The position numbers and the translations under genes are program-made. Below are positions 1-64,000 of a DNA stretch of 64,000 nucleotides, one piece after another. The stretch is from positions 1-64,000 of the IMG/VR virus record IMGVR_UViG_3300010400_000003. One strand, given 5' to 3'. Under the pieces are notes generated by a model. The model saw only the letters and a program-made list of their open reading frames with translations. It was not told the DNA's origin and ran no database searches. Origin of the DNA: a virus. Positions within the stretch are counted from its first letter, which is position 1; each line of letters starts with the position of its first letter.

Positions 1-154
1 ATGGATCTGGCACGAACGACTTGCGCCCTGCGTATTCCATCAATCCTTGATAAACGAGTTCCTGCATGAGCGGACTGTCGCCGCAGTAAAGCCCGCCAGC
101 GGCACGCTTGAGCGTGTGGTCCATGATGTCAATGTGCTCTTGGGTGAGGCGCAT
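1..154 (-). CDS. hypothetical protein, truncated by window edge
   Basis: ATG at 154, reads MRLTQEHIDIMDHTLKRAAGGLYCGDSPLMQELV... open to position 1. Confidence 0.6.
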   Translation of the reverse strand, partial: MRLTQEHIDIMDHTLKRAAGGLYCGDSPLMQELVYQGLMEYAGRKSFVPDP

Positions 155-404
155 AAGAATTAAATTCCGAGTACACCTAGACCAGAAGTGGGAAAGGGAA
201 GAAGGGAAAGGCGGGGAAGGGAAAGCAAAGAGCAGGATCCGGAACCTCTGTTCCTTGGTGAAAGCGAGAGCTTTCCCTGTGGTTTCCCACAGGTCGGGTC
301 TGTCCTGTTCCTTGGAGCCAAGCGCACAGCTTTTCTCCCTCCGCGCATCACCCTTCGTGGCTCTCCGGTAGCTTGGAGCCTGTTTACGGGGCGCGGTCTG
401 CTAC

Positions 405-640
405 TCCATCGGAGTTCTTTGAAAGCAAGCAGCGAGTCAGTTCGTATCTCCGACTGGCTTGATCGAGCCAATCCCCCGAAAGCGAATCGGGGCAACTTAT
501 TGTCTTTGTCCAGACGAGGCGCAATCACCGCTCCGTCAATGTCCGTGATGTGCTGCACGGAAACAGCTACCGCCGCAGCGCGATTAACCGCATTGGCCGT
601 TGGATAACTTTCATCACTGCCTGCTTTCAAAGAACATCCG
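405..640 (-). ncRNA. candidate large structured RNA domain
   Basis: 19-bp stem 414-432/617-635 whose one mismatch is a G-U pair only on the minus strand; encloses further hairpins. Confidence 0.4.
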
Positions 641-730
641 GTTGTCCGAGTCGTCGCTCTCGCTGGACGTTGCTCGCGGATGACAGAGCCGATTCCGGCT
701 TGAGCTTCGGCCAACACGCCAAAAAGAGGC

Positions 731-797
731 AGGCTTCGCTCTGGTATAGGAACTGCACGAGCGCACAGACCCTTGCGGGTTTTCCAAAGCGAAGCCT
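731..797 (-). ncRNA. C4-like antisense RNA (three-stem junction)
   Basis: P1 AGGCTTCGCTTTGG/CCAGAGCGAAGCCT, P2 ACCC-GCAA-GGGT, P3 containing CTCGTGC, junction GTTCCTATA; complementary site at 823-843. Confidence 0.55.
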
Positions 798-899
798 TAA
801 AGCAAGCTTCTGGTTGCGGACACTCGTGCCGGGTTCCTACACCGGCCAGAACGCCGTCAACCTGACGCGAACCGCGCCCGCTGTCAAATCGTTTGTGGC

Positions 900-1175
900 T
901 CATTTTTCAGGAAATCTCCCGCCGCCCTGGGAAGCTCCGGTTGTGGGGAGCGAGGATATTTCGCCTCCTTGTGGGTCGGGCGGCGGAAGGGGATCGGGGT
1001 TGGTTCGAGCCAGAGCCGCCCGGAGCGCGGCCAGCAGCCACAGGACGCACCACGCGGCGGACATTACCGCCCAATACGACGCTCGGAGGTTGTCGTTCAG
1101 GGCGTAGGCGGCGGCACAGATCAGCGCACAGGCAACGAACAGCGCGCACGAGGTTTTGGCGAAGCTTTGGGTCAT
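900..1175 (-). CDS. small membrane protein
   Basis: two hydrophobic segments; ATGA overlap with upstream gene. Confidence 0.65.
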   Translation of the reverse strand: MTQSFAKTSCALFVACALICAAAYALNDNLRASYWAVMSAAWCVLWLLAALRAALARTNPDPLPPPDPQGGEISSLPTTGASQGGGRFPEK

Positions 1176-1885
1176 GGTTTTGTGATTCTGGCCAGATGAT
1201 ACACCCACACCCAAGGATTCCTGGCCCACGATCCCTTGCCGTTGATGGACTCCCACAACGCGCCGTAAGTGTGCGCTGGCGCATCGTCGGCGTGAAGATA
1301 CTTTTGCCAGTGAGCAATTTGCTCAGTGGAGATTCCTTCAGCCAATACATCGCTTGCCCGCCTGCCGTCTTTGCCGATGTCCTGAACCCTCTCGACGCGC
1401 ACGTTCATCACGCGCAGCCATATTCGAGCGGCGGCGCGGGGCATGAAGATTGAGGGTTTCCATCTGGCGCAATCCACATACGGGCCGCCGATGTCTGTTC
1501 CGTGATCTGCACGATAAAGGATTGTTCCATCTTTCCATCGTTGCGCCCCTTTCGCTACGTGAAACGTCTCCTTCGCGTAAATCAGAGTGCCGATGGGGTG
1601 CGGGCATTGCAAATCACTGACTCGCCCGAAATTGGAAAACTCGCGGGCGCACTTCGGCCAATACTCGACAATGAATCCGTTTCCCCCAACGCCGCTAACA
1701 ACGGCGCTGCTCGTGTCTTTGGCGCCCAGCTTGATTTCTCGCCTTGTTTGCCACTTCATCGGCTTGCTCGGATCAGCGGCCTTCGCGGGCCAAACGTCAA
1801 CTTCGGTGTTGAGCAGGGCAGTGACCATTTCGGCCTTGAAAAGCATACCTTTTGCTGCGGGTTCGGTGGTCATCGGACGGTTCAT
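1172..1885 (-). CDS. conserved phage protein (ASCH/PUA-like family)
   Basis: motifs MLFKAEMVTALL..QTRR, WKPSIFMPRAAARIWLRVMNVRVERVQDI, LWESINGKGSWARNPWVWV. Confidence 0.8.
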   Translation of the reverse strand: MNRPMTTEPAAKGMLFKAEMVTALLNTEVDVWPAKAADPSKPMKWQTRREIKLGAKDTSSAVVSGVGGNGFIVEYWPKCAREFSNFGRVSDLQCPHPIGTLIYAKETFHVAKGAQRWKDGTILYRADHGTDIGGPYVDCARWKPSIFMPRAAARIWLRVMNVRVERVQDIGKDGRRASDVLAEGISTEQIAHWQKYLHADDAPAHTYGALWESINGKGSWARNPWVWVYHLARITKP

Positions 1886-1904
1886 ATTTGATCTACCGCC
1901 GTCA

Positions 1905-1933
1905 CTTCTACACCTGCGGGCGCAGGATGGCAA
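1905..1933 (-). promoter_or_regulatory. promoter with palindromic operator
   Basis: TTGCCA-17-TAGAAG; CCTGCG-GG-CGCAGG at 1913-1926. Confidence 0.6.
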
Positions 1934-1942
1934 CTATTATTT

Positions 1943-2932
1943 TCAGAATTCGACGACCAGCAGTGCGGGATCAAGCGGGGTCTGCGCGCCAAGCACGCTG
2001 TCCAAGCAGTAACCGTAGGTCGCCGGCAGCCCGCCGCAGTAGTAGCACATGAGGCCAACCAGCGTCTCGCCCGCAGCTAATGTCGTCGGAGAATCCACCG
2101 GGTTGAAGAAGAACCCGCCGCTGGCGATGGATTGGAGCAGGTCGAACCCGTTGCCCGAGGCGGAGCACCCACAGCAGATGATAATGCCGCCGCTCGCCTT
2201 GAAGTTCGACGCGCGCAACAGGATGCTCTCCCGCTCGGCGGCGTTCAGCGGGCCGGTGAAGTGCTCTCCGTCGGAGAAGATGGTGATGACCTTGCGATCC
2301 GCCGTCTCATCCTCCAGGGCCATGATGGCGACCGTCAGCGCGGCCAGAATGTCCGTCGTGAAGATGGATTGTGGGATGCTCTCCACGGTCGCCAGCGTCG
2401 GCAGGGTCGAGCCGATGGCTTGAACCTCATGCGCGCCGCAGTTGAACCGCCACAGGCCAACCTTGTCCTTTTCCAGCCGCATCCCGTCCATGAACTTGAA
2501 CGCCGTGTCGCGGGCGAACGCCAGGCGCGAGCCGGGAAAGAACGTCATCGCCGAACCCATTGACTTCGAGTTATCAATCAGGACCGCCGTGGCAACCACG
2601 CGATCTTCGCAGCAGTCGTAGCCCGAGCCGACGACTTCGACTTGAGCGGCGGCAACCAAGCCGTCCGCGTTCGTCACGCTGACCGTGCCCACGCCAGCCG
2701 CCAGCAAGGTCGCCACGCCGGTCGAGGCGTTGATCGTCACGACGGACGGCGAAAGGCTCGAGTACGTCAACCCGGTTGTCACCAGCGTCTCGCCGTCGGC
2801 CTCGCGCAGAAAGGTCTTGAACGTGAACTCGCCGACGCAGGCGACGACCAGTTCAGGCTTGAGCACCAGCACGGCATCCACGGTCGGATGATCGGTCGGG
2901 CACGGCGCTTCGGTGACATCGGGGAGGTTCAT
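1943..2932 (-). CDS. Ig-like (Big_2) plus VWA domain protein
   Basis: TYSSLSPSVVTINASTGVATLLAAGVGTVSVT Ig-like segment; MIDAS DNSKS, T, and IFSDGE motifs. Confidence 0.8.
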   Translation of the reverse strand: MNLPDVTEAPCPTDHPTVDAVLVLKPELVVACVGEFTFKTFLREADGETLVTTGLTYSSLSPSVVTINASTGVATLLAAGVGTVSVTNADGLVAAAQVEVVGSGYDCCEDRVVATAVLIDNSKSMGSAMTFFPGSRLAFARDTAFKFMDGMRLEKDKVGLWRFNCGAHEVQAIGSTLPTLATVESIPQSIFTTDILAALTVAIMALEDETADRKVITIFSDGEHFTGPLNAAERESILLRASNFKASGGIIICCGCSASGNGFDLLQSIASGGFFFNPVDSPTTLAAGETLVGLMCYYCGGLPATYGYCLDSVLGAQTPLDPALLVVEF

Positions 2933-2936
2933 GCGT

Positions 2937-3533
2937 TCAGTAGCTCAAGGCGATGCAGACGTTAGTCAGCCAGCCGCCGTCCAGGGCTGTGTCGTCCGCG
3001 ATGTAGATTTTCCAAAGGCCGTTGGCCGTTCCGGCGGACATGCCGGTGAACGTCGAGAAATTGGTGGAGTAGGGACCGGCGGGCGGGCCGGCCGGGAACA
3101 CATAGGACGGGTCGGTGTCTGTCGGTTTGTAGGTCCCGGACCCGGGCGATGGATCGGGCACGTAACTGCCGGCGGAATCGGAAAGTATGATCGTGACGTT
3201 GGTTGCAATCGGCAAAACCCCGCCCGCCCCACCCCAAAACTTGACGGCGCTGTTGTCGGGCGCGACCAGCACCATTTGCAGGTCTGCCGGGAAATTGTGG
3301 GTGAAGTTCGTCAGCGTGACCGTCACTTGGGACAAGCTGCCGGCGATGCCGGAGACACCGAAGTTTATGGGGTACGGCCCCTGCGCTCCTTCGTTCTCGT
3401 CCAACTCGATCACGCCATTCGTACCGCAAAAGTTGGCCGTGCTGCCTGACGCGAATGGCGTCGGGCCTTCAATGTGGATCACCGCGGCAGAAACGGCGGC
3501 GACCAGCAGCAGCCATACGATCACAATTCTCAT
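2937..3533 (-). CDS. signal-peptide protein with proprotein-convertase P-domain-like fold
   Basis: MRIVIVWLLLVAAVSA leader; VTVTLTNFTHNFPADLQMVLVAPD and ANGLWKIYIADD..DGG motifs. Confidence 0.75.
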   Translation of the reverse strand: MRIVIVWLLLVAAVSAAVIHIEGPTPFASGSTANFCGTNGVIELDENEGAQGPYPINFGVSGIAGSLSQVTVTLTNFTHNFPADLQMVLVAPDNSAVKFWGGAGGVLPIATNVTIILSDSAGSYVPDPSPGSGTYKPTDTDPSYVFPAGPPAGPYSTNFSTFTGMSAGTANGLWKIYIADDTALDGGWLTNVCIALSY

Positions 3534-4840
3534 GGCGAAGAAACGTAGGCGAGGACCAGCCCGACTTCGGTTGAGGTCTGCGTGCTGGCATCCTGCGAGG
3601 CATCGCCGTCGCGCGCCAGTCGGATCACCCACAACTGGCCTTGCGTGAGCGCCGCGGCCCAGCCGGTCAGCACGGTCCACCCGACGCTTTCGACATCGCC
3701 GCTGGCGCCGGAGGCATCGCCCGCGAAGTCCAGGTTGATCGCCGTTCCGACCGTCCCAGCGGCGGCTGCGGAGTTGGCCACACTGGCACAGGAGAGGACG
3801 TAACGATGCGTGCCCGTGTCGCCCGCGTTGAGCCGGAACTTGAGCCGGGCGTACAGCGGGAAGCTGGCGTTGAAGTCGGGCGGGCCGTCAAAACGGTATT
3901 GGACGTAGTTCGCCGCCTGATCGGCGGAATGTGAGAATGTCGCGTGCCCGAAATCCAGCGCGGTTGTCGTCGATCCCAGCGTGGCCCCCGTGCCGTCCAC
4001 CTGATGCGGGTGCGTCAGATAGATGTAGTTGGTCGAGCCGTAATTCGTCGAGTTCGCCCAAGCCGTGTGCCCCGCCGTGCTCGTCGCCGTGAGGACCTGC
4101 CCGACCGCCGGAGCGTTGGTCGGCATTTTGGTGAACACCGAACGGTCTGAGGTAAACCCGTTCGTGCCGAAGCCGTGGAAGCCGCCATAGCGACTGACCA
4201 AGCCAACCGTTTCGAGAAATAGCGTCGAGTACCCGGTTGGCGGTGCGCCAACGATCATCGAATTGCGGGCGTTGATTGTGACCGAGTTCTTACTGACAAA
4301 CTCCGTCTGCACCAAGCTGTTGAAGGCTTGCACATCAATTCCGTAAGAACCTTCGAGGTAGGCTCCGAGAAACGATCCCTCCGCTGAGTACAATTTGTTT
4401 TGACCGAGTGAACTATTCCCCGTGCTGTAAAGCGATGCTCCCAAAAACGACCCGTCCACCGCGCTGAGGTTGAAGTTCGTTGAGTTCTCTGCAACAGCCG
4501 CGATAACAGACCCGAGATCGGGCTGAATGCCAAAATTATGAGAGCCGTCGAAATAACCGTTGAGCACTGATCCCTCCAGCACTCGGACGGTGAACTGTGT
4601 TGTGCTGTTGAAGCTGCCGATGAGCATGGACCCGTCGGTAACTGAGAAAATCCCATCCACGTCCGCCGCGTTGAATTCTCCAGCAAAGATTCCGTTCGTC
4701 GGGCTGAAGGCCATGCGGGCGGGGCGCGTGGCAAACAGGACGCCGTTGGTGCCCCTGGCGGACACACCTTGGCTGGGAGCGTCTGCGCCCATTGCCGATA
4801 GCCAAAACGACAGTATTGCCAGACAGAGTAGTTTTTTCAT
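3530..4840 (-). CDS. signal-peptide, beta-rich fibre/spike-like protein
   Basis: MKKLLCLAILSFWLSAMG leader; G/S/T/N-rich repeats; GQVLTATSTAGHTAWAN fibre-type motif. Confidence 0.65.
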   Translation of the reverse strand: MKKLLCLAILSFWLSAMGADAPSQGVSARGTNGVLFATRPARMAFSPTNGIFAGEFNAADVDGIFSVTDGSMLIGSFNSTTQFTVRVLEGSVLNGYFDGSHNFGIQPDLGSVIAAVAENSTNFNLSAVDGSFLGASLYSTGNSSLGQNKLYSAEGSFLGAYLEGSYGIDVQAFNSLVQTEFVSKNSVTINARNSMIVGAPPTGYSTLFLETVGLVSRYGGFHGFGTNGFTSDRSVFTKMPTNAPAVGQVLTATSTAGHTAWANSTNYGSTNYIYLTHPHQVDGTGATLGSTTTALDFGHATFSHSADQAANYVQYRFDGPPDFNASFPLYARLKFRLNAGDTGTHRYVLSCASVANSAAAAGTVGTAINLDFAGDASGASGDVESVGWTVLTGWAAALTQGQLWVIRLARDGDASQDASTQTSTEVGLVLAYVSSP

Positions 4841-5175
4841 ACGTATTGCAGCCATCCGGTGTTTCCGCTGCCGGACTCCTTAACCCAAATTTTCTTGAGC
4901 AGCGTGTTGACGTATCCCGTGCCAGCGACGGCGGTGACGACGCCCTCGGGATCAACGACGCCAAGCTGGAACAATCCCCCGCCGCCGAGATCGAGCACGG
5001 TGTTGAGGAAGTCCACCAAGTCTTGCAGCGTCACCTTGACGTTGGCCAGTTCGGGATGCGCTGAAATCTGCGAGTCGTCCACCATCTCGAACAGGTCCTC
5101 AAGCGCCAGCGGTCCCGCCTCTGGAAGCTCGGTGATCTTCTTCTTTCGTATTCGTACTGGAGTGCAACAACCCAT
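4837..5175 (-). CDS. small tail-fibre-associated protein
   Basis: KKITELPEA N-terminal motif and DPEGVVTA..GY....IWVKESGSGNTGW fibre repeat. Confidence 0.65.
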   Translation of the reverse strand: MGCCTPVRIRKKKITELPEAGPLALEDLFEMVDDSQISAHPELANVKVTLQDLVDFLNTVLDLGGGGLFQLGVVDPEGVVTAVAGTGYVNTLLKKIWVKESGSGNTGWLQYV

Positions 5176-5176
5176 A

Positions 5177-6013
5177 TCAAGTGGCCTCCAACGCCCGGAA
5201 GATTCCGTTTTCCAGCGCCCGCAGCGTCTCGTCGGTGATCGTACACCAGCAGGGCCGGCGGCATGATTCGCTGGGTCGCACGCGCGTTTGCTCCTGGCAT
5301 TCGAGCATCAGGTCCGCCAGCGCCTCGTCGTAAGTGCCGGTCTTTTGATGGTTGTGAATCGTGTTCGCAACCTGGATGTCGCCGTAGTCCCGCTCGTGCC
5401 CGTATTGCAGGTAGAGCTTCACGGCCTTGCGGAAGTCAATCGCGTCGGAAACCGGGTCGTCGTCGGTCCACTGCGAGGCCAGCTTGTTGCCCGCCCACTC
5501 AATGACCAGTAGTTCGGTGGATTGCATCCAAGGTGCAATCAGGATGTTCTCGCCGTCAATGCAGTAGAGGCCGTCTTGCGCGCGACCGCACGCGGCGTCC
5601 GTGCTGGCGCCGGCCCGGCGGAAGCCCAGCGGCATGACCGGCACGGAGGCGTCGTCAGACTCAGGCGCGGGCTGAAGGTTGGCCGCGAAGCACTCGAACT
5701 CCTTGCGGCCGACTTGGCGGTAGAACACTGGCGAACACCACTCCCGCTCGCTGGTGTCCTCGTCAATCTCAACCGTGTAGAGGAAGCGCACGACGCCGCG
5801 AGGCCGCGGCACGATGGTAGTCCCGCACTTGAACCACGTATTGCAAAAGCGGATGACGTTGGCGTTGCGCGACTTCTCGCACGGGACGAACTTCTGGATG
5901 TCGGACAGGGCTTCGAGGACGATCTGGTCGTGGGCCGAAACCAAGTTCTCGCTTTCTGCGTCCGCCCAAATTTGCCGGCGGATGGAAGTTCTAAGTTGTG
6001 ACAAGGTTTGCAT
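5177..6013 (-). CDS. putative head-tail adaptor protein
   Basis: TLSQLRTSIRRQI N-terminal helix typical of adaptors; size; next to fibre-like genes. Confidence 0.55.
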   Translation of the reverse strand: MQTLSQLRTSIRRQIWADAESENLVSAHDQIVLEALSDIQKFVPCEKSRNANVIRFCNTWFKCGTTIVPRPRGVVRFLYTVEIDEDTSEREWCSPVFYRQVGRKEFECFAANLQPAPESDDASVPVMPLGFRRAGASTDAACGRAQDGLYCIDGENILIAPWMQSTELLVIEWAGNKLASQWTDDDPVSDAIDFRKAVKLYLQYGHERDYGDIQVANTIHNHQKTGTYDEALADLMLECQEQTRVRPSESCRRPCWCTITDETLRALENGIFRALEAT

Positions 6014-6761
6014 TTGTCCTGTGGTCGAACACGGCGAAGCCTAACCGTTTCGCACGCGAGAGCAACTCGTCGCTTATCTGCTTTGGTCTGGTCAGATGAA
6101 TCTCGCTGATCCCGCAAATGAACGCGGCAACCAGTGATTCTGGCGTTAGCAGGTGCGATTTGGAATGGTTATCACTTTTCCAAAGCGGTCGAAAATTCCG
6201 GTAGTGCTGGGCCAGCATTATCTGTTCTTGGTTTTTACCACAGCAGGCAGTTGGAAAAATGTGGTCAAGTTGCCACATCGCTCGGTTCTCAAAAGTCATC
6301 CCAGGCTGGAAATTGGAAGCAATCCAGTTCTGGAAAAATCTGGCCGAGCATCCGACGATTGACTCCGTGGTTGACGGCTTCGTTTTTCCCTTGAACGCAA
6401 ACTGGATCAACGCTCGCAGGCGTATCTTCATTGCGACGTGGGGATGCTTTCTGTACCGATCCGATCTCCGCTTCCTACTGAGTTTGAACACCGTCCAGTT
6501 CTTCAATCGGCTGGCTTTAATGCTGGCCTTGACGTGTTCCTTGTTGGCAAGCTTCCACGCCTTCAGTGTGGCTTTCTTCCTTTCAAAGTTCGCCTTCCTG
6601 TAATCCCTTTCGTACCTCTTGACGTGATCTGAATTGGCCTCGATCCATTCCCGCTTTCGACTGGGATGACGCTTCCTCCACTCAGACATTGTGAACAGTT
6701 TGCGAGCGCGCTTGGCTATCAGCGTCGCAATGCTGGTCCTGAGTTGTGCGAGTGTGTTCAT
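5991..6761 (-). CDS. free-standing HNH-type homing endonuclease
   Basis: basic N-terminus; VGCS...GMTFENRAMWQLDHIFP...HYRNFRPLWKSDNHSK. Confidence 0.85.
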   Translation of the reverse strand: MNTLAQLRTSIATLIAKRARKLFTMSEWRKRHPSRKREWIEANSDHVKRYERDYRKANFERKKATLKAWKLANKEHVKASIKASRLKNWTVFKLSRKRRSDRYRKHPHVAMKIRLRALIQFAFKGKTKPSTTESIVGCSARFFQNWIASNFQPGMTFENRAMWQLDHIFPTACCGKNQEQIMLAQHYRNFRPLWKSDNHSKSHLLTPESLVAAFICGISEIHLTRPKQISDELLSRAKRLGFAVFDHRTNANLVTT

Positions 6762-6985
6762 TGTCGCATCAACGCTTGGTTCTCAGGCGTGTTCAGCAAT
6801 CGCTGAAGCGTTTCGCGATAGGAGTCGCTAACACACCTCGACCATCGCGTTGTTTGATACCAGAATGGAGCAGCCTGATCCAATCGCGGCGCTTCGAGCT
6901 TGCGCGCGAACGCAATCTGCGGCGCGAGCGCCACGACCGCGACCATCGCGCCGAGGCGGGAGAAGAATGATCGGCGGGAGTGCAT
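6758..6985 (-). CDS. Tat-signal micro-protein carrying a capsid-like segment
   Basis: SRRSFF, hydrophobic core, AFA cleavage motif; PFWYQTTRWSRCVSDSYRETLQRL matches capsid residues 260-283. Confidence 0.75.
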   Translation of the reverse strand: MHSRRSFFSRLGAMVAVVALAPQIAFARKLEAPRLDQAAPFWYQTTRWSRCVSDSYRETLQRLLNTPENQALMRQ

Positions 6986-7467
6986 CAGGCGGCCTTGGCC
7001 TTCCTCCGCTTCCCGACCTCGGGCTTGTAGTCCGCTGCCTTTGGAAGTTCCTTCGCGATCTGCGCATTGACGGTCGCCTGTGGCGCCGCCTGGCTCAACG
7101 CCGCTGGCACTTCAGGCGCGGGAGGCGGAGGCGGGTTAGCCGCGACCGCAGCAGGAAGTTGGCTGAGGCGCTGGTCGAGCACTGATGTTGATGGCATCAG
7201 CCGGCCTTTGTAAACTTCTTCCCGCCAGGGCGCTTTTAATGGAGGCGAGTTGCTTTTTTTTTGAAGGTAGTCGCTGTCGAACGTGGCGTAGTCAATCTCA
7301 GTGAGGCCGGAACGATTTTCGCGCATACACTGCTCGAAGCCTGACCACAGCGCCGGGTCTTGCGTGCCCAAGAAGCTTTGAACGCCGTCCACGGTTTTGA
7401 AGGCGACCATCCTGCCGTCGGCGAGGCGCACGGGATCCACGCCAAGATGCCTGAAATATCGCGTCAT
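6985..7467 (-). CDS. hypothetical protein, Pro/Ala-rich C-terminus
   Basis: ORF coupled to downstream gene. Confidence 0.65.
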   Translation of the reverse strand: MTRYFRHLGVDPVRLADGRMVAFKTVDGVQSFLGTQDPALWSGFEQCMRENRSGLTEIDYATFDSDYLQKKSNSPPLKAPWREEVYKGRLMPSTSVLDQRLSQLPAAVAANPPPPPAPEVPAALSQAAPQATVNAQIAKELPKAADYKPEVGKRRKAKAA

Positions 7468-7514
7468 GCGAGGCGACAATACCACTCGCCCGCGCCTTGC
7501 AAAGCGAAAAAGCG

Positions 7515-8207
7515 TCAGCCGTCCGCCGCCAGTCCCCACTTCTTGCGCAGATACGCCGTCGGATTGAAGTCGGTTGCCGGTCCTTGCGGCGCGTGTTTCC
7601 GCACCGCTTCAATCAGATGGTCGCAGCGGGCGTTCAGGCAGATGCCGGCCTTTAGATGGTTGCGCTCTAAGAAGTAGAACAGGTCCGCGTCAATCTCCCA
7701 CAGGTCAAACGCCTCGTCCCACATCCAGCCGTCGCGTCGCCGAAAGACGTTAACGCCGGCGGACGGGTTGCCCGTGTGGATGATGCGGCGCTCGTTCACG
7801 ATCCGGTGCTGGACGCACGGCATGTTCAGGTCGTCGAAGCTCCAGTTGCAGAGCGTGAAGTAATCCGGGTTCTCCCGCCAAAGATCCACGATGTTCTCCA
7901 GCCAGTTCGGAAAGTAGATCACGTCCGATGTGCCGTGGGCGATGAACTCGCCGGTCGTCGTGCGCGTGCCGTCGTTGAAAATCTTCGAGATGCTGAATGG
8001 GCCGTCCCACATTCGGACGCCGATGCCGAGCATCTCGCATTGGTTGCGGAGGCGGTCCAGCCGAACGCTGGGCGGGCTGTTGTTGATGTAGGCCCACACG
8101 CGCGCAGTCGTGGACGCCTGGCAGGTCCGCAACGCCATCACCGCCATGTGATAGGTTTCCTCGGTGGCGGTTGTTACCGGAATTATTACGTCGGCGTCGA
8201 GGCTCAT
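7515..8207 (-). CDS. GT2/GT-A glycosyltransferase
   Basis: DVIIPVT, INNS, FSISKIFNDG, FIAHGTSDVIYFPNWLE, WDEAF..WEIDAD. Confidence 0.85.
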   Translation of the reverse strand: MSLDADVIIPVTTATEETYHMAVMALRTCQASTTARVWAYINNSPPSVRLDRLRNQCEMLGIGVRMWDGPFSISKIFNDGTRTTTGEFIAHGTSDVIYFPNWLENIVDLWRENPDYFTLCNWSFDDLNMPCVQHRIVNERRIIHTGNPSAGVNVFRRRDGWMWDEAFDLWEIDADLFYFLERNHLKAGICLNARCDHLIEAVRKHAPQGPATDFNPTAYLRKKWGLAADG

Positions 8208-8476
8208 GTGTTGGATATTCTGGCGAGCACCTCCCTGAAGTAACTCTCCTGTTGCTCGGTCGGATTTTCTTGCAACTTTTTCAACAAGAAAATCATTTCG
8301 TTTTGCCTTACTTTTTCACAGTCAAGCCCGAGCCACTTCGCGCCCTCCCTGCATGAAAAGCACAATCCGCCTTCGTACACCAAAACCACTCTATGGCAAC
8401 AGCAGGAGCAGATTGGGTAGGCGCTGCCATTGCCATCATGCACCGGAGGCACAACGTATTGCAGCGTCGTGCTCAT
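8204..8476 (-). CDS. Cys-rich hypothetical protein
   Basis: CSCC..CFSC; ATGA overlaps on both sides. Confidence 0.6.
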   Translation of the reverse strand: MSTTLQYVVPPVHDGNGSAYPICSCCCHRVVLVYEGGLCFSCREGAKWLGLDCEKVRQNEMIFLLKKLQENPTEQQESYFREVLARISNT

Positions 8477-9384
8477 GGGATTTTGTCGAAGTCCTGTATT
8501 TTCATCCCGTCGAACCAATCCCTTTCAGGATGGCCGTTGTGACGCGGGAAAGGTCCACCCCGAAGAACCGCCGCCCGAATGGCGCGCAGATCCCAATGAT
8601 GCTCCGTGCGCTTGCGGACGCCGAACCTCGCCAGCGCCCCGTGCCCCTTGTCCTCCGCGTCGTTCGGCCATCGCTCCTTGCTGGAACGCCGCATGGCTGG
8701 CCCGCATTTCCCGGGAGTGCGGTCCTCGATCAGCTTCAGCCGTGGATCGTACTTGAGTGGAAATCCGTTGTTCTTGAGCATCAGGCCGAAAATGCAATCC
8801 TCCATCGAAAGGCTGTCCATCAGTTCCTCGTAGCCGTTTACCTGAAGCGCCCATTCGAGCGGCAGGGCGTTGACGCATCCGAACCACCAAGAGCCGGGCG
8901 CGTCAGCCAACGCCGACGACACGAGCGCGCGGTGATCGCGGCCTTGCGGAGAACGCGGGTCGCTACCGTCCAGCGTGCCCGGATCGGCTATGATGCCGCT
9001 CTCGACAACCATGCCGTGCCGCTTCTCGTAGCTGCCGCACACACCGTAGCCGCCGGCCATTGCGTCCTCGACGGCTGCGCGCCAGCCAGGAAGCAGGACG
9101 CCGCGATCGTCACAGAACATCACCCATTCAGTGCGGCAAAGGCAAATGCCGGTGTTCGCCGCGTTGCTCTTGGCCCACCACTGGTCTTTGGTCAGGCGGT
9201 GAGGACCCTGCCAGACTGTTGGTTTCGGCGGATGGAAAGTTGCGGCGTGCCAGCCTGCGTAATTCTCTAGGCCGAGACCGATGACGATAATCGGGCAATC
9301 ACTCTCACGCCGAACGCTGTCGTATAGCCACTGGAACTCCGGCTCGTGGCGGGCGGTCGTGAACACTATGGAGAACGCGCTCAT
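8473..9384 (-). CDS. GT2/GT-A glycosyltransferase
   Basis: AANTGICLCRTEWVMFCDD, VNGYEE, EDCIFG. Confidence 0.85.
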   Translation of the reverse strand: MSAFSIVFTTARHEPEFQWLYDSVRRESDCPIIVIGLGLENYAGWHAATFHPPKPTVWQGPHRLTKDQWWAKSNAANTGICLCRTEWVMFCDDRGVLLPGWRAAVEDAMAGGYGVCGSYEKRHGMVVESGIIADPGTLDGSDPRSPQGRDHRALVSSALADAPGSWWFGCVNALPLEWALQVNGYEELMDSLSMEDCIFGLMLKNNGFPLKYDPRLKLIEDRTPGKCGPAMRRSSKERWPNDAEDKGHGALARFGVRKRTEHHWDLRAIRAAVLRGGPFPRHNGHPERDWFDGMKIQDFDKIP

Positions 9385-10004
9385 TTCAGCTTTTGGAACA
9401 CCGCCCAATCGTCTCGCTCGGCTCCAGATGACTTCACGACTCGAAACAACTCCGTGCATCCTGCCGCAAGCAGTGTGTCCACCGATTTCGTCACTTCGCC
9501 GCCGTCCCAATGAAGGTCATCGAGCACGATGAACCCGCCGTCGCGGACGTTCGGCGCGAACCTCTGAACGTCACGCATCGCCTGCGCTCCATGATTTCCG
9601 TCTACGTGCAAGAGTCCTATTGTTGCTGGCGGCGTCACGTCATCCGACCGCTTGCGAATCAATCGTGTCACGTTCTGCAACGCCATGCGGTTCACTTGGT
9701 CAAGGAAGTAGTCGTGCATCCTTTTGTGATTCTCGGCGGACCCCCACCACGCCACGTTTGCCGGCCCCTGCCCCTCGATGGACGCCGCCGGCTCATATGG
9801 GTCAATCCCGATCACCATGCCGTGCCCGATCTCCCGGCAGGCCAGCGCCATCGGCAGGAGGCTCTTGCCGGACCAGACTCCGATTTCGACGATAATGTCC
9901 GGGCGCGTGCCGATCACTAGCGAGGCGAGCGTCTTGGCCTTGGCCTCAGTACACCATCCGTGCGGCGAGGCGCACACTTCGGCGATTTGGTCGTAGAGGT
10001 TCAT
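9381..10004 (-). CDS. class I SAM-dependent methyltransferase (Methyltransf_24-like)
   Basis: IVEIGVWSGKS, IGIDP, LHVDGNH, GGFIVLDD. Confidence 0.9.
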   Translation of the reverse strand: MNLYDQIAEVCASPHGWCTEAKAKTLASLVIGTRPDIIVEIGVWSGKSLLPMALACREIGHGMVIGIDPYEPAASIEGQGPANVAWWGSAENHKRMHDYFLDQVNRMALQNVTRLIRKRSDDVTPPATIGLLHVDGNHGAQAMRDVQRFAPNVRDGGFIVLDDLHWDGGEVTKSVDTLLAAGCTELFRVVKSSGAERDDWAVFQKLK

Positions 10005-10951
10005 GCGTCGAGCGGGCTTTTGACGGACATCGCTTCCGCGTGGCAATAGCCGATGGTGGTTTCGATTTGCTTGTGCCCCATCGCCTCCTGCAATGCCTTG
10101 AGGTTTGTCCCTCGGTCCAAGCAATGCGTGGCGTAGGCGTGCCGCAATTCATGGGGCAGCACCATGATGCCGAGCTTGCGGCGCGCTTCCTTGACGCCCT
10201 GCTGCACATTCGCTTCGTGCATCCGGTAGCGCACGATCTCACCCGTGCGCGGATGTTTGCAGGGATACCGTTGCGGGAAGAGCCAGGCCCAGGGCCAGGC
10301 GAAACGATACTCGGGATACTTCTTCGCCAGTTGTCCGGGAATCTCCAAAGGGAGGCGCGCCACGACATCGCGCTGCCACACGGCCCGCGCGTAATCCGTC
10401 TGCGCTTGAATTTCCTCCGTCAGTGAACACGGCAAGGCTACCACGCGATCCTTGCCGCCCTTCGCGCCTTTGAGCATCACGCGACCATTCGTCAAGTCCA
10501 CATCCTTGATGCGCAGATTCAATGGCTCGCTCACACGCAAACCGCAACCGTAAAGCAGGCGCACAATCAGGTTGACCGGATAACCTCCCACGTCGCGCAC
10601 GGCGGCGATCAGGCGGCGCGTTTCGTCCACGGTGGGCGCGTGGCGAAGCTGGATCGGGCGGCTCTCCCGTAACGCCTGGACGTTCTTCAACTCGACTCCG
10701 AGCACGTCTTTGTAGAAGAACAGGATGGCATTGAACGCCTGATTCTGTGTGCTGGCCGAGACGTTTTGATTTAGCGAGAGTTCAGTGAGAAACCGTTCCA
10801 ACTTCTGTTCACTGGTTAACTCCGTCGGTAGATGCTTCAGGGCGCGGATGTAGCGGGCAAGCCAGTGCAAATAGGTTTGCTCCGTAGCAATGGCCTTGTG
10901 TTGGCGGCGGATAACGGCGCGAGTGCGCTCAATGGCTTCAATGGGGTTCAT
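10001..10951 (-). CDS. intI: integron integrase (IntI-type tyrosine recombinase)
   Basis: VSASTQNQAFNAILFFY, LLYGCGLRVSE, KGGKDR, integron-specific insert LAKKYP..W.WAWLFP, HELRHAYATH, MGH..TTIGYCH, SPLD end. Confidence 0.92.
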   Translation of the reverse strand: MNPIEAIERTRAVIRRQHKAIATEQTYLHWLARYIRALKHLPTELTSEQKLERFLTELSLNQNVSASTQNQAFNAILFFYKDVLGVELKNVQALRESRPIQLRHAPTVDETRRLIAAVRDVGGYPVNLIVRLLYGCGLRVSEPLNLRIKDVDLTNGRVMLKGAKGGKDRVVALPCSLTEEIQAQTDYARAVWQRDVVARLPLEIPGQLAKKYPEYRFAWPWAWLFPQRYPCKHPRTGEIVRYRMHEANVQQGVKEARRKLGIMVLPHELRHAYATHCLDRGTNLKALQEAMGHKQIETTIGYCHAEAMSVKSPLDA

Positions 10952-10969
10952 GCCGTCAATATACGAAAG

Positions 10970-10993
10970 GCCATAGCTTAATCAATGTTCGAC
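10970..10993 (+). other. putative attI site, crossover G|TTCGAC at 10987
   Basis: GTTCGAC is the exact complement of attC1 R'' GTCGAAC; 36 bp from the intI start. Confidence 0.75.
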
Positions 10994-11244
10994 AAAAGCG
11001 CCTTCGCACGTTTCATCATGTCCCGATGTTTTCCGGTTGGCGGCTCATCCACAGCCATTTCGTATTTCTCCATCGCGGCCACCATTTCAGAACACAGCGC
11101 CTCAAGCGCGTCGTGTCGCTTCACCTTCCGATGCCACTCGCGGTAGAGTTTGCCACTCAGCCGAGCACCCGATCCCGGTTTTGCGATGTTGTCAAAGTTG
11201 TTGCTCATAATTTGTCGAACCATGCGCTTCAGCGAACGGCGCAT
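10978..11244 (-). CDS. cassette 1 hypothetical protein (alternative start 11208)
   Basis: ORF antisense to attC; stop codon lies in attI. Confidence 0.7.
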   Translation of the reverse strand: MRRSLKRMVRQIMSNNFDNIAKPGSGARLSGKLYREWHRKVKRHDALEALCSEMVAAMEKYEMAVDEPPTGKHRDMMKRAKALLSNID

Positions 11245-11303
11245 GAGTGTTTCAGTTTGCAGGCGGCGTCTCTGGTGCGCCGTCTCTGAGCTTGGTGTTC
11301 GGA
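11214..11303 (+). repeat. attC1
   Basis: GTCGAAC-5nt-GCTTCAGCGAACGGCGC...GCGCCGTCTCTGAGC-5nt-GTTCGGA. Confidence 0.88.
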
Positions 11304-11608
11304 GACTCGGCTTGCATGATGACTCGCGCAAAAGTGCGCAGGTTGAATTCCACCGTTTCTTGTGTCGTCCATAGGCGGTCATCAGCAGCCCATTCTTTCA
11401 CAGCCTTTTCCTGTGCAGCGTTTAGGACTATCGGGACTGCCCTGATTGAGCCGTCTGGCTGGAGTGCGATTGTAAGCGGTTCGCCGCTCGCCAGCATTCG
11501 TTCCAGTTCTTCGATGGTAGGTCTTGGTCTTTCGACCGTCTCCGAACCAGTCGCTGGAGCGAATCCGGCGGGGCGCTTTGATTGTTCAGAGTCAGTTTCC
11601 ATATTCAT
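11252..11608 (-). CDS. cassette 2 hypothetical protein
   Basis: starts in attC2 loop, ends in attC1 loop. Confidence 0.75.
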   Translation of the reverse strand: MNMETDSEQSKRPAGFAPATGSETVERPRPTIEELERMLASGEPLTIALQPDGSIRAVPIVLNAAQEKAVKEWAADDRLWTTQETVEFNLRTFARVIMQAESPNTKLRDGAPETPPAN

Positions 11609-11653
11609 GTCTTTCGTTGTTCGCCGCCGGATTCGCTCAGCTTATCGTTAGGT
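11541..11653 (+). repeat. attC2
   Basis: TCCGAAC-5nt-GCTGGAGCGAATCCGGCGG...CCGCCGGATTCGCTCAGC-5nt-GTTAGGT. Confidence 0.9.
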
Positions 11654-11973
11654 GCTTTCGGTGCAGGTATCTCTTTCCACCCTTCTCCTGTCGGGCAGTC
11701 TTTCGTCTCGCAATACCAGCTTCCGCCACGACCGTTGCATTGAGGGCACGCAACCCAGTCGCCTGGGTCGTAGAAATTCGGGTCGTCCTCGTAAGCGTCA
11801 TAATATCCGTCCTCGCACCCCAGACCGCCACATTCGCCCCACTCCATTTCGCAGTGGCACACAGCGCATATCATCGCACCATCAGACCCACGATACATCG
11901 CACCTAACAAATCCTTGGAAGCAACAGCCGGGGGCTGGGACTGTTGCTGTGGCGTTTCAATTTTTGAGTCCAT
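11605..11973 (-). CDS. cassette 3 Cys-rich (DnaJ-like Zn-finger) protein
   Basis: CAVC, C..LGC, CPQCNGRGG; starts in attC3, ends in attC2. Confidence 0.75.
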   Translation of the reverse strand: MDSKIETPQQQSQPPAVASKDLLGAMYRGSDGAMICAVCHCEMEWGECGGLGCEDGYYDAYEDDPNFYDPGDWVACPQCNGRGGSWYCETKDCPTGEGWKEIPAPKAPNDKLSESGGEQRKT

Positions 11974-12009
11974 AATTATTCGCGGCTGTGCTTCAAGTCA
12001 GTGTTAGGT
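11902..12009 (+). repeat. attC3
   Basis: ACCTAAC-5nt-CTTGGAAGCAACAGCCG...CGGCTGTGCTTCAAG-5nt-GTTAGGT. Confidence 0.9.
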
Positions 12010-12314
12010 GAGCCTAGCGGCAGCACTCCTTCTTCGGGGTATTCATCGAAGTAGGCGATGTGCTTGTGAGGCGGCACTTGGCATTTCTGTTCTTCATCCC
12101 AGACGCCTTTCTTCGGCCATGCGGCGATTTTGATTTCCGTCTCGCGCTCCTCGACCTTTTCACTGGCGGTCGGCTCTTGGACTACCAGCCCGCAGAATTG
12201 TGCGAGGTCGCGGATTTCATCTATTGTGAGCGTCAGATGCGGCTCACCTAACCCGTCAGTGGAGCGCGACGTGGCGGGGCTTTCCGGCATAGTTGCTTGA
12301 TCGGCGTCACTCAT
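11976..12314 (-). CDS. cassette 4 hypothetical protein
   Basis: starts in attC4, ends in attC3. Confidence 0.75.
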   Translation of the reverse strand: MSDADQATMPESPATSRSTDGLGEPHLTLTIDEIRDLAQFCGLVVQEPTASEKVEERETEIKIAAWPKKGVWDEEQKCQVPPHKHIAYFDEYPEEGVLPLGSPNTDLKHSRE

Positions 12315-12374
12315 TTTATTTCCTTCTGTGAGCCGCAGGCGTCAGCCGCCACGCCGCTCACTTTGGCGTTCGGC
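12246..12374 (+). repeat. attC4
   Basis: ACCTAAC-5nt-AGTGGAGCGCGACGTGGCGG...CCGCCACGCCGCTCACT-5nt-GTTCGGC. Confidence 0.88.
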
Positions 12375-12640
12375 TCTGTCGTCTCCCAGAAGTCCATGTG
12401 GAAGATCAAGCCCGTTGACGTGCCTTTGGTGATTATTTTGACCATTGCTTTGTCGCGCTTTCCAAATCCGATGACGATGCCTTCGGAAGCTCCGGGATTT
12501 GCCCTGCCCCTGCCCTTGTTCATGCCTTGACTGATTGCCAAAGGCGTCACCTTTACACGCATCCCCCATTGGAATTTGTCACGAGCCGAACCATCCGATG
12601 CAGGCGACGTGGCGGGCGCTGGTAGTTTTAAGTCATTCAT
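12311..12640 (-). CDS. cassette 5 hypothetical protein (possible SH3-like barrel)
   Basis: starts in attC5, ends in attC4; FQWGMRVKV..EGIVIGF pattern. Confidence 0.72.
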   Translation of the reverse strand: MNDLKLPAPATSPASDGSARDKFQWGMRVKVTPLAISQGMNKGRGRANPGASEGIVIGFGKRDKAMVKIITKGTSTGLIFHMDFWETTEPNAKVSGVAADACGSQKEIK

Positions 12641-12691
12641 AAATTCGGAGGCGCGGGTTAATCGGCCACGCGCCTGATCTGGTCGTTAAAA
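12585..12691 (+). repeat. attC5
   Basis: GCCGAAC-5nt-GATGCAGGCGACGTGGC...GCCACGCGCCTGATC-5nt-GTTAAAA. Confidence 0.88.
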
Positions 12692-14358
12692 TTCAAATGC
12701 GATTCCGTCACCTTCACCAAACACGCCGCCGTGTCGTTCACCCCGACGGACACCATCCAGCCGTCGTCTTGCGCGACCGCGCCGTAGGGTATCACGACGT
12801 TTGGCTTCCAATGCGCAGCCCCGCTGCGCCACTCGTGGCCGCTCAGAATCGGATGGCTGGAAACGGCCAGCATCTCGAACGGCGGTTCGCTGTTCATCAC
12901 GTACGCCCCCATGTAGTAACGCACGTCGCGCGGCTTGTCGCTGATTGGGATTTGACTATGGAAGAACCGCAGCCACTTCCCGCGATACGGTATCGGAGGC
13001 GTGCCGCCGCGGATTTGTCCCCACGCCCAGGAAAGCGACGGCGTCCGCCATTCCTCATCTGGCTTGCCATCGCGGATCCTCACAACGACATGCTCGGGCG
13101 AACAGGCGTAAATGAAATGCGTGCGGCCTTCCAGGTCGAAGAACACCCAATTCTTTTCGAGCGCACTGCCGTCGTTGTGGCCATATTCAGGCCGGCAGAA
13201 TTCCGCCAGTTCGGCGCCGCTGTCCGAGACTTTGATTTCTCCGTAGGCCATGACGCAGCGGAAACGATTGCCAGCCACGCCCGCCACGACAAACGAGCCG
13301 AACAGGCGATCATCACGGGTCCACAGTCGCATGTCCTCGACGCTGGACGTGCTCAAATCGGACGGCATCCGCAGCGGCAAATGCCTGATGGCGGTCGCCG
13401 TTGCCGGGTCGAGTTGCACAATCGCCAGTTGCGTTTTCCACGAGCCGTGCGGGTGATGGCGGTAGGTGGACCACAGATTGCCGTTCCACTGAATGAGCGA
13501 CGGGTTGTAGCCGTGCGCTTCCAGGCCCATGATGGGACGCTGCGACGGTCGCCGCACGCCGGACAATACCTGCCGGGCCATGTGCAAAATCTCCGGCTTG
13601 CGAGCGCTGTATTGCGAGTACCGGCAATGAAGCTCGAACCGCTTTTGCCAAGGCGTGCCGTTCCACGGCGTTGGCAGGTCGCGGCTCAACGCTATGACCG
13701 GCACTTTCGACGCCGCGCTCAAATGCAGCGGCAGGCTGTCGCCGGCAATCAGCAGTTCCGCGCGGTCCATCAATCGTATCAAGTCGTAAGGCTTTTCCGC
13801 TCTCACTTCAGATAAGTCGAGCGCGCGACACTTTGGCAACGCTTCCTGAACGGCCTGAATCAAATCGTCCTTTTCAGGGAAAGGCGATGCTACGCCGCTG
13901 AGAGCCACGAGGATTATTTGCAAATCCACGTTCAGATGCTTCTCCACTAGCGCAGCCTCGCGCAACACATCCCGCCGGTCAAACTCCAACGGCAACCGCC
14001 GCCAATCGTTTGGCCGTCCGAGGTTGGCCCAAATCTCGTGGACAAAGCTTTCCCCAACCGGCTTGCGCGTGCCGGCGGACTCGACGGGATTCACCCAGCG
14101 AATCATTGAGCCGTTCGACTGCTCTTTGATCCATGACACCGCCCGATGCACTGTGTCGCCATCCTGGCCGCGCTTCCACGTCTCGGGGTAAACGATCGGG
14201 GTGACGTAGCTCACGCCGTCCAAGATGTCCTCGTAGTTCTGCGCGACGACGATGCTCGTCTTTTCGCCGGTCGCCCGAAAGCGGTCCAGCGCGAACGGCA
14301 GGACGATGCACAAATCCCCGTAACTGCCCAAGCAGACGATTTGCTCGCGGTTGCTCAT
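12658..14358 (-). CDS. GT9-like glycosyltransferase fused to GH130/GH43-like beta-propeller
   Basis: LGSYGDLCIVLP and LIAGDSLPLHLSAA (GT9-like); YNPSL, EDMRL, EKNWVFF, RGGTPP, VVIPYG (propeller). Confidence 0.8.
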   Translation of the reverse strand: MSNREQIVCLGSYGDLCIVLPFALDRFRATGEKTSIVVAQNYEDILDGVSYVTPIVYPETWKRGQDGDTVHRAVSWIKEQSNGSMIRWVNPVESAGTRKPVGESFVHEIWANLGRPNDWRRLPLEFDRRDVLREAALVEKHLNVDLQIILVALSGVASPFPEKDDLIQAVQEALPKCRALDLSEVRAEKPYDLIRLMDRAELLIAGDSLPLHLSAASKVPVIALSRDLPTPWNGTPWQKRFELHCRYSQYSARKPEILHMARQVLSGVRRPSQRPIMGLEAHGYNPSLIQWNGNLWSTYRHHPHGSWKTQLAIVQLDPATATAIRHLPLRMPSDLSTSSVEDMRLWTRDDRLFGSFVVAGVAGNRFRCVMAYGEIKVSDSGAELAEFCRPEYGHNDGSALEKNWVFFDLEGRTHFIYACSPEHVVVRIRDGKPDEEWRTPSLSWAWGQIRGGTPPIPYRGKWLRFFHSQIPISDKPRDVRYYMGAYVMNSEPPFEMLAVSSHPILSGHEWRSGAAHWKPNVVIPYGAVAQDDGWMVSVGVNDTAACLVKVTESHLNFNDQIRRVAD

Positions 14359-14558
14359 TCCTTCACAAGTTTGATGCTCTCCGCGCTCACCCACGCTGCG
14401 CCATCGCCGTGGCTCGGGTGGATGCGAACCTCGTCCCGTCCGTAGCGTTGTTGCACGGCCTCGACAATCACAGGAATCGCAAGCGCGCCGTCGGATCGCA
14501 ATTTGGGCCGCCAAATCGCTTTCCTCCAAACGTATTTTTCCAGTTCAGGCTTGGTCAT
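14355..14558 (-). CDS. hypothetical protein
   Basis: ATGA-coupled ORF. Confidence 0.65.
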   Translation of the reverse strand: MTKPELEKYVWRKAIWRPKLRSDGALAIPVIVEAVQQRYGRDEVRIHPSHGDGAAWVSAESIKLVKE

Positions 14559-14767
14559 GGAATCGTTTCAGGCTTTGGGTCCACCAGCGCGGCCCGCTTG
14601 CGGCGCACGTCGTTTCGCAATCCCTCGCAAACAATCCGCTCCGCAGCGTCCGCCACAGAGTTTCCGTAAAGCCCAAGCGTGACAAGCCTCGAAAGGTGTT
14701 CGTGAACGCTCTTGCTCGTGGTAATCGTGATGCGCACCGTGCTCTTTTTAGCGGCTGTTTGGCTCAT
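14555..14767 (-). CDS. ribbon-helix-helix regulator
   Basis: VRITITTS beta-strand, HLSRLVTLGLYGNSVADAAERIV. Confidence 0.7.
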   Translation of the reverse strand: MSQTAAKKSTVRITITTSKSVHEHLSRLVTLGLYGNSVADAAERIVCEGLRNDVRRKRAALVDPKPETIP

Positions 14768-14807
14768 GGTTGTGCTCCGTTCGGTTCATGTTTGATCTCG
14801 CGCGCTC

Positions 14808-14836
14808 AGACTATGCCTGCGGTCGCAGGGTGTCAA
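14808..14836 (-). promoter_or_regulatory. promoter with palindromic operator
   Basis: TTGACA-17-TAGTCT; CCTGCG-GT-CGCAGG at 14816-14829. Confidence 0.75.
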
Positions 14837-14886
14837 CTGTAATCTCCCGCTGCGCGCCCCAATCGCTTGGAGCGCGGCGCGGAGGG

Positions 14887-15228
14887 TTACTTGCCAGCGG
14901 TGCCAATTCTCACGGCGACGTGATACGTGCCTGGATCGCCAAAGTCTCCCGTAGCACATTCCGATGTGCTTTTGTTTTCGTTGTCAATCCGTGCGTCGAG
15001 CATCCGGCCCTCGATTCGGTTGACGCCTTCCGTGCAATCGTCAGCCCGGAAGCGGGTGAAATGACACCAGTAGTCAGCGCCATCGCCTTCGGTGGCGCGC
15101 ACGATTGTTACCTCCCCGCCGGGAAACCGCACGGAGACATGGGCAGGCTCGCAAGCTTTCGGGTTGCCGGTGATAATCAGCAAGGCGTGATCCGAGCCGT
15201 TGCTTTGCAATTCAAATCGGTTTTTCAT
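14887..15228 (-). CDS. hypothetical early protein
   Basis: ORF with A/C-rich leader. Confidence 0.65.
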   Translation of the reverse strand: MKNRFELQSNGSDHALLIITGNPKACEPAHVSVRFPGGEVTIVRATEGDGADYWCHFTRFRADDCTEGVNRIEGRMLDARIDNENKSTSECATGDFGDPGTYHVAVRIGTAGK

Positions 15229-15290
15229 AAATGTTTTGGGTTAAGAGGTAGGCGGGCGCGCACCACACGCGCCCGCCACCATCAACCGCG

Positions 15291-16733
15291 TCAGGCACCG
15301 ATCGCTTCTGCTTGCCTGTCGAGGAAGGCATCTTCCTGCGCTTGGGCGTAGGACGCCGTAGCGTCGGCCTTGCCGCAGTCACATTCCGCCGCGCCATGCA
15401 GCCGTTGCGCGCACGCTGGCCCGTGGCTTTCGTCCTCGGGGTTCGCCAGAACGCCCGCAATCAGGCAGGCCACGCTCCACGCACCTTCGGAGAATTTCTT
15501 GTACCAGACCTTGGACCGCATGGACCAGCGAAACCCGTTCGCCTTCAGCCGGTCAATGATTTCTCGCTCAGGCTTGGCTGGGAAGGAGACTTCGACGCCG
15601 CCCAATTCGAGGTTGCGGCGAACTGTGCCGGTCGTGCCCGCCTGGCCGTCCTGGCCGCCGTCAGCTTGCACGGCAGACCGCTCCGGCACTTCGAGGACCA
15701 GCTTGTACCAGTTCTCGGGCACATTCAGCCCGCCCTCGACTTCCTTGTTCCATACAACGCCCACAATCTTCGCGCCCGGCGGGAGTTCGGTCGCATCCAT
15801 CACTTGCCGCGCGGCAGTCGTCGCGCCCATGTAAGAGCCGTTCTCGAAGCGCGGTAGCCGGCAGTTCCAAAGTTCTTCGGTCGCCGGGATTTCTTCGAGC
15901 GCCAGAATCCAGCGCGCAACGTCGTTTTGGATCTTCATGGTTTCGTGATTCTCGCCGTAACCGCGGGAAACTGACGTGTAGGTAACACGGCCCAAGACGC
16001 GATCAACCGCCGTGCCGTAGTTGGAGCGATCGTACTCGTGCGAATCGGTCATGCCGTCAAAATGCCCGTCCTGATACTTGCCGACAATCTCACGGACTTG
16101 CTTCTCGGTCGGCCCATTCAGCCACGATACGCGCATGGAGTTGTGATCTGAGCGCACGGAGAATCGCGCGTAAGGCCACTTTTGAACCAGTTCGCTCTTG
16201 CAGTTCGCCGCAGCGCGCGGTCCGCCCCGCATGGCGTCCGCCGGAAGTGCCCACGGATACTTTGCCCGCAGTTCGGCCGCAATGCGGTCGGTTTCGATGC
16301 CGGCCAAACGCGACTTCTCGGCGCGATCCGCTTCAGCCTTCTGGCGTTCCGCCTGGTTCTCCGTGTCCTGTTCCGCCGTGATGCGGTTGTCAACGACGGG
16401 CATGTTGCGGCTCAGTTCGGGCAAAGCCGCCTCGATCTCGGTGCGGATTTGTGCCGCGTTAGCCTTGCTCACGGTCCAGTTGTATTTTTCGCCAATCGCC
16501 TTTTGCACGGCGGCAACGTCCTCGCGGCGATGGACGCCAAACAGTTCATTGAAACAGGAAGTGTGCTCCTGGCCGCCGATGACACCGGAGATTTCCTTCC
16601 GGTCGTTGTGCGCCATCCGCAGTTTGCCCAGCGCGCCGTTTACGGCGTTGACTTGAATCTTGCCCGGCGGGTTGGTCGTGTCGGCGGCCCACTTGCGCGG
16701 CGCCGTCGTGGTTGTGGTTTCGGTCGTGTTCAT
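15291..16733 (-). CDS. LPD29-domain polyvalent-associated protein
   Basis: AAANCKSEL..KWP.ARFSVRS...VSWLNGPT..V..IVGKYQ.G.FDGMTD; C-terminal GVEVSFPAKP...LKANGFRWS. Confidence 0.75.
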   Translation of the reverse strand: MNTTETTTTTAPRKWAADTTNPPGKIQVNAVNGALGKLRMAHNDRKEISGVIGGQEHTSCFNELFGVHRREDVAAVQKAIGEKYNWTVSKANAAQIRTEIEAALPELSRNMPVVDNRITAEQDTENQAERQKAEADRAEKSRLAGIETDRIAAELRAKYPWALPADAMRGGPRAAANCKSELVQKWPYARFSVRSDHNSMRVSWLNGPTEKQVREIVGKYQDGHFDGMTDSHEYDRSNYGTAVDRVLGRVTYTSVSRGYGENHETMKIQNDVARWILALEEIPATEELWNCRLPRFENGSYMGATTAARQVMDATELPPGAKIVGVVWNKEVEGGLNVPENWYKLVLEVPERSAVQADGGQDGQAGTTGTVRRNLELGGVEVSFPAKPEREIIDRLKANGFRWSMRSKVWYKKFSEGAWSVACLIAGVLANPEDESHGPACAQRLHGAAECDCGKADATASYAQAQEDAFLDRQAEAIGA

Positions 16734-16815
16734 GTTTTTCCTTTGGTTGATGTTTGATGGTTTATGCGGTTGCCCGCGTCCGCTCCCCGCCGGCATGACG
16801 GGGAGCGTTGCGCGA

Positions 16816-17094
16816 TCAACTCTCAGTCCAGATGTACTCAATCGCGGAATGGCTAATGTAGTAACACGGTCGCCCGTCGTAATGGCTTTTGTGGAAACTC
16901 ACGGCAAAGTCATCGGCCAAGTGTAAGCCTCGCTCGGCGCCCACGGCATAACTCATGTCGTGCGCCCACTGGTGAATGTCCCGGCAGTGTCGGCGCAGGG
17001 TCGCAAGCGTCACGTCTCGCGCAGCGTCCACCATCGCGTGGATTTTCGCCGCCGTGCTGTTCACGCAGCAAGTTGTGTAAGCGAATCGTTTCAT
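16816..17094 (-). CDS. hypothetical early protein
   Basis: coupled ORF. Confidence 0.65.
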   Translation of the reverse strand: MKRFAYTTCCVNSTAAKIHAMVDAARDVTLATLRRHCRDIHQWAHDMSYAVGAERGLHLADDFAVSFHKSHYDGRPCYYISHSAIEYIWTES

Positions 17095-17663
17095 CGCCCA
17101 GCCTCCTCGTTGTCGTGGTCAATGATCTCGACTTCCACGCCCGGCGGGCAGGTCGTCACTTCGGCGCAGCCGCCCTGGACTTCGACGATGACGCGCACAA
17201 GCGGGAGCATCGGATGGAGAGGCTTGCCCGCCACGAGTTGCCGCGCCGTGCTCTGAATGTGGCACAGCGCCCCGCACTCGGGACACTCGCCCGCCGGCAT
17301 CGGCTCGCCCGGGTCCACGCGCAAGAAGATGTCTTTGATCTCGGCCAACTCCAATTCGGAGCTAACCTTTCCGCAGTTCGGGCACGGCTCGCACATAGCC
17401 GGCTCGTTGGGCAGAGTCGGGCGCAGCGGGCGAACGGCGTCAGCTTGGGGTGTGATGGTCGTCGGCTTGTGCTCCAGCGCGAACTTATCCGCCCGCGCCC
17501 GCGTTTCAACTTCCTCGTGCCTTGCTCCGATGAACGGCACCCAGCCGCCCGCGGTCTGGACGAGGAATTGACAGCCGGCATCCGCTTCGCCGTCGTATCC
17601 GCAGACGTAAGGCCCGCGAACCGTGCCCGGTGGGAATGGTTTGTATTCAGTTGTTTCTTTCAT
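17091..17663 (-). CDS. Zn-ribbon hypothetical protein
   Basis: CPNCG...PGEPMPAGECPECGALC. Confidence 0.7.
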   Translation of the reverse strand: MKETTEYKPFPPGTVRGPYVCGYDGEADAGCQFLVQTAGGWVPFIGARHEEVETRARADKFALEHKPTTITPQADAVRPLRPTLPNEPAMCEPCPNCGKVSSELELAEIKDIFLRVDPGEPMPAGECPECGALCHIQSTARQLVAGKPLHPMLPLVRVIVEVQGGCAEVTTCPPGVEVEIIDHDNEEAGR

Positions 17664-17806
17664 GTGGTGTATGGGTTGATGGTTGAGGTTCGGGACCGCC
17701 GGTCAAAGCAGAATGTAGCAAAGCAGCGCAATATCCGCCGCGAAGTTCAGCGCCAGCGCGAACACCCAAAGCTGGGTATCGTCGCCGACGCCAGTGTATT
17801 TCAGGT

Positions 17807-18082
17807 TCATGGTTCGGAGATTGCACCGATGAAGTCAGGGCGGGGCAAAACGCCAGTGCGGGCAAGCTCGGCGTCAAACTTCTTCTCATGGCAAGCGAGA
17901 CAGATGCCACCGGGGAAAACGGCGAGCGGGTCAACTTGGGTTCCGCATTGGCGGCAGCACGGGGTTAAGTTCGGGTTTGGTGCTTCTCCCCTTGCGAGTC
18001 GCTCCGTCTCAAGTTGACGGGCTTTCGCCCATATCCGGCCCATGCGGGCGTTGTATCGTTCGGCGCTGGTTCTTGTGTTCAT
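17807..18082 (-). CDS. hypothetical early protein
   Basis: CRQCG, CLAC. Confidence 0.6.
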   Translation of the reverse strand: MNTRTSAERYNARMGRIWAKARQLETERLARGEAPNPNLTPCCRQCGTQVDPLAVFPGGICLACHEKKFDAELARTGVLPRPDFIGAISEP

Positions 18083-18154
18083 GGTGTGGTTGAGTTTGAT
18101 GACGCGGGATAATCCCCGCCCACTGCCCCGCCGAAGCGAGGCAGGGAGGGAGAA

Positions 18155-18343
18155 TCACACCGCGTCGCAATACGCTTGGAAGCCTTCGCCAGTTTTCAGA
18201 AACAGCGCACACCGTAAAGCGCGCTCATTGCTCCACCCCATCTCCGTGAGGTAATCAACGATTTTGGTTTGTGAGAATCGCCGCGCCAGTTTGCGCGCCG
18301 TCGTGCAATTCCCGTTTATCAGGTTTTCGATCATGTTTTCCAT
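18155..18343 (-). CDS. hypothetical early protein
   Basis: ORF in co-oriented cluster. Confidence 0.55.
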   Translation of the reverse strand: MENMIENLINGNCTTARKLARRFSQTKIVDYLTEMGWSNERALRCALFLKTGEGFQAYCDAV

Positions 18344-18368
18344 AGTTTCGAGATTGAGTGAACGGCGG

Positions 18369-18767
18369 TTAGGATTTGCAGCGATGGACTCGGCAAATGT
18401 CGTTGTCGCCGATGTTCACGCCATGCCAGCGCGAGCCGTCGAAGTTGAACCAAACGTCCTCGCGTGTTCCGGCGATGTTGTGCCTCGATTCGCGGCAGCA
18501 AGTCACGGGGAAGTTTGTCGAGCCTTCCCATGTGCCGACGTGAATCCGCGCACCGATGGTGCGGCGATACAGGACAGCGCGACCGCTCGCTTTCATGGCC
18601 TCGACTTCCAACTCTGCCAGCGCGTGGTTGTGCGCGTCAATTTCGGGCTGGCTCAACTCGCCAACCTTGCCAGTTGGCGCAAAGGCGCCGTGGCCGGTGA
18701 AGTTGAATATGTAACCGATCGGCGAGCCGTCGGCGGTTTTGATCGTGGTGTTTTGTGGTGTTTTCAT
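18369..18767 (-). CDS. hypothetical early protein
   Basis: MKTPQNTT start after A/C-rich leader. Confidence 0.65.
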   Translation of the reverse strand: MKTPQNTTIKTADGSPIGYIFNFTGHGAFAPTGKVGELSQPEIDAHNHALAELEVEAMKASGRAVLYRRTIGARIHVGTWEGSTNFPVTCCRESRHNIAGTREDVWFNFDGSRWHGVNIGDNDICRVHRCKS

Positions 18768-18843
18768 TGCGTTTTTGGTTGATGGTTTCAGTTGTGCGGA
18801 CTCCCGCGCAGATGGGCGCACACGGCGCCCACCTCCGCGAACG

Positions 18844-19059
18844 TCACGCGGCGATTGCAACGGGTTGGCCCGCGACCATGCCGTAGTAAAGCTCTGTCCC
18901 GGCGGGAATGTGCGCTGGCTTGGTCCGCACAGCCTCAGCAATCGCAGACTCGCGGTCCCATGCGTAAATGTAAACCGGATGCCACATGCGCCAAGTCAGG
19001 CGATGCTCGGTGAGAACGGGGTTGTTTCGTACTTCAGACGGTGGTGTTTTCGTTTTCAT
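18844..19059 (-). CDS. hypothetical early protein
   Basis: first gene after the 19093-19120 promoter. Confidence 0.6.
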   Translation of the reverse strand: MKTKTPPSEVRNNPVLTEHRLTWRMWHPVYIYAWDRESAIAEAVRTKPAHIPAGTELYYGMVAGQPVAIAA

Positions 19060-19092
19060 ATTCAGGTTGATGTTTGATCTACTGTCGAGGGG

Positions 19093-19120
19093 AGTCTAGC
19101 AGCCTACGAGCGTAGGTCAA
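19093..19120 (-). promoter_or_regulatory. promoter with palindromic operator
   Basis: TTGACC-16-TAGACT; CCTACG-AG-CGTAGG at 19103-19116. Confidence 0.7.
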
Positions 19121-19141
19121 GCGGAAATCGTAAAAAGTTTC

Positions 19142-19354
19142 TCACAGGTTGAGCGAGTCCCGAATTTCCCGGCGCTCGTCAATCACGCTTCGCCCCTCCT
19201 TGGCAGAGCGATAGCCTTGCCGCCAATAGTCGGCCCGCTGACCGTTGACGCCTTTGCGGCCATGATACGGGCACGAGTCGGCGGGCTGACCGTCAAAAAA
19301 CGCTCGGGCGCCTTTCTCAAAGCACCCGATGAGTTGGTATCCCCAAGAGTTCAT
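19142..19354 (-). CDS. Rmf/CrpP-fold small protein
   Basis: FEKGARAF..G....SCPY......YWRQGY. Confidence 0.65.
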   Translation of the reverse strand: MNSWGYQLIGCFEKGARAFFDGQPADSCPYHGRKGVNGQRADYWRQGYRSAKEGRSVIDERREIRDSLNL

Positions 19355-19355
19355 T

Positions 19356-19928
19356 TCAGAAAGGTACTTGCTCGGCAGGGCGGGCGGAAATGATTCGTTG
19401 GCACAGCGGACACCAAACGTGATCGTCCGGCTTTTCGTGGCTTGCGTGAGTCTCGGTCATCGTCAGCGCGGGAGAATCGTCCGCCGACTCCGGCACGTAA
19501 GGCGAACCAAACCGCTCGGCGTATTCCGCGTCCGTCCAGACGCCAAGCAGCTTGCCGTTCGCCTGATAAGCGGCAACCAAAGCCTCCGACGCGCGGTAGT
19601 GGTGTGTTTCGTTATCAGGCCCGCCTCGCGTCGCAATGATTCGAGGCTTGTCCGACTTCTCGCCGCGTAGTGTCGCGTAAAGGTGGAAAGCAAGCGTCCG
19701 GCATTGCCCGTCATCGTCCCAGCCGATAACGCCGATGTCTTTGAGGGTGAAACCGCGCAGCGTGTATTCGCAATAGTCGGTGTGGAACCCGTCGCTGCCG
19801 TCCATGTATTCGGCACCTTGCCAGCGGTCTTGGATGTATTTCGATGCGTCAGCGAGGTTGTTGAATCGCTCGATGCTTGGCCGTCCGAGACCTTCTTCGC
19901 GGCAGGCGATGGAGAGTTTTGCTTTCAT
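19356..19928 (-). CDS. hypothetical early protein
   Basis: first gene after the 19965-19992 promoter. Confidence 0.65.
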   Translation of the reverse strand: MKAKLSIACREEGLGRPSIERFNNLADASKYIQDRWQGAEYMDGSDGFHTDYCEYTLRGFTLKDIGVIGWDDDGQCRTLAFHLYATLRGEKSDKPRIIATRGGPDNETHHYRASEALVAAYQANGKLLGVWTDAEYAERFGSPYVPESADDSPALTMTETHASHEKPDDHVWCPLCQRIISARPAEQVPF

Positions 19929-19964
19929 ATTTTTGCTTGGTTCAGGTTTGATCTACCGGCCCGC

Positions 19965-19992
19965 AGAATACACCCTACGGACGTAGGCGCAA
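19965..19992 (-). promoter_or_regulatory. promoter with palindromic operator
   Basis: TTGCGC-16-TATTCT; CCTACG-GA-CGTAGG at 19974-19987. Confidence 0.7.
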
Positions 19993-21165
19993 GCATTTTC
20001 TTCAAAATTCGCACTTGCGCCCGAAACGCGGTTGTGCCATTGGTTGCGCAATGCTTGGCTGCATCAAATACTTTCGCCCGACGATTGGCGCCCGTAACGG
20101 TGCGCCGGATGCCGCCAAGCTTCTTCTTCGTCGGGCGAATTCATTTGAGGGGTCGCTGTGAGACTCGGCCACGAGAAAGCCCGCCGCCGCGACTTGGAGC
20201 GCAAGCCAGCCCGCCGCTACCACAACCCGAGTTTCATCGCCATCGCTGGCCAGGCTTCAAAACCGTTCCGCCCAGGAATGTTCGAGGGCAAGTCGGTTCA
20301 GGAAGTCCGCGCGACCGTGGGCACGGACACAAATCCCGTTTTCGTCTCCGTCAGGCCAGAAGCGCCCGACGGCGTTCTTTGAGATGTACAACTGCGCTGG
20401 GTGAACGCCTTACCCGCGGATCACCCTTGAAAGCGGGTCGCCAACGCGCCCGCCAGACCGGCGAACACAAAGCCGGCCGAGACAAAATCATGCCGCCGCG
20501 TCATCCGACTGCGAAAGCACCGGGACAGGCCGCAACCCGAGCCATACGCCAAGCACATTCGCCGCGCCAACTCGCCGCTCGATCCATGACGCCCGAGCGT
20601 GGTTGCAGGTCCGAAAACTGCGCCTCTGACTACCTCAAAGCAACGTAAAAACCAGCCGTAAACCCGGCTGGCGGCCTTTTGCCAAACCTCGAACCAAGCC
20701 ACCGAAGCACGCGCCCACCGACTGCCCGAAATCCAGACAGGAGCGAGACACGCGAATTCCCAATCCAGGAGACGCACGCGCCCGCAGTGGGGACTATGAC
20801 CCAACCTCCGCTCGGTACCTATATGCTCCCCATACGATACTATATCCTCCATATCCGCTATTGGTATGCGCTGGGGGTGATATAGGTTCCGAATCACGAC
20901 AATCCCGACTGACTTGGTTGATTAAAGCCTCCCAATCTTGTGCATACATTATTCGCCTTTCAACCTCATGCAAATGAGCCACTTGCACAGGTTGTGGATT
21001 GTGGGGTGGATTATGACGGCCAAGAGTCCACAATTTCCTACCGGTTGTGGTGTCGAGTCGAAGCTGGCGGCCACGACGACCGACCGGCCCGGGGCTAGAT
21101 CCTGACGGTGGACGACCAAGCCGGGCATCGCGGGGGTGGCGTGGGGTGGCCTGAAAAGTATCGTA

Positions 21166-21666
21166 TCAGGTAGCGATTCCAGCGCAGTCGTTTCTGGAAA
21201 AGCATCTGAGCCGGTTATTCTCCGGTTCGATCGGCCTGACGTTTGAGAAGTGAGCAGCCTTCAGAACTTGTGATTCAATGGTGAGATCGAAGGAACCAAG
21301 CGGGGCGATGTGGTCGCACTCCCAAAGGTCGCCGTAGTTCTCCCACGACCAGCCCGGCTTGAACTGAGAGGCGATATGCCTGCGAAAGTCTGCTGGTGAG
21401 CAGGCGAGCACCTTTGAGTGACGTTTCGACTTTGGGTGGTAAACGATGGCGTTTCGAACTGCGGCGTAGATCCGGCGCATGTTGATGTGGTGCCTCCGAG
21501 GCTTGCTAACCGCGGCGAGGTATTCGGCCTTGGTTTTCATCCCGAGCCGCAAGCGACGCGATGCGTTGATTTCCTCTCGGTGAGCGTCTTTGTGGGCGAG
21601 TATATTCGCCCGGTTAGCGGCGTAGTAGGCTTTGTTCCTGGCGCTTCGTTCCTCGATTGTTTCCAT
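21166..21666 (-). CDS. free-standing HNH-type endonuclease
   Basis: LACS...GWSWENYGDLWECDHIAP..SFDL...HFSNVRP. Confidence 0.8.
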   Translation of the reverse strand: METIEERSARNKAYYAANRANILAHKDAHREEINASRRLRLGMKTKAEYLAAVSKPRRHHINMRRIYAAVRNAIVYHPKSKRHSKVLACSPADFRRHIASQFKPGWSWENYGDLWECDHIAPLGSFDLTIESQVLKAAHFSNVRPIEPENNRLRCFSRNDCAGIAT

Positions 21667-21721
21667 AGGCGTGATTCCAGCAGAACCACGTGGAACTGTC
21701 AACGGTTTGTTTCCAGCGAAA

Positions 21722-21982
21722 CTACGTTTGTCCGCGCACGCCGGCGTCCTGTCCATGGCCGTCGGGTTGGCGGCGTGGCTCGACCTGCGAGTGCCCTCGG
21801 GATGTCAGCCAAGCCGGCCAAGTGGCCGGATCTTCCGGGCGGTAGGTCGCGGTGTAATCAGGCGGCGGTAGCGGGCAACCGAGCGGGCAGGGTTCGTGGA
21901 CGGTGATGGTCGGGGCGAATCGGTCGGGGCGGGCGATCATGCCGGTACTCGAGCAGATGGGGCAGGGGCGTCTGGCGCTCAT
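21722..21982 (-). CDS. Zn-finger hypothetical protein
   Basis: CPICSSTG, CPLGC. Confidence 0.45.
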   Translation of the reverse strand: MSARRPCPICSSTGMIARPDRFAPTITVHEPCPLGCPLPPPDYTATYRPEDPATWPAWLTSRGHSQVEPRRQPDGHGQDAGVRGQT

Positions 21983-21985
21983 GGG

Positions 21986-22246
21986 CTACTTGCTGAATTC
22001 CTTGTGCGGGTATGGGCAGCACTTTTGCGCCGGGCATTCGTCGCAATACCAGTCGCCTTTCTTCGTGAGGATGCAGCCCCAAGGCTTTGGCTTGCCCTTG
22101 CCATCACCCCACGACCAACGCACCGGAATCTTATCGGCGGCGAGAGTGCAGAGCTTTTGTAGTTCCTCTTGCTTTGGGGCGCGCTTGGCGGTCGCCACCG
22201 CCTCTTGCAGCGCGTCGTATTCAGATTCGGTCAGCAGGTATTGCAT
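21986..22246 (-). CDS. Cys-rich hypothetical protein
   Basis: MQYLLTESEY...WYCDECPAQKCCPY. Confidence 0.65.
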   Translation of the reverse strand: MQYLLTESEYDALQEAVATAKRAPKQEELQKLCTLAADKIPVRWSWGDGKGKPKPWGCILTKKGDWYCDECPAQKCCPYPHKEFSK

Positions 22247-22538
22247 TGGTTTCTGGTTTCGATTTCTCGCGTTCAGCCATCTCCGCCAACCTCGCCTCCG
22301 CCTCGGCCGAGAACTCCGCCTGTTGCTGCGGCGTCTTGGCCAAGGTGGTGCCGCCGATGAAATCAGGCTGGACCTGTCCGGCGCTGTTGCTGGTCCAGAA
22401 TTGAACTTGGACGCAGAAATTGGCGCCAAGCAGGATGGCCACACGCTCGCGCCAGTTGAGTTGGCGGAACCACTCGAAGGTGTAGCGGTGCTTGAGTTTG
22501 GGAGGGAGGGGAGTGCCGATCGGGAATTTTGGTTTCAT
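22221..22538 (-). CDS. hypothetical protein
   Basis: ORF. Confidence 0.55.
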   Translation of the reverse strand: MKPKFPIGTPLPPKLKHRYTFEWFRQLNWRERVAILLGANFCVQVQFWTSNSAGQVQPDFIGGTTLAKTPQQQAEFSAEAEARLAEMAEREKSKPETNAIPADRI

Positions 22539-22586
22539 TGAGTGATTGAGGTTGCCGGCTTCCGCGCGCCGGCGGCGCTGGGTTCG

Positions 22587-22910
22587 CTATTCCTTGTTCT
22601 CAGGCTCGCCCACCGTTAGGCCGAGCGAGGTCGCCTTGGCGCCTTCGACGGTCAGTTTGATCGCGTCGGTGATGGTTTCGACGCCTTCACCGATGTCCGC
22701 GTCGGCCTCGACGACGAACATCGTTTCTCCCGGCGTGTCGCTGGAGACGAGTTCGGCGGACATCCCGTCGTCAGCCACTTCGACGGTGGAGTCGCCGCTG
22801 GAGACGGTCCATGTCGGCTTGCCGTCCAACTTGGCCGGCTTGCCCGCGCCGGTCTTGGGCGTGAGCGTAACTTTTACTTTTTGCTCGTTGGTTATTCGGA
22901 TCTCTGTCAC
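22587..22910 (-). CDS. Ig-like beta-sandwich protein
   Basis: GTG start after AAGGA; VTLTPKTGAGKPAKLDGKPTWTVSSGD. Confidence 0.65.
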   Translation of the reverse strand: MTEIRITNEQKVKVTLTPKTGAGKPAKLDGKPTWTVSSGDSTVEVADDGMSAELVSSDTPGETMFVVEADADIGEGVETITDAIKLTVEGAKATSLGLTVGEPENKE

Positions 22911-23063
22911 GGCTTGTTCCTTTCTTTGTTGTTCACCGGGCCGACGGTCCACTCGAAATGCGGCCGAGCGTTCCGGCATTTGCGTTTGTGCCAATGCCAA
23001 CCGGCCAGCAGGCCGGCGGCAAAAGTGAGGATAGCGATGGCGGCATTCATTCAAAGAACTCCT

Positions 23064-23318
23064 TTATGGCTTTTGATTTGCGAGACTGCGGATAATGGCA
23101 AAAGCGAACCGCTCGCGCTCCTGTCCCGAATTGGGCCCTGCAATGGAGTTAATCGCCGCCTGAAAGATTGCATCTCCCCTCAGACGATGCCCATCTGGAA
23201 ACAACAGCGACACATCATTGGGGTCTTTGCAGGCAACCGGAAGGTAGCCTTCGGACTTCAAGATGGCCAGATCCCCGCTGACGATTGACCCGGCTTTGTA
23301 GAGGATGATCTGTTTCAT
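23064..23318 (-). CDS. hypothetical protein
   Basis: ATGA-coupled to RusA gene. Confidence 0.55.
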   Translation of the reverse strand: MKQIILYKAGSIVSGDLAILKSEGYLPVACKDPNDVSLLFPDGHRLRGDAIFQAAINSIAGPNSGQERERFAFAIIRSLANQKP

Positions 23319-23767
23319 GGCGCGAGTTCGTTGATGGTGATGTCCGCCCCACCTCCGATGAATCCGATGGAAAACCATTTGGATACGTGAAGTTCGCAGA
23401 TCTGCGCGTCATCTCGCCAGACCCCTAGTTGCGTCAGACAATCCATCACGGCCTTGGCGTAGTTGTCGGCATCGGGCTTCTTGGCGCACCAGTTAGGCGC
23501 TTCGGCGCGGATGCCTTTTTTGGTGAAGTGCGCCTTCGGCCTGGAGATGAATAACTTCAAATGCAGCGACACCGGACCTTCGTAGGGCGTGAATCCAGAC
23601 GGCAGATGTTTGCGACACTCGGCGGCGATCAACCCCTTCCACCCATCGGCGGTCTTGGCGTCGTACACGCGGGCGCTCCACTTGTCGCCGAACTTGCGGG
23701 CGAACGCGCGCGGTCGGGGCTGGCCCTTGGGATCACCGCTGACGTAGAAGCTCAGGGTTGGTTTCAT
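23315..23767 (-). CDS. rusA: RusA-family Holliday junction resolvase
   Basis: P.GQPRPR, KPDADNYAKAVMDCL, WRDDAQI. Confidence 0.9.
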   Translation of the reverse strand: MKPTLSFYVSGDPKGQPRPRAFARKFGDKWSARVYDAKTADGWKGLIAAECRKHLPSGFTPYEGPVSLHLKLFISRPKAHFTKKGIRAEAPNWCAKKPDADNYAKAVMDCLTQLGVWRDDAQICELHVSKWFSIGFIGGGADITINELAP

Positions 23768-23973
23768 GGTTCCTCTCTCAAATGCTCAGGCAAATCCGAT
23801 GCGGGATGCCACAGGTAGCGATCCATAAGGAATTCAAGGTTCGCCCGCAGCATTTTACTAGAGGTGGATTTGTCCAGTCCGCGGACGCACGTTTTGATGA
23901 CGGACAGGTCGGCGCTTACGCTGCGTCTGTGGTGTTTGCTCCTAGCGGGCAATGGTGACGGGTTCTCGATCAT
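23764..23973 (-). CDS. hypothetical protein
   Basis: coupled ORF. Confidence 0.5.
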   Translation of the reverse strand: MIENPSPLPARSKHHRRSVSADLSVIKTCVRGLDKSTSSKMLRANLEFLMDRYLWHPASDLPEHLREEP

Positions 23974-24496
23974 GGTTCAGGTATTGAGGTTTGAGTTGGA
24001 GCTTTCGCCCGCTGCCGTACGCGTAAGGTTTGAAAACGGCTTCGAGCGCGGCCAGGAAGGTTTCGGTCTGGCCGTTGCGCTCGGTCGGAGTCGAGACGAC
24101 CAGGATGTCGCCGACGGGCGTGACGCGGAATTTCCACGGCTGGCCGGAGGCGAGTTCGGCCAGGCGTTCCAGACGGTTGTGAAAGAGCGCGACATCGAAG
24201 TCCTGGTTGAACGCGAAAGCCTCGACCGGCTCGCGATCGCCGATGAAGGACTCGCGCAGGGAGAAGCCAATCGGCTCGCGCAGCGTGGCCGCGGCTTTCT
24301 GCACGAGGTAGTTGACGGCGTTGACCTGCCCGCCGTGCTTGCCGACCAGCCGCGGGTAGTCGGCGGCGTGGGGCATGACGACCAGCGTTTCGACCCCGCC
24401 GACCTTCTCGGAGAAGATGCGCAGGTCCTCCAGATGGCGGCGGCAAATGACTTCGACGATCTCGGTCAGGACTTGGAACAGAGGTTCATGTTTCAT
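23942..24496 (-). CDS. KH-domain (KhpA-like) RNA-binding protein
   Basis: LVVMPHAADYPRLVGKHGGQVNAV with GxxG loop. Confidence 0.7.
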   Translation of the reverse strand: MKHEPLFQVLTEIVEVICRRHLEDLRIFSEKVGGVETLVVMPHAADYPRLVGKHGGQVNAVNYLVQKAAATLREPIGFSLRESFIGDREPVEAFAFNQDFDVALFHNRLERLAELASGQPWKFRVTPVGDILVVSTPTERNGQTETFLAALEAVFKPYAYGSGRKLQLKPQYLNHDREPVTIAR

Positions 24497-24640
24497 CTTT
24501 GCGGAGTTGTTTTACGCTTCGTCCGGCAGGCTGTCAAACGATTTCATTCGTCGCCCTGCGGCGCGCGGCCGAGTTTTGCAGCGACCCACGCCTGCCAGGC
24601 GACGTGATGGCAGAGCGCGTGAGTGGCGCGGCGGTCGCTT

Positions 24641-26275
24641 TCAGTCGGCATGGGGACTCCTTGGCTCGTCGGCGTTTTCAATTATTCGCTCGTTGATCGT
24701 CATTTTGCTTCCGAAGAAGTTGCACGGGATGGTGAGTCCGGCGCCGCCCTTGGTGCTTTTCAGAACCTTAACCGTCAAGAGCGTCGGGTCTTTCTCAGTG
24801 CGCCATGCTCCAATGACCAGGCCCGCCGAGTTCTCCAATGCGCCGGAGTCTTTGCCGGAGTGGAGCGTGATTTCGTCGTCACCGGATCGGCCAACCTGGG
24901 ACGCGATCACGATGATCGTTTTGGTCATCTTGGCGATCACCTTCAAGCCCTCGGCGGCGTCGCTGGTTTTCTGGTATCGGTCGCCTCGCCCTTGAAGTAG
25001 CTGAACGTAATCCACGAGCACCAACACGGGCTTGCATCCGATTTTCAACTCGCTGCGAATTATCAGGTGCTCCAAGTCCTCCAGCGTCAACCTCGACTCC
25101 GGGCAGACGAACAGGTTCGGGAACTGCCTCATCACCGCGTCTCGCCCGAACGACCCACCACCGCGATATTCCGTCTCAATGTCCACGCAGTCGAGGCCGG
25201 CGCGGATGGCGAAGAACCGCTCGTAAACCAACTCGATTGGAAGCTCCATCTCGAACAGTAGGGATTTCAGGTCGGAGCGCACGGCGAGATTTTGAAGCAT
25301 GGCGGTCTTACCGGCGCCGGTGTCCCCGAGCAGGAGCACCAGTTCTCCTGGAATTATCGAACGGATTTTCCCCCGAAAAGATGGCAGCCAGTTCCCAAGA
25401 TCAAGCGACACCACGCGCGACTGGTCCACCTGCTTCTTGTACATCGGCTCGATGTCGGCCATTGAGTAAACCGGCAAGCGATGGCCTCCGACGTGCGGCA
25501 CGGCCGCCGCGGAGAGTTCGTCCAGAGCGTGCTTCGCGTCCAGCCCCACCTTGAACGTGGCGATGTAGTCGGAAACGTCCTTGACGGTGGATATTTTCAC
25601 GAACCTCACCGACCTCGCCTTGGTCGCCACGGAATCGTAAACCAACTGGATGTGCTTCCTACCCGCATCGTCGTTGTCGCCGCACAGGATGATTTCCTTG
25701 CCGGACAGTCGCTCCGTGTAGGCGTCGAGCCACTTTCCAGCCCCTCCGACGTTGCACGTCGCGCAGAAACCCAGCAGGGCCAAGCTGTCGGCGTCCTTCT
25801 CCCCCTCGACGATCCATACCGTCTCCGATTTGATAACCTCTGGCAGCCGATACAGCACCCGCTCGACGCCATCCATGCTCCAAACCCACTCTCCACCTAC
25901 GGCGTGGCGCTGGCGGAACGACTTAGGTTTCAGCCGTATGGCCTGGTAAACCTCAACCCCCAAGGCGTCGGTGTAACTGTAAACCTTCTCGATCACCGGC
26001 TTTTCCTTTGGCGCCACAGGAAGCTGCTGGCCGTTGGCGTGCCTGTTAGTTGGCGCACGCTCCCCGGCGAACAGGTCGCGCAAGGAAAGCCCCATCGCTC
26101 CAACAACCGCGTGCGCCGTGCATCCGGCGAAGCATTTCAGGAGGACCCCGCCATCAGTCCCGCGACCGATGGAGAGGGATGCCGAGCCATCGTCGTGCGC
26201 TGGGCACTTCGCCATCACGCCTTTGGCCGTCTTGGTGGACTTGTCGAACCTGGATATGAAATCCTCGTAGGTCAT
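24641..26275 (-). CDS. primase (Zn-binding + TOPRIM) / DnaB-like helicase fusion
   Basis: CPAHDD..SL...CFAGC; VEGEKDAD; DND; GDTGAGKT; VDYVQL; SQ. Confidence 0.9.
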   Translation of the reverse strand: MTYEDFISRFDKSTKTAKGVMAKCPAHDDGSASLSIGRGTDGGVLLKCFAGCTAHAVVGAMGLSLRDLFAGERAPTNRHANGQQLPVAPKEKPVIEKVYSYTDALGVEVYQAIRLKPKSFRQRHAVGGEWVWSMDGVERVLYRLPEVIKSETVWIVEGEKDADSLALLGFCATCNVGGAGKWLDAYTERLSGKEIILCGDNDDAGRKHIQLVYDSVATKARSVRFVKISTVKDVSDYIATFKVGLDAKHALDELSAAAVPHVGGHRLPVYSMADIEPMYKKQVDQSRVVSLDLGNWLPSFRGKIRSIIPGELVLLLGDTGAGKTAMLQNLAVRSDLKSLLFEMELPIELVYERFFAIRAGLDCVDIETEYRGGGSFGRDAVMRQFPNLFVCPESRLTLEDLEHLIIRSELKIGCKPVLVLVDYVQLLQGRGDRYQKTSDAAEGLKVIAKMTKTIIVIASQVGRSGDDEITLHSGKDSGALENSAGLVIGAWRTEKDPTLLTVKVLKSTKGGAGLTIPCNFFGSKMTINERIIENADEPRSPHAD

Positions 26276-27081
26276 ATCGCAACGCTCTTTCCCTTGCGGA
26301 TTTCGTGTGGTTGAGTTTTTGGCTTGGGGGGAGACATCGGGCGACCGTCTGATTCCCACTTGGTTTTCACCCTGACCATCACCGACCGAGCGTTGTGGAT
26401 CGGCCTTTGGTTGTGATCCCTCCATCCGCAGCCCTCCATTTCGTGGAACCAGTCAACCGCCTTCCACTCAGCCAACCCGATCATTACGGCGGTCGCCTTC
26501 ACCTCGGAGAGAGACATGCGCGAAACGACTTCCGGGAACGCTCTCTCACTCCCAGCAGTACTTGGTTCTGGTTCTGGTTCTGGTTTGGTCAACGTAACGT
26601 TGGACGTAACGTTCGACGTTACGTTGTTTGTGTCCAAATCTTGGACGGTTTTACCGTGCTTTTGTGGATTACTAAGTTCTCGGCCCTTTTTTTCCACGCC
26701 AACGTCGTTACCGACGTTCAACGTAACGTTCCTCTTAACGAGCCTCGCGGCCGTGGCGGCGGATGTCTGGTTGTATCGGTCGGTGAGCCTTTCGAGGGAT
26801 AGATTCCACTCCTTCCTGGCCCGCTTCTGATGCCATTTGCCTGATTCAAGAACGAAAAACTTGTCGTTGTCGAAGATCGTTCCCTTTGTTCTGGCCCAAG
26901 TCCCGAGTTCGCACCGGCACAGGTTTCGCATTTGCTCGTCGTCGTCTGGTATTCCCTCGCAATGCAGGTGGGACCAGTAGAACCAAACGCAGCGAAGATA
27001 TTTGAAGCCGAGAACCTCTCCCATCATTTCAACGGCGGAGAAAAAGTCGTCGCCGTAGAATGGCATGTGGGAATCCGGCAT
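26272..27081 (-). CDS. replication initiator, DUF1376/YdaU-like
   Basis: MPFYGDDF..., IPDDDEQM, WHQKRA, NVT repeats, PEPEPEP linker. Confidence 0.75.
   Translation of the reverse strand: MPDSHMPFYGDDFFSAVEMMGEVLGFKYLRCVWFYWSHLHCEGIPDDDEQMRNLCRCELGTWARTKGTIFDNDKFFVLESGKWHQKRARKEWNLSLERLTDRYNQTSAATAARLVKRNVTLNVGNDVGVEKKGRELSNPQKHGKTVQDLDTNNVTSNVTSNVTLTKPEPEPEPSTAGSERAFPEVVSRMSLSEVKATAVMIGLAEWKAVDWFHEMEGCGWRDHNQRPIHNARSVMVRVKTKWESDGRPMSPPKPKTQPHEIRKGKSVAI
26590..26730. repeat. iteron-like ACGT(A/T)ACGTT repeats (putative ori)
   Basis: copies at 26590, 26603, 26615 and 26719, inside the initiator gene. Confidence 0.55.
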
Positions 27082-27086
27082 GGCGA

Positions 27087-27425
27087 TCACTGGCCCACCT
27101 CGATTTCCAACATGGCCGCACCGCACAACTGCTTGGAGACAGGAACCAGCCTCTCAGTCGGCAACCGCATGATGGAGATGCGTAGCGCATCAACAATTTT
27201 GTCGGTGAGTTCTTGGCGTTCCTCGTGGCAGTCCTCGCAGAGCGTCTGATAGAGGTAATCCGGGTAATCCCAAGGATCCACTCGGCGATAGACGCAATGG
27301 TGGACCTGGAGGTTCTTTTTGTCATTGCCGCAGAACAGGCATTGCCAGTTGTCGCGGCTGAGAATTTCGAGTCGCTTACGCTGCCATCGAGGGTCGCGGA
27401 GCTTCTGCGAGTAGGATTGCGTCAT
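27087..27425 (-). CDS. HNH endonuclease
   Basis: LRDPRWQRKRLEILSRD..QC..CG...VHH...LCEDCH. Confidence 0.85.
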   Translation of the reverse strand: MTQSYSQKLRDPRWQRKRLEILSRDNWQCLFCGNDKKNLQVHHCVYRRVDPWDYPDYLYQTLCEDCHEERQELTDKIVDALRISIMRLPTERLVPVSKQLCGAAMLEIEVGQ

Positions 27426-27514
27426 ACAAGTTCACAGTCAAAACCGATGATCCAAAATCGGCTTCGACGATTAAACCACCGATTTCCGGCGGTGCAACAA
27501 AAATGTGGCCCGCG

Positions 27515-27838
27515 TTACGGAGCGAGTCCGGCGAGCGCCGCAGGGCCTTTGTCGCCGCCGAATTCTGTCGCGCCACTCTTGATCGCGTCAGGTACGCCGG
27601 GAGCCTCAGTGGCGCTCAGAGCGGCGGAGAGCACCTGCCGGTCGCCCGGAGTGAGCTTGGGCAGCATCTTGTCAACGATGCGCTTCAGGACGCCGCCAGA
27701 CTGCTGCGCCAACCGATATTGCTGCTTTTCGGCTGCCGCCCTTGCTTCGATTGCCAAGATGCCTACGTCTTTGACGCGGGCGGCGCGAGGTTTGGGTTCT
27801 TTGCGTTTACGGGTGGGCTTAACGATGGGTGTTTCCAT
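27515..27838 (-). CDS. hypothetical protein
   Basis: METPIVKP start. Confidence 0.55.
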   Translation of the reverse strand: METPIVKPTRKRKEPKPRAARVKDVGILAIEARAAAEKQQYRLAQQSGGVLKRIVDKMLPKLTPGDRQVLSAALSATEAPGVPDAIKSGATEFGGDKGPAALAGLAP

Positions 27839-27873
27839 TTTGGTTTTGGTTTGAGCTTGTGGTTGGTGGGCGG

Positions 27874-28272
27874 TCAGTTTTTCTCTGGTGTCGGTGTCTC
27901 TGGCACTGGCAGCGCCAGTTGAAAGTCCGCCTGGGTCATCTCGCGGCGCTCGACAAAATCGCCCTTGGCGCCGTCCGTGCCGCGACGGAAGTAATCCTTG
28001 CTGCGGTTGGCCGGGTCGAGCACGACGATGCACTCGGTTGGCCGCATCTCGTAGCCGCTCGTCACTTTGTCCACCAGCGAGTCGCGGCGGATTTCCTTCG
28101 TCTCGATGCGCGAGCCAAAATCCTTGGTGACGGCGGACTTCTCGCTTTCGAGTGTGTTGATGTCGTTGCAGGTGCGGCCGAGTTCGCGCGAGAGGTCCAC
28201 CAACTCGTCCTGCGAGAAGGTGTGCTTGGCGTGGATGGTTTCGACGATTTGGGTATCAGTTTTCTTGGGCAT
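27874..28272 (-). CDS. hypothetical coiled-coil protein
   Basis: ORF. Confidence 0.7.
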   Translation of the reverse strand: MPKKTDTQIVETIHAKHTFSQDELVDLSRELGRTCNDINTLESEKSAVTKDFGSRIETKEIRRDSLVDKVTSGYEMRPTECIVVLDPANRSKDYFRRGTDGAKGDFVERREMTQADFQLALPVPETPTPEKN

Positions 28273-28300
28273 GGTTCAGGTTTGGTTGTGGTTGTGGGTT

Positions 28301-29008
28301 TCAGTTGCCTGGAGTGAAAGGGATTCCGTCCATCAGGGTTGGATCGGGCTTGGCGGTTATCGGAGCTTGCGTCACGCGCTGCGGAGGCCCGCCGTTCAGT
28401 TCCTCCAGCCGCTTCATGGAGTCGTCGAGCAGCACGCCGAAGTCCTCCACCGCAGCGGCGATCGCGCGCTGAAAGTTTTCGTCGCGCGAGACGATCAGAT
28501 GCAGCGGAGGAAACTGGCGGTTGTAGGAAAAGAAGTGCCAGACGTGAAAGCCGGTGACGAACAGGCTGAACTGAACCTGGACGGCGTAAGCCTCCGGCAG
28601 CTTGCCGGCCAGCAGGTAGCCAACGTGGACCGGCATCGTGGGGCATTTGATCTCGACGCCGCAGGTTTCGCCAACCATCGCGTCCGGGGAGCATCCGCAC
28701 AGTCCGTCATCCGATTCAATGAAAGCCGCCGTGGTCACTTCGATCCCGGTGTGGATCGTGAACGCCGGGCGGGCGCGTTCTTCGAGCAGGGCGCCTTGCT
28801 CCATATCAAACACGCCCTGTAGCGACGGCAGCGGCCCGCCCGTCCACCGCTCGACCAGCTTTTGAGTCAGGTAGGTCTGGACTGCTTTGCCTTCCTTGAT
28901 CTTACCGAGGGGCGTGACAAGAGCGTCTGCTTCCGAGGCGGTGATGCGGCCCGCCCGGAGCAAAAGCCATTCGACAGAACCTTGGGCTATGTCTTGGTGG
29001 ATTTTCAC
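28301..29008 (-). CDS. YqaJ/lambda-exonuclease family nuclease
   Basis: QGSVEWLLLRAGRITAS, CSPDAMV, VEIKCP, QVQFSL. Confidence 0.9.
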   Translation of the reverse strand: MKIHQDIAQGSVEWLLLRAGRITASEADALVTPLGKIKEGKAVQTYLTQKLVERWTGGPLPSLQGVFDMEQGALLEERARPAFTIHTGIEVTTAAFIESDDGLCGCSPDAMVGETCGVEIKCPTMPVHVGYLLAGKLPEAYAVQVQFSLFVTGFHVWHFFSYNRQFPPLHLIVSRDENFQRAIAAAVEDFGVLLDDSMKRLEELNGGPPQRVTQAPITAKPDPTLMDGIPFTPGN

Positions 29009-30270
29009 AGCAGTTCGCCGCTCAAGACCCGTTCAGCCCAGTCGGCAAGTTTTTCAACGCGCGTCTCCAGGTCGGATTGGATTGCGGCGTCCTTGAGCGC
29101 GGGCTTGGGCAGCAGCCGCAACTGCTCGGCGAACCGCTGAAGTTTAACGCCGTCGGCTGCTGCTGCTGCGCGCTTTGCCGCAGCGGCGGTAGCCTTGCGC
29201 TCGGCCTCGACGCGCGCAGCTTCGGCGGCTTCAGCTTTGGCCTTCTCGGCCAGTTGAGCGCGGGCCGCAGCGGCTTCCTCGGCGGCGCGCTTGGCTTTTG
29301 CTTCGATCTCTGCACGCTCTTTGGCGGCAATCTCTGCGAGCCGGTCGGATTCCGCTTTTGCCTTGTCCAGAGCGATCTGCTGTTCGGCTCTAGCAACCTC
29401 GGCGATGCGAGCGGCTTCCGCTTTCGCTTTGGCCTCGACCTCGGCGCGTTCCCGGGCTGCTTGCTCGGCCGCAGCCTTGGCGTCTGCGTCGGCCTTGCCT
29501 TTGATCTCGGCAGCAACGCGGGCAGCCTCGGCGCGTTCATGGGCAAGCTTCTTTTCCGCCGCTTCGCGCTCCGCCTTCGCCGCCGCCTCGCGGGCGACGG
29601 CTTCCGCTTTCAGCTTCTCGTTCTCGGCGGCGATACGTTCGCGCTCAACTCGGTCGGCTTCTTCATTCGCCTTTCGTTCGGCTTCGGCCTTGGCCGCGGC
29701 ATCAAGTTTCGCCTGCCGGAGCAGTTTGGCGTTCGAGAGTTTCTTCATGTAGTCGGCTTCTGAAAGATCGGCCAAGTTGCCCAGCAGCGGTTCGTCGAGC
29801 AACGGCACCAACTCCGCTTCGCGCGCGGCCTTCAAATCCGCCAGCCGCTTCGCCTCCGCGCGCTCCGCAATGTCCTCCGCTTCCTGCAACGCGGTTTCGG
29901 CGGGCGTCAAATCGGCCAGCAGGATGTTGTAAAATCCCTGAACCGCCTTGCCGTACAGCAACGCCTCTTTCTTCTGCGCTTCCCGCACGGAATCGCCTTC
30001 CAGGCGCACCTTGCGCAGCGCGAGCCGGCACGCCCGCGATCTCGCAATCTCGCGAACGCAGGTCGCGTCTTTGACGGATTCCGCAACGCCTCGCGCTTCC
30101 GCCAGCGCGGCTCGTGCCTTAACAAAGATGGGGTGGAACGCCTCAAACAACGTCTGGCTTGCGGACTTTTCAAGGCCGGTTTGGCTGGCAAACTTCACCA
30201 GCTTGGTTTCAACTTCAGGAGGAAGGACTTCAGGTTCGATTACTTCAGCGGTTGGTGTTTCAGTGTTCAT
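29005..30270 (-). CDS. A/E/K/R-rich coiled-coil protein
   Basis: long low-complexity helical ORF in recombination module. Confidence 0.8.
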   Translation of the reverse strand: MNTETPTAEVIEPEVLPPEVETKLVKFASQTGLEKSASQTLFEAFHPIFVKARAALAEARGVAESVKDATCVREIARSRACRLALRKVRLEGDSVREAQKKEALLYGKAVQGFYNILLADLTPAETALQEAEDIAERAEAKRLADLKAAREAELVPLLDEPLLGNLADLSEADYMKKLSNAKLLRQAKLDAAAKAEAERKANEEADRVERERIAAENEKLKAEAVAREAAAKAEREAAEKKLAHERAEAARVAAEIKGKADADAKAAAEQAARERAEVEAKAKAEAARIAEVARAEQQIALDKAKAESDRLAEIAAKERAEIEAKAKRAAEEAAAARAQLAEKAKAEAAEAARVEAERKATAAAAKRAAAAADGVKLQRFAEQLRLLPKPALKDAAIQSDLETRVEKLADWAERVLSGELL

Positions 30271-30273
30271 GGT

Positions 30274-31053
30274 TCATTTTCCTTGGGCTTCTTTCCGTCG
30301 GAGCATTTGATCTAACTCTGGATATTTGGTTGCTGGGATTTCTTTGAACGATGCCGCACCAGCGAAGCGCAAAAACGCACCGTGATTTGAATTGGTTTCG
30401 TTGACGCGCCGTTCCAGTTCAAACGCCTGCTCCGCAGAAACCTTTTCGTCGAGGTTTCCTTCGAGCGCGGCATCGCTGTCAATTCCGACGACGACAATGT
30501 TCAGACAGTCGCACAGGGCGCCGCGCTTGGCGTAGGAGTGCGCCGAACCATCCGCCTGTGATTCAGAGCAACCCGGAGGCCCTTGACCGATACGAACCGA
30601 ATACGGATTGCTCCGCTCGTGGCCGCCCTTGTGCATGAGCGTGCAAATCTTCGTGATCTTGCCTTGCTGGAAAGCGCCCTCCGAGAAAGTGTAGGTGAAT
30701 CCGTGTTGATGGCAGAGCGGTTTTGCCTGGGAGTCAATTTCCTCGAACGGCGCAAACGACGAGCGCATTTTGCCGTTCCGGTCGGGAATAACTTTGGTCG
30801 CCTTGATTCTCGGCGTGTCGGCCTGGAGGGCGATGAAGTCCTTGGTGAACTCGCGTTTGGCCTGATCGGCGTCCATGTCGCGCTTGAGCGCCACCAGTTC
30901 GCGAAGCGCGGCGACGTTCTCGCTCGTGACGCCGCGCTCGATCACGGATTGGATCATGTCGAGCGCGCTCGGTTCGCGTTTGGCGACTGCGCTGGATGGC
31001 GGCGACTGCGGCACGAGTTCGGCTTCGATGGGAGTTGAGGTTTCAGGTTTCAT
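30274..31053 (-). CDS. erf: ERF-family single-strand annealing protein
   Basis: FAPFEEI..., L.HKGGH, QADGSAHSYAKR, D.DA. Confidence 0.85.
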   Translation of the reverse strand: MKPETSTPIEAELVPQSPPSSAVAKREPSALDMIQSVIERGVTSENVAALRELVALKRDMDADQAKREFTKDFIALQADTPRIKATKVIPDRNGKMRSSFAPFEEIDSQAKPLCHQHGFTYTFSEGAFQQGKITKICTLMHKGGHERSNPYSVRIGQGPPGCSESQADGSAHSYAKRGALCDCLNIVVVGIDSDAALEGNLDEKVSAEQAFELERRVNETNSNHGAFLRFAGAASFKEIPATKYPELDQMLRRKEAQGK

Positions 31054-31238
31054 GTAAATTTAGGAGCGCGTTCAAATGATAGTTTCGTCATCCGTCTTGC
31101 TTTCCATCCGGCCTTCTTGTGGGCTGCCTTGTTGAGAGCCGGATAACAGAACTTGCGCCACGCCTCTTGTCGAGAGGTCGCCTTGCTCTCGGTGTGGACC
31201 AAGCCTTCCGGGCAGACGATGCACCAAACGAGGTTCAT
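31050..31238 (-). CDS. hypothetical protein
   Basis: coupled ORF. Confidence 0.5.
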   Translation of the reverse strand: MNLVWCIVCPEGLVHTESKATSRQEAWRKFCYPALNKAAHKKAGWKARRMTKLSFERAPKFT

Positions 31239-31447
31239 GGTTTGACGCCTTTCAGGAAGAACTCGCGGACGGACGGTTTTCGCCCGCGTTTCAGACTTGG
31301 CCTAGCCCGCTTCATTTGAATCAGCCTTTTCCACGTTGCCGATCCGATGGCCACTTGCTGGGCGGCGGTTCGGTAATGGGCCTGGCACAAGCCGCGACAG
31401 TGCTGGCGATGCGAACAACCTGGATAAATGCATCCATTGCGTTTCAA
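31235..31447 (-). CDS. small Zn-finger/basic protein
   Basis: CIYPGC.....RGLCQAHY. Confidence 0.6.
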   Translation of the reverse strand: MKRNGCIYPGCSHRQHCRGLCQAHYRTAAQQVAIGSATWKRLIQMKRARPSLKRGRKPSVREFFLKGVKP

Positions 31448-31538
31448 CGGTGACGTTTTTAACCGACCAAGAACCCGCTGTCAAACATTTTTGCAAAATT
31501 TCTTGCAAAAGTTTTCGAGCGGGTTCATTGTCGTCGAA

Positions 31539-31778
31539 ATGAAAGAGCCAACCGACGTAGTTCGCGTCCTCATGGGCATCCACGATTCAGTGAATCAAGC
31601 CGAGGCCATGAGCACAGATCAACTGACCACCGCGCTCGCCGAACTTGAACTGGCAGGCGGGGAACACGTCGCCAGCCTGGAAAGCGCGGTCAAGGGCGAG
31701 GCTTGCCATCGTTTACGCCATCCGCTCTCCTGGAGGCTGAGTAGATGGATCAACCGGATTAAACGCCATGCCAACTAA
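31539..31778 (+). CDS. hypothetical protein
   Basis: first gene of divergent plus-strand unit. Confidence 0.55.
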   Translation: MKEPTDVVRVLMGIHDSVNQAEAMSTDQLTTALAELELAGGEHVASLESAVKGEACHRLRHPLSWRLSRWINRIKRHAN

Positions 31779-32052
31779 ATTTGAAATCCCATCGCGCCGC
31801 GTCACGCATTGCGAGCCGTGCGAGTTTCACAAGCTCACGGGGTCATTGCATGTTCGCTGCGGCGAAGGAAGTTGGCGGCAATACGCCTGTATGAATCCGC
31901 AGGCGTTTGATGATCTTGACAGCGTGCCGCACAGTGACCCGGAGAAGGAAAAGGTTCGGCAGCGGTTGATTGGCCACATGCTCGAACACGGCAGGGACAT
32001 CGGCAAGACGGAGGAACAACCGCATTGGTGCCCGCTGAGAAGGCAAACATGA
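31768..32052 (+). CDS. Cys-rich hypothetical protein
   Basis: CEPC...PHWCPL. Confidence 0.65.
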   Translation: MPTKFEIPSRRVTHCEPCEFHKLTGSLHVRCGEGSWRQYACMNPQAFDDLDSVPHSDPEKEKVRQRLIGHMLEHGRDIGKTEEQPHWCPLRRQT

Positions 32053-33269
32053 GCGAAGTCTGGATCTTCCGCGGCACGCAGCCGGTCGTATGGCGGATCC
32101 CGTGCAAGGTGGCGATGCGCCCGCGTTCGGATCTGCGCGGGATTTACTTGCGCCGGAGTCCCGAACGGTTGCACCTCGATCCCGCCGTGCCGTTGCTCCG
32201 ATGCCAGCGAACGGCGCTCGACAAGTTTTTCGCCAAGCAGAAGGTCGTCGAGTGGGTAACGGGTCAATGGCGGCTGAAACACGCCTGGCACAATTACGCG
32301 GCGAGGTTGGAAGCGATGGGCGGCGTGCGAGCGACCTCCGGCGACCCGGAGGATCATCTGGTATGGAGCGGACGCCGACCGCCGGCTGGCAAGTTGAAGC
32401 CCGCTCAGAAAGAGCGCCGGGCTTGGCTGGAGGAAATGCTGGCGCGCGGCGGAGGCGAGACGCTGGAGCAACTGTCGTATCAGTGGCGGGAGTTCTGCCT
32501 GCACATCGCGCACACGCTCATCAATCGCGAGCAGCCGGTGGACTTCTACTGGTTCAAGTTGCACAACTGCCCGCTGCGCGCCGACTGGATGAATCATTTG
32601 GGCCGACCCGCGCCATACTTGGCGGTCAATCTCCTGCGGAAAGCGATGGAGGGCTGCCGCATCATGGCGATGGACATTGAAGGCCAGCATTGTTTGCGGC
32701 ACATTGAACTGGAGCACACTGCTGAATGGTGGAAGCTGGTTCGCAAAGCGGAAAGCCAGCGGCGGCGAGAGTCCGGGCCGGAAAAATATGCACGCAACTT
32801 TCAAGGATCGCTGGAGCGTTTTGCGCTCACGGCTTGGGCTTTGTTCTGGAGCCACCGCAAGGAAGTGGCTCAAGCTCACGCTCGCCGTGTTTCGCACGGA
32901 CGCCGCGGCGGCTTTCGTCTTGTGCCGGACCCGATGGCGCGGAATGTGTACGGCACGGCTTACCAGCTTGTTTATCCTCCTGATAAAGCCACTCGCAAGT
33001 CTCTCCAGGAAGCCATCGCACACGTCCAGAAAACGCTATCTCGCGCGCATGGCGGCGTGTCGAAGGTGTCCGATCTTCGACCGTCGGCGAAAGTCGTGCG
33101 GCAACCCGAGGACGAAAGAGCCGGACCTGCGGTGGGTCAACCCGGAGACGGGGCGCGAGGAAGCGATGGGATGCTTTTGCATGATGGCTCTAGCCGCGTG
33201 GTTTCCGATAAAGAAGTGCTGGCTCCACGAGCAGGGGTTGGTGACGATGGGCTGGCCGGTGGAGCTTGA
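32049..33269 (+). CDS. hypothetical basic protein
   Basis: long ATGA-coupled ORF. Confidence 0.7.
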   Translation: MSEVWIFRGTQPVVWRIPCKVAMRPRSDLRGIYLRRSPERLHLDPAVPLLRCQRTALDKFFAKQKVVEWVTGQWRLKHAWHNYAARLEAMGGVRATSGDPEDHLVWSGRRPPAGKLKPAQKERRAWLEEMLARGGGETLEQLSYQWREFCLHIAHTLINREQPVDFYWFKLHNCPLRADWMNHLGRPAPYLAVNLLRKAMEGCRIMAMDIEGQHCLRHIELEHTAEWWKLVRKAESQRRRESGPEKYARNFQGSLERFALTAWALFWSHRKEVAQAHARRVSHGRRGGFRLVPDPMARNVYGTAYQLVYPPDKATRKSLQEAIAHVQKTLSRAHGGVSKVSDLRPSAKVVRQPEDERAGPAVGQPGDGARGSDGMLLHDGSSRVVSDKEVLAPRAGVGDDGLAGGA

Positions 33270-33278
33270 TGGAACCCC

Positions 33279-33488
33279 GTGAAAGGATCGTGCGCCAACC
33301 CCGAGTTTGCCGAGGCCCTCTTTCGGCGAATGGAAGAACTGTTCCCATCCCGATCAAGAGAAGAATGTCTGGAATCCGAGCCGGTCAAACAGTTTTGGGC
33401 ATTGCTGTGCATGGGAGCAGTCACAGGTGGATTCGTGATCGTGGACGACAAATCCAAAATCATTAAATTGCGACTACCAACTGAATGA
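33279..33488 (+). CDS. hypothetical protein
   Basis: coupled ORF. Confidence 0.5.
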   Translation: MKGSCANPEFAEALFRRMEELFPSRSREECLESEPVKQFWALLCMGAVTGGFVIVDDKSKIIKLRLPTE

Positions 33489-34012
33489 ACTCCCTCGCCA
33501 GCACCAAACCCCTCGAAGTTGACATCGAGATTTCCGATCCGATCCCGACCGACGCGGAGAGCGAGGCTGATCTGGAAGGGCTGCTGGCCATGAGCAAGGT
33601 GTCCGCCCAAGACATCAAGAAACTGAAGGCGGTCGGCATCCATGTAAAGCGCCAGGGCATCCTCGAAACCCAGCGCGGCATGATTTACGTGACGCAGGCG
33701 TGGATGCTGGGCGTCACTGGCGAATTGAAGCGGCTGATCCACGACAAGCTGAAGAAGGAGGAGGGGAAGGATGTGCCGACAGATGAGGTTTGCAAGCTGG
33801 TGGACCAACTGGCCAAGCTGGCCGGCAAGCAGGCGGAATTGAGCGCGGTGATGCTGTCGCACGAGCCGAAAGTCGGCGGCGAGCCTCCGACGCCGACTGC
33901 GCCGCCAAACGCGGCGTTCCCGGCTGGGGCAATCGTCGTTGGCGGCAACGCCCAGGCGCACTTCCATCAAGCGCCCGAGAAAACCGTTGCCAAGGCCCCG
34001 GGCGAGGCGTAG
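33485..34012 (+). CDS. hypothetical protein, possible terminase small subunit
   Basis: helical, low-complexity tail; function is a guess. Confidence 0.55.
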   Translation: MNSLASTKPLEVDIEISDPIPTDAESEADLEGLLAMSKVSAQDIKKLKAVGIHVKRQGILETQRGMIYVTQAWMLGVTGELKRLIHDKLKKEEGKDVPTDEVCKLVDQLAKLAGKQAELSAVMLSHEPKVGGEPPTPTAPPNAAFPAGAIVVGGNAQAHFHQAPEKTVAKAPGEA

Positions 34013-34022
34013 GCTGCGGCGC

Positions 34023-34364
34023 ATGGCAGCCTTGTACGTTGCGAGTCAACTGACTCATCCGCCGCCGCCGAACCCGCCGATCGGCTTCGGGAATAGCTAC
34101 CGCGTCACATCCGCTCCGTCCTCATCTCTCGGCAGCGACGGCGACACCGCGATCAACACCGTCACCGGGGATTACTACACAAAGTTCAACGGTGCGTGGA
34201 CGCTCTCCATGAGCAGCGGCGTTGGAGGCGGAGGCGGTCTGTCGGGCGACGGGGATCCGACGGCAACGTACCCGGCAGGACCGCCCAGCGGGCTTGAAGG
34301 CACGTCTTACGTGAACCGCCTGACGGGCCAAATCTTCTGGTGGTACAGTTCGCAGTGGAATTAA
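34023..34364 (+). CDS. small tail-fibre-repeat protein
   Basis: two repeats: APSSSLGSDGDTAINTVTGDYYTKFNGAW and GDGDP...GTSYVNRLTGQIFWW. Confidence 0.7.
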   Translation: MAALYVASQLTHPPPPNPPIGFGNSYRVTSAPSSSLGSDGDTAINTVTGDYYTKFNGAWTLSMSSGVGGGGGLSGDGDPTATYPAGPPSGLEGTSYVNRLTGQIFWWYSSQWN

Positions 34365-34369
34365 GCCCT

Positions 34370-35929
34370 ATGAAATTCAAGGCATTGATCTTTTCGATTC
34401 TCTTGGCCGCTGGCGTAGTTGAGGCGGCGCAGACGCCGCTCTACGTCGGGAGATTCACCGGCAACGGCTCTGGCGTGACGAACGCGGCCAGCGTATTGAG
34501 CACGAATCAGACGACTCCTGTTGTGGTCGTGAACCAGACTTTCGACACCAGCCCCGGAGCCGCAACCTACACGTCCCCGCTCGTATTCGGCGGCGGCAGC
34601 AAGGGCGCGATCACGTCTGGCATGGCGATGTTCAACGGCTACCCGGATTATCTGCTGGGAATCGGATACAACACCAATTCCGGGAACAACGGCGACATTC
34701 ATTGGGGACTCGGCTTCGAGCACGGATACGTCCAGCACACAAACTCACGCACTTCCGAGCTTTACCTGGTGTGGAACAACACCAACGCCAGCTACAATCG
34801 CAGGGTATTTCAGGCAAATGTGGACTGGGGAAACAACTTCTCTGGATCTGGCGTTCTCGGCACCAACTCCGTTGGCTATTCGACGTGGTTTTTTGACGTG
34901 AATGAGTTGGGCATCGGAAACGGACAAGGAGCCGGGGCAACGGATTTCAAAGTATCTTGGGGGGCGCGACCTAAGTTCCAGTGGCTCGCTGGCGATGTTG
35001 TTTTTGGAACGAACCAAGGCTTCACGATCAACCGCGACGTTCAGGCGAACTCCTTCTTCTTCAACACGAATTACCAAATGGGGATAGGCACGGCGACGGT
35101 CTATGAGAATCTGACGGTTTCCGCTTCTGGTGGCCTCTCCACCGTGGGCGTGGACGGCGGCGCCGGCAACAACTGGATCGAACTCTACTCCGGCACCACA
35201 TCGGGTGGAATTATCTTCAGCAACGCCGGCTCCTTCAACATCGCGACCTCGACCGTCCGCACGAACAGCGGCCCGACCAACATCGTGACCGTGAACACTG
35301 CGGGGATGCAAGTCGGAGCGAACTTCTCTGTCGCAGTGCTCGGGAAATTGAATGTCGGCGAAACGTCCGGTGCGACCAATGCGGCATACAACTACCCGTT
35401 TGAGGTCAAAGTCGGCGGCAACCAGCATTTCACTGTCGCGTCTCGGAATAGCCTGGTTCGGCTCGCGGCTTACAATGACGCGGACGATACCCCCCAACCG
35501 CTCCAAATCCTTGGAGCAGTTAACGCGAGTACTGCTGCGGCTGGTATGCTTGGTGAAGTGTTTTCAAGTGCTGTGGCTAGTGGAAGCGCCGTTGTTTTGG
35601 CGACTGCGACTACAACGAATGTCACGAGCATTTCCCTGACCGCTGGTGATTGGGATGTCTCGGGAAATATAAACATCGCCGGTTCGACTGCGACTTACAC
35701 CCAGGGAGTCGGCGGCACTTCCACTACTAGCGTCACGCTGCCGACGGATGGAACAGAAGTTTATTCTGGAGCGCAGTTCACTCTGCTGTCCGTCACGGAC
35801 GGGCTGACCGTTCCACGGAAAGTGGTCAACGTGTCCTCGACGACCACGGTTTATCTGGTGGCCAAAGCGACGTTCTCGGCGGGAACGATGACCGCGTTTG
35901 GCAGCATTACGGCCAGGAGAATTCGATGA
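34370..35929 (+). CDS. signal-peptide tail-fibre-like protein
   Basis: MKFKALIFSILLAAGVVEA leader; C-terminal NVTSISLTAGDWDVSG...TTTVYLVAKATFS...ITARRIR fibre-tip domain. Confidence 0.75.
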   Translation: MKFKALIFSILLAAGVVEAAQTPLYVGRFTGNGSGVTNAASVLSTNQTTPVVVVNQTFDTSPGAATYTSPLVFGGGSKGAITSGMAMFNGYPDYLLGIGYNTNSGNNGDIHWGLGFEHGYVQHTNSRTSELYLVWNNTNASYNRRVFQANVDWGNNFSGSGVLGTNSVGYSTWFFDVNELGIGNGQGAGATDFKVSWGARPKFQWLAGDVVFGTNQGFTINRDVQANSFFFNTNYQMGIGTATVYENLTVSASGGLSTVGVDGGAGNNWIELYSGTTSGGIIFSNAGSFNIATSTVRTNSGPTNIVTVNTAGMQVGANFSVAVLGKLNVGETSGATNAAYNYPFEVKVGGNQHFTVASRNSLVRLAAYNDADDTPQPLQILGAVNASTAAAGMLGEVFSSAVASGSAVVLATATTTNVTSISLTAGDWDVSGNINIAGSTATYTQGVGGTSTTSVTLPTDGTEVYSGAQFTLLSVTDGLTVPRKVVNVSSTTTVYLVAKATFSAGTMTAFGSITARRIR

Positions 35930-36016
35930 ACAACCGCAGCGACCATCCTCGTTCATCGGGGCTGGTTGGTCTGACTGAGAAACCTTGAAAAGCAAACCAT
36001 CTCTCGAACGTGCATA

Positions 36017-36313
36017 ATGCAACCAGAACCAGAATGGGAGCCAGTGGGGAGGGGGTTGTGGGTGCTGGTGACGGTTTCGGTTTTGGGAGGGATAGCACGG
36101 CAGGCGCACCAATGGCTCGGAGGTCATCGCCCGACGTGGAAGCATCTGGTGGCAAGGGCCATCATTTCGTTGTTCATTGGCATCGTCTGCTCGTACACGC
36201 TCCCGCAAGAATCGCCGTGGAGTTTTGCCGCGACTGCGCTGCTCGGCTGGCTCGGGGCGGATGGGGTTGTTTTGCTTCTGGACATCGTTTTGCGAACTGA
36301 CCGAAAGAAATGA
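36017..36313 (+). CDS. holin (LydA-like)
   Basis: three TM segments, LGG.AR, GWLGA, basic tail. Confidence 0.7.
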   Translation: MQPEPEWEPVGRGLWVLVTVSVLGGIARQAHQWLGGHRPTWKHLVARAIISLFIGIVCSYTLPQESPWSFAATALLGWLGADGVVLLLDIVLRTDRKK

Positions 36314-36579
36314 AGTACGTCCGATTTTATCTTCACTCGTTCTTTTACGGCAACCCGTCTCGCGGTCGTGCTGCGGCGTGGCTGTTCGCGGACGCAGCGT
36401 CCGCATTGGTTTGGCTCATCGGCGCGGTTTCACTGTTCGGCTACATCTTGAACACGCCCTATCTTTACGACGGCTGGTTTCGAGGTTCGGTCGCCATGTC
36501 GCCGCAGACCGCGCTGGGATTTCTCCTGACGGGGAGCGCGCTGCTGTTTATCCACCGGGCGAAGGACACGCAGCTATGA
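36310..36579 (+). CDS. membrane protein
   Basis: two TM segments, MSPQTALGF. Confidence 0.65.
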   Translation: MKYVRFYLHSFFYGNPSRGRAAAWLFADAASALVWLIGAVSLFGYILNTPYLYDGWFRGSVAMSPQTALGFLLTGSALLFIHRAKDTQL

Positions 36580-36926
36580 CCCCCGCTGAAGTAAGCTCTT
36601 GGACTGGAATCGGAACAGTGATCGGACTGATCGCGGTCGGCGTGATGAACAAGCTGGACGCGAGAAAGGCGAACAAGGCGGCGGATGCCGCCGCGCTCGC
36701 AGCGCAACATGCAGCCGAAATCGCCAAAGACACTCACACGCTGGTCAACAACAACATGGGAATTGCCCTGCTCCGGGCATGGAATCAGAGCAAGCGGATC
36801 GCTGAGTTGACGGCAGGGACCGCTGGCCACGCCGGAAACGTCGCGGCTGCTGAGGAGGATGAACGCCTGTATCGCAAGCACATGGAAAACCAAGCCATTG
36901 TGGACAGCAAGGTCCGACCGAAATAA
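36576..36926 (+). CDS. membrane-anchored protein
   Basis: N-terminal TM, THTLVNNNM. Confidence 0.65.
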   Translation: MTPAEVSSWTGIGTVIGLIAVGVMNKLDARKANKAADAAALAAQHAAEIAKDTHTLVNNNMGIALLRAWNQSKRIAELTAGTAGHAGNVAAAEEDERLYRKHMENQAIVDSKVRPK

Positions 36927-36968
36927 CCCGTTGCCAAAGCTGGCGGGCGGGACTATGGTTTCCCTCGA

Positions 36969-37217
36969 ATGAAATACCTGCTTACCCCAATGCTGGCGGA
37001 ACTGAGCGGTGAGGGAATGGTTCATCAACTCCTGTTCGTGCTGGTGGTTGGAATCTGCGTGCTGGCAATCTGGTGGGTCGGGCGATGGTTCATCACGAAA
37101 CTTGGCGCCCCGCCGGTTGCAATGACTGTCTGGAACGGCCTGTTCATCCTTCTCGGATTGATCGTGGTTGTGAATTTCCTGCTCGGCCTCGTCGGCCATC
37201 CTTTCATCAAGTGGTAA
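36969..37217 (+). CDS. small membrane protein
   Basis: two long TM helices. Confidence 0.7.
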   Translation: MKYLLTPMLAELSGEGMVHQLLFVLVVGICVLAIWWVGRWFITKLGAPPVAMTVWNGLFILLGLIVVVNFLLGLVGHPFIKW

Positions 37218-37242
37218 ACACGCAGAAACCAAAACAAAAACT

Positions 37243-37581
37243 ATGGCATCAACTCGCGGCAAGAAAATCCTCCCTCTGTTTATCAGTTGGCATGTGCCCC
37301 CGTCGCTCGATCCGAGCGGCGATGTCATCACTCCCGGCAAGTGGGTCGTGAACCCTCCCGGCGTCATTGACCGGCCCGACATGGTGGACCGATTCCGGGA
37401 AACCCTTCCGCCGTTCCAGCAGGACAAGACGTACGTGATGAACGTGTACGTTCCCGTCATCAACGACCGGCTGGACATTGACCGGCTCGGCAGTCAAATC
37501 GCAGGCCCCGGAGCGGAGCGTTCGGCAAACGCGGCGCTGGCGGATATTGACAAGCTGCCGACGTTCTACGAAGCGGCGTGA
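37243..37581 (+). CDS. hypothetical protein
   Basis: ORF. Confidence 0.6.
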   Translation: MASTRGKKILPLFISWHVPPSLDPSGDVITPGKWVVNPPGVIDRPDMVDRFRETLPPFQQDKTYVMNVYVPVINDRLDIDRLGSQIAGPGAERSANAALADIDKLPTFYEAA

Positions 37582-37904
37582 AGCGGATTGGCCTTTTGCT
37601 CGCTGCCTGCGCGCTGTTCGCCTTGAGCGCCATCGCCCAAACGAACGGCATCGTTTCTCGCCGCATCGTAAAGAACTATTTGGTGCCAGCCGGGACAGCC
37701 CCTCTGACCGGCAACGAAAGCCGGGCTGGTTCAAAATGGGGACACACGAACATTTGGAGCACTGAGACAGTTGTGCTCGTCGGGCCGGGGCTTCCGCTGT
37801 TCACAAACCGAGTGCCGTTCAAGACCAACGTGACGTGGAAGCACTGGCCGGTGACTCCGCTACACAGTCCGAAAACAAAACCTGAAACCAAAACGAAAAT
37901 ATGA
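37578..37904 (+). CDS. secreted hypothetical protein
   Basis: Sec-type leader ending AIA. Confidence 0.6.
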   Translation: MKRIGLLLAACALFALSAIAQTNGIVSRRIVKNYLVPAGTAPLTGNESRAGSKWGHTNIWSTETVVLVGPGLPLFTNRVPFKTNVTWKHWPVTPLHSPKTKPETKTKI

Positions 37905-38410
37905 AACGAATGTTTGCCGCTCTATCGGTCGCGCTTTGCGTAATCGCCTTTACCGGCTGTGCCGGGAGGCTGACCCCGCAAGGCGCCGCCTCAGCCACGG
38001 CGTTGGCCGTGTACGCGTTCGGTGAAAACAACCCGAAGATCACCGAAAACATGCGGCGGTTTCAACCCGTCGCGTGCGACCTGGCGAAAAACCAAGGCGC
38101 GACCATTGAGGACATTGTTGGCGTGATTCAAAACACGGGCGACCTGGACAAAGACACCAAGAAGGTGTTGCTGGTCATTTCCACGATCTACCAGACCGCC
38201 GTGCTGCCGCACGGCACGAACACTGTCAGCACCCACCCGTATTTGGAGGCTGTGATTTGCGAGGGATGGGGAACGGGGTTGAGTTTATTGCCATACCCGC
38301 CCGATCCAACTCCGCCGCCGTCACTCAGCCGAAACGCGCCGCCAGCAAAGGTGGTCCGAGCGAAGTCGCCCAAGAAGCTACCGCCCGCCAAGTGGTTCAT
38401 TGTGAAGTAG
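37901..38410 (+). CDS. lipoprotein (possibly spanin-related)
   Basis: lipobox FTGC, Pro-rich tail. Confidence 0.65.
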   Translation: MKRMFAALSVALCVIAFTGCAGRLTPQGAASATALAVYAFGENNPKITENMRRFQPVACDLAKNQGATIEDIVGVIQNTGDLDKDTKKVLLVISTIYQTAVLPHGTNTVSTHPYLEAVICEGWGTGLSLLPYPPDPTPPPSLSRNAPPAKVVRAKSPKKLPPAKWFIVK

Positions 38411-38413
38411 CCG

Positions 38414-38770
38414 ATGCGACATTGGCTGCCGCTGTTCAATCGCTGTCCGCCCGCGCAGTGCCGCCTGCTCGCGCGCAAGAAGCGCGGAACGGAATGGATG
38501 TCCGTCCGGGACATCGCTTTTTCCTCCGGGCTTTCTCGGGCCGAGGTTGGAAAGCTGCAATTCAAAACCGACTGGAACCGGGTCGAGGTCGAGACGATGC
38601 ACCGCTTCAGTCTGGCTTGCGGGGTGAACCTGTTGAGTTTGTCCGAGCACCGGGATTTCACGCGGCGCCGCCAACTCGTTTACCTGCGGCGGCTCACGGT
38701 GTCCCAGCGGCGACTTCACGACAAGCTGGTGGACCTGCTTTTGAGCAGCCGGAGGAAATCCTCGGCCTGA
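38414..38770 (+). CDS. HTH DNA-binding protein
   Basis: MSVRDIAFSSGLSRAEVGKL. Confidence 0.6.
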   Translation: MRHWLPLFNRCPPAQCRLLARKKRGTEWMSVRDIAFSSGLSRAEVGKLQFKTDWNRVEVETMHRFSLACGVNLLSLSEHRDFTRRRQLVYLRRLTVSQRRLHDKLVDLLLSSRRKSSA

Positions 38771-38899
38771 ATCTGTGATCCAACGGAGGACGGCTTTGCC
38801 GGGCGATGTTCGGCGACGGCTGCCAATTTTGAACCAAATGTGACTCACCGCCGAGGTAATATCCCTTGCACATTTCACACCATTCTGGCCGCTCGTCGC

Positions 38900-40516
38900 T
38901 CATAGATGGATTACCGTCCCTGTGTTCTGCCGCTTCCCGACGTTCATCCGGTCCTCCTGCGTGATGATTTCCTCCGCGCACTCGGCGATCAACGGGTAGC
39001 TCAAGGCGTCGAAGATGTGCTTGTTCTCGTCGTTGACGACGAAATTGAGCCGGCCAGCGCCTTTCTTGAGGTCGCGCAGCATCCGCTGGACGGCCACGCA
39101 TTGGGCGCTCACATGCAGCCGGCCTTGGGAGAGCAGTTTCTTGACGAGATTGATCCGCGCGCGAACCGAGCCGTTCGGCTTTGGCACTCCAATGACGGTT
39201 AGGCGGCCCTTGGAAGCGGCGAGGATTTCCAGCGCCGTGTAGGTGTTTCCGGCCGCGCTGTACTTCTCCAGCGCCGACGAGTCGGAATACGACGCCTCCA
39301 GATTGAACTCACGCCCGGAGTCGGACTCAATGTCCTCGATCAACCCCATGAAGGCGATCGTGAAATCCTCGATGGACACCCAATCGCCATGCCTGTCAGC
39401 GAAGTTCTCCATCTTGCCCGACTTGCCGACGCTCTCAAGTTCTTCGAGGACGTTGAAGTGCTTGCGGTCGCCGATGTAGAGGCGGTCAATGATGACGCCC
39501 GCGTGGTTGGCGTCGCCAGGGTCGAGGCCCGTCACCAAGTCAATCGAGCCGCGTGATGGCTTGATGACCTCGTAATCGTCCTCGCTGGCGAACTCGATGC
39601 TGCCCAAGACGTGGATCGCCGGTTTGAAGAACGACCGGAAGTGCCGCGACTGGTCGCCGTCGCCCCAAATCCATTTGCCCATCACATCTCGCGCGTACAG
39701 GCCGGGATCGTGCCGGCACTGCTCTTTGAGTTGGCGCAGCAGCCTCGGGTCGAGGCGCAGATTGTCCTCCGGGATCATGGTGATAACCTGCCGCTCGGCC
39801 ATTGACTGCCGCCAGTCCGGCTGCGGCAACGGCTCGTAACCCTCAGCTTCGCAGCCGGCGACGTATTCATCGTAGGACAGCTTTGGCTCGACGAACCACG
39901 TCTTGTAAATCCATGAGTCCGGACCGCGGGGAGACGGATTGGTGTCGGCAATCCACAGGTGATCTTCGTATCTCAGATGCGGCATCCGCAGGCACGCCGA
40001 GGTGGTCGAGAGCACAATCCGGTCGGAGTCCTCCTTGTCGAACGCCATCAACTCGGGAAAGTAAATGCCGCTGAACTCCTGAGACTTCACCTTGTCAACG
40101 ACATCGGGAACGTGGTCGAGCGAGAACAGCCGGCACTCGGATTCTCCGCCGTAACGGTTGCGGATGCTGAAATAAGGCGTGCGCGTGTCGCCGATGACTT
40201 TCCACCCGGGTTTGCCGTCGTTGTTGAAGCTCGTGTAATTGAAGCCAATACCGGCGCCGATCCATTCCGGGATGGTGACGCGGTGGAGGCTCTGCCAAGT
40301 GCCGCCCTCCTTCGAGTTCTTGATCGTTGGCGCGAACATGGCGAAGCTGGCGCCGGGAGTGTCGTACATGTGGCGGACGATTCGATGGAGCACCGCCCAG
40401 GTCTTGGCTGAAAATCTCGGGCCTTCAACGAGCAGAAACCGCGCGGTCGAATTGAACACATCCCATTGCAGACCGTGCTTGTTTGCGTTGAGGTCAGGAG
40501 CCCACGGTTGCGACAT
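38900..40516 (-). CDS. terL: terminase large subunit
   Basis: GPRFSAKT Walker A, IYFPE Walker B, DTNP, GLDPG nuclease motif, KHIFDALSY. Confidence 0.88.
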   Translation of the reverse strand: MSQPWAPDLNANKHGLQWDVFNSTARFLLVEGPRFSAKTWAVLHRIVRHMYDTPGASFAMFAPTIKNSKEGGTWQSLHRVTIPEWIGAGIGFNYTSFNNDGKPGWKVIGDTRTPYFSIRNRYGGESECRLFSLDHVPDVVDKVKSQEFSGIYFPELMAFDKEDSDRIVLSTTSACLRMPHLRYEDHLWIADTNPSPRGPDSWIYKTWFVEPKLSYDEYVAGCEAEGYEPLPQPDWRQSMAERQVITMIPEDNLRLDPRLLRQLKEQCRHDPGLYARDVMGKWIWGDGDQSRHFRSFFKPAIHVLGSIEFASEDDYEVIKPSRGSIDLVTGLDPGDANHAGVIIDRLYIGDRKHFNVLEELESVGKSGKMENFADRHGDWVSIEDFTIAFMGLIEDIESDSGREFNLEASYSDSSALEKYSAAGNTYTALEILAASKGRLTVIGVPKPNGSVRARINLVKKLLSQGRLHVSAQCVAVQRMLRDLKKGAGRLNFVVNDENKHIFDALSYPLIAECAEEIITQEDRMNVGKRQNTGTVIHL

Positions 40517-40568
40517 GCGCCCAAAATAGCCCTTGCGCGGGGCGGGCGGCAAGTCTTAGAGTCGCGGC
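40517..40568. promoter_or_regulatory. overlapping divergent leaderless promoters
   Basis: plus strand TTGCGC-18-TAGAGT-6-GTG; minus strand TTGCCG-18-TATTTT-6-ATG. Confidence 0.55.
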
Positions 40569-42971
40569 GTGGTTGACCTCGATCTCGTCAAATGCGACAG
40601 CGACTTTCTGAAAGGAAGGTTCGATGCGGATGAAGCCAAGCGCACCGGCACGGCGGACGAGAAGAAAAAGGTTACGGACCTGCTCAACCGCATCCGCTCG
40701 CGCGTTCAGGAGGGAATGTCCCGCAATCTTGCCGACTGGCAATGGGTGTACGCGGTGGACAAGGCGCTGGACACGCCGTTCCGTCAGTTTTACCCGCGGC
40801 TTTTCGGCGCGCTCGAAGGCGGGGACCTCAAGGGCTGCTGCGACATCATGCGCGGGCTGAACCTCGACAACTGCATCAGCGTCACGAAGGACAAGGACGG
40901 CAAGGAGTCGTATTCGGTGAACGAGGAAAACTTCGTCATCTTGGTCGGCCTGTGCTCGTCATACCTCAAAGCCCGCTGGGCGAAGATCACCAACGACCGC
41001 CGGGCAAACCCGTTCCACAAATACGAGCCGGCGAAACTCACGACGGTCAACCGGACGAAATGCGAAGTCATCACCGACCGGGTGCAGGTGATGAGCGACC
41101 AGTACGGCTACTTCGAGGTTTTCAAGCAGGCCGTTCACAAGATGCTGGCCTACTCGTTTGCCATCGCGTTCATCAAAGAGGAGTGGCATACGGAGGAGCA
41201 GCAACGGACGGCGACGGTGAAGGACGCGCTGGAATCCGGCAATGGAGAGAGCGGCGAGCCGAAGGTCAAGGTGGGCGATCCGGTGGACGAGATCGTGAAG
41301 GAGGGCCTGCGTTACGACCTGCCCAAACCAAACCGCGTTTACCGCGACTTGGCGCACCCGCTCTACACGATCAACACCGACACCGGTTGCCAGTTCGGAG
41401 GCTATTGGCAAATCGTGCGGTATCGCGAGTTGAAGAACGCTGGGTTCTGGAACGACGACAAGATTTCGCTCGGCAACGGGACCAACCCGCTGGTGGATTA
41501 TGGCAGCCAGTACTTCCAAGTTTACGACAACGCGATCAAGGTCGCCCCGTGCTGGCGACAGCCGACGGTGGACGACACGGCGGTTGCTCCAGGCGCGAAC
41601 ACGAGCACCAACCTCGAAGCGAACTTGGCCAACCAGTGGTACGGCACGGACCATCTGGACCAGGGCGCGCTCGTCACGAATCATTTCGAGAAACTGGTGC
41701 CGAAAGACAACGGGCTGGGAGACTATCCGCATCCGGTGTGGTTCAGGTTCGTCATGGCGGGCGACGGCTGCACCGTCCTGTGGGCGTGCGCGCTGCCACA
41801 TATCCCGATGTGGTACATGGGCTACGACGCCGACGAGTCGCGCGCCAAGAATCCTTCACTGGTGATGGAGATTCTGCCGTACCAGTACCAGTTCGAGACG
41901 GCGCTTTCGCAGATCATCCTGAGCAACCGGCAAAACCTGTCTAACCTGACGCTGCTCAATACCGACGTGCTGGACGACAAGCAGGATTGGGTTAAGGAGA
42001 TCGCCGGCTGGGGGAACACGATTTGGAAGAAGCTCAACATCGTTCCGGCGTCATTCAAGCGGCTGAACCGGCTGCTGCAAAGCAATTCGAGATCGCAGCA
42101 GGAGATGGGGATTTCATTGACACTACCTAAGGCGAGCCTGCAAGAACAGATTGCTGTGGCCAACATGGTTCTCGCCACGTTGGAGCGGGCGCTTGGAATG
42201 TCGAATCAGGAGATTGCCCAAACGGCCAGCCACGAGATTTCCGCGACCGAGACGCGCAACCTGGCGGCGGCCACGAGCAACCGGCTGACCTTCACGGCGA
42301 CCGCAGCCGACATCGGACGCGATGCGTGGAAGAAGCAGAGTTACGCCTACCTGATGGCCTTCGGAGACGACGACTTTTATGGGCACATTCCCGCCGACAA
42401 CCCGATCACCCAAGAGCAACTTGAGAAGATGGGCTTTACCTACGTGGACCATGATGACTTGGCTGGTACGGAGAAATACCGGCGAGTACGCGCCAAAAAA
42501 GAGACATTGGCGCTCCCGCTCCACGAATTCGCGAGCACGCGCGACGGCGAGGACCGCACCAGCGACTCAGCCATCGCGGCGGTGATGGCGACCTTGGCCC
42601 GAGACGTGATGAACAACCCGATGCTGGCCCAAGCGGTCGGAGCGGAACAAGGGTTGCAATGGATCAACGCCATCGGTTACTTCTCGGGGATGCCGAGGGA
42701 CTTCAAGTTGCGCATGGCCGGGAAGCCGCTGGAGCAGCAGCAGGCCGAGATTCAGCAGATGCTCAAACAGGTCGCAGAGCAAACGCTGGCGGCGGCGGAT
42801 GAGCACATCATCAAGGCGATCACACCGCTGGTGGAGCAGGTGAAATCGCTCGGGCAGGAGATGGCTCTGGTCACTCGCTTTTTGGGTATCGCGGCGAACG
42901 GAAACGGGAACGGCGGGCCGCCGCTGGTCACGCCTCCCGGAAATGCTCCGATGATGTCACCGAGGATGTGA
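40569..42971 (+). CDS. portal protein
   Basis: 800 aa, next to TerL and upstream of scaffold/capsid; SATE motif; Q-rich tail. Confidence 0.75.
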   Translation: MVDLDLVKCDSDFLKGRFDADEAKRTGTADEKKKVTDLLNRIRSRVQEGMSRNLADWQWVYAVDKALDTPFRQFYPRLFGALEGGDLKGCCDIMRGLNLDNCISVTKDKDGKESYSVNEENFVILVGLCSSYLKARWAKITNDRRANPFHKYEPAKLTTVNRTKCEVITDRVQVMSDQYGYFEVFKQAVHKMLAYSFAIAFIKEEWHTEEQQRTATVKDALESGNGESGEPKVKVGDPVDEIVKEGLRYDLPKPNRVYRDLAHPLYTINTDTGCQFGGYWQIVRYRELKNAGFWNDDKISLGNGTNPLVDYGSQYFQVYDNAIKVAPCWRQPTVDDTAVAPGANTSTNLEANLANQWYGTDHLDQGALVTNHFEKLVPKDNGLGDYPHPVWFRFVMAGDGCTVLWACALPHIPMWYMGYDADESRAKNPSLVMEILPYQYQFETALSQIILSNRQNLSNLTLLNTDVLDDKQDWVKEIAGWGNTIWKKLNIVPASFKRLNRLLQSNSRSQQEMGISLTLPKASLQEQIAVANMVLATLERALGMSNQEIAQTASHEISATETRNLAAATSNRLTFTATAADIGRDAWKKQSYAYLMAFGDDDFYGHIPADNPITQEQLEKMGFTYVDHDDLAGTEKYRRVRAKKETLALPLHEFASTRDGEDRTSDSAIAAVMATLARDVMNNPMLAQAVGAEQGLQWINAIGYFSGMPRDFKLRMAGKPLEQQQAEIQQMLKQVAEQTLAAADEHIIKAITPLVEQVKSLGQEMALVTRFLGIAANGNGNGGPPLVTPPGNAPMMSPRM

Positions 42972-43183
42972 ACGCGGGCCACAAACATTCTACGCGATGG
43001 GGCTTTGGCGAAACCCTGTATCACAAGATGACTGGCGGCAAGGGCATGGTGACTGGCATCATTCTCCGCCACAATGCGCCCCCGATTTACGGAATGGTGT
43101 TCTCGGATGACGTGTCCGAGAAGAACTGTTACGAGTTCGAGTTGACCGAGGAACAACCGACCGTAGTGACGAACGACACATGA
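42968..43183 (+). CDS. hypothetical protein
   Basis: coupled ORF. Confidence 0.6.
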   Translation: MNAGHKHSTRWGFGETLYHKMTGGKGMVTGIILRHNAPPIYGMVFSDDVSEKNCYEFELTEEQPTVVTNDT

Positions 43184-43452
43184 ACACCGAGAGTTGCGAT
43201 TGCAGGAATGTTGGCCCCGGAAAGATCGAAAAGGTTGGCGACTTCGCTTTTGATGAAGATTTCACGCACATTTACATTTGGATTCCTGGCATCAAGGGGC
43301 CAGACGCGATTCAGATTCAAAAAGGACCGGCTGGCGGCAATCGCGTTTGGGGATGGGATGGGAACGTGGACAAGCCGACGCTCACTCCAAGCATCCACTG
43401 CCTCGGCGAGTGGCATGGGCATTTGGTAGCCGGGAGATTGGTTTCATGCTGA
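43180..43452 (+). CDS. DUF6527-like protein
   Basis: WGWDGNVDKPTLTPSI...WHGHLVAG. Confidence 0.7.
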   Translation: MNTESCDCRNVGPGKIEKVGDFAFDEDFTHIYIWIPGIKGPDAIQIQKGPAGGNRVWGWDGNVDKPTLTPSIHCLGEWHGHLVAGRLVSC

Positions 43453-43766
43453 ACATTCAACCCATCGCGCTTCCTGAAGTCGTAGCCAACAGCATCCGCA
43501 AGTGGCTGGGCGCGGACGGCGCGGCCGACTTCATGCAATGGCTGGTGACGCTCGACGCAATCCTGACGGCGGAGGCTGGAAATCTGCTCTTGCAGGCTGC
43601 CGAGGACCCGTCCAAGGTGGACGAAGCGCGGGCGAAGGCGGACGAGGCGGCGGAGATTCGCCGGTTCATCGAGCGCATCAATAAGGCCAGGACGAAAGAC
43701 TTTCAATTTGAACAGTGCGAGATCGCGCCGGTTACGGTAAGCCAAACCCCGAACCTCGACACCTGA
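43446..43766 (+). CDS. hypothetical helical protein
   Basis: ORF between portal and scaffold. Confidence 0.6.
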   Translation: MLNIQPIALPEVVANSIRKWLGADGAADFMQWLVTLDAILTAEAGNLLLQAAEDPSKVDEARAKADEAAEIRRFIERINKARTKDFQFEQCEIAPVTVSQTPNLDT

Positions 43767-44039
43767 ACAGTGAATCGCCTGCGAGAATTCAATGGGGTGA
43801 AATTAAAGTTTGACGATTACGCGGCCATCGCGACGTGCATCATCGCCAACATCTATGTGTGGTTCGTCCTCTATCGCAAGTTGCTGTCCCTCAAATGAGG
43901 CTGAAACTTATTGTCACCACTGCGACGACTGGCATTCATCCAGAGTTCGCTGCTCAACCGTGCAGCACGAAACTGAGGCTGCTATCTTGCAGGCCGTTGC
44001 GAAGTGTGATTCCATTCCTCAAGTGAACCAATCAAACCT

Positions 44040-45518
44040 ATGACCCAATCCCCAGAACTCGTCATCAAACGCACCCAAGTTATCGTGGACGCGCCCAAGC
44101 CGCCGCCCGAGCCTGAGAAGGTGAAGCTGCCGGAGACGGAGGCGGAATTGCAGCAACGCCGCAAGGACGTGGAGGCGGCGATGTGGGGGCCGAAGCCAAA
44201 GCCTGCGCCTGCCGCTCCTGAACCGGAAACCACCGCCGATGCCGCGCCGCCCGCGCTGGACGAAGGTGGCGCACCTGCTGCCGCCGCGCCCGCCGCTGCT
44301 GCTCCACCCGCTCCCGCCCCGGTTGACACCGATGCGCTGATCGCCAAGACGGCGGCCAAGATCGGAGAGGAAGTGGGCAAGGCGATGGATCGCCAGCCGG
44401 CGAAACCCGAGCCAGAGCCGGAGGCCGAACCAGAACTCACGCCCGAGGACGCACGCGACGCCGAGATCATCGCCAAGATGGAAGAACTCGATCCGTCAGT
44501 CAAAGGCAAGGCGGAGGCGTTCAAGGCGTTTGCCCTGCGGCGGTATGACTACGAAACGGCGTGGCGCGAGAAACACCCAGGCGCGACGTTCAATCCCGAC
44601 GACGCCGAGCACGAGGAATTTTACAAAGGCCAGCCCGAGATTGACCCGGACGCTTTTCAGGAGGCCAAGGACGAATTGCGCGTGGATCGAAAGGTCGCGC
44701 AGCGGCTCAAGCCGATTGAGGAAAAGACGGCGGCCGACGAGCGCCGGACAAAGACCGACCAATCCATCGCCGCCGCCGCACCCAAGATCGCCTCGAACGT
44801 GTCGGAAAAGATTCTGGACACGGTTGGCCGGGTCAGCGCCGACGTAGCTGCGTTGCTCAAAGACATGAACCCGCTGGCGCTCAAGCCGGAGGAAATCGCG
44901 ACGCTCGAAGAAGCCGACCCGATCGTGGCCGAGGTCTTGGGGCCGCTGGTGACGAACCAGTTGGCGCCGATGCTCATTGAGTTGGAAAAGTCGGTTGCGC
45001 CCGGCGCGGAGTACGCGCTCGACCCGCGCACCAACCCGGTCCATGCCGAGATCGCCCGCTACCTTGGCAAGTTCGAGGAGTCCAAACCTGGCCTGCGCGA
45101 AGGGCGAGAGTTCCTGACGCTGGCCGAGATGAACCGCCGGTCGCTCGCGATTCTGAACGGCAAAGGCTCGGACGAGGCCAAGCGTGGCAGGCTGGACGAC
45201 CTGCAATCGCGCCACTGGACGGCCACGGTGGACGACATCCAAAAGACCATCGTGGACGACATTTCGACCCGCGCGAAGGCCGCGGTGGACCGCATTGACG
45301 GCCTCGGCAGGCGCAAGTACAAGCCTGAACCGAAAACGACCGCCGCAAAACCCGCCGCGCAGCCGACAGCACCAGAACCGCCGCAGCAGCCCGCCGCCAA
45401 CGGAAAACCACGCCCGCCTGCGGTCGCTTCGCAGGCTACTGTGATGGACACCTCGCGCGCCGGCAAACAAGCCGGCAAATCTTTTGGACAAACCGCTGTT
45501 GAGGTTCATTGGGGCTGA
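44040..45518 (+). CDS. putative scaffolding protein
   Basis: P/A/E-rich, directly upstream of capsid gene. Confidence 0.7.
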   Translation: MTQSPELVIKRTQVIVDAPKPPPEPEKVKLPETEAELQQRRKDVEAAMWGPKPKPAPAAPEPETTADAAPPALDEGGAPAAAAPAAAAPPAPAPVDTDALIAKTAAKIGEEVGKAMDRQPAKPEPEPEAEPELTPEDARDAEIIAKMEELDPSVKGKAEAFKAFALRRYDYETAWREKHPGATFNPDDAEHEEFYKGQPEIDPDAFQEAKDELRVDRKVAQRLKPIEEKTAADERRTKTDQSIAAAAPKIASNVSEKILDTVGRVSADVAALLKDMNPLALKPEEIATLEEADPIVAEVLGPLVTNQLAPMLIELEKSVAPGAEYALDPRTNPVHAEIARYLGKFEESKPGLREGREFLTLAEMNRRSLAILNGKGSDEAKRGRLDDLQSRHWTATVDDIQKTIVDDISTRAKAAVDRIDGLGRRKYKPEPKTTAAKPAAQPTAPEPPQQPAANGKPRPPAVASQATVMDTSRAGKQAGKSFGQTAVEVHWG

Positions 45519-45572
45519 TAGAGTTTTTCCAGCCGAAACGCCGTTTGGATCCGGCGCGGACGCGGAAAAACT

Positions 45573-47339
45573 ATGGCTGATCGTTTCCTGGAGACACCGT
45601 GTCAGGTGTCCATTTCCAATAACTACGACACCTGCGGGACCATCACACGCGCGTCTATCGCGCATCTGACCCCCACCCAACTCGAATCGCTGTTCAAGCC
45701 CGGCGGACTGTTCGCCGACATGGACGCTTGGTTTCGCACCTCGTTTGAAATGCAGGCGTGCGGGACCCGCACCAACGGCATGTACGAGTGGCTGATGTCC
45801 TCGAACAAGCAGATGGGGCATCTGGTCAACACCCGGAAGGTCGAGAAAGGTCCTGGATTGGTCGAGCCGTTCGTGCTCGGTCGCCAGAATTCCGTCATCA
45901 ACAACGATTATTGGGCGCTCACCGGCGGCGTGGCCAACAGCGGTTACACGCCCGACACACCAGCCAACGCCGGCACGGGCGCCATCAGCGCCGGCCCGCT
46001 GACGACCGCTCAGAAGGCGCTTGGAGCCGCTGGCGATCGCGTCATCCGCGTCATCACCCGCTACGGTTTTGAACTGACGGCTAACTGGTTCGTCTCCAAA
46101 GATCGCGTGATGATCTTCGGCAAGGCGACGGGAGGTTATTCGACCCGCGGACAGTGGCGCGTACTCGCCGCGGCTGCCAACACGGCCGGGACTTATGTGG
46201 ACGTGCTCGTCACGAGTGAGAACGGCGGATCGGCAACGCCCTACGACACCGCGCCGACGACTGGCGTGTTGCTGGCACTCGGCAACAACGTCAACGATTA
46301 CGAAAGCTGGTGCTACAACCGGCCCACGCAAGATCCGCGCAAGCGCGTGCCGTTCTGGTATCAGACGATGCGCCGCACCCGCTGCGTCAGCCAGCAATAC
46401 CGCGAGGTCTTTGCCCGTCTCATGGAGTCCAACAAATACTTCCAGGAGTTCGGCGACCTGCCGCTGGCCGAGCGCAACCGCCAGGACGAGGAAGAATACC
46501 AGCACCGCTGGGTCAACACGTTCTTTTGGGGCAAGGCCATTTCCGCCAACCAGACGCTCGCCAACTGGCAGTCGCTCGACCAGATCACGACCGTCTCGGG
46601 TGTCAACGCCGATCCGGCGATCGTCGGAAACCTCATCTCCTACCGCGCCAACATGGTCGGCGTGTACGAGCAGCTTCGCGCCTGCGGTCGCGTGCGCGAT
46701 CTCCAGAACAACAAGCTGAACTTCTACGAGTTCCTGGACGAGATTTACAACATCTACCGCGCCCGCAAGTCCCAGGGCAAGCCGGCCAACTCGATTGACG
46801 TTTACACCGATTCCGTCACGGCGGCCAACTTCGAGACGGCGGCGATCAACTACTACAAGAACGAGTACGGCGACATCCTGCGCATCCCGCTCGAAGTCAC
46901 CGAAGGCCAGAACATGACGCTCGGGTTCGCTTGGCGCTCGTACAAGTTCAAGCGCCCGCTGGGCGTGACGGTGAACATCATCACCCACGAGTTCTTCGAC
47001 GACATGCTCAACGCGGGCATGACCGAATCGGTCGGTTCGAGCACGCGGTTCATGGCGATTCTCGATCTCGGAAAGGGTGGCTCAATCTACCCCGGCCTGA
47101 TCGCCACGAACATGAAGAAGCGCACGCACGGCGAGCTTGAGCAGATGGCTCGGATTGACTCCACGGTAAAGTGCGTCATGGAAAGCGTGACGGAGGAATT
47201 CTCGCTGATGTCGGAATCAGTTACCGCCATAAATGACTGTCCAGCAAACAGCCTTTGGTTGGAGGGGCTACAAGACGCTGTTCCCTCGACTGCCGGTAAA
47301 TCCGGGGACTACTATAACCTGTACGTCGATTTGTATTAA
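45573..47339 (+). CDS. major capsid protein
   Basis: position after scaffold, strong codon bias, followed by terminator. Confidence 0.75.
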   Translation: MADRFLETPCQVSISNNYDTCGTITRASIAHLTPTQLESLFKPGGLFADMDAWFRTSFEMQACGTRTNGMYEWLMSSNKQMGHLVNTRKVEKGPGLVEPFVLGRQNSVINNDYWALTGGVANSGYTPDTPANAGTGAISAGPLTTAQKALGAAGDRVIRVITRYGFELTANWFVSKDRVMIFGKATGGYSTRGQWRVLAAAANTAGTYVDVLVTSENGGSATPYDTAPTTGVLLALGNNVNDYESWCYNRPTQDPRKRVPFWYQTMRRTRCVSQQYREVFARLMESNKYFQEFGDLPLAERNRQDEEEYQHRWVNTFFWGKAISANQTLANWQSLDQITTVSGVNADPAIVGNLISYRANMVGVYEQLRACGRVRDLQNNKLNFYEFLDEIYNIYRARKSQGKPANSIDVYTDSVTAANFETAAINYYKNEYGDILRIPLEVTEGQNMTLGFAWRSYKFKRPLGVTVNIITHEFFDDMLNAGMTESVGSSTRFMAILDLGKGGSIYPGLIATNMKKRTHGELEQMARIDSTVKCVMESVTEEFSLMSESVTAINDCPANSLWLEGLQDAVPSTAGKSGDYYNLYVDLY

Positions 47340-47364
47340 GTTTCTGTAATTCAGCTACTTACAC

Positions 47365-47390
47365 AGGCCCGGATTCGTCCGGGCCTTTTT
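47365..47390 (+). terminator. rho-independent terminator
   Basis: AGGCCCGGA-TTCG-TCCGGGCCT-TTTT. Confidence 0.85.
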
Positions 47391-47431
47391 ATTTTCCAAA
47401 GCTCTTTACATCACAAACCGCTTTGTGATAA

Positions 47432-48403
47432 ATGAAAGCAATGACATGCACAAAAACCCACACGCAGTTGCCCTTGGACGCCGGGGCGGTAAAATCGGAG
47501 GGCGTTCCCGTTCGCGTCGGAAAGTTCTTGCGGCTCGCAGGAACGTCAGACTTGCAGGACAAGCGAGAAAGAAGGCTGCAAGCAATTCGGCGCTACAAGG
47601 CCAAGCTCAAAGCGGAAACCCGCATTGACGGCAGGCTGTTCCGGTTCGTGTTTCGGAATCCTGAATATCGGAGGATCGAGAAAACGATTGATTGGAAGAA
47701 GGTGTTTGCCGAAAGCCGATCTGAGATGAAGCCGATACCGCTGTCGGAGCACTTCCAGGCCTGGGCGGCAACCGGCGATGCCAACATGCTTAGATTTCTG
47801 TCGGTGCTGCTGGCCCTGAACTACCGATCAATTTGCGAGATCAAGCACAACCACGTTTCGCAAATGCTTTTCAAGCGACCGTCGCAGCGGATGTCGAGGG
47901 AGAAGCGCAAGGAGGTAAACGCGAAGTATCGCGATTATCGCAAGGAGTATTACAAGAAGCGCAGGACTGATCCTGAATACGTCGCTCAACTCCGCAAGCA
48001 GGGCGCCGTGGATTTTCAAAAACACAAGCAGCGCATTTACGCCTACCGCAACAACCGTCGCAAGACCGACCCCCAATACAAGATCAGTAGCAACCTCCGC
48101 ACGTACATCTACCAGCGCGTCGGCAAGAAGAACACGACGGGCCAGAGCCGTTTCCGCGAGATCGTCGGTTGCTCGATTGAGGAGTTTTGCAAATGGCTGG
48201 AGTCCCATTTGGCACCCTGGATGAATTGGACGAATTATGGTTCCGGTCCCGGGCAATGGAGCATTGACCACACGCGGTGTTGCGCGTCGTTTGACCTGAC
48301 GGACCCCGAACAGGTGAAGCAGTGTTTTCATTATTCCAATATGAAACCCATGCTCCACCGCGACAACCTCTCCAAAAGCGACAAACTTCCCGCAATCTCG
48401 TGA
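47432..48403 (+). CDS. free-standing HNH-type homing endonuclease (true start may be later)
   Basis: IVGCSIEE...MNWTNYG...WSIDH...SFDLTD..Q..CFHYSNMKPM...NLSK. Confidence 0.85.
   Translation: MKAMTCTKTHTQLPLDAGAVKSEGVPVRVGKFLRLAGTSDLQDKRERRLQAIRRYKAKLKAETRIDGRLFRFVFRNPEYRRIEKTIDWKKVFAESRSEMKPIPLSEHFQAWAATGDANMLRFLSVLLALNYRSICEIKHNHVSQMLFKRPSQRMSREKRKEVNAKYRDYRKEYYKKRRTDPEYVAQLRKQGAVDFQKHKQRIYAYRNNRRKTDPQYKISSNLRTYIYQRVGKKNTTGQSRFREIVGCSIEEFCKWLESHLAPWMNWTNYGSGPGQWSIDHTRCCASFDLTDPEQVKQCFHYSNMKPMLHRDNLSKSDKLPAIS
47446..47628 (+). CDS. small basic protein
   Basis: KNPHAVALGRRGG.IGG motif; overlaps 5' part of the endonuclease ORF. Confidence 0.5.
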   Translation: MHKNPHAVALGRRGGKIGGRSRSRRKVLAARRNVRLAGQARKKAASNSALQGQAQSGNPH

Positions 48404-49068
48404 CCCTCAAATCCTCAATCCTCTCCGCCGCGAAAGCCGACGGCATCCCGGCCTCCGCTGACGGCCTGTGGCACATCAAGAAGATCACGCTGAACAAAGA
48501 CATCACGGCGCCGAAGGATGGCCGCGAAGTCCATGTGCCGGCGGGGTCGTACACGCAGTTGTGGCGCTGGACAAACGATACGGTGGGGAAACGGCTGTCT
48601 GGCGAGCCGACCGAACCGGGCGAACTGGTGATGACGGACTCGCCAGACGAGTTGAACACGCATCTGAACTTCATGCTGCGGGCGCGCGGGCGGGTGTTGA
48701 TTTCCGGCTTGGGCCTCGGCTGTGTCGTTCGCGGATGCTTGGCCAACCCAGCAGTGTCTCACGTCGTCTGCATCGAGCGCGACGCCTCCGTTCTGAAGAT
48801 GGTGAAGCCGCACATGCCGTCGAATCGCCTGACCATCCTTCAAGCCGACGCGATTAGTTGGGTGCGCAACAATCTGTCGCGCCAGCGATTCGACTGCGCC
48901 TGGCACGATCTTTGGAGTGACCCCGATAAGCCCGAGCCGCATTTGCAAGTGAACCACTCGGAACTTTTTGTCCGGTGCCACGGCAAGGTCGGATTTCAAG
49001 GCGCGTGGGCGTTTCCGAAACAGGAGAAGCGGTTGTGGATGCGAAGCGTCGGCGGGATCATCGCATGA
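48400..49068 (+). CDS. spermidine-synthase-like SAM methyltransferase
   Basis: VMTDSPDE, GRVLISGLGLG, CIERD, ADA, FDCAWHDLW. Confidence 0.8.
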   Translation: MTLKSSILSAAKADGIPASADGLWHIKKITLNKDITAPKDGREVHVPAGSYTQLWRWTNDTVGKRLSGEPTEPGELVMTDSPDELNTHLNFMLRARGRVLISGLGLGCVVRGCLANPAVSHVVCIERDASVLKMVKPHMPSNRLTILQADAISWVRNNLSRQRFDCAWHDLWSDPDKPEPHLQVNHSELFVRCHGKVGFQGAWAFPKQEKRLWMRSVGGIIA

Positions 49069-49136
49069 AAGTTGTTGACACCTTGCGCACTCAGGCGTAA
49101 AAAGGAGGCGCAACGATCAAATATGAACCTGAAATT

Positions 49137-49289
49137 ATGAACGCCACGCCTGAAATTACTCCCGCAGAGAAACTGCCCAAAGTCCCGCAATGGTGGTGGG
49201 ATTACGGACTGAACCAAGAACTCGCAAAGCGCCAGCGCGAAGGTGCGGCGTTTGACGAGAAGATCGCCGCAGGATCATCCGACCTATGA
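49137..49289 (+). CDS. 50-aa hypothetical protein
   Basis: follows TTGACA promoter at 49075; ATGA-coupled. Confidence 0.5.
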   Translation: MNATPEITPAEKLPKVPQWWWDYGLNQELAKRQREGAAFDEKIAAGSSDL

Positions 49290-49567
49290 GCACGAAATCA
49301 AACGACGGCGGGCCAGCCTTTCCAGTTGGCTTCCGGGAATACGACCAAAAGATTCACGGCAAAGCTCCAGCGTTGGGACTTGCGGGAATGAGTCTCCGGG
49401 CCTACTTCGCTGGACAGGCGTTGAATGGAATGTTGGCGAGTGAATCCACTGGCGACGGCATGATGCCAGCGAATGAGCCTCGCGCCACTTGGGAAGCCCG
49501 CACAGCGGAACGGGCATGTGATTGGGCTGATGCCCTCATCGCCGAGCTTCAAAAGGAGACGCCGTGA
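49286..49567 (+). CDS. conserved phage protein
   Basis: GGPAFP...GMSLRAYFAGQAL...ADALIAEL. Confidence 0.8.
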   Translation: MSTKSNDGGPAFPVGFREYDQKIHGKAPALGLAGMSLRAYFAGQALNGMLASESTGDGMMPANEPRATWEARTAERACDWADALIAELQKETP

Positions 49568-49896
49568 CCGACGCCGAACTTCGCGATCTGGACGCCTGGA
49601 TTGCCGAGCAGGTGATGGGGTTCAAGCTGAACGCCAATGGAATGATTGAGACGTGGCCGCGCGAAGGAGTAAGGCATGATTTGTGTGTGGCCAATTACAC
49701 CACCGACCCCGCCGCCGCGATGCAAGTGTTGGAGAAGTGCGCGGACGAGGTTCACGCTTACGAGCTTCAAATCGTGTCACCTAGGAACGGCGGGTTGTGG
49801 CATATCAGTTCAGGAAAGAGAAACACCCCGCGTGTAAACGCTGAAACCCTCCCCATCGCCATCTGCCGATTCGCCCAACAACTGTTCTCGAAATGA
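49564..49896 (+). CDS. phage ABA-sandwich (BC1872-like) protein
   Basis: LDAWIAEQVMG, YTTDPAAAMQVLEK, PIAICR. Confidence 0.75.
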   Translation: MTDAELRDLDAWIAEQVMGFKLNANGMIETWPREGVRHDLCVANYTTDPAAAMQVLEKCADEVHAYELQIVSPRNGGLWHISSGKRNTPRVNAETLPIAICRFAQQLFSK

Positions 49897-50951
49897 AACG
49901 CCTGACCATGCTGGCCGCGCTGGACGCCTGTGGAGGGTATGGACAGACCGCCATCGCGTTCGCCCGCGGCATCGAGGCGCTGGCGGGCGCGAAGGTGAGC
50001 ATCCGTGCCTCGTCGGTGAACGAGCGGTGGGCGAAGATTCCTGAGGACATTCGTGAGCGCATTGTGAGCGGGCCGCAACCGGGCGAATGGGAGTTGCTGA
50101 TTCACCATCCCAACTTCGTGCCGACGCCGGGGAAGAAAACGGCATACGTCACTATGAATGAGTCCACGCGGTTGAACCCGCTGTCGGTCCACCTGCTGAA
50201 CCAAGCGGCGGTTGTGATCGTGCCGTCGGAGTTCTGTGCGGTGACGTTCTCGGCGAGCGGGGTGACGGCGCCGATTCGGGTTGTCCCGCTGGGGTTCGAT
50301 CCAAAGATTTACCGCTGGCGGCCGATGCCTGACGGCGGAGGCGTCGTGTTCGGAACGGCAGGCAGCGTGGCCGGCGGGGAGTCGCGCAAAGGCTTGGGCG
50401 AAGTGGTGACAGCTTTCCGTAAAGCGTTCCCGCTCGACAAAGGGCTGAAGGTGCGTCTGAAGATCAAGTGCCACCCCGACCGCGAAACCGATGTGTGGAC
50501 GGACGACGACCGGATTGAACTCACAGCAGAGCATTTGAGTGACACCGCGCTGGCTGAGTGGTACGCGAGCCTGACGTGTTTCGTCTCCGTGTCGAAAGGC
50601 GAGGGATTCGGATTGATGCCGTTGCAGGCGATGGCGTGCGGCCGGCCAGTGATCTCCCCGAAGTTCGGAGGCGTGAGCGAGTACTTCAAAGAGGATCGCG
50701 GATACGTCATGCCGCACACGCTGGTAGCCGCGCCGCCGCCATACTGCGGGCACTGGTGTCATGTGAAGGAAACAGACCTGATCGCGGAGATGGGCATGTT
50801 CTACGCCTTTTACGCAACATCGGGTGACGGCAAATCCGAGGCGATGGCCGCTGCGAAGTTCACTTGGCAGTCATCGTGCGAAAAGCTGGTCGCCGTGCTG
50901 GATGAATTCGGCGCGCTGGCGGACGCGCCGCAGGAGTTTCACGCGCTGTAA
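49893..50951 (+). CDS. GT4 glycosyltransferase
   Basis: GGYG, VPSEF, RKG, EGFGLMPLQAMACGRPVI. Confidence 0.9.
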   Translation: MKRLTMLAALDACGGYGQTAIAFARGIEALAGAKVSIRASSVNERWAKIPEDIRERIVSGPQPGEWELLIHHPNFVPTPGKKTAYVTMNESTRLNPLSVHLLNQAAVVIVPSEFCAVTFSASGVTAPIRVVPLGFDPKIYRWRPMPDGGGVVFGTAGSVAGGESRKGLGEVVTAFRKAFPLDKGLKVRLKIKCHPDRETDVWTDDDRIELTAEHLSDTALAEWYASLTCFVSVSKGEGFGLMPLQAMACGRPVISPKFGGVSEYFKEDRGYVMPHTLVAAPPPYCGHWCHVKETDLIAEMGMFYAFYATSGDGKSEAMAAAKFTWQSSCEKLVAVLDEFGALADAPQEFHAL

Positions 50952-50961
50952 AGGTAAGCCT

Positions 50962-51159
50962 ATGCCAATCTTCGATGTAAAACCAATATCCGAAACCAAG
51001 CGCCTACTTGCCTGCACAGAGCAAGAGGCGCAAACCAATCTGGAAGTCGCTGCTCGACGACTACTGAATGAGGCGAGATGGCATCCATATCGGTCGAAAA
51101 TCCGAGAACTCCAAAAGCCGCTGTTGCAACTCCGAATGGCGAGGCGAAAATCAGCATGA
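50962..51159 (+). CDS. hypothetical protein
   Basis: coupled ORF. Confidence 0.45.
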   Translation: MPIFDVKPISETKRLLACTEQEAQTNLEVAARRLLNEARWHPYRSKIRELQKPLLQLRMARRKSA

Positions 51160-51464
51160 CATCAATCAAAACCATCTTGGGAAACCGGCTCGTCATTCGG
51201 AGAAATCCTGCCGCAGTAAACGGTTGGCTGCCCAAGCCTCATCCGATGGCGGTTGCGCCGCAATCACCAGACGACCGCGAGCCACACTTCGAGGCTGTCG
51301 TGATGGCCGTTGGAGAAAATCTTTCCGAGGACATCAAGCCCGGCGACCGCGTGATCTGCGGCGCGCACCCGAGTCAGAACCGCGTCGGTACGCGCAAGGT
51401 TCTGTGGCGCGGTGAACCGGCGGAACTGATTTCGACACTTGACGTGGTTGCGGTGATTGAGTGA
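51156..51464 (+). CDS. GroES-like co-chaperonin
   Basis: LGNRLVIRR, VVMAVG, IKPGDRVI, DVVAVIE. Confidence 0.75.
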   Translation: MTSIKTILGNRLVIRRNPAAVNGWLPKPHPMAVAPQSPDDREPHFEAVVMAVGENLSEDIKPGDRVICGAHPSQNRVGTRKVLWRGEPAELISTLDVVAVIE

Positions 51465-51577
51465 TAACGCACTTTCGGGATTAGTTCCCCGCCCTGGAGA
51501 GGACGGCGCGAGCCGACGCCACATGCTGGCCAACGCCGACCCGCTCACTGACTGGCCAGCCTGAAGAAAGGCAAACA

Positions 51578-51835
51578 GTGAAGAAGGCAAATGCAGTATT
51601 AAGCTGGGTGTTGGCGCTGTCCATTATCGCCCTGATCGCAGCCGAAGAACACGCACGGAGAACATGGCGCGACCGGGCATCAACTGCGCAAATCGGACTG
51701 GCGAGAGCCACGCTGGAAATCTCCGCGCTGAAATGGCTGAATGCGTCCGCGATCAAACACAACGAGCAGGCGTTTCAGGGCTACCTGAAGGCGTCGGGGG
51801 ATCACATCAAGCAGCCGGAAAGGAGCGGGCAATGA
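51578..51835 (+). CDS. membrane-anchored hypothetical protein
   Basis: N-terminal TM. Confidence 0.5.
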   Translation: MKKANAVLSWVLALSIIALIAAEEHARRTWRDRASTAQIGLARATLEISALKWLNASAIKHNEQAFQGYLKASGDHIKQPERSGQ

Positions 51836-52536
51836 TCGCTTCAGATTATTCTGTTCGCCGCAGCCAATACAACGGAACCAGATTCGGGCTGAAACTGGTC
51901 ATCATTCTCAATCTGATTCTGACCCTCGTGTTCCTACCATGCCAGCGCGCCAGCGCGCCAGTGCCAGTCGGCCTTGGTGTCGCCCTGAAATGTGTCGCCA
52001 TCGGGGTGATAATCCCCACCGCCATCATAATTTGGAAGTGCGACCAAGAGCACTACTTGGTTCGCTACCAACTCGACGGAGAGGACCCGTGGTGGTCCGC
52101 GTCCAAGGCCAACGAGACAACGAACGGAAAGCTCGGAGGGCGGCGCTGCGAGGGGCCATGGTCGTCTCCAGACGAGCCGGCGTTTCGCGCATGGGTGAAT
52201 AACAAGGACCCGGGCTTTCCAGTGTTCCCATGCGGGCCGCTGGGAAAGATACCGGGACCGAACACTAACGCGCCAGCCTTCATCAGCCTTCAGCAGAGCC
52301 GCGACGGTGGAGCATCGTGGACGCCGTTGGTATCTACGACGGCTGACCCTGGCGACAACCTCTCGTTTGTTGTGTTCCTGACGAACGCAGGCACCAACGG
52401 ATTAACAGCGGACCAGTTGCGCCAAGTGCAGGATTGCGATGTTGCGGTGACGAATAGCGCGGCCTCGCCATCGGCCATGTTCAGGCTGGCGGGGAGAGAA
52501 ATCATGCCGACCGCCGAACGCCATCAGGAGCAATGA
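51832..52536 (+). CDS. membrane/secreted hypothetical protein
   Basis: two N-terminal hydrophobic segments; SRDGGASW Asp-box. Confidence 0.6.
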   Translation: MIASDYSVRRSQYNGTRFGLKLVIILNLILTLVFLPCQRASAPVPVGLGVALKCVAIGVIIPTAIIIWKCDQEHYLVRYQLDGEDPWWSASKANETTNGKLGGRRCEGPWSSPDEPAFRAWVNNKDPGFPVFPCGPLGKIPGPNTNAPAFISLQQSRDGGASWTPLVSTTADPGDNLSFVVFLTNAGTNGLTADQLRQVQDCDVAVTNSAASPSAMFRLAGREIMPTAERHQEQ

Positions 52537-52870
52537 TGCTGACTCCGTTAATCCCATCTTGGGCCTGCTACGCCGCCGCTGCCGTTCTGGTGGCGGCATT
52601 GCTGCTCGGGGTGTTTCTCAACTGGTATGACGAATGAAAGGAAGTTAGTCGCGTGAATCCAAAGATCGCGAGCCGATCCAGCACGTACGCCTTGGCAGGC
52701 GGAGGCTTCATCCACATTGACCGCCAGATCATACCTATCGTGGTGCCGCGCCGTTCAGGTGGGGTTCCGCCCCTAAAGCCGAAATCAACGGCCAGGACAA
52801 AGGCGAGCCTGACCTCGCCGACTCCCAGGATGAAAAGAGGCCCACAGCGGAGGCGCGGTGCCACAAAACA

Positions 52871-53119
52871 ATGAACCAGAAAACAGCAAACGCAGTAGTT
52901 GCATATCACATGATCGAAAAAGCAAAGGAACTTCTCGCGACAGACTCATGGGGGTCTTTCGACAACATGCCGGAGCGTATCGCGTATCCGGTGATTTGCT
53001 CGCGCTGCCACAGGAAGTCGGTGGACGCGAAAGACCGGCTGAAGAAGTGCGGACTGCCTCAACCTGACGGAACCAGATGCACCGGCATTTTTGTACCGAG
53101 GGATGCGGTCAAGGAGTAA
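52871..53119 (+). CDS. Zn-finger hypothetical protein
   Basis: CSRC...CG...C. Confidence 0.55.
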   Translation: MNQKTANAVVAYHMIEKAKELLATDSWGSFDNMPERIAYPVICSRCHRKSVDAKDRLKKCGLPQPDGTRCTGIFVPRDAVKE

Positions 53120-53123
53120 GCCA

Positions 53124-53315
53124 ATGGCCGACACGGACCCATTCGATGAAGATGAGGACGAGGGCGACCCGACGCTCGACCCGGATTGGTGCGAGGTTTG
53201 CCAGGGACGAGGCAAGGTGACGACCGCCGACTACGAATCGTATTTCGGCGCGTGCTACAAACCGTGCCCGAGATGTCACGGAAACCCATGCCACGACGAG
53301 CCTCCGTGTTCTTGA
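53124..53315 (+). CDS. DnaJ-like Zn-finger micro-protein
   Basis: CEVCQGRG, CPRCHG. Confidence 0.6.
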   Translation: MADTDPFDEDEDEGDPTLDPDWCEVCQGRGKVTTADYESYFGACYKPCPRCHGNPCHDEPPCS

Positions 53316-53440
53316 AGCAGTTCATCACTTGACACCATCGCCAAACGAGTCAACCCTTGCAGAGAAACCGGGCCACGGTTGTTTTGTTCGATTGGTATTG
53401 GGAGCGCGCCGCGGCTGAGGTCGTGGCGCGTTTTAACAAC

Positions 53441-53516
53441 TGCGGGCGGCGGGTCATAATCCGACCGAGCCTCATAAGCTTTGGAAACGTGGTGAAACTC
53501 CACGGCTTCGCAACCA
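53441..53516 (+). tRNA. non-canonical tRNA-like element, anticodon CAT
   Basis: 76 nt, ends ACCA; loop CTCATAA; T-arm CGTGG-TGAAACT-CCACG; D-arm CGGG/TCCG. Confidence 0.6.
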
Positions 53517-53580
53517 CTCTCCAGCGCGGCGAAATCAGTTCGTTGTTGCGCCGTCCCGCCTGCGGTGGTAACAAGCGGGC

Positions 53581-54231
53581 ATGAGTCCTTTCACCAAGGC
53601 CGAAGCGAAGGCGCTGATTCCTGACCCGACGAGCAGCCTGTGCGGCGTGTTCGTAAAAACTTTGCTCCAACTCCCGGTTTTTTTCTACCAGTGGATTTCC
53701 TCATTTGTCGGCGACGACGGCGAATACATCCGCACGGTTGAGCCGGGCGACCTGATTTATTCGTTCGCGCCGCTGGTGAGCAACCAGCATCGGCTGCGGT
53801 GCGATGGCGCATCGTATTCCACCACGACCTACGCCGTGCTCTACGCCGCGATCGGCAACGCCTTCGACACGATGGACGGACAGAGCGCGCCTGGAGCGGG
53901 GTTCTTTCGAGTGCCCAAGTGCGGTGCGCGCTTCCCGCTGGCAACCGGAAGTCTTCCATTATCTGGCGCTGTGGCCCTTGGATCAGTCAGCGGCGAAGAA
54001 CGGCACGTCTTGCTCGTAGCTGAGATGCCGAAGCACAAGCACGCGACGACGCTTCATCGTTCGAGTCCCGACAGCGGGCCGGACAATCTGTTCGCCACGG
54101 GCAACGGTCCAGACGACGGCGGAGATTATCCTGACCAGACTTACGACACCAGCGAGGTTGGCAGCGACACGGCGCACAACAACATCCCGCCTTACTTTGG
54201 AGTTCACTGCTACATCGCGACCGGAATCTGA
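53581..54231 (+). CDS. tail-collar domain fibre protein
   Basis: LRCDGASYSTTTYAVLYAAIG, FRVP, GEERHVL.VAEMPKHKH, AHNNIPPY. Confidence 0.88.
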   Translation: MSPFTKAEAKALIPDPTSSLCGVFVKTLLQLPVFFYQWISSFVGDDGEYIRTVEPGDLIYSFAPLVSNQHRLRCDGASYSTTTYAVLYAAIGNAFDTMDGQSAPGAGFFRVPKCGARFPLATGSLPLSGAVALGSVSGEERHVLLVAEMPKHKHATTLHRSSPDSGPDNLFATGNGPDDGGDYPDQTYDTSEVGSDTAHNNIPPYFGVHCYIATGI

Positions 54232-54533
54232 TGGGCTTTTTCAAACAGCGAACGACGCCGTTGGCCGTGCTCATCACCCAAGTTTGGGATCGTCAGGCCT
54301 CATCCAGCAGCGTGTACCGGACGAACTATCTCGGCTACACCTGGCCAGCCATTGATCTTGTCCCAGCCTCCGGCAGCGTTCCGTCGCACGGTTTGTTTCA
54401 CGGTCCCGAGGGCGATATTGTCATCAACCACGGCGATTACATCTCGCTTCGCCCGGCCACGGGGAGGGTATCCGCCTCTAGCTGGTACAATTTCGTCGGC
54501 TTCTACGAGGAGGTGCTGAATGTCCCAAACTGA
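54231..54533 (+). CDS. hypothetical protein
   Basis: coupled ORF. Confidence 0.6.
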   Translation: MGFFKQRTTPLAVLITQVWDRQASSSSVYRTNYLGYTWPAIDLVPASGSVPSHGLFHGPEGDIVINHGDYISLRPATGRVSASSWYNFVGFYEEVLNVPN

Positions 54534-55032
54534 AATACTCGCATATTGCGCTGGATTCTTCGATGGTGAAGGCACTGTAACTATCACCACGGAAAAAACA
54601 AAAGTGAAAACCGGACGGCGAAACCACAGGGTTCAGATAAACGCCTCACAAAAGGAGATTCGTCCTCTGCTGCTGTTCAAAAGCACGTTTGGCGGAAGCG
54701 TGAGACTGATAACCAAGAGGGGAATACGATCTTGCTATACGTGGTGGATATGCGGTCGAGAAAAGCAACTGCTATTCTTGGAGACAATTATTCCTTTCTT
54801 GCTGATAAAAAGAACTGAGGCTGAAATCGCCAAACAATTTCTAGGCACAGTTCGAGAACGGAATGTTCGTGGCAGGATTGGCCAAATAGCGAGAACCGAA
54901 GATTCTGTTTACGAATTGCGGGAACGCCTCTACACGCAGTCAATGAGCGTGAGGCGCAGAAAAAGTCTTATGGAGGATTCGGCTGGCCAATACGAATTCC
55001 CGGTTTCGTCGGTGCTGATCGGACACAACTGA
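54520..55032 (+). CDS. LAGLIDADG homing endonuclease
   Basis: AYCAGFFDGEG, FGGSV, FLETIIPFLLIKR; AT-rich. Confidence 0.9.
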   Translation: MSQTEILAYCAGFFDGEGTVTITTEKTKVKTGRRNHRVQINASQKEIRPLLLFKSTFGGSVRLITKRGIRSCYTWWICGREKQLLFLETIIPFLLIKRTEAEIAKQFLGTVRERNVRGRIGQIARTEDSVYELRERLYTQSMSVRRRKSLMEDSAGQYEFPVSSVLIGHN

Positions 55033-55036
55033 TTCT

Positions 55037-57892
55037 ATGGCTGCTCCAAAAGGAATCCCGGTCGCACCTCTAACTGGATTGTTGGACACGCGAAGCCTTC
55101 CAGATTTGTTGCCCCAAGGAGCATTGCGCTTTCGCCAAAACTGGCAGACGACCGGAGAAGGCAAGTTGCGCCGCGGCTGCGGGTGGACCAAGGCGTTCTC
55201 GCAAACGCCGTACAACAATCAGGATTTCCACGATCAACTGCTGCTGTTCGGCGGGACGGTGCGCGAGCCTGTTACTGGACTGTTCGAGTTCCAGTCCGCG
55301 CGCGGCATCCGCTCGTTCTGGCTGACGACACAGAGCCGGATTGCCAAACTGAACGAGACGACGGGCAACTGGAAGATCATCGCCAGCGGACTCGGCGGCG
55401 GGGCGGGAACGGATTGCAGTGGGCCGCGCTTCAAGGCGGCGAACGTCGGCGATTACGTGATCTTCACCAACGGCCACGACCGGCCCAAGGTTCACCGCCT
55501 GGAGCAACCGCCGTTCGACGACGTGCTGATTGCGGACCTGCCAGATTTGGAACTCATCGGACTGACCAAAGCGGCGCTGGCGTTCGCGTGGAAGGACATC
55601 GTAATTCTGGCCGACGTAGAGATGGACGGCGAGCGTCACCCGAACCGATTCGTCTGGTCCAACCTCAAAGACCCGCAAGGGTTTGATCCAGGCAATCCCG
55701 CCAGCATCACCGGCCAAGACGAGTTCAACTACGGCGAGCGCATCTTGGCTGGCGGACCAACGACCGCTGGCACGTTCCTGATGTACACGACGGAAGGCAT
55801 TTGGGAACTGAGCACGGTCGGCGACTCCCGCGTGTTCGTGAAGCGCGAGGCGTATCCAGGCCGCAAGGCTGATTTCACCGGCTGCCTCAAGTACCAGAAC
55901 ACGCTCGTTGACATCGGCGGCGACCACATTTACATGGCGAAGGACGGCATCTACGCCTTCAACCCGTATCGCTCGGCACCGGAGTTGATCCTGTGGCTGC
56001 ACCGCGCGTCATCCGTGCTGTTCGACGACATTGACGACAGCGCGTGCGCGGCCTCCATCGGATGGTTTCACGATTCCGAAGCGTTCTTCTCGGTCAAGCG
56101 CAACTCAGATGTCGGCTGCCCTGGAATCACGCTCCGCATCGAAACTCAGTTCAAGGTCGCCGACGTGATTGACCGCGGGTTCACAGCGGCAGCCAATTAC
56201 CGGCCGCAACCGATCCAGACCATCCGCGACTTCATTCTGGACAAACGCATCTGCGACTTGAGTGGGTTGACTGAATCGCTGCTCTCAGAGGATCTGCCGC
56301 CGCCGTTCGAGAACGAGGGCTTGCCGTCACCGCTGGCCGAACCGACGGCGGCGTTCGTGCCGCAACAGTTCTACACCGAGAATTACCAGATCATCGGAGA
56401 TGTCGTGACCGAGGATTGGAACAAGGCGACGGCAGACGCGGATTCGCTGTGCGCCCTGCTGGGCGACACGACGCTTGATGACCTGTGCATCAACTGCGAA
56501 TCCGTCTCGGTGCTCATCGCCGCGTCGTCTCGGGATTGGTGTTTGAAGCAATTCGGCGGGTTTTACCGGGAACGGTGCGCCAATCCGACAGCGACCGGGA
56601 ACTTGGAGCAAACGGTAAACCTGCTCGACTCTGGCGTGGACTTCGCGTTTGTCGTGGACGAGTCGGCGAGCCTGCCAACCGTGCGTGCGATCCTGACTTC
56701 GCTGTCGCTGACTTTGGAGGCCAATTTGAGGGCGGCGCATGTCGGCGCCGGAAGCGTGCCCAACCGATACAGCGTCGTCGCCTTCGGTTACGGCGCGGCG
56801 GCGGAGACACAGGTTGACTGGACAGACTCCGCAACGTTTGCCGCAGCCATGCCCACGCTGGGTCCAACGCATGGCGGCGGATTGGAGGAGGACGCCTACG
56901 AAGGCATTGACTTCGCGATCAACAATCTGGCGTGGCGGGACTCCGATCGGGTGACAAAACTCATCTTTTTCATCACTGACGAAGATCGAAATGTTTGGCT
57001 GTACACGAACGGCGTCGGCCAGGCGGGGCATTTTGCCAGCCTGAAAGCGCAGTTGGTTTCGGGCGGGTTCTTGCTCGCCGGCATGACGAGGGATGCGGCG
57101 GCAGGAATGAAGGATGCGTCCAGCAATCTCATCATTGCCTGCGATTCGACGGTGAACCTCGTGACGGAAGGTGACGGTAGCCAAACGTCGGCGACGGGAA
57201 AATCCTATCGCTCAGACGGCGCGGGCGGGTTTACCGAGAGCGCTGGCGTGGACACGGTATCCGCTGCGTGGGTAAGCGACAGTCCAGGCAAGCCCGACGG
57301 CGCGCAGACGGAATACTTCGATCTGCTGATGGACAAGCAGATCGCCGGTTACTGGTTTAATTACAGTCGGTACGAAAGTGGCGGGCCTGTGGCGGCGTCC
57401 GTGCTGGGAATTATCGTGCCGGTGCTGTCCGAGCGCATCCGCCTGGAACTGAACACCGAACTTTACACCTCCGCCGTCGGCAGCTACATCCTCGACGGAT
57501 ACGATTCGATCATCCGGTTCGCCCCACTCTCTCAGGAAGGCGCGCAAGTCATCGTCGAACGCTTTGGGCTGAAAGGCATTCCCGCCGTTCAGGCCGAGCC
57601 GAGAGACATCGAATTGCGTTGCGGTGTCTCAGGCCAGACGGCGGATTCAAACGACGATCACTGCCCGATTGTCTGGCTGGAACTGACGCCGAAGCAACTG
57701 CGCTGCGTGACTGACCGCACGGCGGCCCAGCACACGGCGGCCAAGACCGTGCCGGCGCAGGACATCTCGTGGCGCTTCCATCGGGTCGGAAAAGTCGTGC
57801 ATCTGGAATTGAAGATCACCGGCACGGGCGGAGATTGTGTGTTGAGCGGCGTTGTCGCGAGCGCGAAGGCGACTCCGGCGAGGAACTTCTGA
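55037..57892 (+). CDS. tail nozzle/stabilisation-type protein with inserted VWA domain
   Basis: propeller-like N-terminus (IFTNG.D.P, RFVWS..DP..FD); FVVDESAS...EDAYEGI...FITDED. Confidence 0.7.
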   Translation: MAAPKGIPVAPLTGLLDTRSLPDLLPQGALRFRQNWQTTGEGKLRRGCGWTKAFSQTPYNNQDFHDQLLLFGGTVREPVTGLFEFQSARGIRSFWLTTQSRIAKLNETTGNWKIIASGLGGGAGTDCSGPRFKAANVGDYVIFTNGHDRPKVHRLEQPPFDDVLIADLPDLELIGLTKAALAFAWKDIVILADVEMDGERHPNRFVWSNLKDPQGFDPGNPASITGQDEFNYGERILAGGPTTAGTFLMYTTEGIWELSTVGDSRVFVKREAYPGRKADFTGCLKYQNTLVDIGGDHIYMAKDGIYAFNPYRSAPELILWLHRASSVLFDDIDDSACAASIGWFHDSEAFFSVKRNSDVGCPGITLRIETQFKVADVIDRGFTAAANYRPQPIQTIRDFILDKRICDLSGLTESLLSEDLPPPFENEGLPSPLAEPTAAFVPQQFYTENYQIIGDVVTEDWNKATADADSLCALLGDTTLDDLCINCESVSVLIAASSRDWCLKQFGGFYRERCANPTATGNLEQTVNLLDSGVDFAFVVDESASLPTVRAILTSLSLTLEANLRAAHVGAGSVPNRYSVVAFGYGAAAETQVDWTDSATFAAAMPTLGPTHGGGLEEDAYEGIDFAINNLAWRDSDRVTKLIFFITDEDRNVWLYTNGVGQAGHFASLKAQLVSGGFLLAGMTRDAAAGMKDASSNLIIACDSTVNLVTEGDGSQTSATGKSYRSDGAGGFTESAGVDTVSAAWVSDSPGKPDGAQTEYFDLLMDKQIAGYWFNYSRYESGGPVAASVLGIIVPVLSERIRLELNTELYTSAVGSYILDGYDSIIRFAPLSQEGAQVIVERFGLKGIPAVQAEPRDIELRCGVSGQTADSNDDHCPIVWLELTPKQLRCVTDRTAAQHTAAKTVPAQDISWRFHRVGKVVHLELKITGTGGDCVLSGVVASAKATPARNF

Positions 57893-58170
57893 TGCGCGTC
57901 ATCATCCTCGACACCCAAACCGGTATCAGCCATGAAGTAGGCGACGGGCAGAGTTCGTATTATTGGACGGACGGCAACGGTTCATGCGATTGCAACCGGC
58001 GGCTGCTTTGCAGTGTTGAGTCCGATAAACCAGATGGCGTGTGCGAGGGGCACGAGCGATTTCTGATTTCGAGAGTTCTTTCAGTTGAGGAAGGCGACAC
58101 CGCCTGCACGCTGGCTGAACTGAACGAGCATTATCCCGCCACGCTGAAGAAGCGGCACGGGATCAACTGA
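57892..58170 (+). CDS. hypothetical protein
   Basis: YYWTDGNGSCDCNR. Confidence 0.65.
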   Translation: MRVIILDTQTGISHEVGDGQSSYYWTDGNGSCDCNRRLLCSVESDKPDGVCEGHERFLISRVLSVEEGDTACTLAELNEHYPATLKKRHGIN

Positions 58171-58171
58171 C

Positions 58172-58387
58172 ATGGCGACCACAAAACAGCAGAAGCTCGA
58201 CAGCCTGGCGACCAGCCCGGCGACTGGACAGTTCCACGTCGAACCGCTGCCCAAGCTGTCCGAGATGGCGATGGGCTACGGGTTCAAGCGCGGGAACGAG
58301 ATGTGGGACGAGGCAATGGAACGCTGGCGGGTGAATCTTGAAAAGGCGGTCAACAAAATCCTTAGCGAGCGGGACGCCTCGACTTGA
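58172..58387 (+). CDS. hypothetical protein
   Basis: coupled ORF. Confidence 0.55.
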   Translation: MATTKQQKLDSLATSPATGQFHVEPLPKLSEMAMGYGFKRGNEMWDEAMERWRVNLEKAVNKILSERDAST

Positions 58388-59049
58388 AAACATTCTTCAT
58401 CACCGGCCTGCCGCGCAGCCGCACCGCATGGCTCGCCAACTTCTTGACGCACGGGGATGTCTCGTTCTGCTTCCACGACGGTTTGAGGTTCGGAGGTCCT
58501 GAAGGATTGCTCCGAAAAATGGTGGAAGCGAGGCCCGCGTCTGGATTTGTCGGCGACTCAGACAGCGCGTTGCTCTTGTTTTACGAGCAGATCGAATCGC
58601 TTTTTCCGCTCTCTCCGTGGGTGGTTATTCACCGGCCAGTTGACGAAGCGGTGCGAAGTTTCATGGCGTCCATCCCCGCATCCTATTATCCAGAAGTTGC
58701 AGATGGTGCACGGGTGTCTCGCGATTTCGATTATCTGTCACGCAAGATGGATGCGCTCGAACGTCTCATAGACGATCAGCGGTTGCTGCGAGTAAACTAC
58801 GATGATCTTCAGCACGAGCGGACGGCGCGTTCGATTTGGGATCATTCATGGATTCCGCACACGTTTCCTATCGCCCGCTGGCAAATGCTGGATGCGTTGC
58901 GAGTCACGATGATCGCCGAAAAATCCATGCCGGACGCCGGCTTGCTGAAGGCCGCGGCTGAGATCGCGCTTGACTATCCTGCCGCAGAAGGGCATAGCGA
59001 AGCCGTGAAAACACATCACGCCAACCTTCTTCCCGCAGGAGTTCGCTAA
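58384..59049 (+). CDS. sulfotransferase-like P-loop protein
   Basis: FFITGLPRSRTAWLANFL, GDSD, VVIHRP...SF. Confidence 0.75.
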   Translation: MKTFFITGLPRSRTAWLANFLTHGDVSFCFHDGLRFGGPEGLLRKMVEARPASGFVGDSDSALLLFYEQIESLFPLSPWVVIHRPVDEAVRSFMASIPASYYPEVADGARVSRDFDYLSRKMDALERLIDDQRLLRVNYDDLQHERTARSIWDHSWIPHTFPIARWQMLDALRVTMIAEKSMPDAGLLKAAAEIALDYPAAEGHSEAVKTHHANLLPAGVR

Positions 59050-60140
59050 TGGCCGCCGCCGCAGGTGCCATCATTGGGGCCGGGCTGGGCGTGGCCGAGC
59101 CGTTGGTCGGCAGCGGCAAGAACCGCGTCGTCCGTCTGGATCGCTACCCGGAAATTACGGATCAGCGGTTGCCGGATTTGTTCAAGGATTACGACGCTTC
59201 CAGAACCTCTGGCAAGGATGCGTTCGACGAATGGCTGAAATCTTGGACCGCCGATATTGGCAGCGCGAACGCCTTGGCAACCCAAGAAAGAGGCGGCTGG
59301 GATCGCTACTGGAATTTGGGCGGTACCGGCCTTCTGCCGGAACAGCAAGACTGGCTGACGCGCTTCGGCGGGGCAACGCGCACAGCGACCGACCTTGGCA
59401 ATGCCTACGCGCTGCGAAACCAGAATCTTGATCGCATTGGAGGTGGGGGAGGGGGCAATAGTTGGGCCATGCGCGCATTGGCTGGGGACGCCGCCGGGCG
59501 CGAAAGCCAAATGTTGCTGGCGCTGCTTTCCCAAGAGCAGGCGATGCGCGACAGAAACGAGGCGACCAAACTCGCCAGCGGAGGCATCCGACAGGCAATC
59601 CAAGACGCCCTGACGAACCGGGCTTACATGCCGACCGATCGTCTGCGGGCAGACTACGGTTGGGACACGAGCGCATTGGCAAGCCTCATTCCAATTTTGC
59701 AGGCCAGCACGATCACCGGCATCAAGCATACGCCGAGCGGCGGACAGAAAGCGATTGCGGCCATCCGCGGTGGGCTGAGCGGCGCCATGGGCGGCGCCAT
59801 GGGAAACTTCGGCGGCGGTGGGGGTGGTGGAGGCGGAAGCGGTGCGAGTGCCGGCCAATCCTCGATCAACTGGCTTGGCGCTGGAACCGGCCCTGGCGGT
59901 GGAGGCGGCGGATGGGGCGGCGGTGCGCCGAATCAATATGGCCAAGGGCTGTCGAACATCGCCCAATCGTTCGGCTCGATCTACGGGGCGCTGGCTGGCC
60001 GGCCGACAACCGCGAGCGCCGCGCCTTACGCGCCCGATTGGGGATTCTACAATTCGATCAACCAGCCTCCGGCTGCCAGCGGCGGCGGGTGGTCTTTCCC
60101 GGCGTTGGGGAACACTTGGGGATCCATCGCCGGAATTTGA
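59049..60140 (+). CDS. putative internal virion/ejection protein
   Basis: AAAGAIIGAGLG start, Gly-rich, follows tail genes. Confidence 0.65.
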   Translation: MAAAAGAIIGAGLGVAEPLVGSGKNRVVRLDRYPEITDQRLPDLFKDYDASRTSGKDAFDEWLKSWTADIGSANALATQERGGWDRYWNLGGTGLLPEQQDWLTRFGGATRTATDLGNAYALRNQNLDRIGGGGGGNSWAMRALAGDAAGRESQMLLALLSQEQAMRDRNEATKLASGGIRQAIQDALTNRAYMPTDRLRADYGWDTSALASLIPILQASTITGIKHTPSGGQKAIAAIRGGLSGAMGGAMGNFGGGGGGGGGSGASAGQSSINWLGAGTGPGGGGGGWGGGAPNQYGQGLSNIAQSFGSIYGALAGRPTTASAAPYAPDWGFYNSINQPPAASGGGWSFPALGNTWGSIAGI

Positions 60141-60143
60141 GCC

Positions 60144-61109
60144 ATGCCATCGGTCCTTTACGCCAACGACTTCGGCCAACTAGGCGGGCTGATGCAGAAC
60201 GAGGTTGCCCGCGAAGCAACGCTCGCGGAAGCGGATCGTCGCGCGCGCCAGCAGCAGGCTCAATTTGAAGCGGCGCAACGGGCGGCAGCGATTCAAAATC
60301 TCCAAACGCTCGCACTGCACAACGCGCAACTAAAAGCCTTAGAGGCCCAGCACGCCGATACGCTGCGATTGCAAGAGCGCGGGCTGAAGCTCGACGAGGA
60401 TTACCGCAAGTGGCTGATGCAACAGCCGTCCAAAGACACGGCGAAGGTGGACGCTCAAGCGGAGAACTTCGCGCTGCAAAAGCTCGTCACCGATGTCAAC
60501 ACCGACGGCTCGCTCGACACGGAAAGCGACGCCTTCAAAAAGGCGCATCCGTTGGTGCAGCAAACTCTTTTGGCCGCCGCGGCTGAGAAGCAGAAGGAAA
60601 TCAAACCGCGACTGGACCGGAGGCTTGCCGCGCTGAACGTCGCGAACCAGGTTGCCCGCATGGAGCAGGTCGCCGCCGGCATCGAGGCGACTCCAAAGCC
60701 GTCGGTTGGACTCGGAGAAGGTGACGACGAGACGCCAACGACGCCACACCGCGGATTGAACTTTCGAGTGCCCGACTGGCTTGGCGGCGCGAAGTCGAAC
60801 GACCCGAAAGCCATCGCACAGGACCTCAAGACCAAGGCGACTGAGTTGCGCGCGAAAAACGCTAAGTTGTTGGAGGAAGCGGGCCTTACCCAAGACCCCA
60901 AGACGAAGCACTTCACGACGCAGTTCCCGGACTGGTACAAGGAAGTCGTCGGGCGTCAACTGCGCATGGCCGCGCCGCCGACGGCGGGCACGAACATGCC
61001 GACGATGCCCGTGCGTGTGCGCCTGAGCGATGGACGCATCCTCCGCACCACGAGCGACAAGCTTCCGGCGGTCGCCACGCGCGATCCAAACGCAGTCCTG
61101 TTGCAGTAA
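60144..61109 (+). CDS. putative internal virion protein
   Basis: Q/A-rich helical; position. Confidence 0.6.
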   Translation: MPSVLYANDFGQLGGLMQNEVAREATLAEADRRARQQQAQFEAAQRAAAIQNLQTLALHNAQLKALEAQHADTLRLQERGLKLDEDYRKWLMQQPSKDTAKVDAQAENFALQKLVTDVNTDGSLDTESDAFKKAHPLVQQTLLAAAAEKQKEIKPRLDRRLAALNVANQVARMEQVAAGIEATPKPSVGLGEGDDETPTTPHRGLNFRVPDWLGGAKSNDPKAIAQDLKTKATELRAKNAKLLEEAGLTQDPKTKHFTTQFPDWYKEVVGRQLRMAAPPTAGTNMPTMPVRVRLSDGRILRTTSDKLPAVATRDPNAVLLQ

Positions 61110-61161
61110 CCGCGAAGTGATTTCTTGCCTTCCCGCTTGAACTGGTGCTAAGTCTGTCCAC

Positions 61162-64000
61162 ATGGCGCAAGCGCCCACTGATGTCAGCGACCTCGGAGTA
61201 ATCGAGAAACGAAGTCCACTCCCGGACTTTTCAGACCTCGGCGTGATCGAACCTGTGGCGCAAGGCGCACCGGATTTTTCCGACTTGGGGGAACTTGAGC
61301 CGCGCCGCATCGAACCTCCCGCCGATCTGAGCGGAGTCAAAGACGCCCGCGCTCCGATCTTCTTAGGCCGAGACTATCAGGTGGTCGAACCCTATCGCGA
61401 CCCGAACGCGGCGCTGCGGGCAGATACCACCGGGCCGGTCGGTCGCACCCTGCGATTCATCGGCCAGAAGCTCGAACCGATCACGCCGAAGCGAACAGCC
61501 TTTCCGTTCCTGAACGCGGCGGACCTGGCGGCGGGAGATTTCCGTCACATGCTGGGCGACTACGACCCGGAGACAGGCGAAGTCAGCAACTCGCAGTTTC
61601 TACCAGACGCGCCCGCGCCGACGTGGGCCAAGGTTGCGACCGGGGCAGAACGCGGAGTTGCCCAAGTTGCCGGCGCGGCCATGCCGTGGGTGATTGCCGG
61701 CCCGCTAGTTGGCGGCGCCACTCGCCTCCCACTCGCCGCCCGCACGGTGTCAGCGGTGTTTGCCGCCGACATGATCCGGCAGTTGCCAGATCAGGTACAG
61801 GTGTTCCTGGATGCCGTGGACAAGGGTGACACGCAAACGGCGGTTCAGGCGGGCGTAGGCGGTTCAGCGGGCGCGCTTCTCGCCTCGCTCGCGCTTTACC
61901 ATGCGGTAGCTCCGACCAAGGTTCCACGATTGGACGCGCTCGGGAATCCAATCATTGACCCCGCCACAGGAGAACCAGCATTTGACACCCGAGGCATCGC
62001 GCAGGAGTCACCCGCCATCCGCGCTTTGCTGACGCGGAAGATTACCACCGAATACACGCCGGAACAGATCAAGGAGGTTTATTCGCGTGTGAACCTCGGT
62101 CAGGCGAATCCCGCCGAGCAGGAACTCGTGCGGTTCATCAACAGCGCGTTGGAGCGTCCGGGCGAGGCCGTGCGCAAAGGCGCGACAGTCACGGAAGCGT
62201 TTCCGCGAATCGAAAATGAATTCTGGCGGAAATTTCTCGGTCTGAAAGAAGGCGAGCGCACGGTCACAATCGCGGGTGAGAAACCCGCACAACCCACAGG
62301 AGGCCCAAGTGCCGTTAATCCAGTCAGCGAGTCCGGCGGCGTTCAAAGCGAATCTGCACGAACTCTCCAAATCGGGAAAGAGAACGAACAAACAAAACCT
62401 CGCGATCGCGTTCCGAGTCCAGCGGGGCAACCGCCCGAAAGGCCGAACGCTCCGGCTCAAGCCGCGCAAGCGCCTGTCAGCCTGACGCGCGATGCGGCAA
62501 TCAAGGAACTCAGACTTGAGGGCGTAACACAAGCCGATGCCGAAGCGTTGGTTGACGGAAAGAAAACCGTCAAGGATGTCGTCGAAGGCAATTTCAAAAT
62601 CACGCCATCTCGCGTTGTCGGAGAGGAGCAGGGCCACGATGAAGCCTTTGTTGAGGGATACAACCAAGCGATCGAACGGCTTTCAAACATAGTTCGGAAA
62701 TCCAAACCAGCCCTTCCCTCAAGTGCGACCAAGGAGACGCCTCCGGCGGCGGAACCAATAAAAACGACTCCGCCGCCGCCCGTCAAACCACCCGGGGACG
62801 CGATCGAATCCCGCTCGCCAGAGGATCAGGCCCGCAGTGCAGAAGCCGGGAAGGACATGGTTCGTCTTGGGCAGCTTGAAGGTTTGGAGTCAGCTGGGAT
62901 GTTGACGACCTCGAAGCGATCCGAATTGGAAGCTTTGAGAGCAAAGATTAAGGCCGCACCCAAGCCAACTACTAATCCAGAACTAAAACCGGAAGAATTA
63001 GTTTCTGAGCCTGCCGCTCCCGAAGTGAAGCCCGCCGAACCGCCTGTAGTGGCCGGCGGTACTCCGCCGGTCGCTCCAACTCCAACGGAAGAATCAATTC
63101 TCGCTCCACGTTCAGAGCAAATTCAGTCCGCACCAGCCGAACACGTAAGAGCTTTCGAGGAACTTCGGAACATCACGATTGACTTCAACAACAAAAAGCT
63201 ATCTCGCAAGAAAAGAGATGCGCTGATACCGAGAGCGCAAGAACTTCGCAGCGAGCTTTCACGCGCCGGATACACTCCAGACCAAATCAAAGATGTCGAA
63301 ATGGGAAAGCGCGGTGTTCCACTCCCAGAATCCGCTCCCGCCGCTCCCGCGCAAGCTCCGGCGAAACCCGAACCACTCGACACGCTCGGCAATCCTGAAT
63401 CATTCTACGCCACGAAGTCGCTCATGGGCGCGCAGATGCGGCGCAGTCCGAAGCTCGCGGCGGCGATGAAGTTCTACGGCGTCAAGACCGTGAAGGATTT
63501 GAACCGTCTGGCGACGCGGCGGTTTGCGGAGATGCGCGAGCGTGAGGCGGTTAAAGAAACCAGCGAATCGCACACGCAGGTTAAACCGACTCCCCTTAAC
63601 CAGAATGTGCAAACCGGCGAGAATCTTAACCAGCCATTCGTTGCGGAGATTCTCCAAGCCGTAGCCGCAGACCCGTATGCGCTGACGAAGAACATCACGC
63701 GCAATCAGCAGGACGAAGGCTATACGGATCGCTTGCGCTTCAAGTCTGGTTCTCAGGAATACATCGCCTTGCTCCGACCCGAGAAGCGCAACACAGGTTC
63801 GCGGGCGATGTTCAATCATCCAGAGCAACTGGACGTGTTTCATTCGTCGGACACAGCGATGACTCGAAGGCTGGCGAGAATTGATTTCTCAGAGATTAGC
63901 AAGCCGGCGATTGCAGAGGTCTTGCCGGCCCCGCCAGTTGTAAAGGAATCGCTTACAACTGCTGCTCCCGTAGCCGAACCAGAGCCGAAGCCAGCCGTTC
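61162..64000 (+). CDS. very large putative ejection/polyvalent protein, truncated
   Basis: MAQAPTDVSDLGV.. with D(F/V)SDLG repeats; appears open to the window end. Confidence 0.75.
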   Translation, partial: MAQAPTDVSDLGVIEKRSPLPDFSDLGVIEPVAQGAPDFSDLGELEPRRIEPPADLSGVKDARAPIFLGRDYQVVEPYRDPNAALRADTTGPVGRTLRFIGQKLEPITPKRTAFPFLNAADLAAGDFRHMLGDYDPETGEVSNSQFLPDAPAPTWAKVATGAERGVAQVAGAAMPWVIAGPLVGGATRLPLAARTVSAVFAADMIRQLPDQVQVFLDAVDKGDTQTAVQAGVGGSAGALLASLALYHAVAPTKVPRLDALGNPIIDPATGEPAFDTRGIAQESPAIRALLTRKITTEYTPEQIKEVYSRVNLGQANPAEQELVRFINSALERPGEAVRKGATVTEAFPRIENEFWRKFLGLKEGERTVTIAGEKPAQPTGGPSAVNPVSESGGVQSESARTLQIGKENEQTKPRDRVPSPAGQPPERPNAPAQAAQAPVSLTRDAAIKELRLEGVTQADAEALVDGKKTVKDVVEGNFKITPSRVVGEEQGHDEAFVEGYNQAIERLSNIVRKSKPALPSSATKETPPAAEPIKTTPPPPVKPPGDAIESRSPEDQARSAEAGKDMVRLGQLEGLESAGMLTTSKRSELEALRAKIKAAPKPTTNPELKPEELVSEPAAPEVKPAEPPVVAGGTPPVAPTPTEESILAPRSEQIQSAPAEHVRAFEELRNITIDFNNKKLSRKKRDALIPRAQELRSELSRAGYTPDQIKDVEMGKRGVPLPESAPAAPAQAPAKPEPLDTLGNPESFYATKSLMGAQMRRSPKLAAAMKFYGVKTVKDLNRLATRRFAEMREREAVKETSESHTQVKPTPLNQNVQTGENLNQPFVAEILQAVAADPYALTKNITRNQQDEGYTDRLRFKSGSQEYIALLRPEKRNTGSRAMFNHPEQLDVFHSSDTAMTRRLARIDFSEISKPAIAEVLPAPPVVKESLTTAAPVAEPEPKPAV

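Follow-up and report, generated by a model that had tools for sequence, protein, structure and literature searches.

How can an endonuclease gene come to lie inside the coding sequence of a structural gene and leave that gene whole? In the long-standing view, a homing endonuclease spares its host gene by residing in an intron, in an intein or in the gap between genes. In the 64,000-nt stretch of DNA analyzed here (the window), which comes from an uncultured phage in a soil metagenome, a predicted nuclease ORF runs into the 5′ end of an adaptor gene, and both ORFs, read on the minus strand, begin with nearly the same peptide (Table 1). On balance, we lean toward reading the locus as a free-standing cassette for a homing endonuclease of the HNH type, seated in the 5′ end of a head-to-tail adaptor gene at a depth of approximately 11-13 codons.

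Table 1. Features of the nuclease and adaptor locus, with positions in the window.
Feature	Positions	Strand	Description
Adaptor gene X	5177..6013	-	278 aa, intact
Copy B	5981..6013	-	Functional adaptor start and first 11 codons; MQTLSQLRTSI
Nuclease/adaptor overlap	5991..6013	-	23 nt, read from sequence
Nuclease ORF	5991..6761	-	256 aa, complete; predicted HNH/His-Me-finger endonuclease with helical, basic N-terminal half
Nuclease-specific insert body	6014..6728	-	Low G+C (GC 0.513)
AGGA	6017..6020	-	Shine-Dalgarno-like site, 3 nt 5′ of adaptor ATG, within nuclease 3′ end
Catalytic motif	6168..6266	-	D166-H167, N189, P192, W194, N198; invariant (W194 at least nearly so) in 57-sequence alignment
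Copy A	6729..6761	-	Adaptor-type start fused in frame to nuclease; MNTLAQLRTSI
up75	6758..6985	-	75-aa ORF; twin-arginine-like leader; stop overlaps nuclease start
up184	6985..7539	-	Conserved context gene; directly 5′ of adaptor gene in distant relatives (tblastn, L001-L012)

An earlier note on this DNA had described an endonuclease of the homing kind that starts with an adaptor-type N-terminus, keeps its translational coupling, has no intron and stands before an adaptor gene that still functions. The gene assignments and the anatomy of that description hold. Copy A opens the nuclease ORF, and the stop codon of up75 and the start codon of the nuclease share the four nucleotides ATGA (6758-6761). 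At its other end the nuclease ORF extends 23 nt into the adaptor gene (5991-6013), where its last seven codons (NANLVTT) and TAG stop coincide with codons 1-8 of the adaptor in the -1 frame. Further upstream, the TGA of up184 overlaps the following ATG by 1 nt. Searching positions 4800-7700 against Rfam returned no intron, the best match being to a snoRNA model (E=0.085), and the adaptor gene is complete without the insert. The adaptor is also intact at the protein level, as approximately 25-26 homologues align with it from residue 1.

Neither the nuclease nor the adaptor protein itself gave a significant match in Pfam or PHROGs; against Pfam HNH_5 the nuclease stayed below the cut-off (E=0.15). 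The AlphaFold2 model of the adaptor (pLDDT 83) was matched by Foldseek to the adaptor proteins of phages SU10, A4, VP1, GP4 and crAss001 (E 2e-6 to 1e-4, probability 1.0) and, judged by this modeled fold, the downstream gene is a head-to-tail adaptor of the podovirus type. For the nuclease, an alignment of 57 sequences shows D166, H167, N189 and N198 to be invariant and P170, Y187, W194 and K201 to be nearly so, giving a motif that reads DH...N...N. The relatives do match PHROGs, with 52/57 matching phrog_1035 "endonuclease VII" (best 7.9e-32) and 14 matching phrog_2255 "HNH endonuclease". In addition, tblastn against cultured phages found homologues annotated as HNH endonuclease or endonuclease VII, with E values down to 6e-20 in Flavobacterium phages. 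Taken together, the invariant motif, the PHROG matches and the annotated homologues indicate that the ORF encodes an HNH-type nuclease, the activity of which is predicted. The AlphaFold2 model of the nuclease (pLDDT 94) places a strand-strand-helix at residues 163-201. Structural matches to this model are weak (Foldseek E≥0.12; VIA Z≤4.0, with an rmsd of 3.3 Å over 64 residues); coiled-coil matches to the helical N-terminal half dominate a broad structural search, and a PDB sequence-profile search gave noise only. The top weak structural matches are almost all HNH domains (Cas9, Vvn/EndoI, BrxU, Gme HNH and Cap5), and model residues 139-245, including the catalytic region, align to those of Cas9, Vvn/EndoI, BrxU and Gme HNH.

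The nuclease gene carries the hallmarks of a mobile homing gene, namely low GC, a sporadic distribution and paralogues at other sites. GC content is 0.513 in the insert body compared with about 0.61-0.63 in the flanks (0.629 in the rest of the adaptor gene and ~0.61 upstream). Two paralogues are located elsewhere in the same 75-kb genome. The nuclease family is present in two of five related virus records and was not found in the other three, one of which is complete, and a search of 5.8 billion proteins recovered close copies from the window and a single 2,419-nt contig only. Five adaptor-bearing contigs of 78,813, 77,055, 66,004, 76,956 and 77,244 nt gave no close nuclease homologue in a protein-level search. 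At that level, therefore, the nuclease appears sporadic among relatives. More broadly, the family is scattered over hundreds of viral contigs and 12/75 copies contain in-frame stops, a combination that fits a cycle of gain and decay.

The start is duplicated. Copy A reads ATG AAC ACA CTC GCA CAA CTC AGG ACC AGC ATT and copy B reads ATG CAA ACC TTG TCA CAA CTT AGA ACT TCC ATC; they are identical at 9/11 residues (82%) and at 21/33 nt (64%). A repeat search also picks them up, as a 27-nt direct repeat whose units are 70% identical and lie 748 nt apart. As a control, the N-termini of 75 complete nuclease-family members were compared with the start region of whatever adjoins each of them downstream. 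The locus in the window scores 9/11, the next best of the 75 family loci scores 6/11, and none of 590 mismatched controls exceeded 6/11. The match between the two copies is therefore above chance, and this family-wide control excludes coincidence.

In the reading that we favor, the cassette would consist of the nuclease body, the AGGA ribosome site and copy B, presumed to be a replacement for the adaptor start and its first 11 codons. Because the cassette would carry this replacement, the adaptor protein could still be made whole. Copy A would be the displaced native adaptor start, still coupled through ATGA to the gene upstream but now opening the nuclease ORF. During a mixed infection, the nuclease would cut the uninterrupted adaptor 5′ end in a relative that does not have the cassette, and repair of the break would then copy the cassette into that relative. 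The carrier itself would presumably escape cleavage, since the insertion interrupts one of its two half-sites and the other has a different spelling. In addition, the copies differ at 12 of 33 nt and share no exact match longer than 7 nt, so that they could not readily recombine to delete the nuclease. The most likely origin would be one-sided double-strand-break repair, part homologous and part illegitimate, from a donor in which the nuclease lay just 5′ of a diverged adaptor allele. One-sided illegitimate repair of double-strand breaks does occur in phage T4 (PMC2988022).

The earlier note had gone further, and proposed from the near absence of shared codons that the functional copy had been recoded to resist cleavage. 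It is correct that almost every codon differs, as only one of the eight shared residues that have synonymous codons, a Gln, is encoded identically in the two copies. However, this does not go beyond random synonymous choice, under which 2.9 identical codons are expected (P(≤1)=0.14). The note had also suggested alignment with endonuclease-free relatives. Those available are distant: adaptor homologues in IMG/VR are 35-53% identical, the GTDB genomes contain one at 41%, two JGI metagenome scans for close relatives found none, and no adaptor homologue was found in GenBank phages. Aligned with the adaptor starts of ten of them, copy A agrees in 15-20/30 nt and copy B in 13-20/30 nt, and by this measure neither copy is consistently nearer or consistently odd. 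The data therefore do not demonstrate recoding. Both copies look like natural alleles, and two alleles from diverged lineages would explain the data equally well.

Composition also bears on which copy came with the nuclease. It is copy B rather than copy A that has the lowest GC (0.394, with a GC3 of 0.45), AT-rich and rare codons, and a new AGGA site; from codon 12 of the adaptor gene onward GC3 is ~0.8. No AGGA-type site precedes the adaptor start in the endonuclease-free relatives compared. Nevertheless, genes often begin with AT-rich codons, and the adaptor starts of the distant relatives L001 and L006 have a GC3 of 0.45-0.55, such that the composition of copy B weighs little. Adaptor residues 12-40 are closest to the homologue P0007 (90%) and residues 1-11 are those of P0008, which suggests a breakpoint at codon 11/12.

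The direction of the event could be the opposite, with copy B resident and the nuclease arriving already fused to a copy A from an earlier host. Illegitimate recombination would then have placed it just 5′ of the resident start, perhaps along with up75. We consider this rather unlikely, even though several observations accord with it. Distant relatives have up184 directly against the adaptor gene, so that up75 and the nuclease together are extra DNA. In L001, the end of up184 overlaps the adaptor start by 23 nt; any ORF running into the adaptor start in this frame would terminate at that same codon, and the 23-nt overlap in the window is therefore no sign that copy B belongs to the cassette. 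The L001 adaptor start itself agrees with copy B in 20/30 nt and with copy A in 15/30. However, across the ten relatives this preference is not consistent, and the low GC, rare codons and new AGGA site belong to the copy that would be resident. Furthermore, up75 is not an obvious passenger, being widespread (matched at E≤1e-3 by 100 or more cluster representatives, 60-140 aa in length) and of normal, phage-like GC (0.60). Close homologues of up184 end in KAKAA, as in the window, and in those close relatives up184 stops before the adaptor start. By tblastn, up75 is not at the corresponding position in L001-L012, and we regard it as probably a resident gene that lies outside the cassette.

The similarity that the earlier note relied on is also present in a homologue. 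The 2,419-nt contig encodes P0028, the nearest nuclease homologue at 73% identity, which starts MNTLAQLRTSIVR, that is, MNTLAQLRTSI followed by VR, and ends NANSVTA. The adaptor homologue P0005 opens with these same 13 residues, and the end of P0028 is the exact -1 frame of MQTLSQL, the start of P0003. When the 23 nt of the P0028/P0003 overlap are reconstructed from the two frames, 20/23 are the same as in copy B. The contig is thus a second carrier with the same layout. In the more distant nuclease homologues P0029 and P0030 the leaders are unrelated and homology starts at about residue 11-15. Although 27% of nuclease residues differ between the two carriers, copy A is conserved at 11/11; if positions are treated as uniform this has a P of about 0.03, which argues against free drift. 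Presence of the same copy A in both carriers is as compatible with one old insertion as with active homing.

An old event followed by drift would account for part of this. The adaptor 5′ end may have been duplicated locally long ago, or an insertion may have become fixed, leaving a stable or domesticated nuclease that no longer homes and synonymous differences that merely record age. The codon differences do match random expectation, and the arrangement is the same in both carriers in spite of nucleases that are only 73% identical. The endonuclease-free variant was not seen among the contigs of the source sample, an absence that would agree with fixation but is evidence neither way. We nonetheless think such a history unlikely, given that the nuclease was not found at the protein level in the nearest genome-length relatives, that the gene has a low GC content and a widely scattered family with in-frame stops in some copies, and that copy A has not changed while the nucleases diverged.

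We compared the locus with known systems in which a nuclease gene inhabits another gene. The mORF gene hybrids of fungal mitochondria, described for atp6 of Allomyces macrogynus and for atp6, atp9, cox2 and nad3 of Glomus sp. (PMC3630166), are alike in that a homing-type endonuclease gene occupies one end of an essential gene and supplies a substitute for that end, and the displaced native end stays as a duplicate. The duplicates are close in protein and far apart in DNA in both cases, at 63.5% nucleotide and 91% amino acid identity for the mORFs (PMC3630166) and 64% and 82% here. The mORFs differ in affecting the 3′ end, encoding LAGLIDADG or GIY-YIG enzymes and residing in organelles, whereas the phage locus involves a 5′ end and an HNH-type nuclease, and its displaced piece would keep a start codon and become the N-terminus of the nuclease itself. 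Which mORF copy is native and which is foreign was settled with DNA from sister species (PMC3630166). The WHO elements of Torulaspora and Lachancea yeasts, for which allele-specific cleavage has been demonstrated, replace the 3′ end of FBA1 at each integration (PMC7282813), and are likewise splicing-free homing elements that replace the end of the target gene. Unlike the phage locus, they act on a 3′ end in nuclear genomes, have intein-derived nucleases and form clusters through repeated homing. Since the nuclease in the window is flanked by two copies of the terminal segment of the target gene, one of which makes the gene whole, the locus has the defining feature of these gene-end-replacement cassettes; it is a mirror-image variant at the 5′ rather than the 3′ end, and not a strict member.

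Among phages, the likeness is to intronless homing by T4-like seg and mob genes and by F-CphI of cyanophage S-PM2, which are free-standing nuclease genes between or beside phage genes with sporadic distributions. Their spread is presumed to rely on double-strand-break repair that co-converts the flanks, and their immunity on target differences (PMC2988022, PMC6083498). The seg/mob-type genes are intergenic or split a gene into two polypeptides, as mobE does in nrdA of Aeh1 and mobA in T4 gene 60, and a review of these genes describes neither a duplicated gene end nor a fusion to a captured start (PMC2988022). The F-CphI motif is DHHRN (DH-x-H), compared with DH-I-F-P in the nuclease of the window. 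The ShiLan-type element (PMC11855218), an HNH homing element concealed within the methylase gene of an actinophage, is also neither intron nor intein, lies inside a phage coding sequence and leaves the host gene functional. In that case, however, in-frame translation through the insertion gives the host protein an additional loop, with the HNH encoded out of frame, whereas the phage locus has a duplicated start. Our search of the literature found no description of a duplicated-gene-end homing arrangement in a phage.

A spare copy of a gene end would be a third solution to the problem of sparing the host gene, one known for 3′ ends in fungal mitochondria and in yeast. In the 5′-end version proposed here, the nuclease would hijack the translation start and coupling of its target, the target would gain a ribosome site and a start, and the difference in spelling would both guard against self-cleavage and block deletion by recombination. 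If such cassettes are general, they may explain short duplicated gene starts or ends beside phage nuclease genes and mosaic 5′ ends of structural genes, and gene callers would routinely misdescribe the nucleases concerned.

The shared N-terminus may instead be kept for what the peptide does, or be coincidental, either of which we judge very improbable; coincidence is already excluded by the family-wide control. The perfect conservation of copy A between carriers with diverged nucleases raised the idea, to which we give hardly any credence, that the first helix of the adaptor could dock the nuclease at the portal/neck or procapsid. Adaptor residues 4-15 and nuclease residues 2-31 are both confidently modeled as helices, but an 11-residue helix is modeled confidently almost by default, and nuclease homologues elsewhere do not have the peptide. 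If docking were true, the enzyme would travel with the virion or sit at the site of DNA entry and attack co-infecting relatives, and would represent a homing nuclease that borrows the assembly tag of a structural protein.

Two further candidates at this locus were considered and rejected. The first was that up75 is a scrap of a capsid gene dragged in with the nuclease; it belongs instead to a large family of small proteins. The second was that the nuclease tail NANLVTT is homologous to NANPATT of up184 in L001, a relationship that would have pointed to copy B as the resident start; this was discarded because both are simply the first codons of the adaptor in the -1 frame. The junction between up184 and the adaptor gene also holds other insertions, up75 in the window and a 156-aa ORF in L009, and therefore its history may involve more than one step.

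The source record is that of a complete virus of 75,285 nt with direct terminal repeats, originating from a soil metagenome assembly, and the window covers its first 64 kb. The genes considered here form a minus-strand operon, and a scan of 4800-8300 revealed no sigma-70-like promoter and no minus-strand terminator of note. The conserved gene up184 is coupled to the 75-aa ORF up75 via TGATG, up75 to a 256-aa ORF via ATGA, and the 256-aa ORF to gene X by a 23-nt overlap. The 15 nt that cover the up184 stop and the up75 start (6982-6996) recur with one mismatch at 7194-7208, 212 nt upstream inside up184, which may reflect chance or a recombination microhomology.

Features of the locus, with the genes in operon order 5' to 3'
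Feature	Position	Strand	Order
up184	6985-7539	-	first
up75, 75-aa ORF	6758-6985	-	second, after up184
nuclease, 256-aa ORF	5991-6761	-	third, after up75
gene X, 278 aa	5177-6013	-	fourth, after the 256-aa ORF
fibre-like genes	downstream of X	-	last
copy A, start of the 256-aa ORF	6729-6761	-	
copy B, start of gene X	5981-6013	-	

Gene X aligns from residue 1 with 25 homologues. Its AlphaFold2 model (pLDDT 83) matches the podophage head-to-tail adaptors of SU10, A4, VP1, GP4, crAss001, N4 and KHP30 (Foldseek E 2e-6 to 1e-3, probability 1.0), which bears out the label of adaptor that the earlier note had given it. It is followed by a 112-aa gene at 4837-5175 (-) ending in ...VVDPEGVVT...GNTGW..., the equivalent of which is fused to the adaptor C-terminus in three homologues (P0024-P0026) that are more distant and 371-381 aa long. 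The species-representative genomes yielded a single adaptor homologue, located on a 17-kb contig (L012, JBAZRU010000047.1) in a MAG of Candidatus Hydrogenedentales; this may be a clue to the host, or the contig may be phage DNA that was binned there.

The 256-aa ORF starts with MNTLAQLRTSI and gene X with MQTLSQLRTSI, so that 9 of 11 residues are identical, as had been noticed from the sequence. The observation that the codons differ also holds, as Gln alone uses the same codon among the eight shared residues with codon choice. At the DNA level, copy A and copy B agree at 21/33 nt, with a longest exact match of 7 nt, and in a repeat search they appear as a 27-nt repeat, 70% identical and spaced 748 nt apart. 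As a control for chance, the N-termini of 75 complete viral-contig members of the nuclease family and of the window's three copies were each compared with the region downstream of their own gene. The 256-aa ORF scored 9/11, the runner-up 6/11, and all 590 mismatched controls 6/11 or less. Therefore, the match is real, and the family does not show it in general.

Alone, the 256-aa ORF reaches no Pfam or PHROG model, HNH_5 being found at E=0.15. However, tblastn identifies clear homologues, with E as low as 6e-20, among phage genes that carry the annotation HNH endonuclease or endonuclease VII, and at least 558 homologous stretches occur in IMG/VR. In an alignment of 57 sequences, 52 of which match phrog_1035 'endonuclease VII', residues N159, W163, D166, H167, N189, P192 and N198 are invariant, and by sequence these correspond to the DH...N...N pattern of His-Me-finger nucleases. 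The AlphaFold2 model (pLDDT 94) gives only weak structural matches (Foldseek E>=0.12; VIA Z<=4.0, rmsd 3.3 A over 64 residues), nearly all of them HNH domains lying on residues 139-245. Given the annotated homologues, the invariant motif, the phrog_1035 matches and these weak structural matches, nearly all to HNH domains, we call the product a putative HNH-superfamily nuclease. It is without the DH-x-H of the F-CphI/endonuclease VII 'DHHRN' group (PMC6083498).

Several independent signs suggest that the nuclease ORF is a mobile element. Its G+C is 0.51, versus 0.63 in the rest of X and ~0.61 upstream. Two paralogues are located elsewhere in the genome, at 21166-21756 (-) and 47432-48403 (+), neither showing a duplicated start of its neighbor; the latter immediately follows the major capsid gene, as does its counterpart in relative L001 (2774-3514). 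Of five related virus records, two contain the family and a complete one of 78 kb lacks it, and in more distant relatives up184 directly adjoins the adaptor gene. A protein search returned no close nuclease homologue from adaptor-bearing contigs of 78,813, 77,055, 66,004, 76,956 and 77,244 nt, and no intron-like RNA was detectable. One or two in-frame stops lie inside the matched region of 12 of the 75 viral-contig homologues (L016, L027, L036, L053, L064, L065, L073-L076, L084 and L086); these copies are either in decay or belong to phages in which a stop codon has been reassigned.

Among 5.8 billion proteins, only one close nuclease copy (P0028, 73%) was found; its contig, 2,419 nt long, apparently also encodes an adaptor of 80% identity. 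The N-terminus of P0028, MNTLAQLRTSIVR, equals residues 1-13 of the adaptor homologue P0005. Its C-terminus, NANSVTA, and the MQTLSQL that begins its presumed neighbor P0003 fit only as two frames of one 23-nt stretch, which could therefore be reconstructed; it matches copy B at 20/23 nt and copy A at 16/23. Together with the P0028 start, this indicates that the entire layout of adaptor-type start, nuclease, 23-nt overlap and B-type adaptor start is common to both carriers despite the divergence of their nucleases. In more distant nuclease homologues (P0029 and P0030, 45-47%), the leader is of similar length but unrelated, and because homology to these proteins starts at about residue 11-15, the fusion point is placed at codon 11-13.

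The codon differences had been taken as recoding, which implies selection for synonymous change. Such selection is not required, as 1/8 codons coincide where the phage's own codon usage predicts 2.9 (P=0.14). The two copies do differ more than distant orthologues, in which 44-56% of the codons for identical residues agree, but eight codons make this a weak indication. Set against ten distant relatives that lack the endonuclease, copy A shares 15-20/30 nt and copy B 13-20/30, neither being consistently odd. With coincidence near chance and neither copy consistently odd, two natural alleles from diverged lineages would explain the difference in spelling. Immunity and protection against recombinational loss would follow with or without recoding.

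In its anatomy, the locus is the mirror image of two arrangements already known. In mORF hybrids of fungal mitochondria, an endonuclease ORF imports a foreign C-terminal segment and the native one stays as a downstream duplicate, with 63.5% DNA and 91% protein identity (PMC3630166); yeast WHO elements replace the FBA1 3' end at each integration (PMC7282813). Both act at the 3' end of a gene, whereas the piece duplicated here is a 5' end. As the displaced piece (copy A) contains a start codon and is coupled to the upstream gene, it would most likely be read as the nuclease's own N-terminus. The cassette would then comprise the nuclease body, an AGGA site (6017-6020) and copy B. Consistent with this, G+C in the region is lowest in copy B (0.39), where rare codons are used, GC3 rises from 0.45 to ~0.8 at codon 12 of the adaptor gene, and no similar ribosome site precedes the adaptor start of endonuclease-free relatives. 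In addition, adaptor residues 1-11 equal homologue P0008 but residues 12-40 are closest to P0007, which may mark a breakpoint at codon 11/12. The arrangement could plausibly have arisen by one-sided double-strand-break repair in which the non-homologous side was joined illegitimately, a process demonstrated for T4 introns (review PMC2988022); the uninterrupted allele would be cut, the carrier would be immune, and the cassette would home. No account of a phage endonuclease bordered by a duplicated gene start emerged from literature searches, the nearest phage cases being gene-splitting mob insertions and an in-frame hidden HNH (PMC2988022, PMC11855218).

The opposite polarity, in which copy B would be the resident start and copy A would have come in with the nuclease, is arguable because the extra DNA relative to distant relatives consists of up75 plus the nuclease. 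We rate it lower, given that up75 belongs to a large small-protein family (at least 100 cluster representatives) and has normal G+C, that the up184 proteins of close relatives end as the window's does, and that the up184/adaptor junction accepts unrelated insertions. In distant relative L009, this same junction contains an unrelated 156-aa ORF (3517-3987) in place of up75 and the nuclease, which suggests an insertion hot spot. That up75 is scrap was ruled out; it is a real gene family, 60-140 aa in length, with a twin-arginine-like leader (SRRSFF...ALAPEIAF) followed by a PFWYQT.R..C..Y motif. The same motif also occurs mid-protein in the major capsid protein of this phage group (window 45573-47339; L001 940-2712).

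Follow-up and report, generated by a model that had tools for sequence, protein, structure and literature searches.

A phage micro-protein that joins a twin-arginine-type head to a segment of the phage's own capsid protein belongs to a large family with exchangeable capsid and portal tails

Why does a phage carry, besides the gene of its major capsid protein (MCP), a separate small gene whose product appears to join a twin-arginine (Tat) signal to a copied piece of that same protein? The question is raised by an ORF of 75 aa plus stop (6758..6985, minus strand) in the window, i.e., the entire stretch of 64,000 nucleotides analysed here, which makes up the first 64 kb of a complete phage genome of 75,285 bp with a 123-bp terminal repeat and whose sequence was found in one run only, a soil metagenome DNA run, and in no RNA run. 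The features that had drawn the initial annotation to this ORF, namely an M-H-S-R-R-S-F-F start, a hydrophobic stretch and A-F-A at residues 25-27, exist as described. Its Tat-type head (residues 1-27; 6905..6985, minus strand) comprises S-R-R-S-F-F-S and a hydrophobic core ending A-L-A-P-Q-I-A-F, then A-F-A, and the core of its tail (residues 40-65; 6791..6868, minus strand) is a copy of MCP residues 260-285 (46350..46427, plus strand), a segment that we refer to as class A.

Upstream of the micro-ORF lies a 184-aa gene (6985..7539, minus strand) whose stop overlaps the micro-ORF start, the ATG having one base in common with that stop (TGATG), and downstream lies an HNH-type homing endonuclease gene (5991..6761, minus strand), inserted between the micro-ORF and the next structural gene, whose own ATG is overlapped by the micro-ORF stop (ATGA). 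A search of 5000-9600 gave no promoter-like site, and its terminator-like sites did not outnumber those of shuffles; given the lack of a promoter-like site and the stop/start overlaps with both neighbours, the micro-ORF reads as an operon-internal gene. It is matched by the profile of its family, described below, at E 5.7e-30 (6758..6985) and, as far as sequence can tell, is a real gene, translationally coupled to both neighbours. The HNH gene is paralogous to those at 47432-48403 and 21166-21756, and is missing at this position in a related locus (L001), where the micro-ORF abuts a homologue of 5177-6013. In L001 a homologue of the 184-aa gene lies just before the micro-ORF, which follows it and is coupled to it as in the window; in G002/L022 the homologues come directly after the MCP gene. 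The micro-ORF is present in one copy per complete genome examined.

The donor of the copied segment, a 588-aa protein (45573..47339, plus strand), has no Pfam, PHROG or PDB sequence match (the PDB having been searched with the MCP profile). Its AlphaFold2 model, of moderate confidence (pLDDT 71), matches HK97-fold capsids in Foldseek searches, with E 7e-13 to 1e-10 for those of Vibrio phage VP1 (9in6_M, E 7e-13) and crAss001 (7qof), and with SU10 also among the matches; there were 102 PDB matches at E<=0.001 and, among the matches listed, these are capsid or encapsulin shells. The gene order also agrees, running from the large terminase (TerL; 38900-40552, minus strand) through the portal and a scaffold-like protein (44040-45518, plus strand) to the MCP. 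The label of capsid given to this ORF by the initial annotation thus holds by the fold match of the model, despite the lack of a Pfam or PHROG family, and on this modelled evidence the 588-aa ORF is an HK97-fold MCP. In the model, the copied segment takes in most of a β-hairpin (256-273) and the helix after it (274-286). More than 347 homologues of the MCP were found, many of them on contigs of about 75-85 kb, and neither the MCP nor the micro-protein has a match in the INPHARED phage collection. The probable portal (800 aa; 40569..42971, plus strand) was recognised by its place between TerL and the scaffold-like gene and by protein-language-model features, which match the SU10_portal, P22_portal and Head-tail_con clusters with scores of 0.95-0.96; a PDB sequence search with it gave nothing. 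The genome also encodes a primase/helicase and several glycosyltransferases.

The similarity between micro-protein and MCP, put at 16 of 24 positions by the initial annotation, was confirmed and extended by BLASTP, which aligned micro-protein residues 26-64 to MCP residues 248-284 with 19/39 identities (E 5e-10). Over the ungapped core (micro-protein 40-65, nt 6868-6791; MCP 260-285, nt 46350-46427), 16/26 residues are identical, the DNA is identical at 45/78 positions (58%), and the same codon is used at only 5 of the 16 identical residues, so that the earlier remark that the DNA had largely diverged under selection on the protein is borne out by synonymous sites that are saturated. In an all-against-all BLASTP of the 979 ORFs of the 75,285-bp genome, micro-protein and MCP were the sole paralogous pair (E 6e-7) besides the three HNH endonuclease genes. 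Against a profile of the MCP family the tail core scores 26 bits, and its conserved positions W42, Y56, T45 and R47 coincide with the conserved MCP residues W262, Y276, T265 and R267. The AlphaFold2 model of the micro-protein (pLDDT 87, pTM 0.34) consists of a head helix (4-26), an extended stretch and two helices (54-64 and 67-74), the first of which is predicted in register with MCP helix 274-286; judged from this model, the tail does not look like an independent fold.

As to the head, the Tat consensus S/T-R-R-x-F-L-K is matched by S-R-R-S-F-F-S in the window protein, and R4, R5, F7 and F8 are invariant or nearly so in 94 relatives, among which the near-constant columns are R4, R5, F7, F8, A16, A19, A21, P22, A25 and F26. 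A hydrophobic h-region followed by a basic residue is present throughout the relatives. The Tat-signal profile TIGR01409 gives 13.8 bits (E 0.059) for the window protein, below the curated cut-off of 16.7, and matches 35 of the 94 relatives at E<=1 (best 8e-4), while PF10518 matches 19 of the 94 (best 5e-4); these two are the sole families matched repeatedly among the relatives. Searches of the family against Pfam, PHROGs and NCBIfam returned the Tat signal only, and the family is unnamed in these libraries. Neighbours in language-model feature space include small subunits with Tat signals, with a score of 0.90 for the Fe_hyd_SSU cluster, a likeness that is probably due to the signal. The claim of a Tat N-terminus is therefore upheld by the motif and by family-wide profile matches, is borderline for the window protein itself (13.8 against 16.7 bits), and leaves export a prediction; a Tat signal would be the only family membership that can be claimed, with a sub-threshold score in the window. 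The window protein has A-F-A after its hydrophobic core, and most relatives have A-F-R, A-F-G or similar rather than A-x-A, so many of them may stay anchored and uncleaved.

A word-based search returned three relatives, one with the same architecture and two with an almost identical head and tails that match other parts of the MCP: the tail of P0124 matches MCP residues 13-49 (E 2e-11), and that of P0123 matches residues 370-413 and then 362-369. A profile search of 1.84 billion representatives of clusters at 50% identity raised the family to 261 cluster representatives at E<=0.001. Among the matches listed (150 of 261), the proteins measure 50-142 aa and share one head throughout, with the consensus M-x-x-R-R-S-F-F-K-x-L-A ... 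A-L-A-P-E/Q-I-A-F, followed by a short R-x-K-L-E-x-P linker and by an exchangeable tail of 25-55 residues. Proteins of 180-2000 aa with this head were not found, which is weak evidence, and a scan of species genomes gave no relative.

For an account of the tails as a whole, a profile of the MCP family was built from 121 MCPs and 153 tails were scored against it. A score of at least 5 bits was reached by 93 of the 153 tails, against 2/1530 shuffled and 0/153 reversed sequences, and a score of at least 8 bits by 70 tails and none of the controls. In the coordinates of the profile, the matches fall at 255-298 (37 tails), 380-435 (29) and 355-403 (9), with further segments at 525-572 (8), in the N-terminal arm (5) and at 300-335 (4), and there are none at 100-250 or 440-520. 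With class profiles, which were made from the tails of four classes and used with thresholds above the best shuffled score, 125/153 tails could be assigned to six MCP segment classes, and for about 28/153 no match to a capsid or portal segment was identified. The donor can also be the portal, since three tails (P0247, P0269 and L035) copy a conserved segment of the probable portal, which lies at about 41865-41939 in the window and is not the one copied by the window's own micro-protein; in tblastn searches, the P0247 tail matched the portal genes of five phage loci at E down to about 4e-9. Some tails join two MCP segments or carry segments in an order that is not that of the MCP, and one group of tails shares an unrelated C-terminal motif, L-Q-S-P ... 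C-S-P-S-S ... R-S. The tail of a distant relative, G001, matches nothing significantly in the genome that encodes it and weakly resembles MCP segment B (E 0.1).

The choice of segments is not explained by conservation, because segment use and MCP conservation correlate poorly (Spearman 0.13) and several equally conserved stretches are never used. In the MCP model, the used segments correspond to helices of the N-arm, the hairpin and the next helix, a long helix, a helix-strand-helix unit, and a helix with two strands near the C-terminus, and the unused parts are β-rich and include an insertion of roughly 150 residues; by analogy with the usual HK97 topology, the used parts would be core elements and the unused ones would lie more to the outside. 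That the tails are exchanged is best seen in proteins whose heads are 97% identical and whose tails differ in class (P0127 with class A, P0125 and P0134 with class B), and we rely on such individual cases of near-identical heads since the library's clustering at 50% identity biases a statistic of tail class against head similarity. The idea that a diversity-generating retroelement makes the variable tails was set aside, as one head is combined with unrelated MCP segments, unlike the mutagenised pair of a template and a variable repeat. The micro-ORF of the window is, on the evidence of these alignments, a member of a large, undescribed two-module phage family made of a head and an exchangeable capsid or portal tail; our literature search found no description of a Tat signal joined to a capsid fragment or of a family of capsid mimics or decoys.

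Whether the fragment follows the capsid of the phage that carries it can be judged from L029, a metagenome contig of 6.2 kb with an MCP of another, unrelated sequence family, Gp23 (PF07068, E 7.5e-28). This contig has two adjacent micro-ORFs with the same head and with different segments of its own MCP, the first tail matching MCP residues 92-131 (20/40 identities, E 8e-12) and the second residues 266-295 (13/30, E 1e-5), and two tails are detected directly by the Pfam Gp23 model. The first tail aligns to residues 110-127 of T4 gp23, which fall in the first quarter of that protein, as the Gol region does; an overlap with Gol is our assumption, made from residue numbers and a review description, and not from an alignment to a published Gol sequence. 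The co-variation of fragment and cognate capsid that the initial annotation had suggested looking for is therefore positive at the level of the capsid family, in that a phage with a Gp23-type MCP carries Gp23-type tails. From these matches, the architecture is not confined to one capsid family, and the tail appears to be drawn from whichever capsid the phage has.

The age of the copies could be judged in three independent genomes (the window, G002 and L029), in which protein identity between tail and own MCP is 46-50% and DNA identity 49-58%, and only 31-54% of third positions agree at conserved residues. The residues that the tails retain are the invariant ones of the MCP family, and in three genomes the profile of the micro-protein family picks up the MCP gene as well (E 5e-6 to 1.5e-3). 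The tail resembles its own MCP no more closely than it does other MCPs of the family, the own MCP ranking 5 of 124 and 8 of 110. Since silent sites are saturated and conserved MCP residues are kept, the protein sequence is under selection, and the divergence indicates that the tail copies are old. Near-identical loci (L032/L033, L010/L011/L012/L030 and L007/L008) have zero nucleotide differences in the micro-ORF and are uninformative on selection. The concern of the initial annotation, that this might be an untranslated, decayed duplication without homologues or purifying selection, is answered by the 261 cluster representatives, by the conserved residues retained at silent-site saturation and by the translational coupling to both neighbours; a plainly decayed duplication is excluded on the same grounds.

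In the loci examined, the micro-ORF is always among head genes. The order is portal, micro-ORF, scaffold-like gene and MCP in L023, and MCP, 184-aa homologue, HNH gene, 278-aa homologue and micro-ORF in G002, while in L030 the micro-ORF stands beside the terminase gene. Homing endonuclease genes follow the MCP gene in the window (47432-48403), G002, L029 and T4, and these enzymes may supply the recombination that moves capsid pieces, although the retention of the pieces is not explained by them.

An immune decoy, an assembly modulator and an exclusion factor had all been put forward initially as functions; the gene, the selection and the Tat-type head on which this proposal was built stand, while the function itself stays conjectural, a place late in the head module fitting assembly about equally. 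Our tentative preference is for a mimic that acts at the Tat machinery and draws away a factor, probably a sensor of the host, by which conserved capsid segments are recognised. The tail would mimic a conserved capsid epitope as it is displayed by newly made, unassembled capsid protein, and, in competition with nascent MCP or portal, would bind a host factor specific for the invariant segments, which could be an MCP- or portal-sensing immune protein of the Lit/Gol, CapRel or Avs kind. The Tat head would bring the tail, together with any bound partner, as far as the TatBC receptor or past it, in the manner of Tat 'hitchhiker' export, and with the sensor sequestered at the membrane or expelled, capsid production would trigger no abortive infection. 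A relocating device is suggested by the combination of a Tat signal with an unfolded passenger of 50 residues and by a tail that offers a conserved capsid face. Several defence systems are documented to be triggered by MCPs and portals (PMC9712102; bioRxiv 10.64898/2026.01.04.697583), and the Lit-activating Gol region is located in the first quarter of gp23 and is described as the part of that protein that is conserved best (PMC3014915). The retention of invariant residues without favour to the own MCP is what a target of pattern recognition would look like, and the turnover of tails, the tandem copies, the invariant residues and the restriction to MCP and portal together resemble an arms race.

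Several points weigh against a decoy. The micro-ORF has a late position in the head module and is not among early genes, which suits assembly about as well, and in L023 it comes directly after the portal gene, a place occupied in T4 by genes 67 and 68 of the prohead core. Binding by a decoy could switch a sensor on instead of blocking it, the tails of anchored members may face away from a cytoplasmic sensor, across the membrane, and among the segments copied are helices and strands from the core of the HK97 fold, which may be buried and not exposed epitopes. We know of no anti-defence protein that uses a Tat signal. The family also has its roughly 28 tails, of 153, without an identified capsid or portal segment.

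Possible too, and nearly as likely as the diversion of a host factor, is a role in head assembly, in which the Tat-type head would dock at the inner membrane and the tail would insert at a subunit interface of MCP or portal, so as to tether or nucleate the procapsid at the membrane, as a functional counterpart of T4 gp40 with membrane-bound gp20, or to keep MCP from polymerising before portal and scaffold are ready. Pieces of a self-assembling protein naturally compete for its interfaces and inhibit it, and a tail without its own globular fold (pTM 0.34) is expected of a piece that folds on its partner; moreover, the only donors are MCP and portal, the two shell-forming head proteins. The constant place inside the head module, which in L023 is the one that genes 67 and 68 have in T4, next to the portal on its downstream side, points the same way, and assembly of the T4 prohead begins at a portal bound to the membrane and depends on gp40, a phage chaperone (PMC9958956). 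However, an assembly factor would be expected to keep a fixed segment co-evolving with its own MCP, and the family uses six or more segments, swaps them between near-identical heads and has tails no closer to their own MCP than to foreign ones. A variety of segments, their exchange and the lack of special likeness to the own MCP would fit a host factor better than assembly. A true Tat substrate would, in addition, end in the periplasm, away from assembly, and the micro-protein has no sequence similarity to T4 gp67. It seems unlikely to us that the product is exported to work in the periplasm or outside the cell, be it in lysis, on the envelope or as a secreted peptide by which infected cells signal to one another; the capsid sequence would then be mainly raw material, taken from whichever strongly expressed gene lay closest. 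The Tat pathway accepts small passengers without structure, conservation within the protein is highest in the Tat-type head, and tails without a capsid match, including the group with an unrelated C-terminal motif, would be in keeping with such a product, which nevertheless leaves unexplained why about 80% of the tails keep invariant MCP residues after silent-site saturation, why only MCP and portal are donors and why only certain segments are used.

Least probable, in our judgement, is a mere by-product of homing endonucleases, in which break repair at HNH or GIY-YIG genes would paste MCP pieces behind a conserved small ORF and the tails would drift without function. In the window, both loci do have an HNH gene beside them (5991-6761; 47432-48403), in G002, L029 and T4 the MCP gene is followed by a homing endonuclease gene, and tail exchange is frequent; this may well be the route by which tails are acquired. 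Drift, however, would erase the match, and conserved residues persist where silent sites are randomised; the class A tails have a consensus of their own across 48 diverged members, and the micro-ORF of L001 has no adjacent endonuclease.

Among known systems, the micro-protein would work like the small subunit of a Tat hitchhiker joined to a competitive mimic, by analogy and without membership of either group. In periplasmic [FeFe]-hydrogenase and in [NiFe] hydrogenase 2 (HybO), a small protein likewise carries the sole twin-arginine signal and takes along a partner that has none, and the [FeFe] small subunit corresponds to a split-off piece of the catalytic fold. Unlike the micro-protein, these subunits replace a piece that is missing from their partner, whereas the MCP keeps its own segment; the micro-protein, for its part, has no cofactor and no homology to them beyond the signal, and its passenger varies by phage. 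The likeness to abortive infection triggered by capsid sensing (T4 Gol with Lit and EF-Tu; CapRel; Avs7/Dsr1) lies in the short conserved MCP regions that trigger defence (PMC3014915; PMC9712102; bioRxiv 10.64898/2026.01.04.697583). A competitive anti-defence protein is exemplified by DSAD1, a phage protein which blocks the sensor DSR2 at the binding site of its structural trigger (PMC11087589). The known inhibitors of this kind differ from the micro-protein in that they are not copies of the trigger and have no export signal.

From the side of assembly, T4 gp40 with membrane-bound gp20, gp67 and gp68 are also small proteins encoded beside the portal gene and serve prohead initiation at the inner membrane or act inside the prohead (PMC9958956). 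Between T4 gp67 and the micro-protein no BLASTP alignment was obtained at E<=100, and the position after the portal was seen in L023 only. The three T4 proteins gp40, gp67 and gp68 are, to our knowledge, not Tat substrates, and we know of no report of copied MCP segments in them. Finally, inhibitory (dominant-negative) protein fragments resemble the tails in that a short piece competes for the native interfaces of its parent. The concept comes from laboratory fragment screens, and we found no description of a natural, conserved phage family of self-derived fragments with a targeting signal.

Whatever its function, the family is readily recognised, undescribed and large, with 261 clusters at 50% identity. 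Should the tails prove to be functional mimics, it would mark short capsid and portal segments that are of consequence to some cellular partner, as picked out by evolution in hundreds of phages and in two or more capsid families of unrelated sequence, and would be an unusual case of a natural protein made of a targeting signal and an exchangeable piece of another protein of the same genome. A more speculative extension of the host-factor reading, which we hold to be doubtful, is that several capsid lineages keep an 'epitope cassette', i.e., a fixed Tat signal that is re-equipped by recombination with whichever segment of the own MCP or portal the sensors of local hosts recognise, the sensors then being removed or pinned by Tat hitchhiking. 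If this were true, an anti-defence family would for the first time be seen to derive from the phage's own proteins and to rest on a host export pathway. Mimicry of either kind would offer a testable handle on how sensors recognise conserved structural proteins and how phages escape when mutation is barred or, alternatively, on how head assembly is placed and timed in the cell.

The major capsid protein (MCP; gene at 45573-47339, + strand) is a member of a large family: over 347 homologues were detected with an E value of 0.001 or lower, with identities of 55-93% among the 120 listed, and no sequence match was found in Pfam, PHROG or PDB. Its structural model predicts a beta-rich insertion within the HK97 fold, at approximately residues 100-250. 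Directly 3' of the MCP gene lies an HNH-type endonuclease gene (47432-48403, + strand), one of three paralogues in the window (the others at 21166-21756 and 5991-6761, both on the - strand; E values of 4e-10 to 7e-12). The same place is occupied by SegD in T4, after gene 23, and likewise, in the phage with a Gp23-type MCP and two tandem micro-ORFs (L029), by a gene with a NUMOD3 motif, which is homing-endonuclease-like. Immediately upstream of both tandem micro-ORFs of the latter phage is a putative phage metallopeptidase gene (L029 3169-3708, + strand; PF18894, E = 4e-14).

T4 also carries genes 67 and 68 (L041 6782-7449), which encode small prohead core proteins, directly after its portal gene, and this is the place taken by the micro-ORF in another phage locus (L023), just past the portal gene. 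By BLASTP, the similarity of gp67 to gp23 was not significant (E = 0.6), and no significant similarity was found between gp67 and the micro-protein. Among the family members, the tails of a subgroup formed by the proteins P0215, P0221, P0232 and P0234 and by the phage loci L010, L031 and L034 are longer and match no part of the capsid protein; they have in common the C-terminal motif L-Q-S-P ... C-S-P-S-S ... R-S.

A direct repeat of 123 bp at the two ends of the contig (window 1-123 and genome positions 75163-75285) shows that the genome is complete. Several glycosyltransferase-like genes are present (7515-8207 and 12658-14529, - strand; 49893-50951, + strand), of the GT2-like, GT9/GH130-like and GT4 types, and one of them sits inside the structural gene block.

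The HNH gene beside the micro-ORF (5991-6761) and its neighbor (5177-6013, - strand) encode nearly the same N-terminus, M-N-T-L-A-Q-L-R-T-S-I and M-Q-T-L-S-Q-L-R-T-S-I, respectively; for that reason, it appears that the endonuclease gene integrated where its neighbor begins and that it duplicated the N-terminus of the latter. The endonuclease is absent from this position in the phage locus L001, where the homologue of 5177-6013 adjoins the micro-ORF directly. In the window, the block that runs from a 184-aa gene through the micro-ORF (6758-6985, - strand) to a 278-aa gene and beyond has been inverted and displaced from the MCP gene, compared with the genome of a relative (G002), in which this block lies 3' of the MCP gene and on the same strand.

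Follow-up and report, generated by a model that had tools for sequence, protein, structure and literature searches.

The window analysed here comprises 64,000 nucleotides, positions 1 to 64,000 of the IMG/VR record IMGVR_UViG_3300010400_000003, whose full genome of 75,285 bp belongs to a soil phage. An initial annotation of the letters alone had described a phage-borne integron at this locus. Carriage by a phage is borne out by the virus record itself, by a CheckV completeness of 100 and 123-bp direct terminal repeats indicating a complete genome, and by genes for a terminase, a primase-helicase and a tail fibre. On a crude ORF map the integron genes fall within a run of minus-strand ORFs of ~17 kb, from about 17.1 kb down to position 160. 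The features of the locus are as follows.

10001..10951, minus strand: intI, integron integrase, 316 aa (TIGR02249, Pfam and alignment)
10952..10996, minus strand: attI, conserved across the integrase clade, core complementary to R'' of attC1
10988..11297, minus strand: cassette 1, 310 bp, with ORF1 (11208 to 10978, 76 aa)
11214..11303, plus strand: attC1 (R'' 11214-11220, R' 11297-11303; extra T and A in L'')
11298..11647, minus strand: cassette 2, 350 bp, with ORF2 (11608 to 11252, 118 aa)
11541..11653, plus strand: attC2 (score 16; perfect L stem of 15 bp; extra G in L'')
11648..12003, minus strand: cassette 3, 356 bp, with ORF3 (11973 to 11605, 122 aa)
11902..12009, plus strand: attC3 (score 11; extra G and A in L'')
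12004..12368, minus strand: cassette 4, 365 bp, with ORF4 (12314 to 11976, 112 aa)
12246..12374, plus strand: attC4 (score 11)
12369..12685, minus strand: cassette 5, 317 bp, with ORF5 (12640 to 12311, 109 aa)
12585..12691, plus strand: attC5, the last site (found by the scanner; R' is GTTAAAA)
12658..14529, minus strand: resident gene upstream of the array (weak matches, glycosyltransferase-9 and GH130-like)

Integrase, attI and attC sites

The assignment of the integrase to the IntI type held up. The protein matches the NCBI model TIGR02249 'integron integrase' with 275.5 bits against a cut-off of 265, in one stretch covering profile positions 2-313 of 315, and carries the Pfam domains Phage_integrase and Phage_int_SAM_4. 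Its best solved relative is VchIntIA (2a3v), with residues 11-306 matched in one stretch. Alignment of the integrases showed that the catalytic residues R139, K164, H267, R270, H293 and Y302 are all invariant and that the IntI-specific additional segment is present, ungapped against both IntI1 and VchIntIA. In a quick tree the protein falls in a separate clade with members in viral contigs and in contigs of Verrucomicrobiota MAGs. Residues of the type VRYRMH replace in this clade the RRHH motif of four other integrases (alignment A2), a substitution that could alter strand handling in detail. At 10001-10004 the sequence ATGA combines the TGA of intI with the ATG of a methyltransferase gene, which comes next.

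The GTT core that had been noted 36 bp upstream of intI occupies 10987-10989, at a distance of 36 nt from 10951, where the intI ATG begins. Crossover between G and TT at 10987/10988 on the plus strand corresponds to crossover between AA and C (AA/C) on the coding strand. Among 13 members of the clade the sequence after AA/C is conserved, consisting of (A)GTGATT and then a GTTCGTATAT-like box, and the sequence before it is variable; a 10-nt core is complementary to the R'' of attC1. Conservation and core complementarity together identify this site as the probable attI. Its intI-side half supplies ORF1, which starts 6 nt past R'', with its last residues (Asn-Ile-Asp) and its stop (10978-10980). 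The only promoter-like match within 9000-19000 also lies inside attI, a candidate intI promoter of the form TTGATT-16-TATATT (10985 to 10958).

The attC sites and their polarity were called with our own structural scanner (AAC, 5-nt spacer, paired L arms, 5-nt spacer, GTT) and not with the IntegronFinder covariance model. Applied to a class 1 integron and to Shewanella phage M16-3, the scanner picks up their known attC sites. Across all 75,285 bp of the phage genome it detected five sites and no others, within 11214-12691, compared with a mean of 0.2 in 30 dinucleotide-type shuffles of the genome and none with extra bases in one arm only, so that the five hairpins of the initial annotation stand with their geometry and unpaired L'' bases. 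At every site the extra bases are confined to the 5' arm of the plus strand, with G (T in attC1) at position 3-4 of L'' and A at position 10-12 in four of the five. The expected exact match between each R'' and the core that opens its cassette was likewise recovered (5/5, 100% complementary over 9-12 nt). The site attC1, with a scanner score of 9.5, has 15 paired bases and contains the ORF2 stop (11252-11254) in its loop. Overlaps read from the sequence place the ORF3 stop on the ORF2 start in the loop of attC2 (ATGA, 11605-11608) and the ORF5 stop on the ORF4 start in that of attC4 (ATGA, 12311-12314). The R' of attC5 has no partner further on, and the genome holds no later site. A search of Rfam 15 with the whole window and with 10800-13000 gave chance matches only and none to attC. 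When folded, the top strand was slightly more stable than the bottom strand in all five sites, the opposite of the published trend. With an intact intI 262 nt from the first attC, the array is not a CALIN, a class defined by having no integrase.

Polarity, coding strand and exchange points

In the textbook integron the integrase picks the bottom strand of attC, and the promoterless cassette genes consequently face away from Pc. We know of no described integron whose cassette genes lie on the attC bottom strand. The literature likewise holds that the opposite orientation of cassette genes has never been seen (Nivina et al., PMC5027507). The phage array departs from the textbook arrangement, in which genes occupy the attC top strand and are read away from intI from Pc. 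Relative to intI its attC polarity is canonical, the bottom strand being the minus strand, and it is this bottom strand that carries the five cassette genes. Nivina et al. 2016 placed the extra bases at 16 and 23/24, in the bottom-strand arm opposite AAC; we found them at positions 15/16 and 22-24, in the corresponding arm of the minus strand. The first of these bottom-strand bases is C here, compared with the usual G. The same scanner placed genes on the top strand in the class 1 array dfrA12-gcuF-aadA2, in Shewanella phage M16-3 and in a chromosomal array of 10 sites (L095). A G as first extra base was also considered as a marker of polarity and rejected, since the canonical L095 also has its G on the top strand.

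As initially annotated, all five cassette ORFs lie on the minus strand, shared with intI, and read towards attI and intI. Database relatives were found for all four that were queried (ORF2, ORF3, ORF4 and ORF5), and the minus strand is therefore the coding strand; Pfam and PHROGs gave no matches for the five cassette proteins. ORF2 has 115 relatives, and in the closer ones that were aligned the similarity ends at Ser/Pro-Asn with unrelated tails beyond. The cysteine-rich ORF3, with several Cys-x-x-Cys pairs, has 12 relatives at 57-77% identity, and both protein and DNA are similar from the N-terminus encoded by the attC arm up to Ala-Pro-Asn and not thereafter. For ORF4 (168 relatives) the conserved part spans residues from about 27 to 102, just short of Pro-Asn 103-104. 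The one relative of ORF5, P0130, is identical in 23 of the first 26 residues, which the attC arm encodes, and in about half of the body; agreement returns at Glu-Pro-Asn-Ala, with little in common beyond it. ORF2 and ORF5 are given here in their long N-terminal forms and shorter N-termini may be used instead; the gene caller's version of ORF2 (P0015, 81 aa) would fit a start at Met38.

Relatives of ORF2, ORF3 and ORF5 thus diverge right after CCN-AAC (Pro-Asn), where CCN AA/C is the crossover point, and the residues encoded by R'' and L'' remain linked to the gene body. It follows that exchange takes place at R' and not at R''. These similarity breaks in three aligned proteins independently confirm the predicted cassette borders and polarity. 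The AAC is in frame at all six junctions of the window (the five R' cores and attI). Across the clade (16 loci) 36 of 49 sites are in frame and 8 more have a TAA stop inside the core, giving 44 of 49. As a control, 40 sites of 20 other integrons were spread over the three frames (16/9/15); most of their open stretches are short, and it is on the top strand that the long genes of those integrons end.

Could the polarity have been misread, such that the minus strand is the top strand, the genes have textbook orientation and intI sits at the far end of the array? The complementarity of R'' and R' is symmetric under reverse complement and does not decide the matter alone, the usual bottom-strand extra base, G, is found on the plus strand, and internal Met codons lie just past R'' in ORF1, ORF2, ORF3 and ORF5. 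The arm that carries the extra bases nevertheless marks the plus strand as top, and a top-strand G also occurs in the canonical L095, as noted above. Direct reading of the codons showed that ORF4 has no start codon after R'', so its start must be inside attC4. Because of this, and because relatives break at R' rather than R'' and the conserved attI adjoins the start of intI, we reject the reverse-polarity model as highly improbable and retain genes on the bottom strand.

Cassette exchange among related arrays

The initial annotation saw here a phage system for acquiring and shuffling genes. A comparison of related contigs gave evidence of cassette exchange, and in this particular phage acquisition, shuffling and current activity are what the comparison suggests rather than what was observed. 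Array content differs completely between relatives whose integrases are 56-73% identical. The ORF3 cassette recurs in the viral contig L098, between attC sites of the same polarity, and in L100 (L099 is the same sequence), where it begins in a same-polarity attC and is followed by others. In L011 a second fragment of attI carries an identical (100%) copy of a 289-bp cassette, and each of the two junctions of this copy falls precisely at AA/C. DNA methyltransferases are among the cargo of the relatives L001 and L003. By sequence comparison the cassettes thus behave as mobile units exchanged at the crossover and are shared among phages. Searches for close relatives of the phage itself through a flanking 623-aa gene and a 303-aa gene gave distant matches or none, and arrays within a shared backbone were therefore not comparable.

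The array is joined to a resident gene at its outer end. The upstream gene at 12658..14529 translates the R' of attC5 as Phe-Asn, and cassette 5 supplies its final 8 codons and stop (frame f0 at this R' is open for 619 codons upstream and 9 downstream). Such a graft would also fit a frozen relic, that is, a real integron that gathered its cassettes at some earlier time and in which they now serve as ordinary genes of the operon, while intI is retained for other reasons or is decaying. The cassettes have no known function, and the sole public run with this DNA, which is probably its source and is kept as contigs, held no informative joints or alternative junctions; two joints reported in it belong to the integrase contig of another organism. 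We consider a relic unlikely, as intI is full length with every catalytic residue and the IntI segment intact and as drift would erase the perfect match of each R'' to its opening core over 9-12 nt. The complete turnover of arrays and the identical second copy in L011 also speak against it.

A second question is what else the enzyme may do. It is the sole tyrosine recombinase of the whole genome, in which no serine recombinase was found, and a relative with 63% identity lies on a bacterial contig of 928 kb (L026), as might be expected if IntI were mainly a lysogeny integrase, with attI acting as attP, the phage entering attC/attG-type sites of the host and the array arising as a side product. 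The gene on L026, however, looks truncated (an ORF of only 282 aa at a 316-residue match), and no evidence of the attL/attR type was obtained. Moreover the cassette architecture and the frame rule require cassette traffic whatever else the enzyme does. A mainly lysogenic role is in our view quite improbable, although it and cassette shuffling are not exclusive.

Proposed mechanism and relation to known integrons

Given the anatomy, polarity, coding strand and exact exchange points established above, the locus is most likely an integron platform of the working type that forms part of a phage operon and has its gene strand reversed. The minus-strand run and the three start/stop overlaps make a phage transcript, rather than Pc, the natural reading of its expression, in agreement with the initial proposal; transcription would start from an upstream phage promoter and the tails would be translated. 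In the direction of the mRNA each cassette presents its attC first and its open-ended gene last. The final 8-19 codons of the gene before it, together with that gene's stop, come from R', spacer and L', the hairpin loop carries the stop/start junction, and L'', spacer and R'' encode the N-terminus of the cassette's own gene, which continues to the next crossover, read as Pro-Asn. For its tail and stop each gene therefore depends on its downstream neighbour, which is the next cassette or attI. As the frame is preserved across the crossover, genes would stay intact in any order of cassettes, and a newcomer inserted at attI would sit 3'-most in the operon, directly ahead of intI.

The attC sites may further be translated, frame-locked linkers in which each crossover either splits an in-frame Asn codon or comes directly after a TAA, such that reordering would never break the reading frames or the stop/start coupling placed in the loop. 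Since the bottom strand is also the non-template strand, transcription would expose the recombinogenic strand as single-stranded DNA and tie shuffling to phage expression. Bacterial integrons rely instead on SOS-induced expression of intI and on single strands derived from replication or conjugation. We put this coupled model forward tentatively, as a possibility that falls a little short of even chances.

Complete phage integrons as such are not new. Qi et al. 2023 (PMC9892861) described integrons and CALINs in phages, with DNA methyltransferases as recurrent cargo, and the three complete ones they reported consist of fragments of class 1 or host chromosomal integrons, carried by temperate phages. 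That of Shewanella M16-3 has the textbook divergent layout, whereas this phage has a separate integrase clade and reversed genes. We found no mention of the reversed-gene layout in Qi et al. 2023, and no other paper on it. Like the classical integrons (class 1 with intI1/attI1/attC; Vibrio cholerae VchIntIA), the phage system has an IntI-family enzyme with the additional domain, an attI just upstream of the intI start, R and L boxes with unpaired 5-nt spacers and two extra-helical bases about 6 bp apart, crossover at G/TT (AA/C on the bottom strand) and an R'' that matches the core opening its cassette. It differs in that the cassette genes occupy the bottom strand and run in the direction of attI and intI, each attC stands ahead of its gene and is predicted to be translated, the genes have no stop of their own or a TAA inside R', a new cassette would be last in the operon and not first, no divergent Pc is needed, and the first bottom-strand extra base is C. 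In the inverted-integrase type of Treponema denticola (PMC3607928, PMC4889954) intI and cassette genes likewise share one direction. There, however, intI is transcribed in the direction of attI, and with respect to attC the genes are on the textbook strand, whereas the phage intI has its start facing attI (36 nt) and reads away, with the genes reversed relative to attC. The virus Rctr41k (KX853513) resembles the Treponema type.

Taken together, the layout is common to a distinct lineage of phage integrons with its own integrase clade and otherwise canonical chemistry, found in phages of soil and fresh water and with a probable link to Verrucomicrobiota. Surveys that presume the textbook gene strand may misdescribe such arrays. 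The compact set of parts (intI, attI and five attC) suits tests of strand choice, frame-preserving exchange and transcription-driven folding. With recombination sites that double as coding sequence, the integron platform is more adaptable than thought, and the phages of this lineage would have a dedicated device for swapping small accessory genes.

The phage and its integrase

An earlier reading of the DNA, the initial annotation, had placed an integron on a phage, and the virus record bears this out: direct terminal repeats of 123 bp are present, completeness is estimated at 100, and the genome encodes a large terminase, a primase-helicase, a tail-fibre protein and a virion structural protein, together with an Erf-type annealing protein. 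A soil metagenome is the single public run that contains the DNA of the window. The genome also holds a single ORF of 3,415 codons (about 10 kb), running from 61162 to the window end at 64000 and on to position 71409 of the genome (L116).

Features of the phage and its integron
38900-40552: large terminase
30274-31053: Erf-type annealing protein
24641-26425: primase-helicase
10987-10989: GTT core of attI
10001-10951, minus strand: intI, a 316-aa tyrosine recombinase
9381-10004, minus strand: SAM-dependent methyltransferase gene downstream of intI (Methyltransf_24 in Pfam; DNA methyltransferase family in PHROGs)

The intI product is the sole tyrosine recombinase of the phage genome, and no serine recombinase was found there. 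It had been called IntI-type, and it matches the NCBIfam profile TIGR02249 'integron integrase' at 275.5 bits (cut-off 265) in a single stretch covering profile positions 2-313 of 315. Among solved structures it comes closest to the Vibrio cholerae integron integrase (2a3v; residues 11-306 aligned), and an alignment with IntI1 and other integron integrases showed that the catalytic R, K, H, R, H and Y are retained and that the IntI-specific segment is present. The intI stop overlaps the methyltransferase start, beyond which lie more same-strand genes of unknown family (7515-9384, minus strand), so that the integron is embedded in an accessory-gene block.

The GTT core of attI sits 36 nt from the intI ATG, as first annotated. 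In 13 members of the integrase clade that contains the window intI, attI is variable before the crossover AA|C and conserved after it, reading (A)GTGATT and then a GTTCGTATAT-like box, and these conserved motifs lie 20-60 nt ahead of the intI start. The only sigma-70-like match within 9000-19000, TTGATT-16-TATATT (10985 to 10958, intI strand), faces intI, lies within attI and coincides with the clade-conserved motifs. This stretch may serve as an intI promoter, as binding boxes for the integrase, or as both.

The attC hairpins and their polarity

To locate attC sites we used our own scanner rather than IntegronFinder, both for site and for polarity calls, with a plan of an opening AAC and a closing GTT, each separated by a 5-nt spacer from paired L arms that are anchored at these spacers. 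Over the 75,285-bp genome it returned exactly five sites, all within 11214-12691, with 15-18 paired L-arm bases each; an Rfam search gave no attC match. In all five the extra bases are confined to the plus-strand 5' arm, with a G (a T in attC1) at L'' position 3-4 and, in four of them, an extra A at L'' position 10-12, and the core that opens each cassette is 100% complementary to its R'' across 9-12 nt (5/5 pairs). The five hairpins with unpaired L'' bases and the exact core pairing were both part of the initial annotation. Thirty shuffles of the genome gave a mean of 0.2 sites and the one-arm signature in none, and the five hairpins are therefore not due to chance.

According to Nivina et al. 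2016 (PMC5027507), the recombined bottom strand carries its extra-helical bases on the arm opposite its own 5'-AAC-3', which makes the plus strand the top and the minus strand the bottom in the window. The scanner was calibrated on a class 1 integron (dfrA12-gcuF-aadA2), Shewanella phage M16-3 and a 10-site array (L095), and in all three, as in the window, the arm with extra bases is the one nearer intI. The genes of the three calibration arrays are on the top strand, whereas those of the window are on the bottom strand; all five ORFs are indeed antisense to their attC and read towards attI, as had been proposed. The first extra base on the bottom strand is C rather than G, the purine extra bases (G, A) being on the top strand. 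As the first top-strand extra base is also G in L095, this unusual base identity is no sign of a reversed polarity. At about residues 240-246 the integrases of the clade have VRYRMH- or VRWHML-type sequences, in an alignment where IntI1, the integrases of the Shewanella phage and Virus Rctr41k, and that of L008 have RRHH; these residues may be linked to the differing first extra-helical base. Predicted folding of 11208-12700 made the bottom strand 0.7-2.6 kcal/mol less stable than the top in all five sites, a skew opposite to the published trend.

The genes themselves provide a second line of evidence. Database relatives number 115 for ORF2, 12 for ORF3 (57-77% identity), 168 for ORF4 and one for ORF5, and by these comparisons these four minus-strand cassette ORFs are real genes. 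For ORF2, ORF3 and ORF5 the similarity extends from the residues encoded by L'', spacer and R'' through the body of the protein to a Pro-Asn and no further, the tails beyond being unrelated and of unequal length; in ORF4 conservation stops at residues 102-105, beside its own Pro-Asn at 103-104. The codons for Pro-Asn, CCN-AAC, form the R' core as read on the coding strand, with its canonical crossover AA|C, and at the DNA level the ORF3 cassette breaks off sharply from two other viral contigs directly after the same AAC. Such breaks show that past exchanges took place at R' on the strand called bottom. As read from the alignments, they confirm cassette borders and polarity independently of the geometry rule. 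The reverse polarity, in which the genes would have the textbook orientation and start at internal Met codons, is contradicted by the break points, by the position of attI and by ORF4, which lacks a start codon after R''.

Reading frame and mobility of the cassettes

The cassettes measure 310-365 bp and, along the mRNA, each opens with its own attC. The preceding gene draws its last 8-19 residues and its stop from R', spacer and L'. The stop/start junction sits in the hairpin loop (overlapping as ATGA at 11605-11608 and 12311-12314), and L'', spacer and R'' code for the N-terminus of the gene that belongs to the cassette, a gene left open-ended up to the next AA|C. ORF1, beside attI, finishes Asn-Ile-Asp-stop on attI sequence. 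Upstream of the array, a resident gene of 623 codons ends in 8 codons that come from cassette 5. No partner follows for the R' of attC5, GTTAAAA, which is what one would expect of an R' that began as the outer half of attI; in the ancestor without cassettes, attI would then have overlapped the end of the resident gene.

AAC is in codon frame at all six window junctions (five R' cores and attI). Of 49 lineage sites, taken from 16 loci, 36 have AAC in frame with a long upstream gene, and at 8 more the upstream gene ends by a TAA within the core, exactly at the crossover. In 20 integrons that do not belong to the lineage, 40 control sites have bottom-strand frames spread 16/9/15 and mostly short; the long genes there terminate on the top strand, frequently by a TAA within R''. 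Stop avoidance is ruled out as the cause of the frame preference, since just one of the three frames can hold a stop. Many cassette genes of ordinary integrons (L095, L093, L014 and others) stop by a TAA inside the R'' core (xTAAC), the mirror image of the TAA inside R' in the phage lineage.

The ORF3 cassette is also found in L098, within an array of at least eight attC sites of the same polarity, and in L099/L100; DNA similarity of these contigs to the window is limited to the cassette. In L011, a relative, a 289-bp cassette between two R' cores has a 100% identical second copy 5 kb away, beyond intI and beside 35 nt that repeat the inner half of attI, with both junctions exactly at AA|C (15027-15350 compared with 7809-8098 and 9951-9988). 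The arrangement suggests either a recent event driven by the integrase or the presence of a second, small insertion site. Within the viral array of L104, a 675-bp stretch ending at an attC is repeated at 99.9% identity (7994-8668 and 9537-10211), consistent with a cassette duplication.

Relatives, known systems and proposed working

Relatives of the integrase were found on eleven viral contigs at 38-73% identity. Upstream of intI, the viral contigs that belong to the clade carry 1-6 attC sites showing the window's extra-base signature, with same-strand genes. Cassette content, whose comparison across related phage contigs the initial annotation had suggested, differs in every locus compared, and over 20 kb around the relatives' integrases nothing but the integrase is common with the window. 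DNA cytosine methyltransferases are recurrent cargo (L001, L003). With one genome per species, the closest integrases (55-63%) lie on short Verrucomicrobiota MAG contigs, the next being at most 41% identical. A quick maximum-likelihood tree, on a sample picked by similarity to the query and not representative of all integrases, placed the window in a 17-row clade (9 viral, 8 MAG contigs; SH-aLRT 100), with the other 73 sampled integron integrases, IntI1 among them, outside.

The window layout differs from the Treponema-type 'inverted integrase', whose intI reads towards attI (PMC3607928, PMC4889954). The Treponema type is what Virus Rctr41k (KX853513; 4680-10100) looks like, with six attC-like sites and sense-strand genes downstream of its integrase; the record names this integron integrase 'xerD integrase-like protein' and carries no integron label. 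Complete integrons (three) and CALINs in phages have already been reported by Qi et al. 2023 (PMC9892861), who describe the Vibrio anguillarum and P1 examples as fragments of class 1 or host chromosomal integrons. We found no mention of reversed cassette genes in that study, nor a description of the reversed layout in the published literature searched.

Most likely the system works by ordinary integron chemistry, with bottom-strand hairpins and attI x attC insertion beside intI. Between about 17.1 kb and its end at position 160, the minus-strand operon takes in the array, intI and the methyltransferase gene that overlaps intI. With genes carried on the bottom strand, inserted cassettes would join the 3' end of this phage operon, a divergent Pc promoter would be unnecessary, and the newest cassette would come last in operon order, not first. 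That the array is transcribed in this way, that the tails are translated and that the integron is active today is inferred. Given the frame rule and the stop/start junctions in the loops, any cassette order would remain translatable.

Follow-up and report, generated by a model that had tools for sequence, protein, structure and literature searches.

The locus described here raises the question of how integron cassettes that can be shuffled might be translated when their genes occupy the unexpected strand and run through the recombination sites themselves. In the canonical model, promoterless cassettes share one orientation and lie downstream of Pc, while the attC sites are non-coding and often act as obstructive hairpins. 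The stretch of DNA analysed, referred to below as the window, comprises positions 1–64,000 (64,000 nucleotides) of IMG/VR record IMGVR_UViG_3300010400_000003, one strand read 5′ to 3′. At positions 10001–12691 it carries a complete integron of canonical polarity, consisting of intI, attI and five attC hairpins (Table 1). Its five cassette ORFs are all encoded on the bottom strand of attC and read in the direction of intI.

The intI product meets the definition of an integron-type tyrosine recombinase, with the IntI-specific insert LPxxLxxKYPxxxxxWxWxWLFP visible in it. At 10951, the start codon of intI is turned towards the array, and the gene occupies the strand opposite to the attC top strands; for polarity, the attC bottom strand was defined following PMC5027507. 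Relative to intI, the sites of proteobacterial control loci were oriented in the same way, and the ORFs there lay on the other strand, ending in TAA within R″. The five sites satisfy the definition of attC (82–121 bp from AAC to GTT, a 6-nt spacer, bulges confined to one arm). R′ of site k and R″ of site k+1 form perfect 7-mer matches at all five junctions, attI included: GTTCGAC of attI (at 10986) and the attC1 R″ box GTCGAAC are exact reverse complements of each other, and R′ of attC1 matches R″ of attC2. The perfect R′/R″ pairing at the attI junction is repeated in about 40 loci. The R′ box of attC5, which occurs only once in the window, is a remnant of the right half of the original attI. 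Sites were called with a custom arm-alignment scanner and not with the IntegronFinder attC model; an energy-only hairpin scan was tried as an attC finder and rejected as unspecific in GC-rich DNA. Aligned with MAFFT, the arms of the five attC matched too poorly for a covariance model, and none was built. An Rfam search returned chance-level matches only.

Table 1. Features of the integron and the adjoining gene (positions in the window)
Feature	Position	Strand	GTT crossover (+ strand)	Remarks
intI, integron integrase, 316 aa	10001..10951	-		TIGR02249 275.5 bits (cutoff 265); Pfam Phage_integrase and SAM_4 matches
attI	10952..10993		10986	crossover G/TT 10986-10988 (+), read AAC on minus strand
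cassette ORF c1	10978..11244	-		alternative start 11211; stop in attI; no family match
attC1	11214..11303	+	11297	R″ GTCGAAC ... R′ GTTCGGA; hairpin, extra bases on + strand 5′ arm; loop with c2 stop 11252-11254 and c1 start 11242-11244
cassette ORF c2	11252..11608	-		from ORF list
attC2	11541..11653	+	11647	15-bp perfect arms 11557-11571 / 11624-11638; extra G on 5′ arm; loop with ATGA overlap 11605-11608 (c3 stop, c2 start)
cassette ORF c3, Cys-rich	11605..11973	-		12 homologues; core kept up to APN, tails vary
attC3	11902..12009	+	12003	extra G and A on 5′ arm; loop with c4 stop 11976-11978 and c3 start 11971-11973
cassette ORF c4	11976..12314	-		38 homologues; core LTLT to LGSPN
attC4	12246..12374	+	12368	hairpin; loop with ATGA overlap 12311-12314 (c5 stop, c4 start)
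cassette ORF c5	12311..12640	-		from ORF list
attC5, distal site	12585..12691	+	12685	R′ box GTTAAAA; stop of 623-aa ORF 12658-12660; c5 start 12638-12640
resident glycosyltransferase-like gene	12658..14529	-		weak GT9 and GH130 matches; last codons cross distal crossover in phase 0

Each of the six minus-strand ORFs that cross a GTT crossover reads it as an in-frame AAC codon for Asn. At the attI and attC crossovers, the ORFs end in LSN-ID, SPN-TKLRDGAPETPPAN, APN-DKLSESGGEQRKT, SPN-TDLKHSRE, EPN-AKVSGVAADACGSQKEIK and NFN-DQIRRVAD, each followed by a stop codon. All six terminate in the loop of the next attC or in attI, the stops being located between the paired arms (at the arm edge in attC5). 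As can be seen from Table 1, the upstream stop overlaps or adjoins the downstream start, with stop-to-start spacings of −4, −4, +2, +7 and +17 nt; the gaps of 2, 7 and 17 nt belong to attC3, attC1 and attC5, respectively. Across c1–c5, all three reading phases of GTT occur at R″. The initial annotation had described this arrangement, i.e., Asn codons in frame at six crossovers, stops in the neighbouring attC loop (in attI for c1) beside the next start, two ATGA overlaps, and a phase at R″ that is not fixed, and the sequence agrees with it at every crossover. The chance of obtaining the window pattern alone is (1/3)^5 to (1/3)^6, or about 0.001–0.004.

The survey covered 46 loci with a related IntI, located on phage contigs or in MAGs of Verrucomicrobiota type; an IntI at least 47% identical is encoded on about 29 IMG/VR contigs. 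The probable source sequencing run also contains another related contig, whose array differs. Among 72 non-redundant read-through ORFs (129 clusters, 46 loci), 64 donors crossed in phase 0, five in phase 1 and three in phase 2. The AAC was in frame in 65/90 cases, compared with a share of 0.373 under an empirical null (p = 1.9e-11), namely the in-frame share of AAC inside the same ORF bodies. Phase at R″ was unfixed in the related loci also (45/18/17). A random phase in homologous arrays, which the initial annotation had named as grounds for its own refutation, was thus looked for and not found. The frame lock at the crossovers is real and lies far beyond chance. Those parts of the earlier inference that could be put to a test were borne out.

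The acceptor side of the junction is also standardised. A phase-0 stop is present within 127/135 attC sites (94%) versus 65/135 (48%) for phase 2 (Fisher p = 8e-18), and TGA accounts for 65% of the phase-0 stops inside attC. Exact NTGA overlaps of stop and start were found at 32/82 junctions (about 30/78 without a duplicate contig), or about 38%, and the distance between stop and start falls between −14 and +18 nt at 54/82 junctions. Beside intI, an attI motif (AAC-A-N-TGATTA... followed by a GTTCGTATAT-like sequence) is conserved in about 40 related loci and provides a phase-0 stop 2–3 codons past the crossover.

The rule has exceptions. Genes are oriented on the bottom strand at about two thirds of the sites in the clade. 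In 32 clusters, or about a quarter of sites, the other strand carries the longest frame, and loci L013/L022 provide at least one genuine top-strand cassette. An own terminal TAA/C or TGA ends 16/129 clusters (about 12%), or about 18% of cassettes, and 8/72 read-through ORFs cross in a phase other than 0. Since some cassettes have their own stop or an opposite-strand frame, the “operon” is interrupted in some arrays. Two statements of the initial annotation, that cassettes have no stop of their own and that shuffling never breaks the operon, therefore hold in silico for the array in the window and fail as general rules for the clade.

Pfam and PHROGs searches revealed no function for c1–c5, and a profile search of viral contigs with the c4 alignment gave no matches; the c3 protein may bind zinc. 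The homologue families are informative about the ends of the proteins. Proteins closely related to c4 or to c3 share a conserved core that ends in P-N, beyond which their tails are unrelated, and in the c4 family the tails diverge directly after Asn even at 93% core identity, in line with the earlier proposal that the C-terminal tail changes with the neighbour. The loop-encoded N-termini of the c4 family vary as well. In the c3 family, the leader PAVASSDLLGA, encoded by an attC arm, is conserved. A Lar-like domain is fused to c4 in one case (protein P0008, locus L092); c4 copies in L095, L096 and L097 lie outside an attC context and are uninformative.

One could argue that, in GC-rich DNA such as this, the minus-strand frames merely shadow plus-strand genes without coding for anything, and that agreement at six of six crossovers is luck. 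Within the cassettes, the two strands cannot be told apart by GC3, and plus-strand ORFs of 77–134 aa do exist, both of which leave room for such an argument. It is contradicted by the conserved cores of the c4 and c3 families, by the plus-strand translations, which gave a weaker shadow match only, by the clade statistics (p = 1e-11 or lower) and by a dN/dS of 0.11–0.17 in the c4 minus-strand frame, the other frames containing stops or being unconstrained. Purifying selection acts on the minus-strand frame. On the strength of the homologue families, the phase survey, the dN/dS values and the empirical null, we consider this argument refuted and give it next to no credence. A different objection is that the crossover has been mis-assigned and that the cassettes are ordinary: the gene-sense strand would be the attC top strand, each ORF would merely extend into the attC that follows it, as is common among canonical cassette ORFs, the real crossover would be the G/TT just before the gene body, R″ would supply the in-frame AAC, and the gene's own cassette would include the tail. 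Shift-by-one complementarity of the R boxes was considered as a test of the crossover arm and dropped, since both models predict it. An attC3-like loop is shared downstream of c4 between the window and locus L092 (score 22, top 1% of 232 comparisons), nothing similar is found upstream, and the homology sets in sharply at GTTAGGT; this better fits linkage of the gene to its downstream attC. In c1 and c3, moreover, an ATG follows the GTT box by 3–11 nt, with AGG in the box, which resembles the 5′ end of a canonical cassette. However, attC3-like loops also occur beside unrelated genes (L124, L004), and the objection would put the extrahelical bases on the wrong arm. About 40 loci end at the AAC junction plus the conserved attI beside intI, with no attC past the last gene, and three pairs of loci (L006/L025, L013/L022, L099/L104) have homology breakpoints exactly at AAC. 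The divergence of tails right after Asn, the retention of the upstream-arm-encoded leader in the c3 family, and a phase that is fixed at AAC and unfixed at GTT are likewise difficult to reconcile with an ordinary array. We find mis-assignment distinctly improbable, and a crossover at AA/C is supported, as judged from the side of the extrahelical bases, the attI junctions and the homology breakpoints. That IntI recombines the folded bottom strand at AA/C is an inference for which these breakpoints and junctions offer indirect support only.

A further possibility accepts the phase bias and denies coupling. The R′ box (YYN-AAC) might be read most easily as a Pro/Ser-Asn end, true starts might lie after R″, and the loop ATGs would then be unused and the tails tolerated noise. 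Start codons were set here by the longest-ORF rule, and an ATG just after R″ is also present in c1, c3 and c5, with homologues P0010, P0011, P0024 and P0052 beginning there; a clear Shine-Dalgarno sequence is seen in few loops only, and expression data are lacking. A constraint on the box, though, accounts neither for the phase-0 stops in nearly all attC sites, nor for the exact NTGA overlaps, nor for the conserved phase-0 stop in attI, and AAC triplets within ORF bodies are in frame in only 37% of cases. In addition, c4 has no in-frame start after R″, and P0042 and P0050 have another residue where c3 has its internal Met. This by-product explanation seems doubtful to us. As for promoters, a consensus scan, the only search made, found no plus-strand promoter-like site in the array, and the attI motif matches the −35/−10 consensus in the direction of intI. 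Minus-strand transcription, the use of loop start codons and translational coupling are all inferred in the absence of RNA or proteomic data; no RNA sequencing run contains this DNA.

From the observed anatomy, phase rule, conserved stops and overlaps, variable tails and purifying selection, we propose that these are antisense cassettes with phase-standardised stops in attC and attI, read as a polycistron towards intI; we put the probability of this at about 0.7. The system is a complete integron of canonical recombination geometry in a phage-like genome, with the 5′ end of intI abutting attI and the attC bottom strand corresponding to the intI-sense strand; in its lineage, most cassette genes are encoded on the bottom strand and read towards intI. 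In the direction of the gene, a cassette consists of the 5′ arm of the attC that belongs to it, which would be translated as the tail of the upstream gene; the attC loop with a phase-0 stop and with the cassette's start codon overlapping or adjacent; the 3′ arm with the extrahelical bases and R″, which would be translated as an N-terminal leader; and the gene body, ending in ...YYN-AA at the cassette edge. Nearly all donors reach the crossover as an AA/C Asn codon, and nearly all acceptors, attC or attI, supply a phase-0 stop a few codons on, beside the next start. With the donor in phase 0 and the acceptor stop in phase 0, any attC × attC or attI × attC exchange would recreate a terminated ORF and the next start. 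The likely function would be to let cassettes without promoters be expressed together, as a single polycistron driven by a promoter beyond the distal end of the array, with ribosomes melting both hairpin arms and reinitiating in the loop. Whether this amounts to a lineage-wide reading-frame standard, with many of its carriers phage-borne, is to our mind evenly balanced. The hairpin would then be a translated inter-cistronic adaptor (tail n, stop, start n+1, leader), antisense cassettes without promoter or RBS would be translatable in any order by termination–reinitiation, and loss of a loop stop would give in-frame fusions such as that of the Lar-like domain with c4.

Like canonical integrons (class 1, Vibrio chromosomal), the window has a TIGR02249 IntI, an attI beside the intI 5′ end, and attC sites with R″/L″/L′/R′ boxes, an unpaired spacer, extrahelical bases in the L″ arm and a purine-rich bottom-strand loop; its R boxes show the shift-by-one complementarity of canonical arrays. 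Unlike in those integrons, its genes are encoded on the bottom strand of attC and run towards intI, not away from a Pc at attI, and its ORFs extend over both arms of attC and through the recombination point; the array does not follow the scheme of top-strand cassette ORFs expressed from Pc at the attI/intI side. The inverted-integrase integrons of Treponema have intI transcribed towards attI and upstream of the cassettes, with a normal gene/attC relation (PMC3607928), and are defined by an intI that shares its strand with the attC top strands (PMC3607928, PMC13323075). The window shares with them the common strand of intI and cassette genes, but its intI is transcribed away from attI and is downstream of the cassettes, and its genes are antisense to attC, so that it does not belong to this type.

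A parallel in coding is offered by ORF-11/ORF-18 at attI1, a case of translational coupling in class 1 integrons (reviewed in PMC8876359), where the ORF spans the crossover, the partner site provides an in-phase stop, and the terminating ribosome serves the next start. In the window, too, ORFs span the crossover and are stopped by the partner site. However, ORF-11/ORF-18 is one short top-strand leader at attI, whereas in the window all cassette genes behave in this way, at every attC and at attI; the roles are also reversed, since it is the cassette ORF that is stopped by attI or attC. The attC hairpin in mRNA has been described as a barrier that translation can relieve, and termination–reinitiation has been proposed (Jacquier 2009 via PMC8876359; PMC11511950). 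The short ORFs within attC described there are occasional and on top-strand transcripts, whereas in the window both arms are systematically coding, with stop and start in the loop and a fixed phase. Integrons in phages were treated by Qi et al. 2023 (PMC9892861), whose abstract and outline list integron fragments, a P1 mosaic, one prophage-borne complete integron and attC clusters. As in those cases, integron parts in the window are phage-carried; unlike them, it has a complete intI–attI–array in a phage-like genome, with a gene orientation and a phase rule that are absent from that abstract and outline. In the literature, we found no account of cassette genes that lie on the bottom strand and pass the crossover in a fixed phase, which is weak evidence, since subscription journals were incompletely covered.

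The recombination machinery of these integrons thus looks canonical, while their coding logic is inverted and their att sites are dual-coded. The arrangement provides a concrete and testable rule that links site-specific recombination to translation: phase 0 at AA/C, a loop stop that is likewise in phase 0, and NTGA overlaps. If the proposal is correct, it would explain how shuffled cassettes escape polarity and hairpin blocks, and it would predict protein termini that depend on context, as well as an easy path to gene fusions. Annotation pipelines that assume top-strand ORFs, or that discard attC sites overlapping a CDS, would mis-handle such arrays, and complete integrons would be a recurrent accessory module in a group of soil and freshwater phages.

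To the right of intI lie five imperfect hairpins (attC1 to attC5). In each, an AAC box and a 6-nt spacer lead into a stem, and beyond a 30-60 nt loop the return stem is followed by another spacer and the GTT box. The extra unpaired bases are in all cases on the 5′ arm of the + strand, where stem position 3-4 has a G or T and an A follows about six bases further. The GTT box of every attC and the AAC box of the next site are perfect reverse complements, and the sequence GTTCGAC at position 10986, 35 nt from the intI start, is likewise complementary to the AAC box of the first site. Such an arrangement is that of an integron array in which attI adjoins intI. The integrase gene is placed within a co-directional gene block, and a lone attC-like hairpin 6 kb past its 3′ end, whose bulges (G and T) lie on the 3′ arm of the + strand, could represent either a stray attC or a match by chance.

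Features of the integron array and its surroundings
Feature	Position	Strand	Remarks
Lone attC-like hairpin	3802-3869		70 bp, score 8
Phage DNA methyltransferase family match	9381-10124	minus	directly downstream of intI; phrog_2675, E = 1.6e-14
intI, integron integrase	10001-10951	minus	TIGR02249 275.5 bits (cutoff 265); Pfam Phage_integrase and SAM_4
attC1 hairpin	11218-11297	+	AAC to GTT
attC2 hairpin	11545-11647	+	AAC to GTT
attC3 hairpin	11906-12003	+	AAC to GTT
attC4 hairpin	12250-12368	+	AAC to GTT
attC5 hairpin	12589-12685	+	AAC to GTT
Resident glycosyltransferase-like gene	12658-14529	minus	623 aa; distal crossover 12685-12691
Primase/helicase	24641-26425
Palindromic repeat cluster	26590-26730		ACGTAACGTT-type
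Large terminase	38900-40552
Virion protein	55037-57892

The long ORFs of the array are all located on the minus strand. The recombined bottom strand of an attC site is known to carry 5′-AAC in R′, extrahelical bases on the opposite arm and a purine-rich loop (Nivina et al. 2016, PMC5027507); applied to the window, this criterion identifies the minus, gene-sense strand as the bottom strand. To check polarity against a control set, attC sites were scanned in 91 loci found with the IntI protein. The polarity of the bulged arm relative to intI was equal in distant proteobacterial integrons, whose ORFs lie on the other strand and, as expected, often end in TAA within R′′, and in close relatives of the window IntI, whose long ORFs lie on the intI-sense strand. 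It thus follows that the recombination geometry is canonical and the genes are reversed. A layout of the Treponema "inverted integrase" type was rejected, since there intI is transcribed towards attI (PMC3607928). Two of the cassette ORFs c1-c5 (numbered from intI), c3 and c4, belong to conserved protein families. The minus frame of c4 shows a dN/dS of 0.11-0.17 (dS 0.56-0.71), its other frames are without constraint or contain stops, and plus-strand translations gave only a weaker shadow match.

The initial annotation held that every ORF reaching a GTT box (c1-c5 and the resident gene) reads it as an in-frame AAC (Asn) codon, hereafter phase 0, and then stops in the neighbouring hairpin or attI beside the next start codon, the phase at R′′ being free. 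This description of the window array is correct at every coordinate. AAC is in frame in 6/6 ORFs, and each reaches its stop 6-54 nt after this Asn, in the space between the two arms of the crossed hairpin or, for cassette 1, within attI; starts lie -4, -4, +2, +7 and +17 nt from the stops, and the R′′-side GTT is read in all three phases. The resident gene, too, is in phase 0 where it passes the distal crossover. If the cassettes are removed in silico, it ends as ...NFN-ID* in attI, and we infer from this end that the ancestral attI lay within the final codons of a phage gene, intI being located 26 nt further downstream.

Since shift-by-one complementarity of the R boxes is expected whether a gene travels with its upstream or its downstream attC, other tests of the crossover position were sought. 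In about 40 loci, a sequence exactly complementary to the GTT box of the last attC is found 28-80 nt upstream of intI; it is followed by a conserved non-hairpin motif (AAC-A-N-TGATTA..., then a GTTCGTATAT-like sequence), and the last gene has no attC after it. Where common cassettes occur in differing contexts (L006/L025, L013/L022 and L099/L104, pairs of loci with related IntI), homology ends exactly at AAC; at the L006/L025 breakpoint, attI lies on one side and attC on the other. As had been proposed, C-terminal tails vary: the c4 family (38 homologues) diverges immediately after ...LGSPN, even at 93% core identity, and the c3 family immediately after ...APKAPN, while homologues of c3 keep the leader PAVASSDLLGA, for which the upstream arm and R′′ code. 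Contrary to the favoured model, c4 of locus L092 and of the window have in common an attC3-like loop downstream and nothing upstream. This likeness (L092 1645-1743 versus window attC3) lies mainly in the loop around ATG and, with a score of 22, ranks within the top 1% of the 232 attC comparisons made; attC3-like matches of the same quality adjoin unrelated genes in L124 and L004. We treat it as an unexplained minority signal.

With the crossover at AAC, phase was analyzed across related arrays. An IntI-alignment search added 80 viral contigs, and 8 kb upstream of intI were scanned per locus with our own attC scanner. Loci with IntI at least 38.5% identical to that of the window yielded 139 attC sites of bottom-strand polarity (46 loci, 129 non-redundant clusters). 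Read-through occurred in phase 0 in 64 clusters, in phase 1 in 5 and in phase 2 in 3; 13 carry a TAA|C stop of their own where the cassette ends, 3 carry a TGA stop of their own, 32 have the longest frame on the other strand and 9 have no long frame. Because AAC is a favoured codon, its phase within the bodies of these ORFs, where 37.3% of occurrences are in frame, served as an empirical null. Random phase in homologous arrays, which would have refuted the proposal, was not observed (65/90 in phase 0, p = 1.9e-11).

The acceptor side is standardised too. A phase-0 stop is present inside the hairpin at 127/135 sites, compared to 46/135 for phase 1 and 65/135 for phase 2 (Fisher p = 8e-18, phase 0 vs phase 2). 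TGA makes up 65% of the phase-0 hairpin stops, with a median tail of 12 residues. Exact NTGA overlaps account for 32 of the 82 phase-0 junctions at which a long ORF follows (about 30/78 after removing a duplicate contig), and 54 of the 82 have a stop-start distance of -14 to +18 nt. For ORFs starting inside attC, the R′′-side GTT phases are distributed 45/18/17. In most loci, the attI motif supplies a phase-0 TGA, TAA or TAG two or three codons past the crossover. This motif (window 10952-10993) also matches a -35 TTGATT / -10 TATATT consensus directed towards intI and probably represents PintI, which would overlap the crossover; the -35 box contains the phase-0 stop. The assertion that shuffling never breaks the operon holds in silico for the window array, but across the clade there is only a strong tendency: about 1/8 of clusters have their own stop, 1/10 of read-through ORFs are off-phase and 1/4 of sites look top-strand.

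The integron sits in a phage-like genome, since terminase, primase/helicase and virion protein genes share the window. The repeat cluster could mark an origin or an iteron region, given as it is immediately upstream of the gene for the primase/helicase. IntI proteins 47-73% identical to that of the window are encoded on about 29 IMG/VR contigs of 4-59 kb (L107-L135), and one phage group thus appears to carry complete integrons as a recurrent module; integrons in phages are already known (PMC9892861). A second related integron contig from the same source metagenome (11,154 nt) shows matches to portions of intI and to the attC5 R′′ region; where the window has 2285 nt, this contig has 1433 nt, and its cassette content therefore differs. 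Limisphaerales MAG arrays (L016, L018, L019, L020 and L027) contain short cassettes (ca. 370 bp) and near-identical 91-bp attC repeats (80-98% identity, boxes GCCTAAC/GTTAGGC) resembling Vibrio VCRs.

Translational effects at att sites are already known. In the literature searched, we found no account of bottom-strand cassette genes whose phase is fixed where they cross the recombination point. The closest precedent, ORF-11 of attI1, extends across the crossover and gets its stop from the inserted cassette (PMC8876359); in the window array this principle holds for every cassette, with the roles reversed. Judging from sequence, in-frame fusions arise where the loop stop is missing, the reading frame passing through attC without a phase-0 stop. 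A Lar-like zinc ribbon (PF14354) is fused to the c4 homologue in P0008/L092, and a Lar-like fusion to c4 is also seen in P0012. Upstream cassette ORFs fused in frame to c4 homologues are found at L092:1123-1659 and in the database proteins P0005, P0007, P0008 and P0012.

The simplest reading of the phase rule would be a population-wide convention, in which donors end in ...YYN-AA and acceptors open with C, followed by a short translated arm and a loop that holds both the stop and, next to it, the following start. Under this convention, every exchange mediated by IntI would recreate a terminated ORF followed by a start, although loop start codons are inferred without RNA data. Hairpins of attC in the mRNA are known to act as a block (PMC8876359, PMC11511950). 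On such an mRNA, a ribosome finishing one gene would already have unfolded the 5′ hairpin arm and one starting the next gene would unfold the 3′ arm, which may lift the block.
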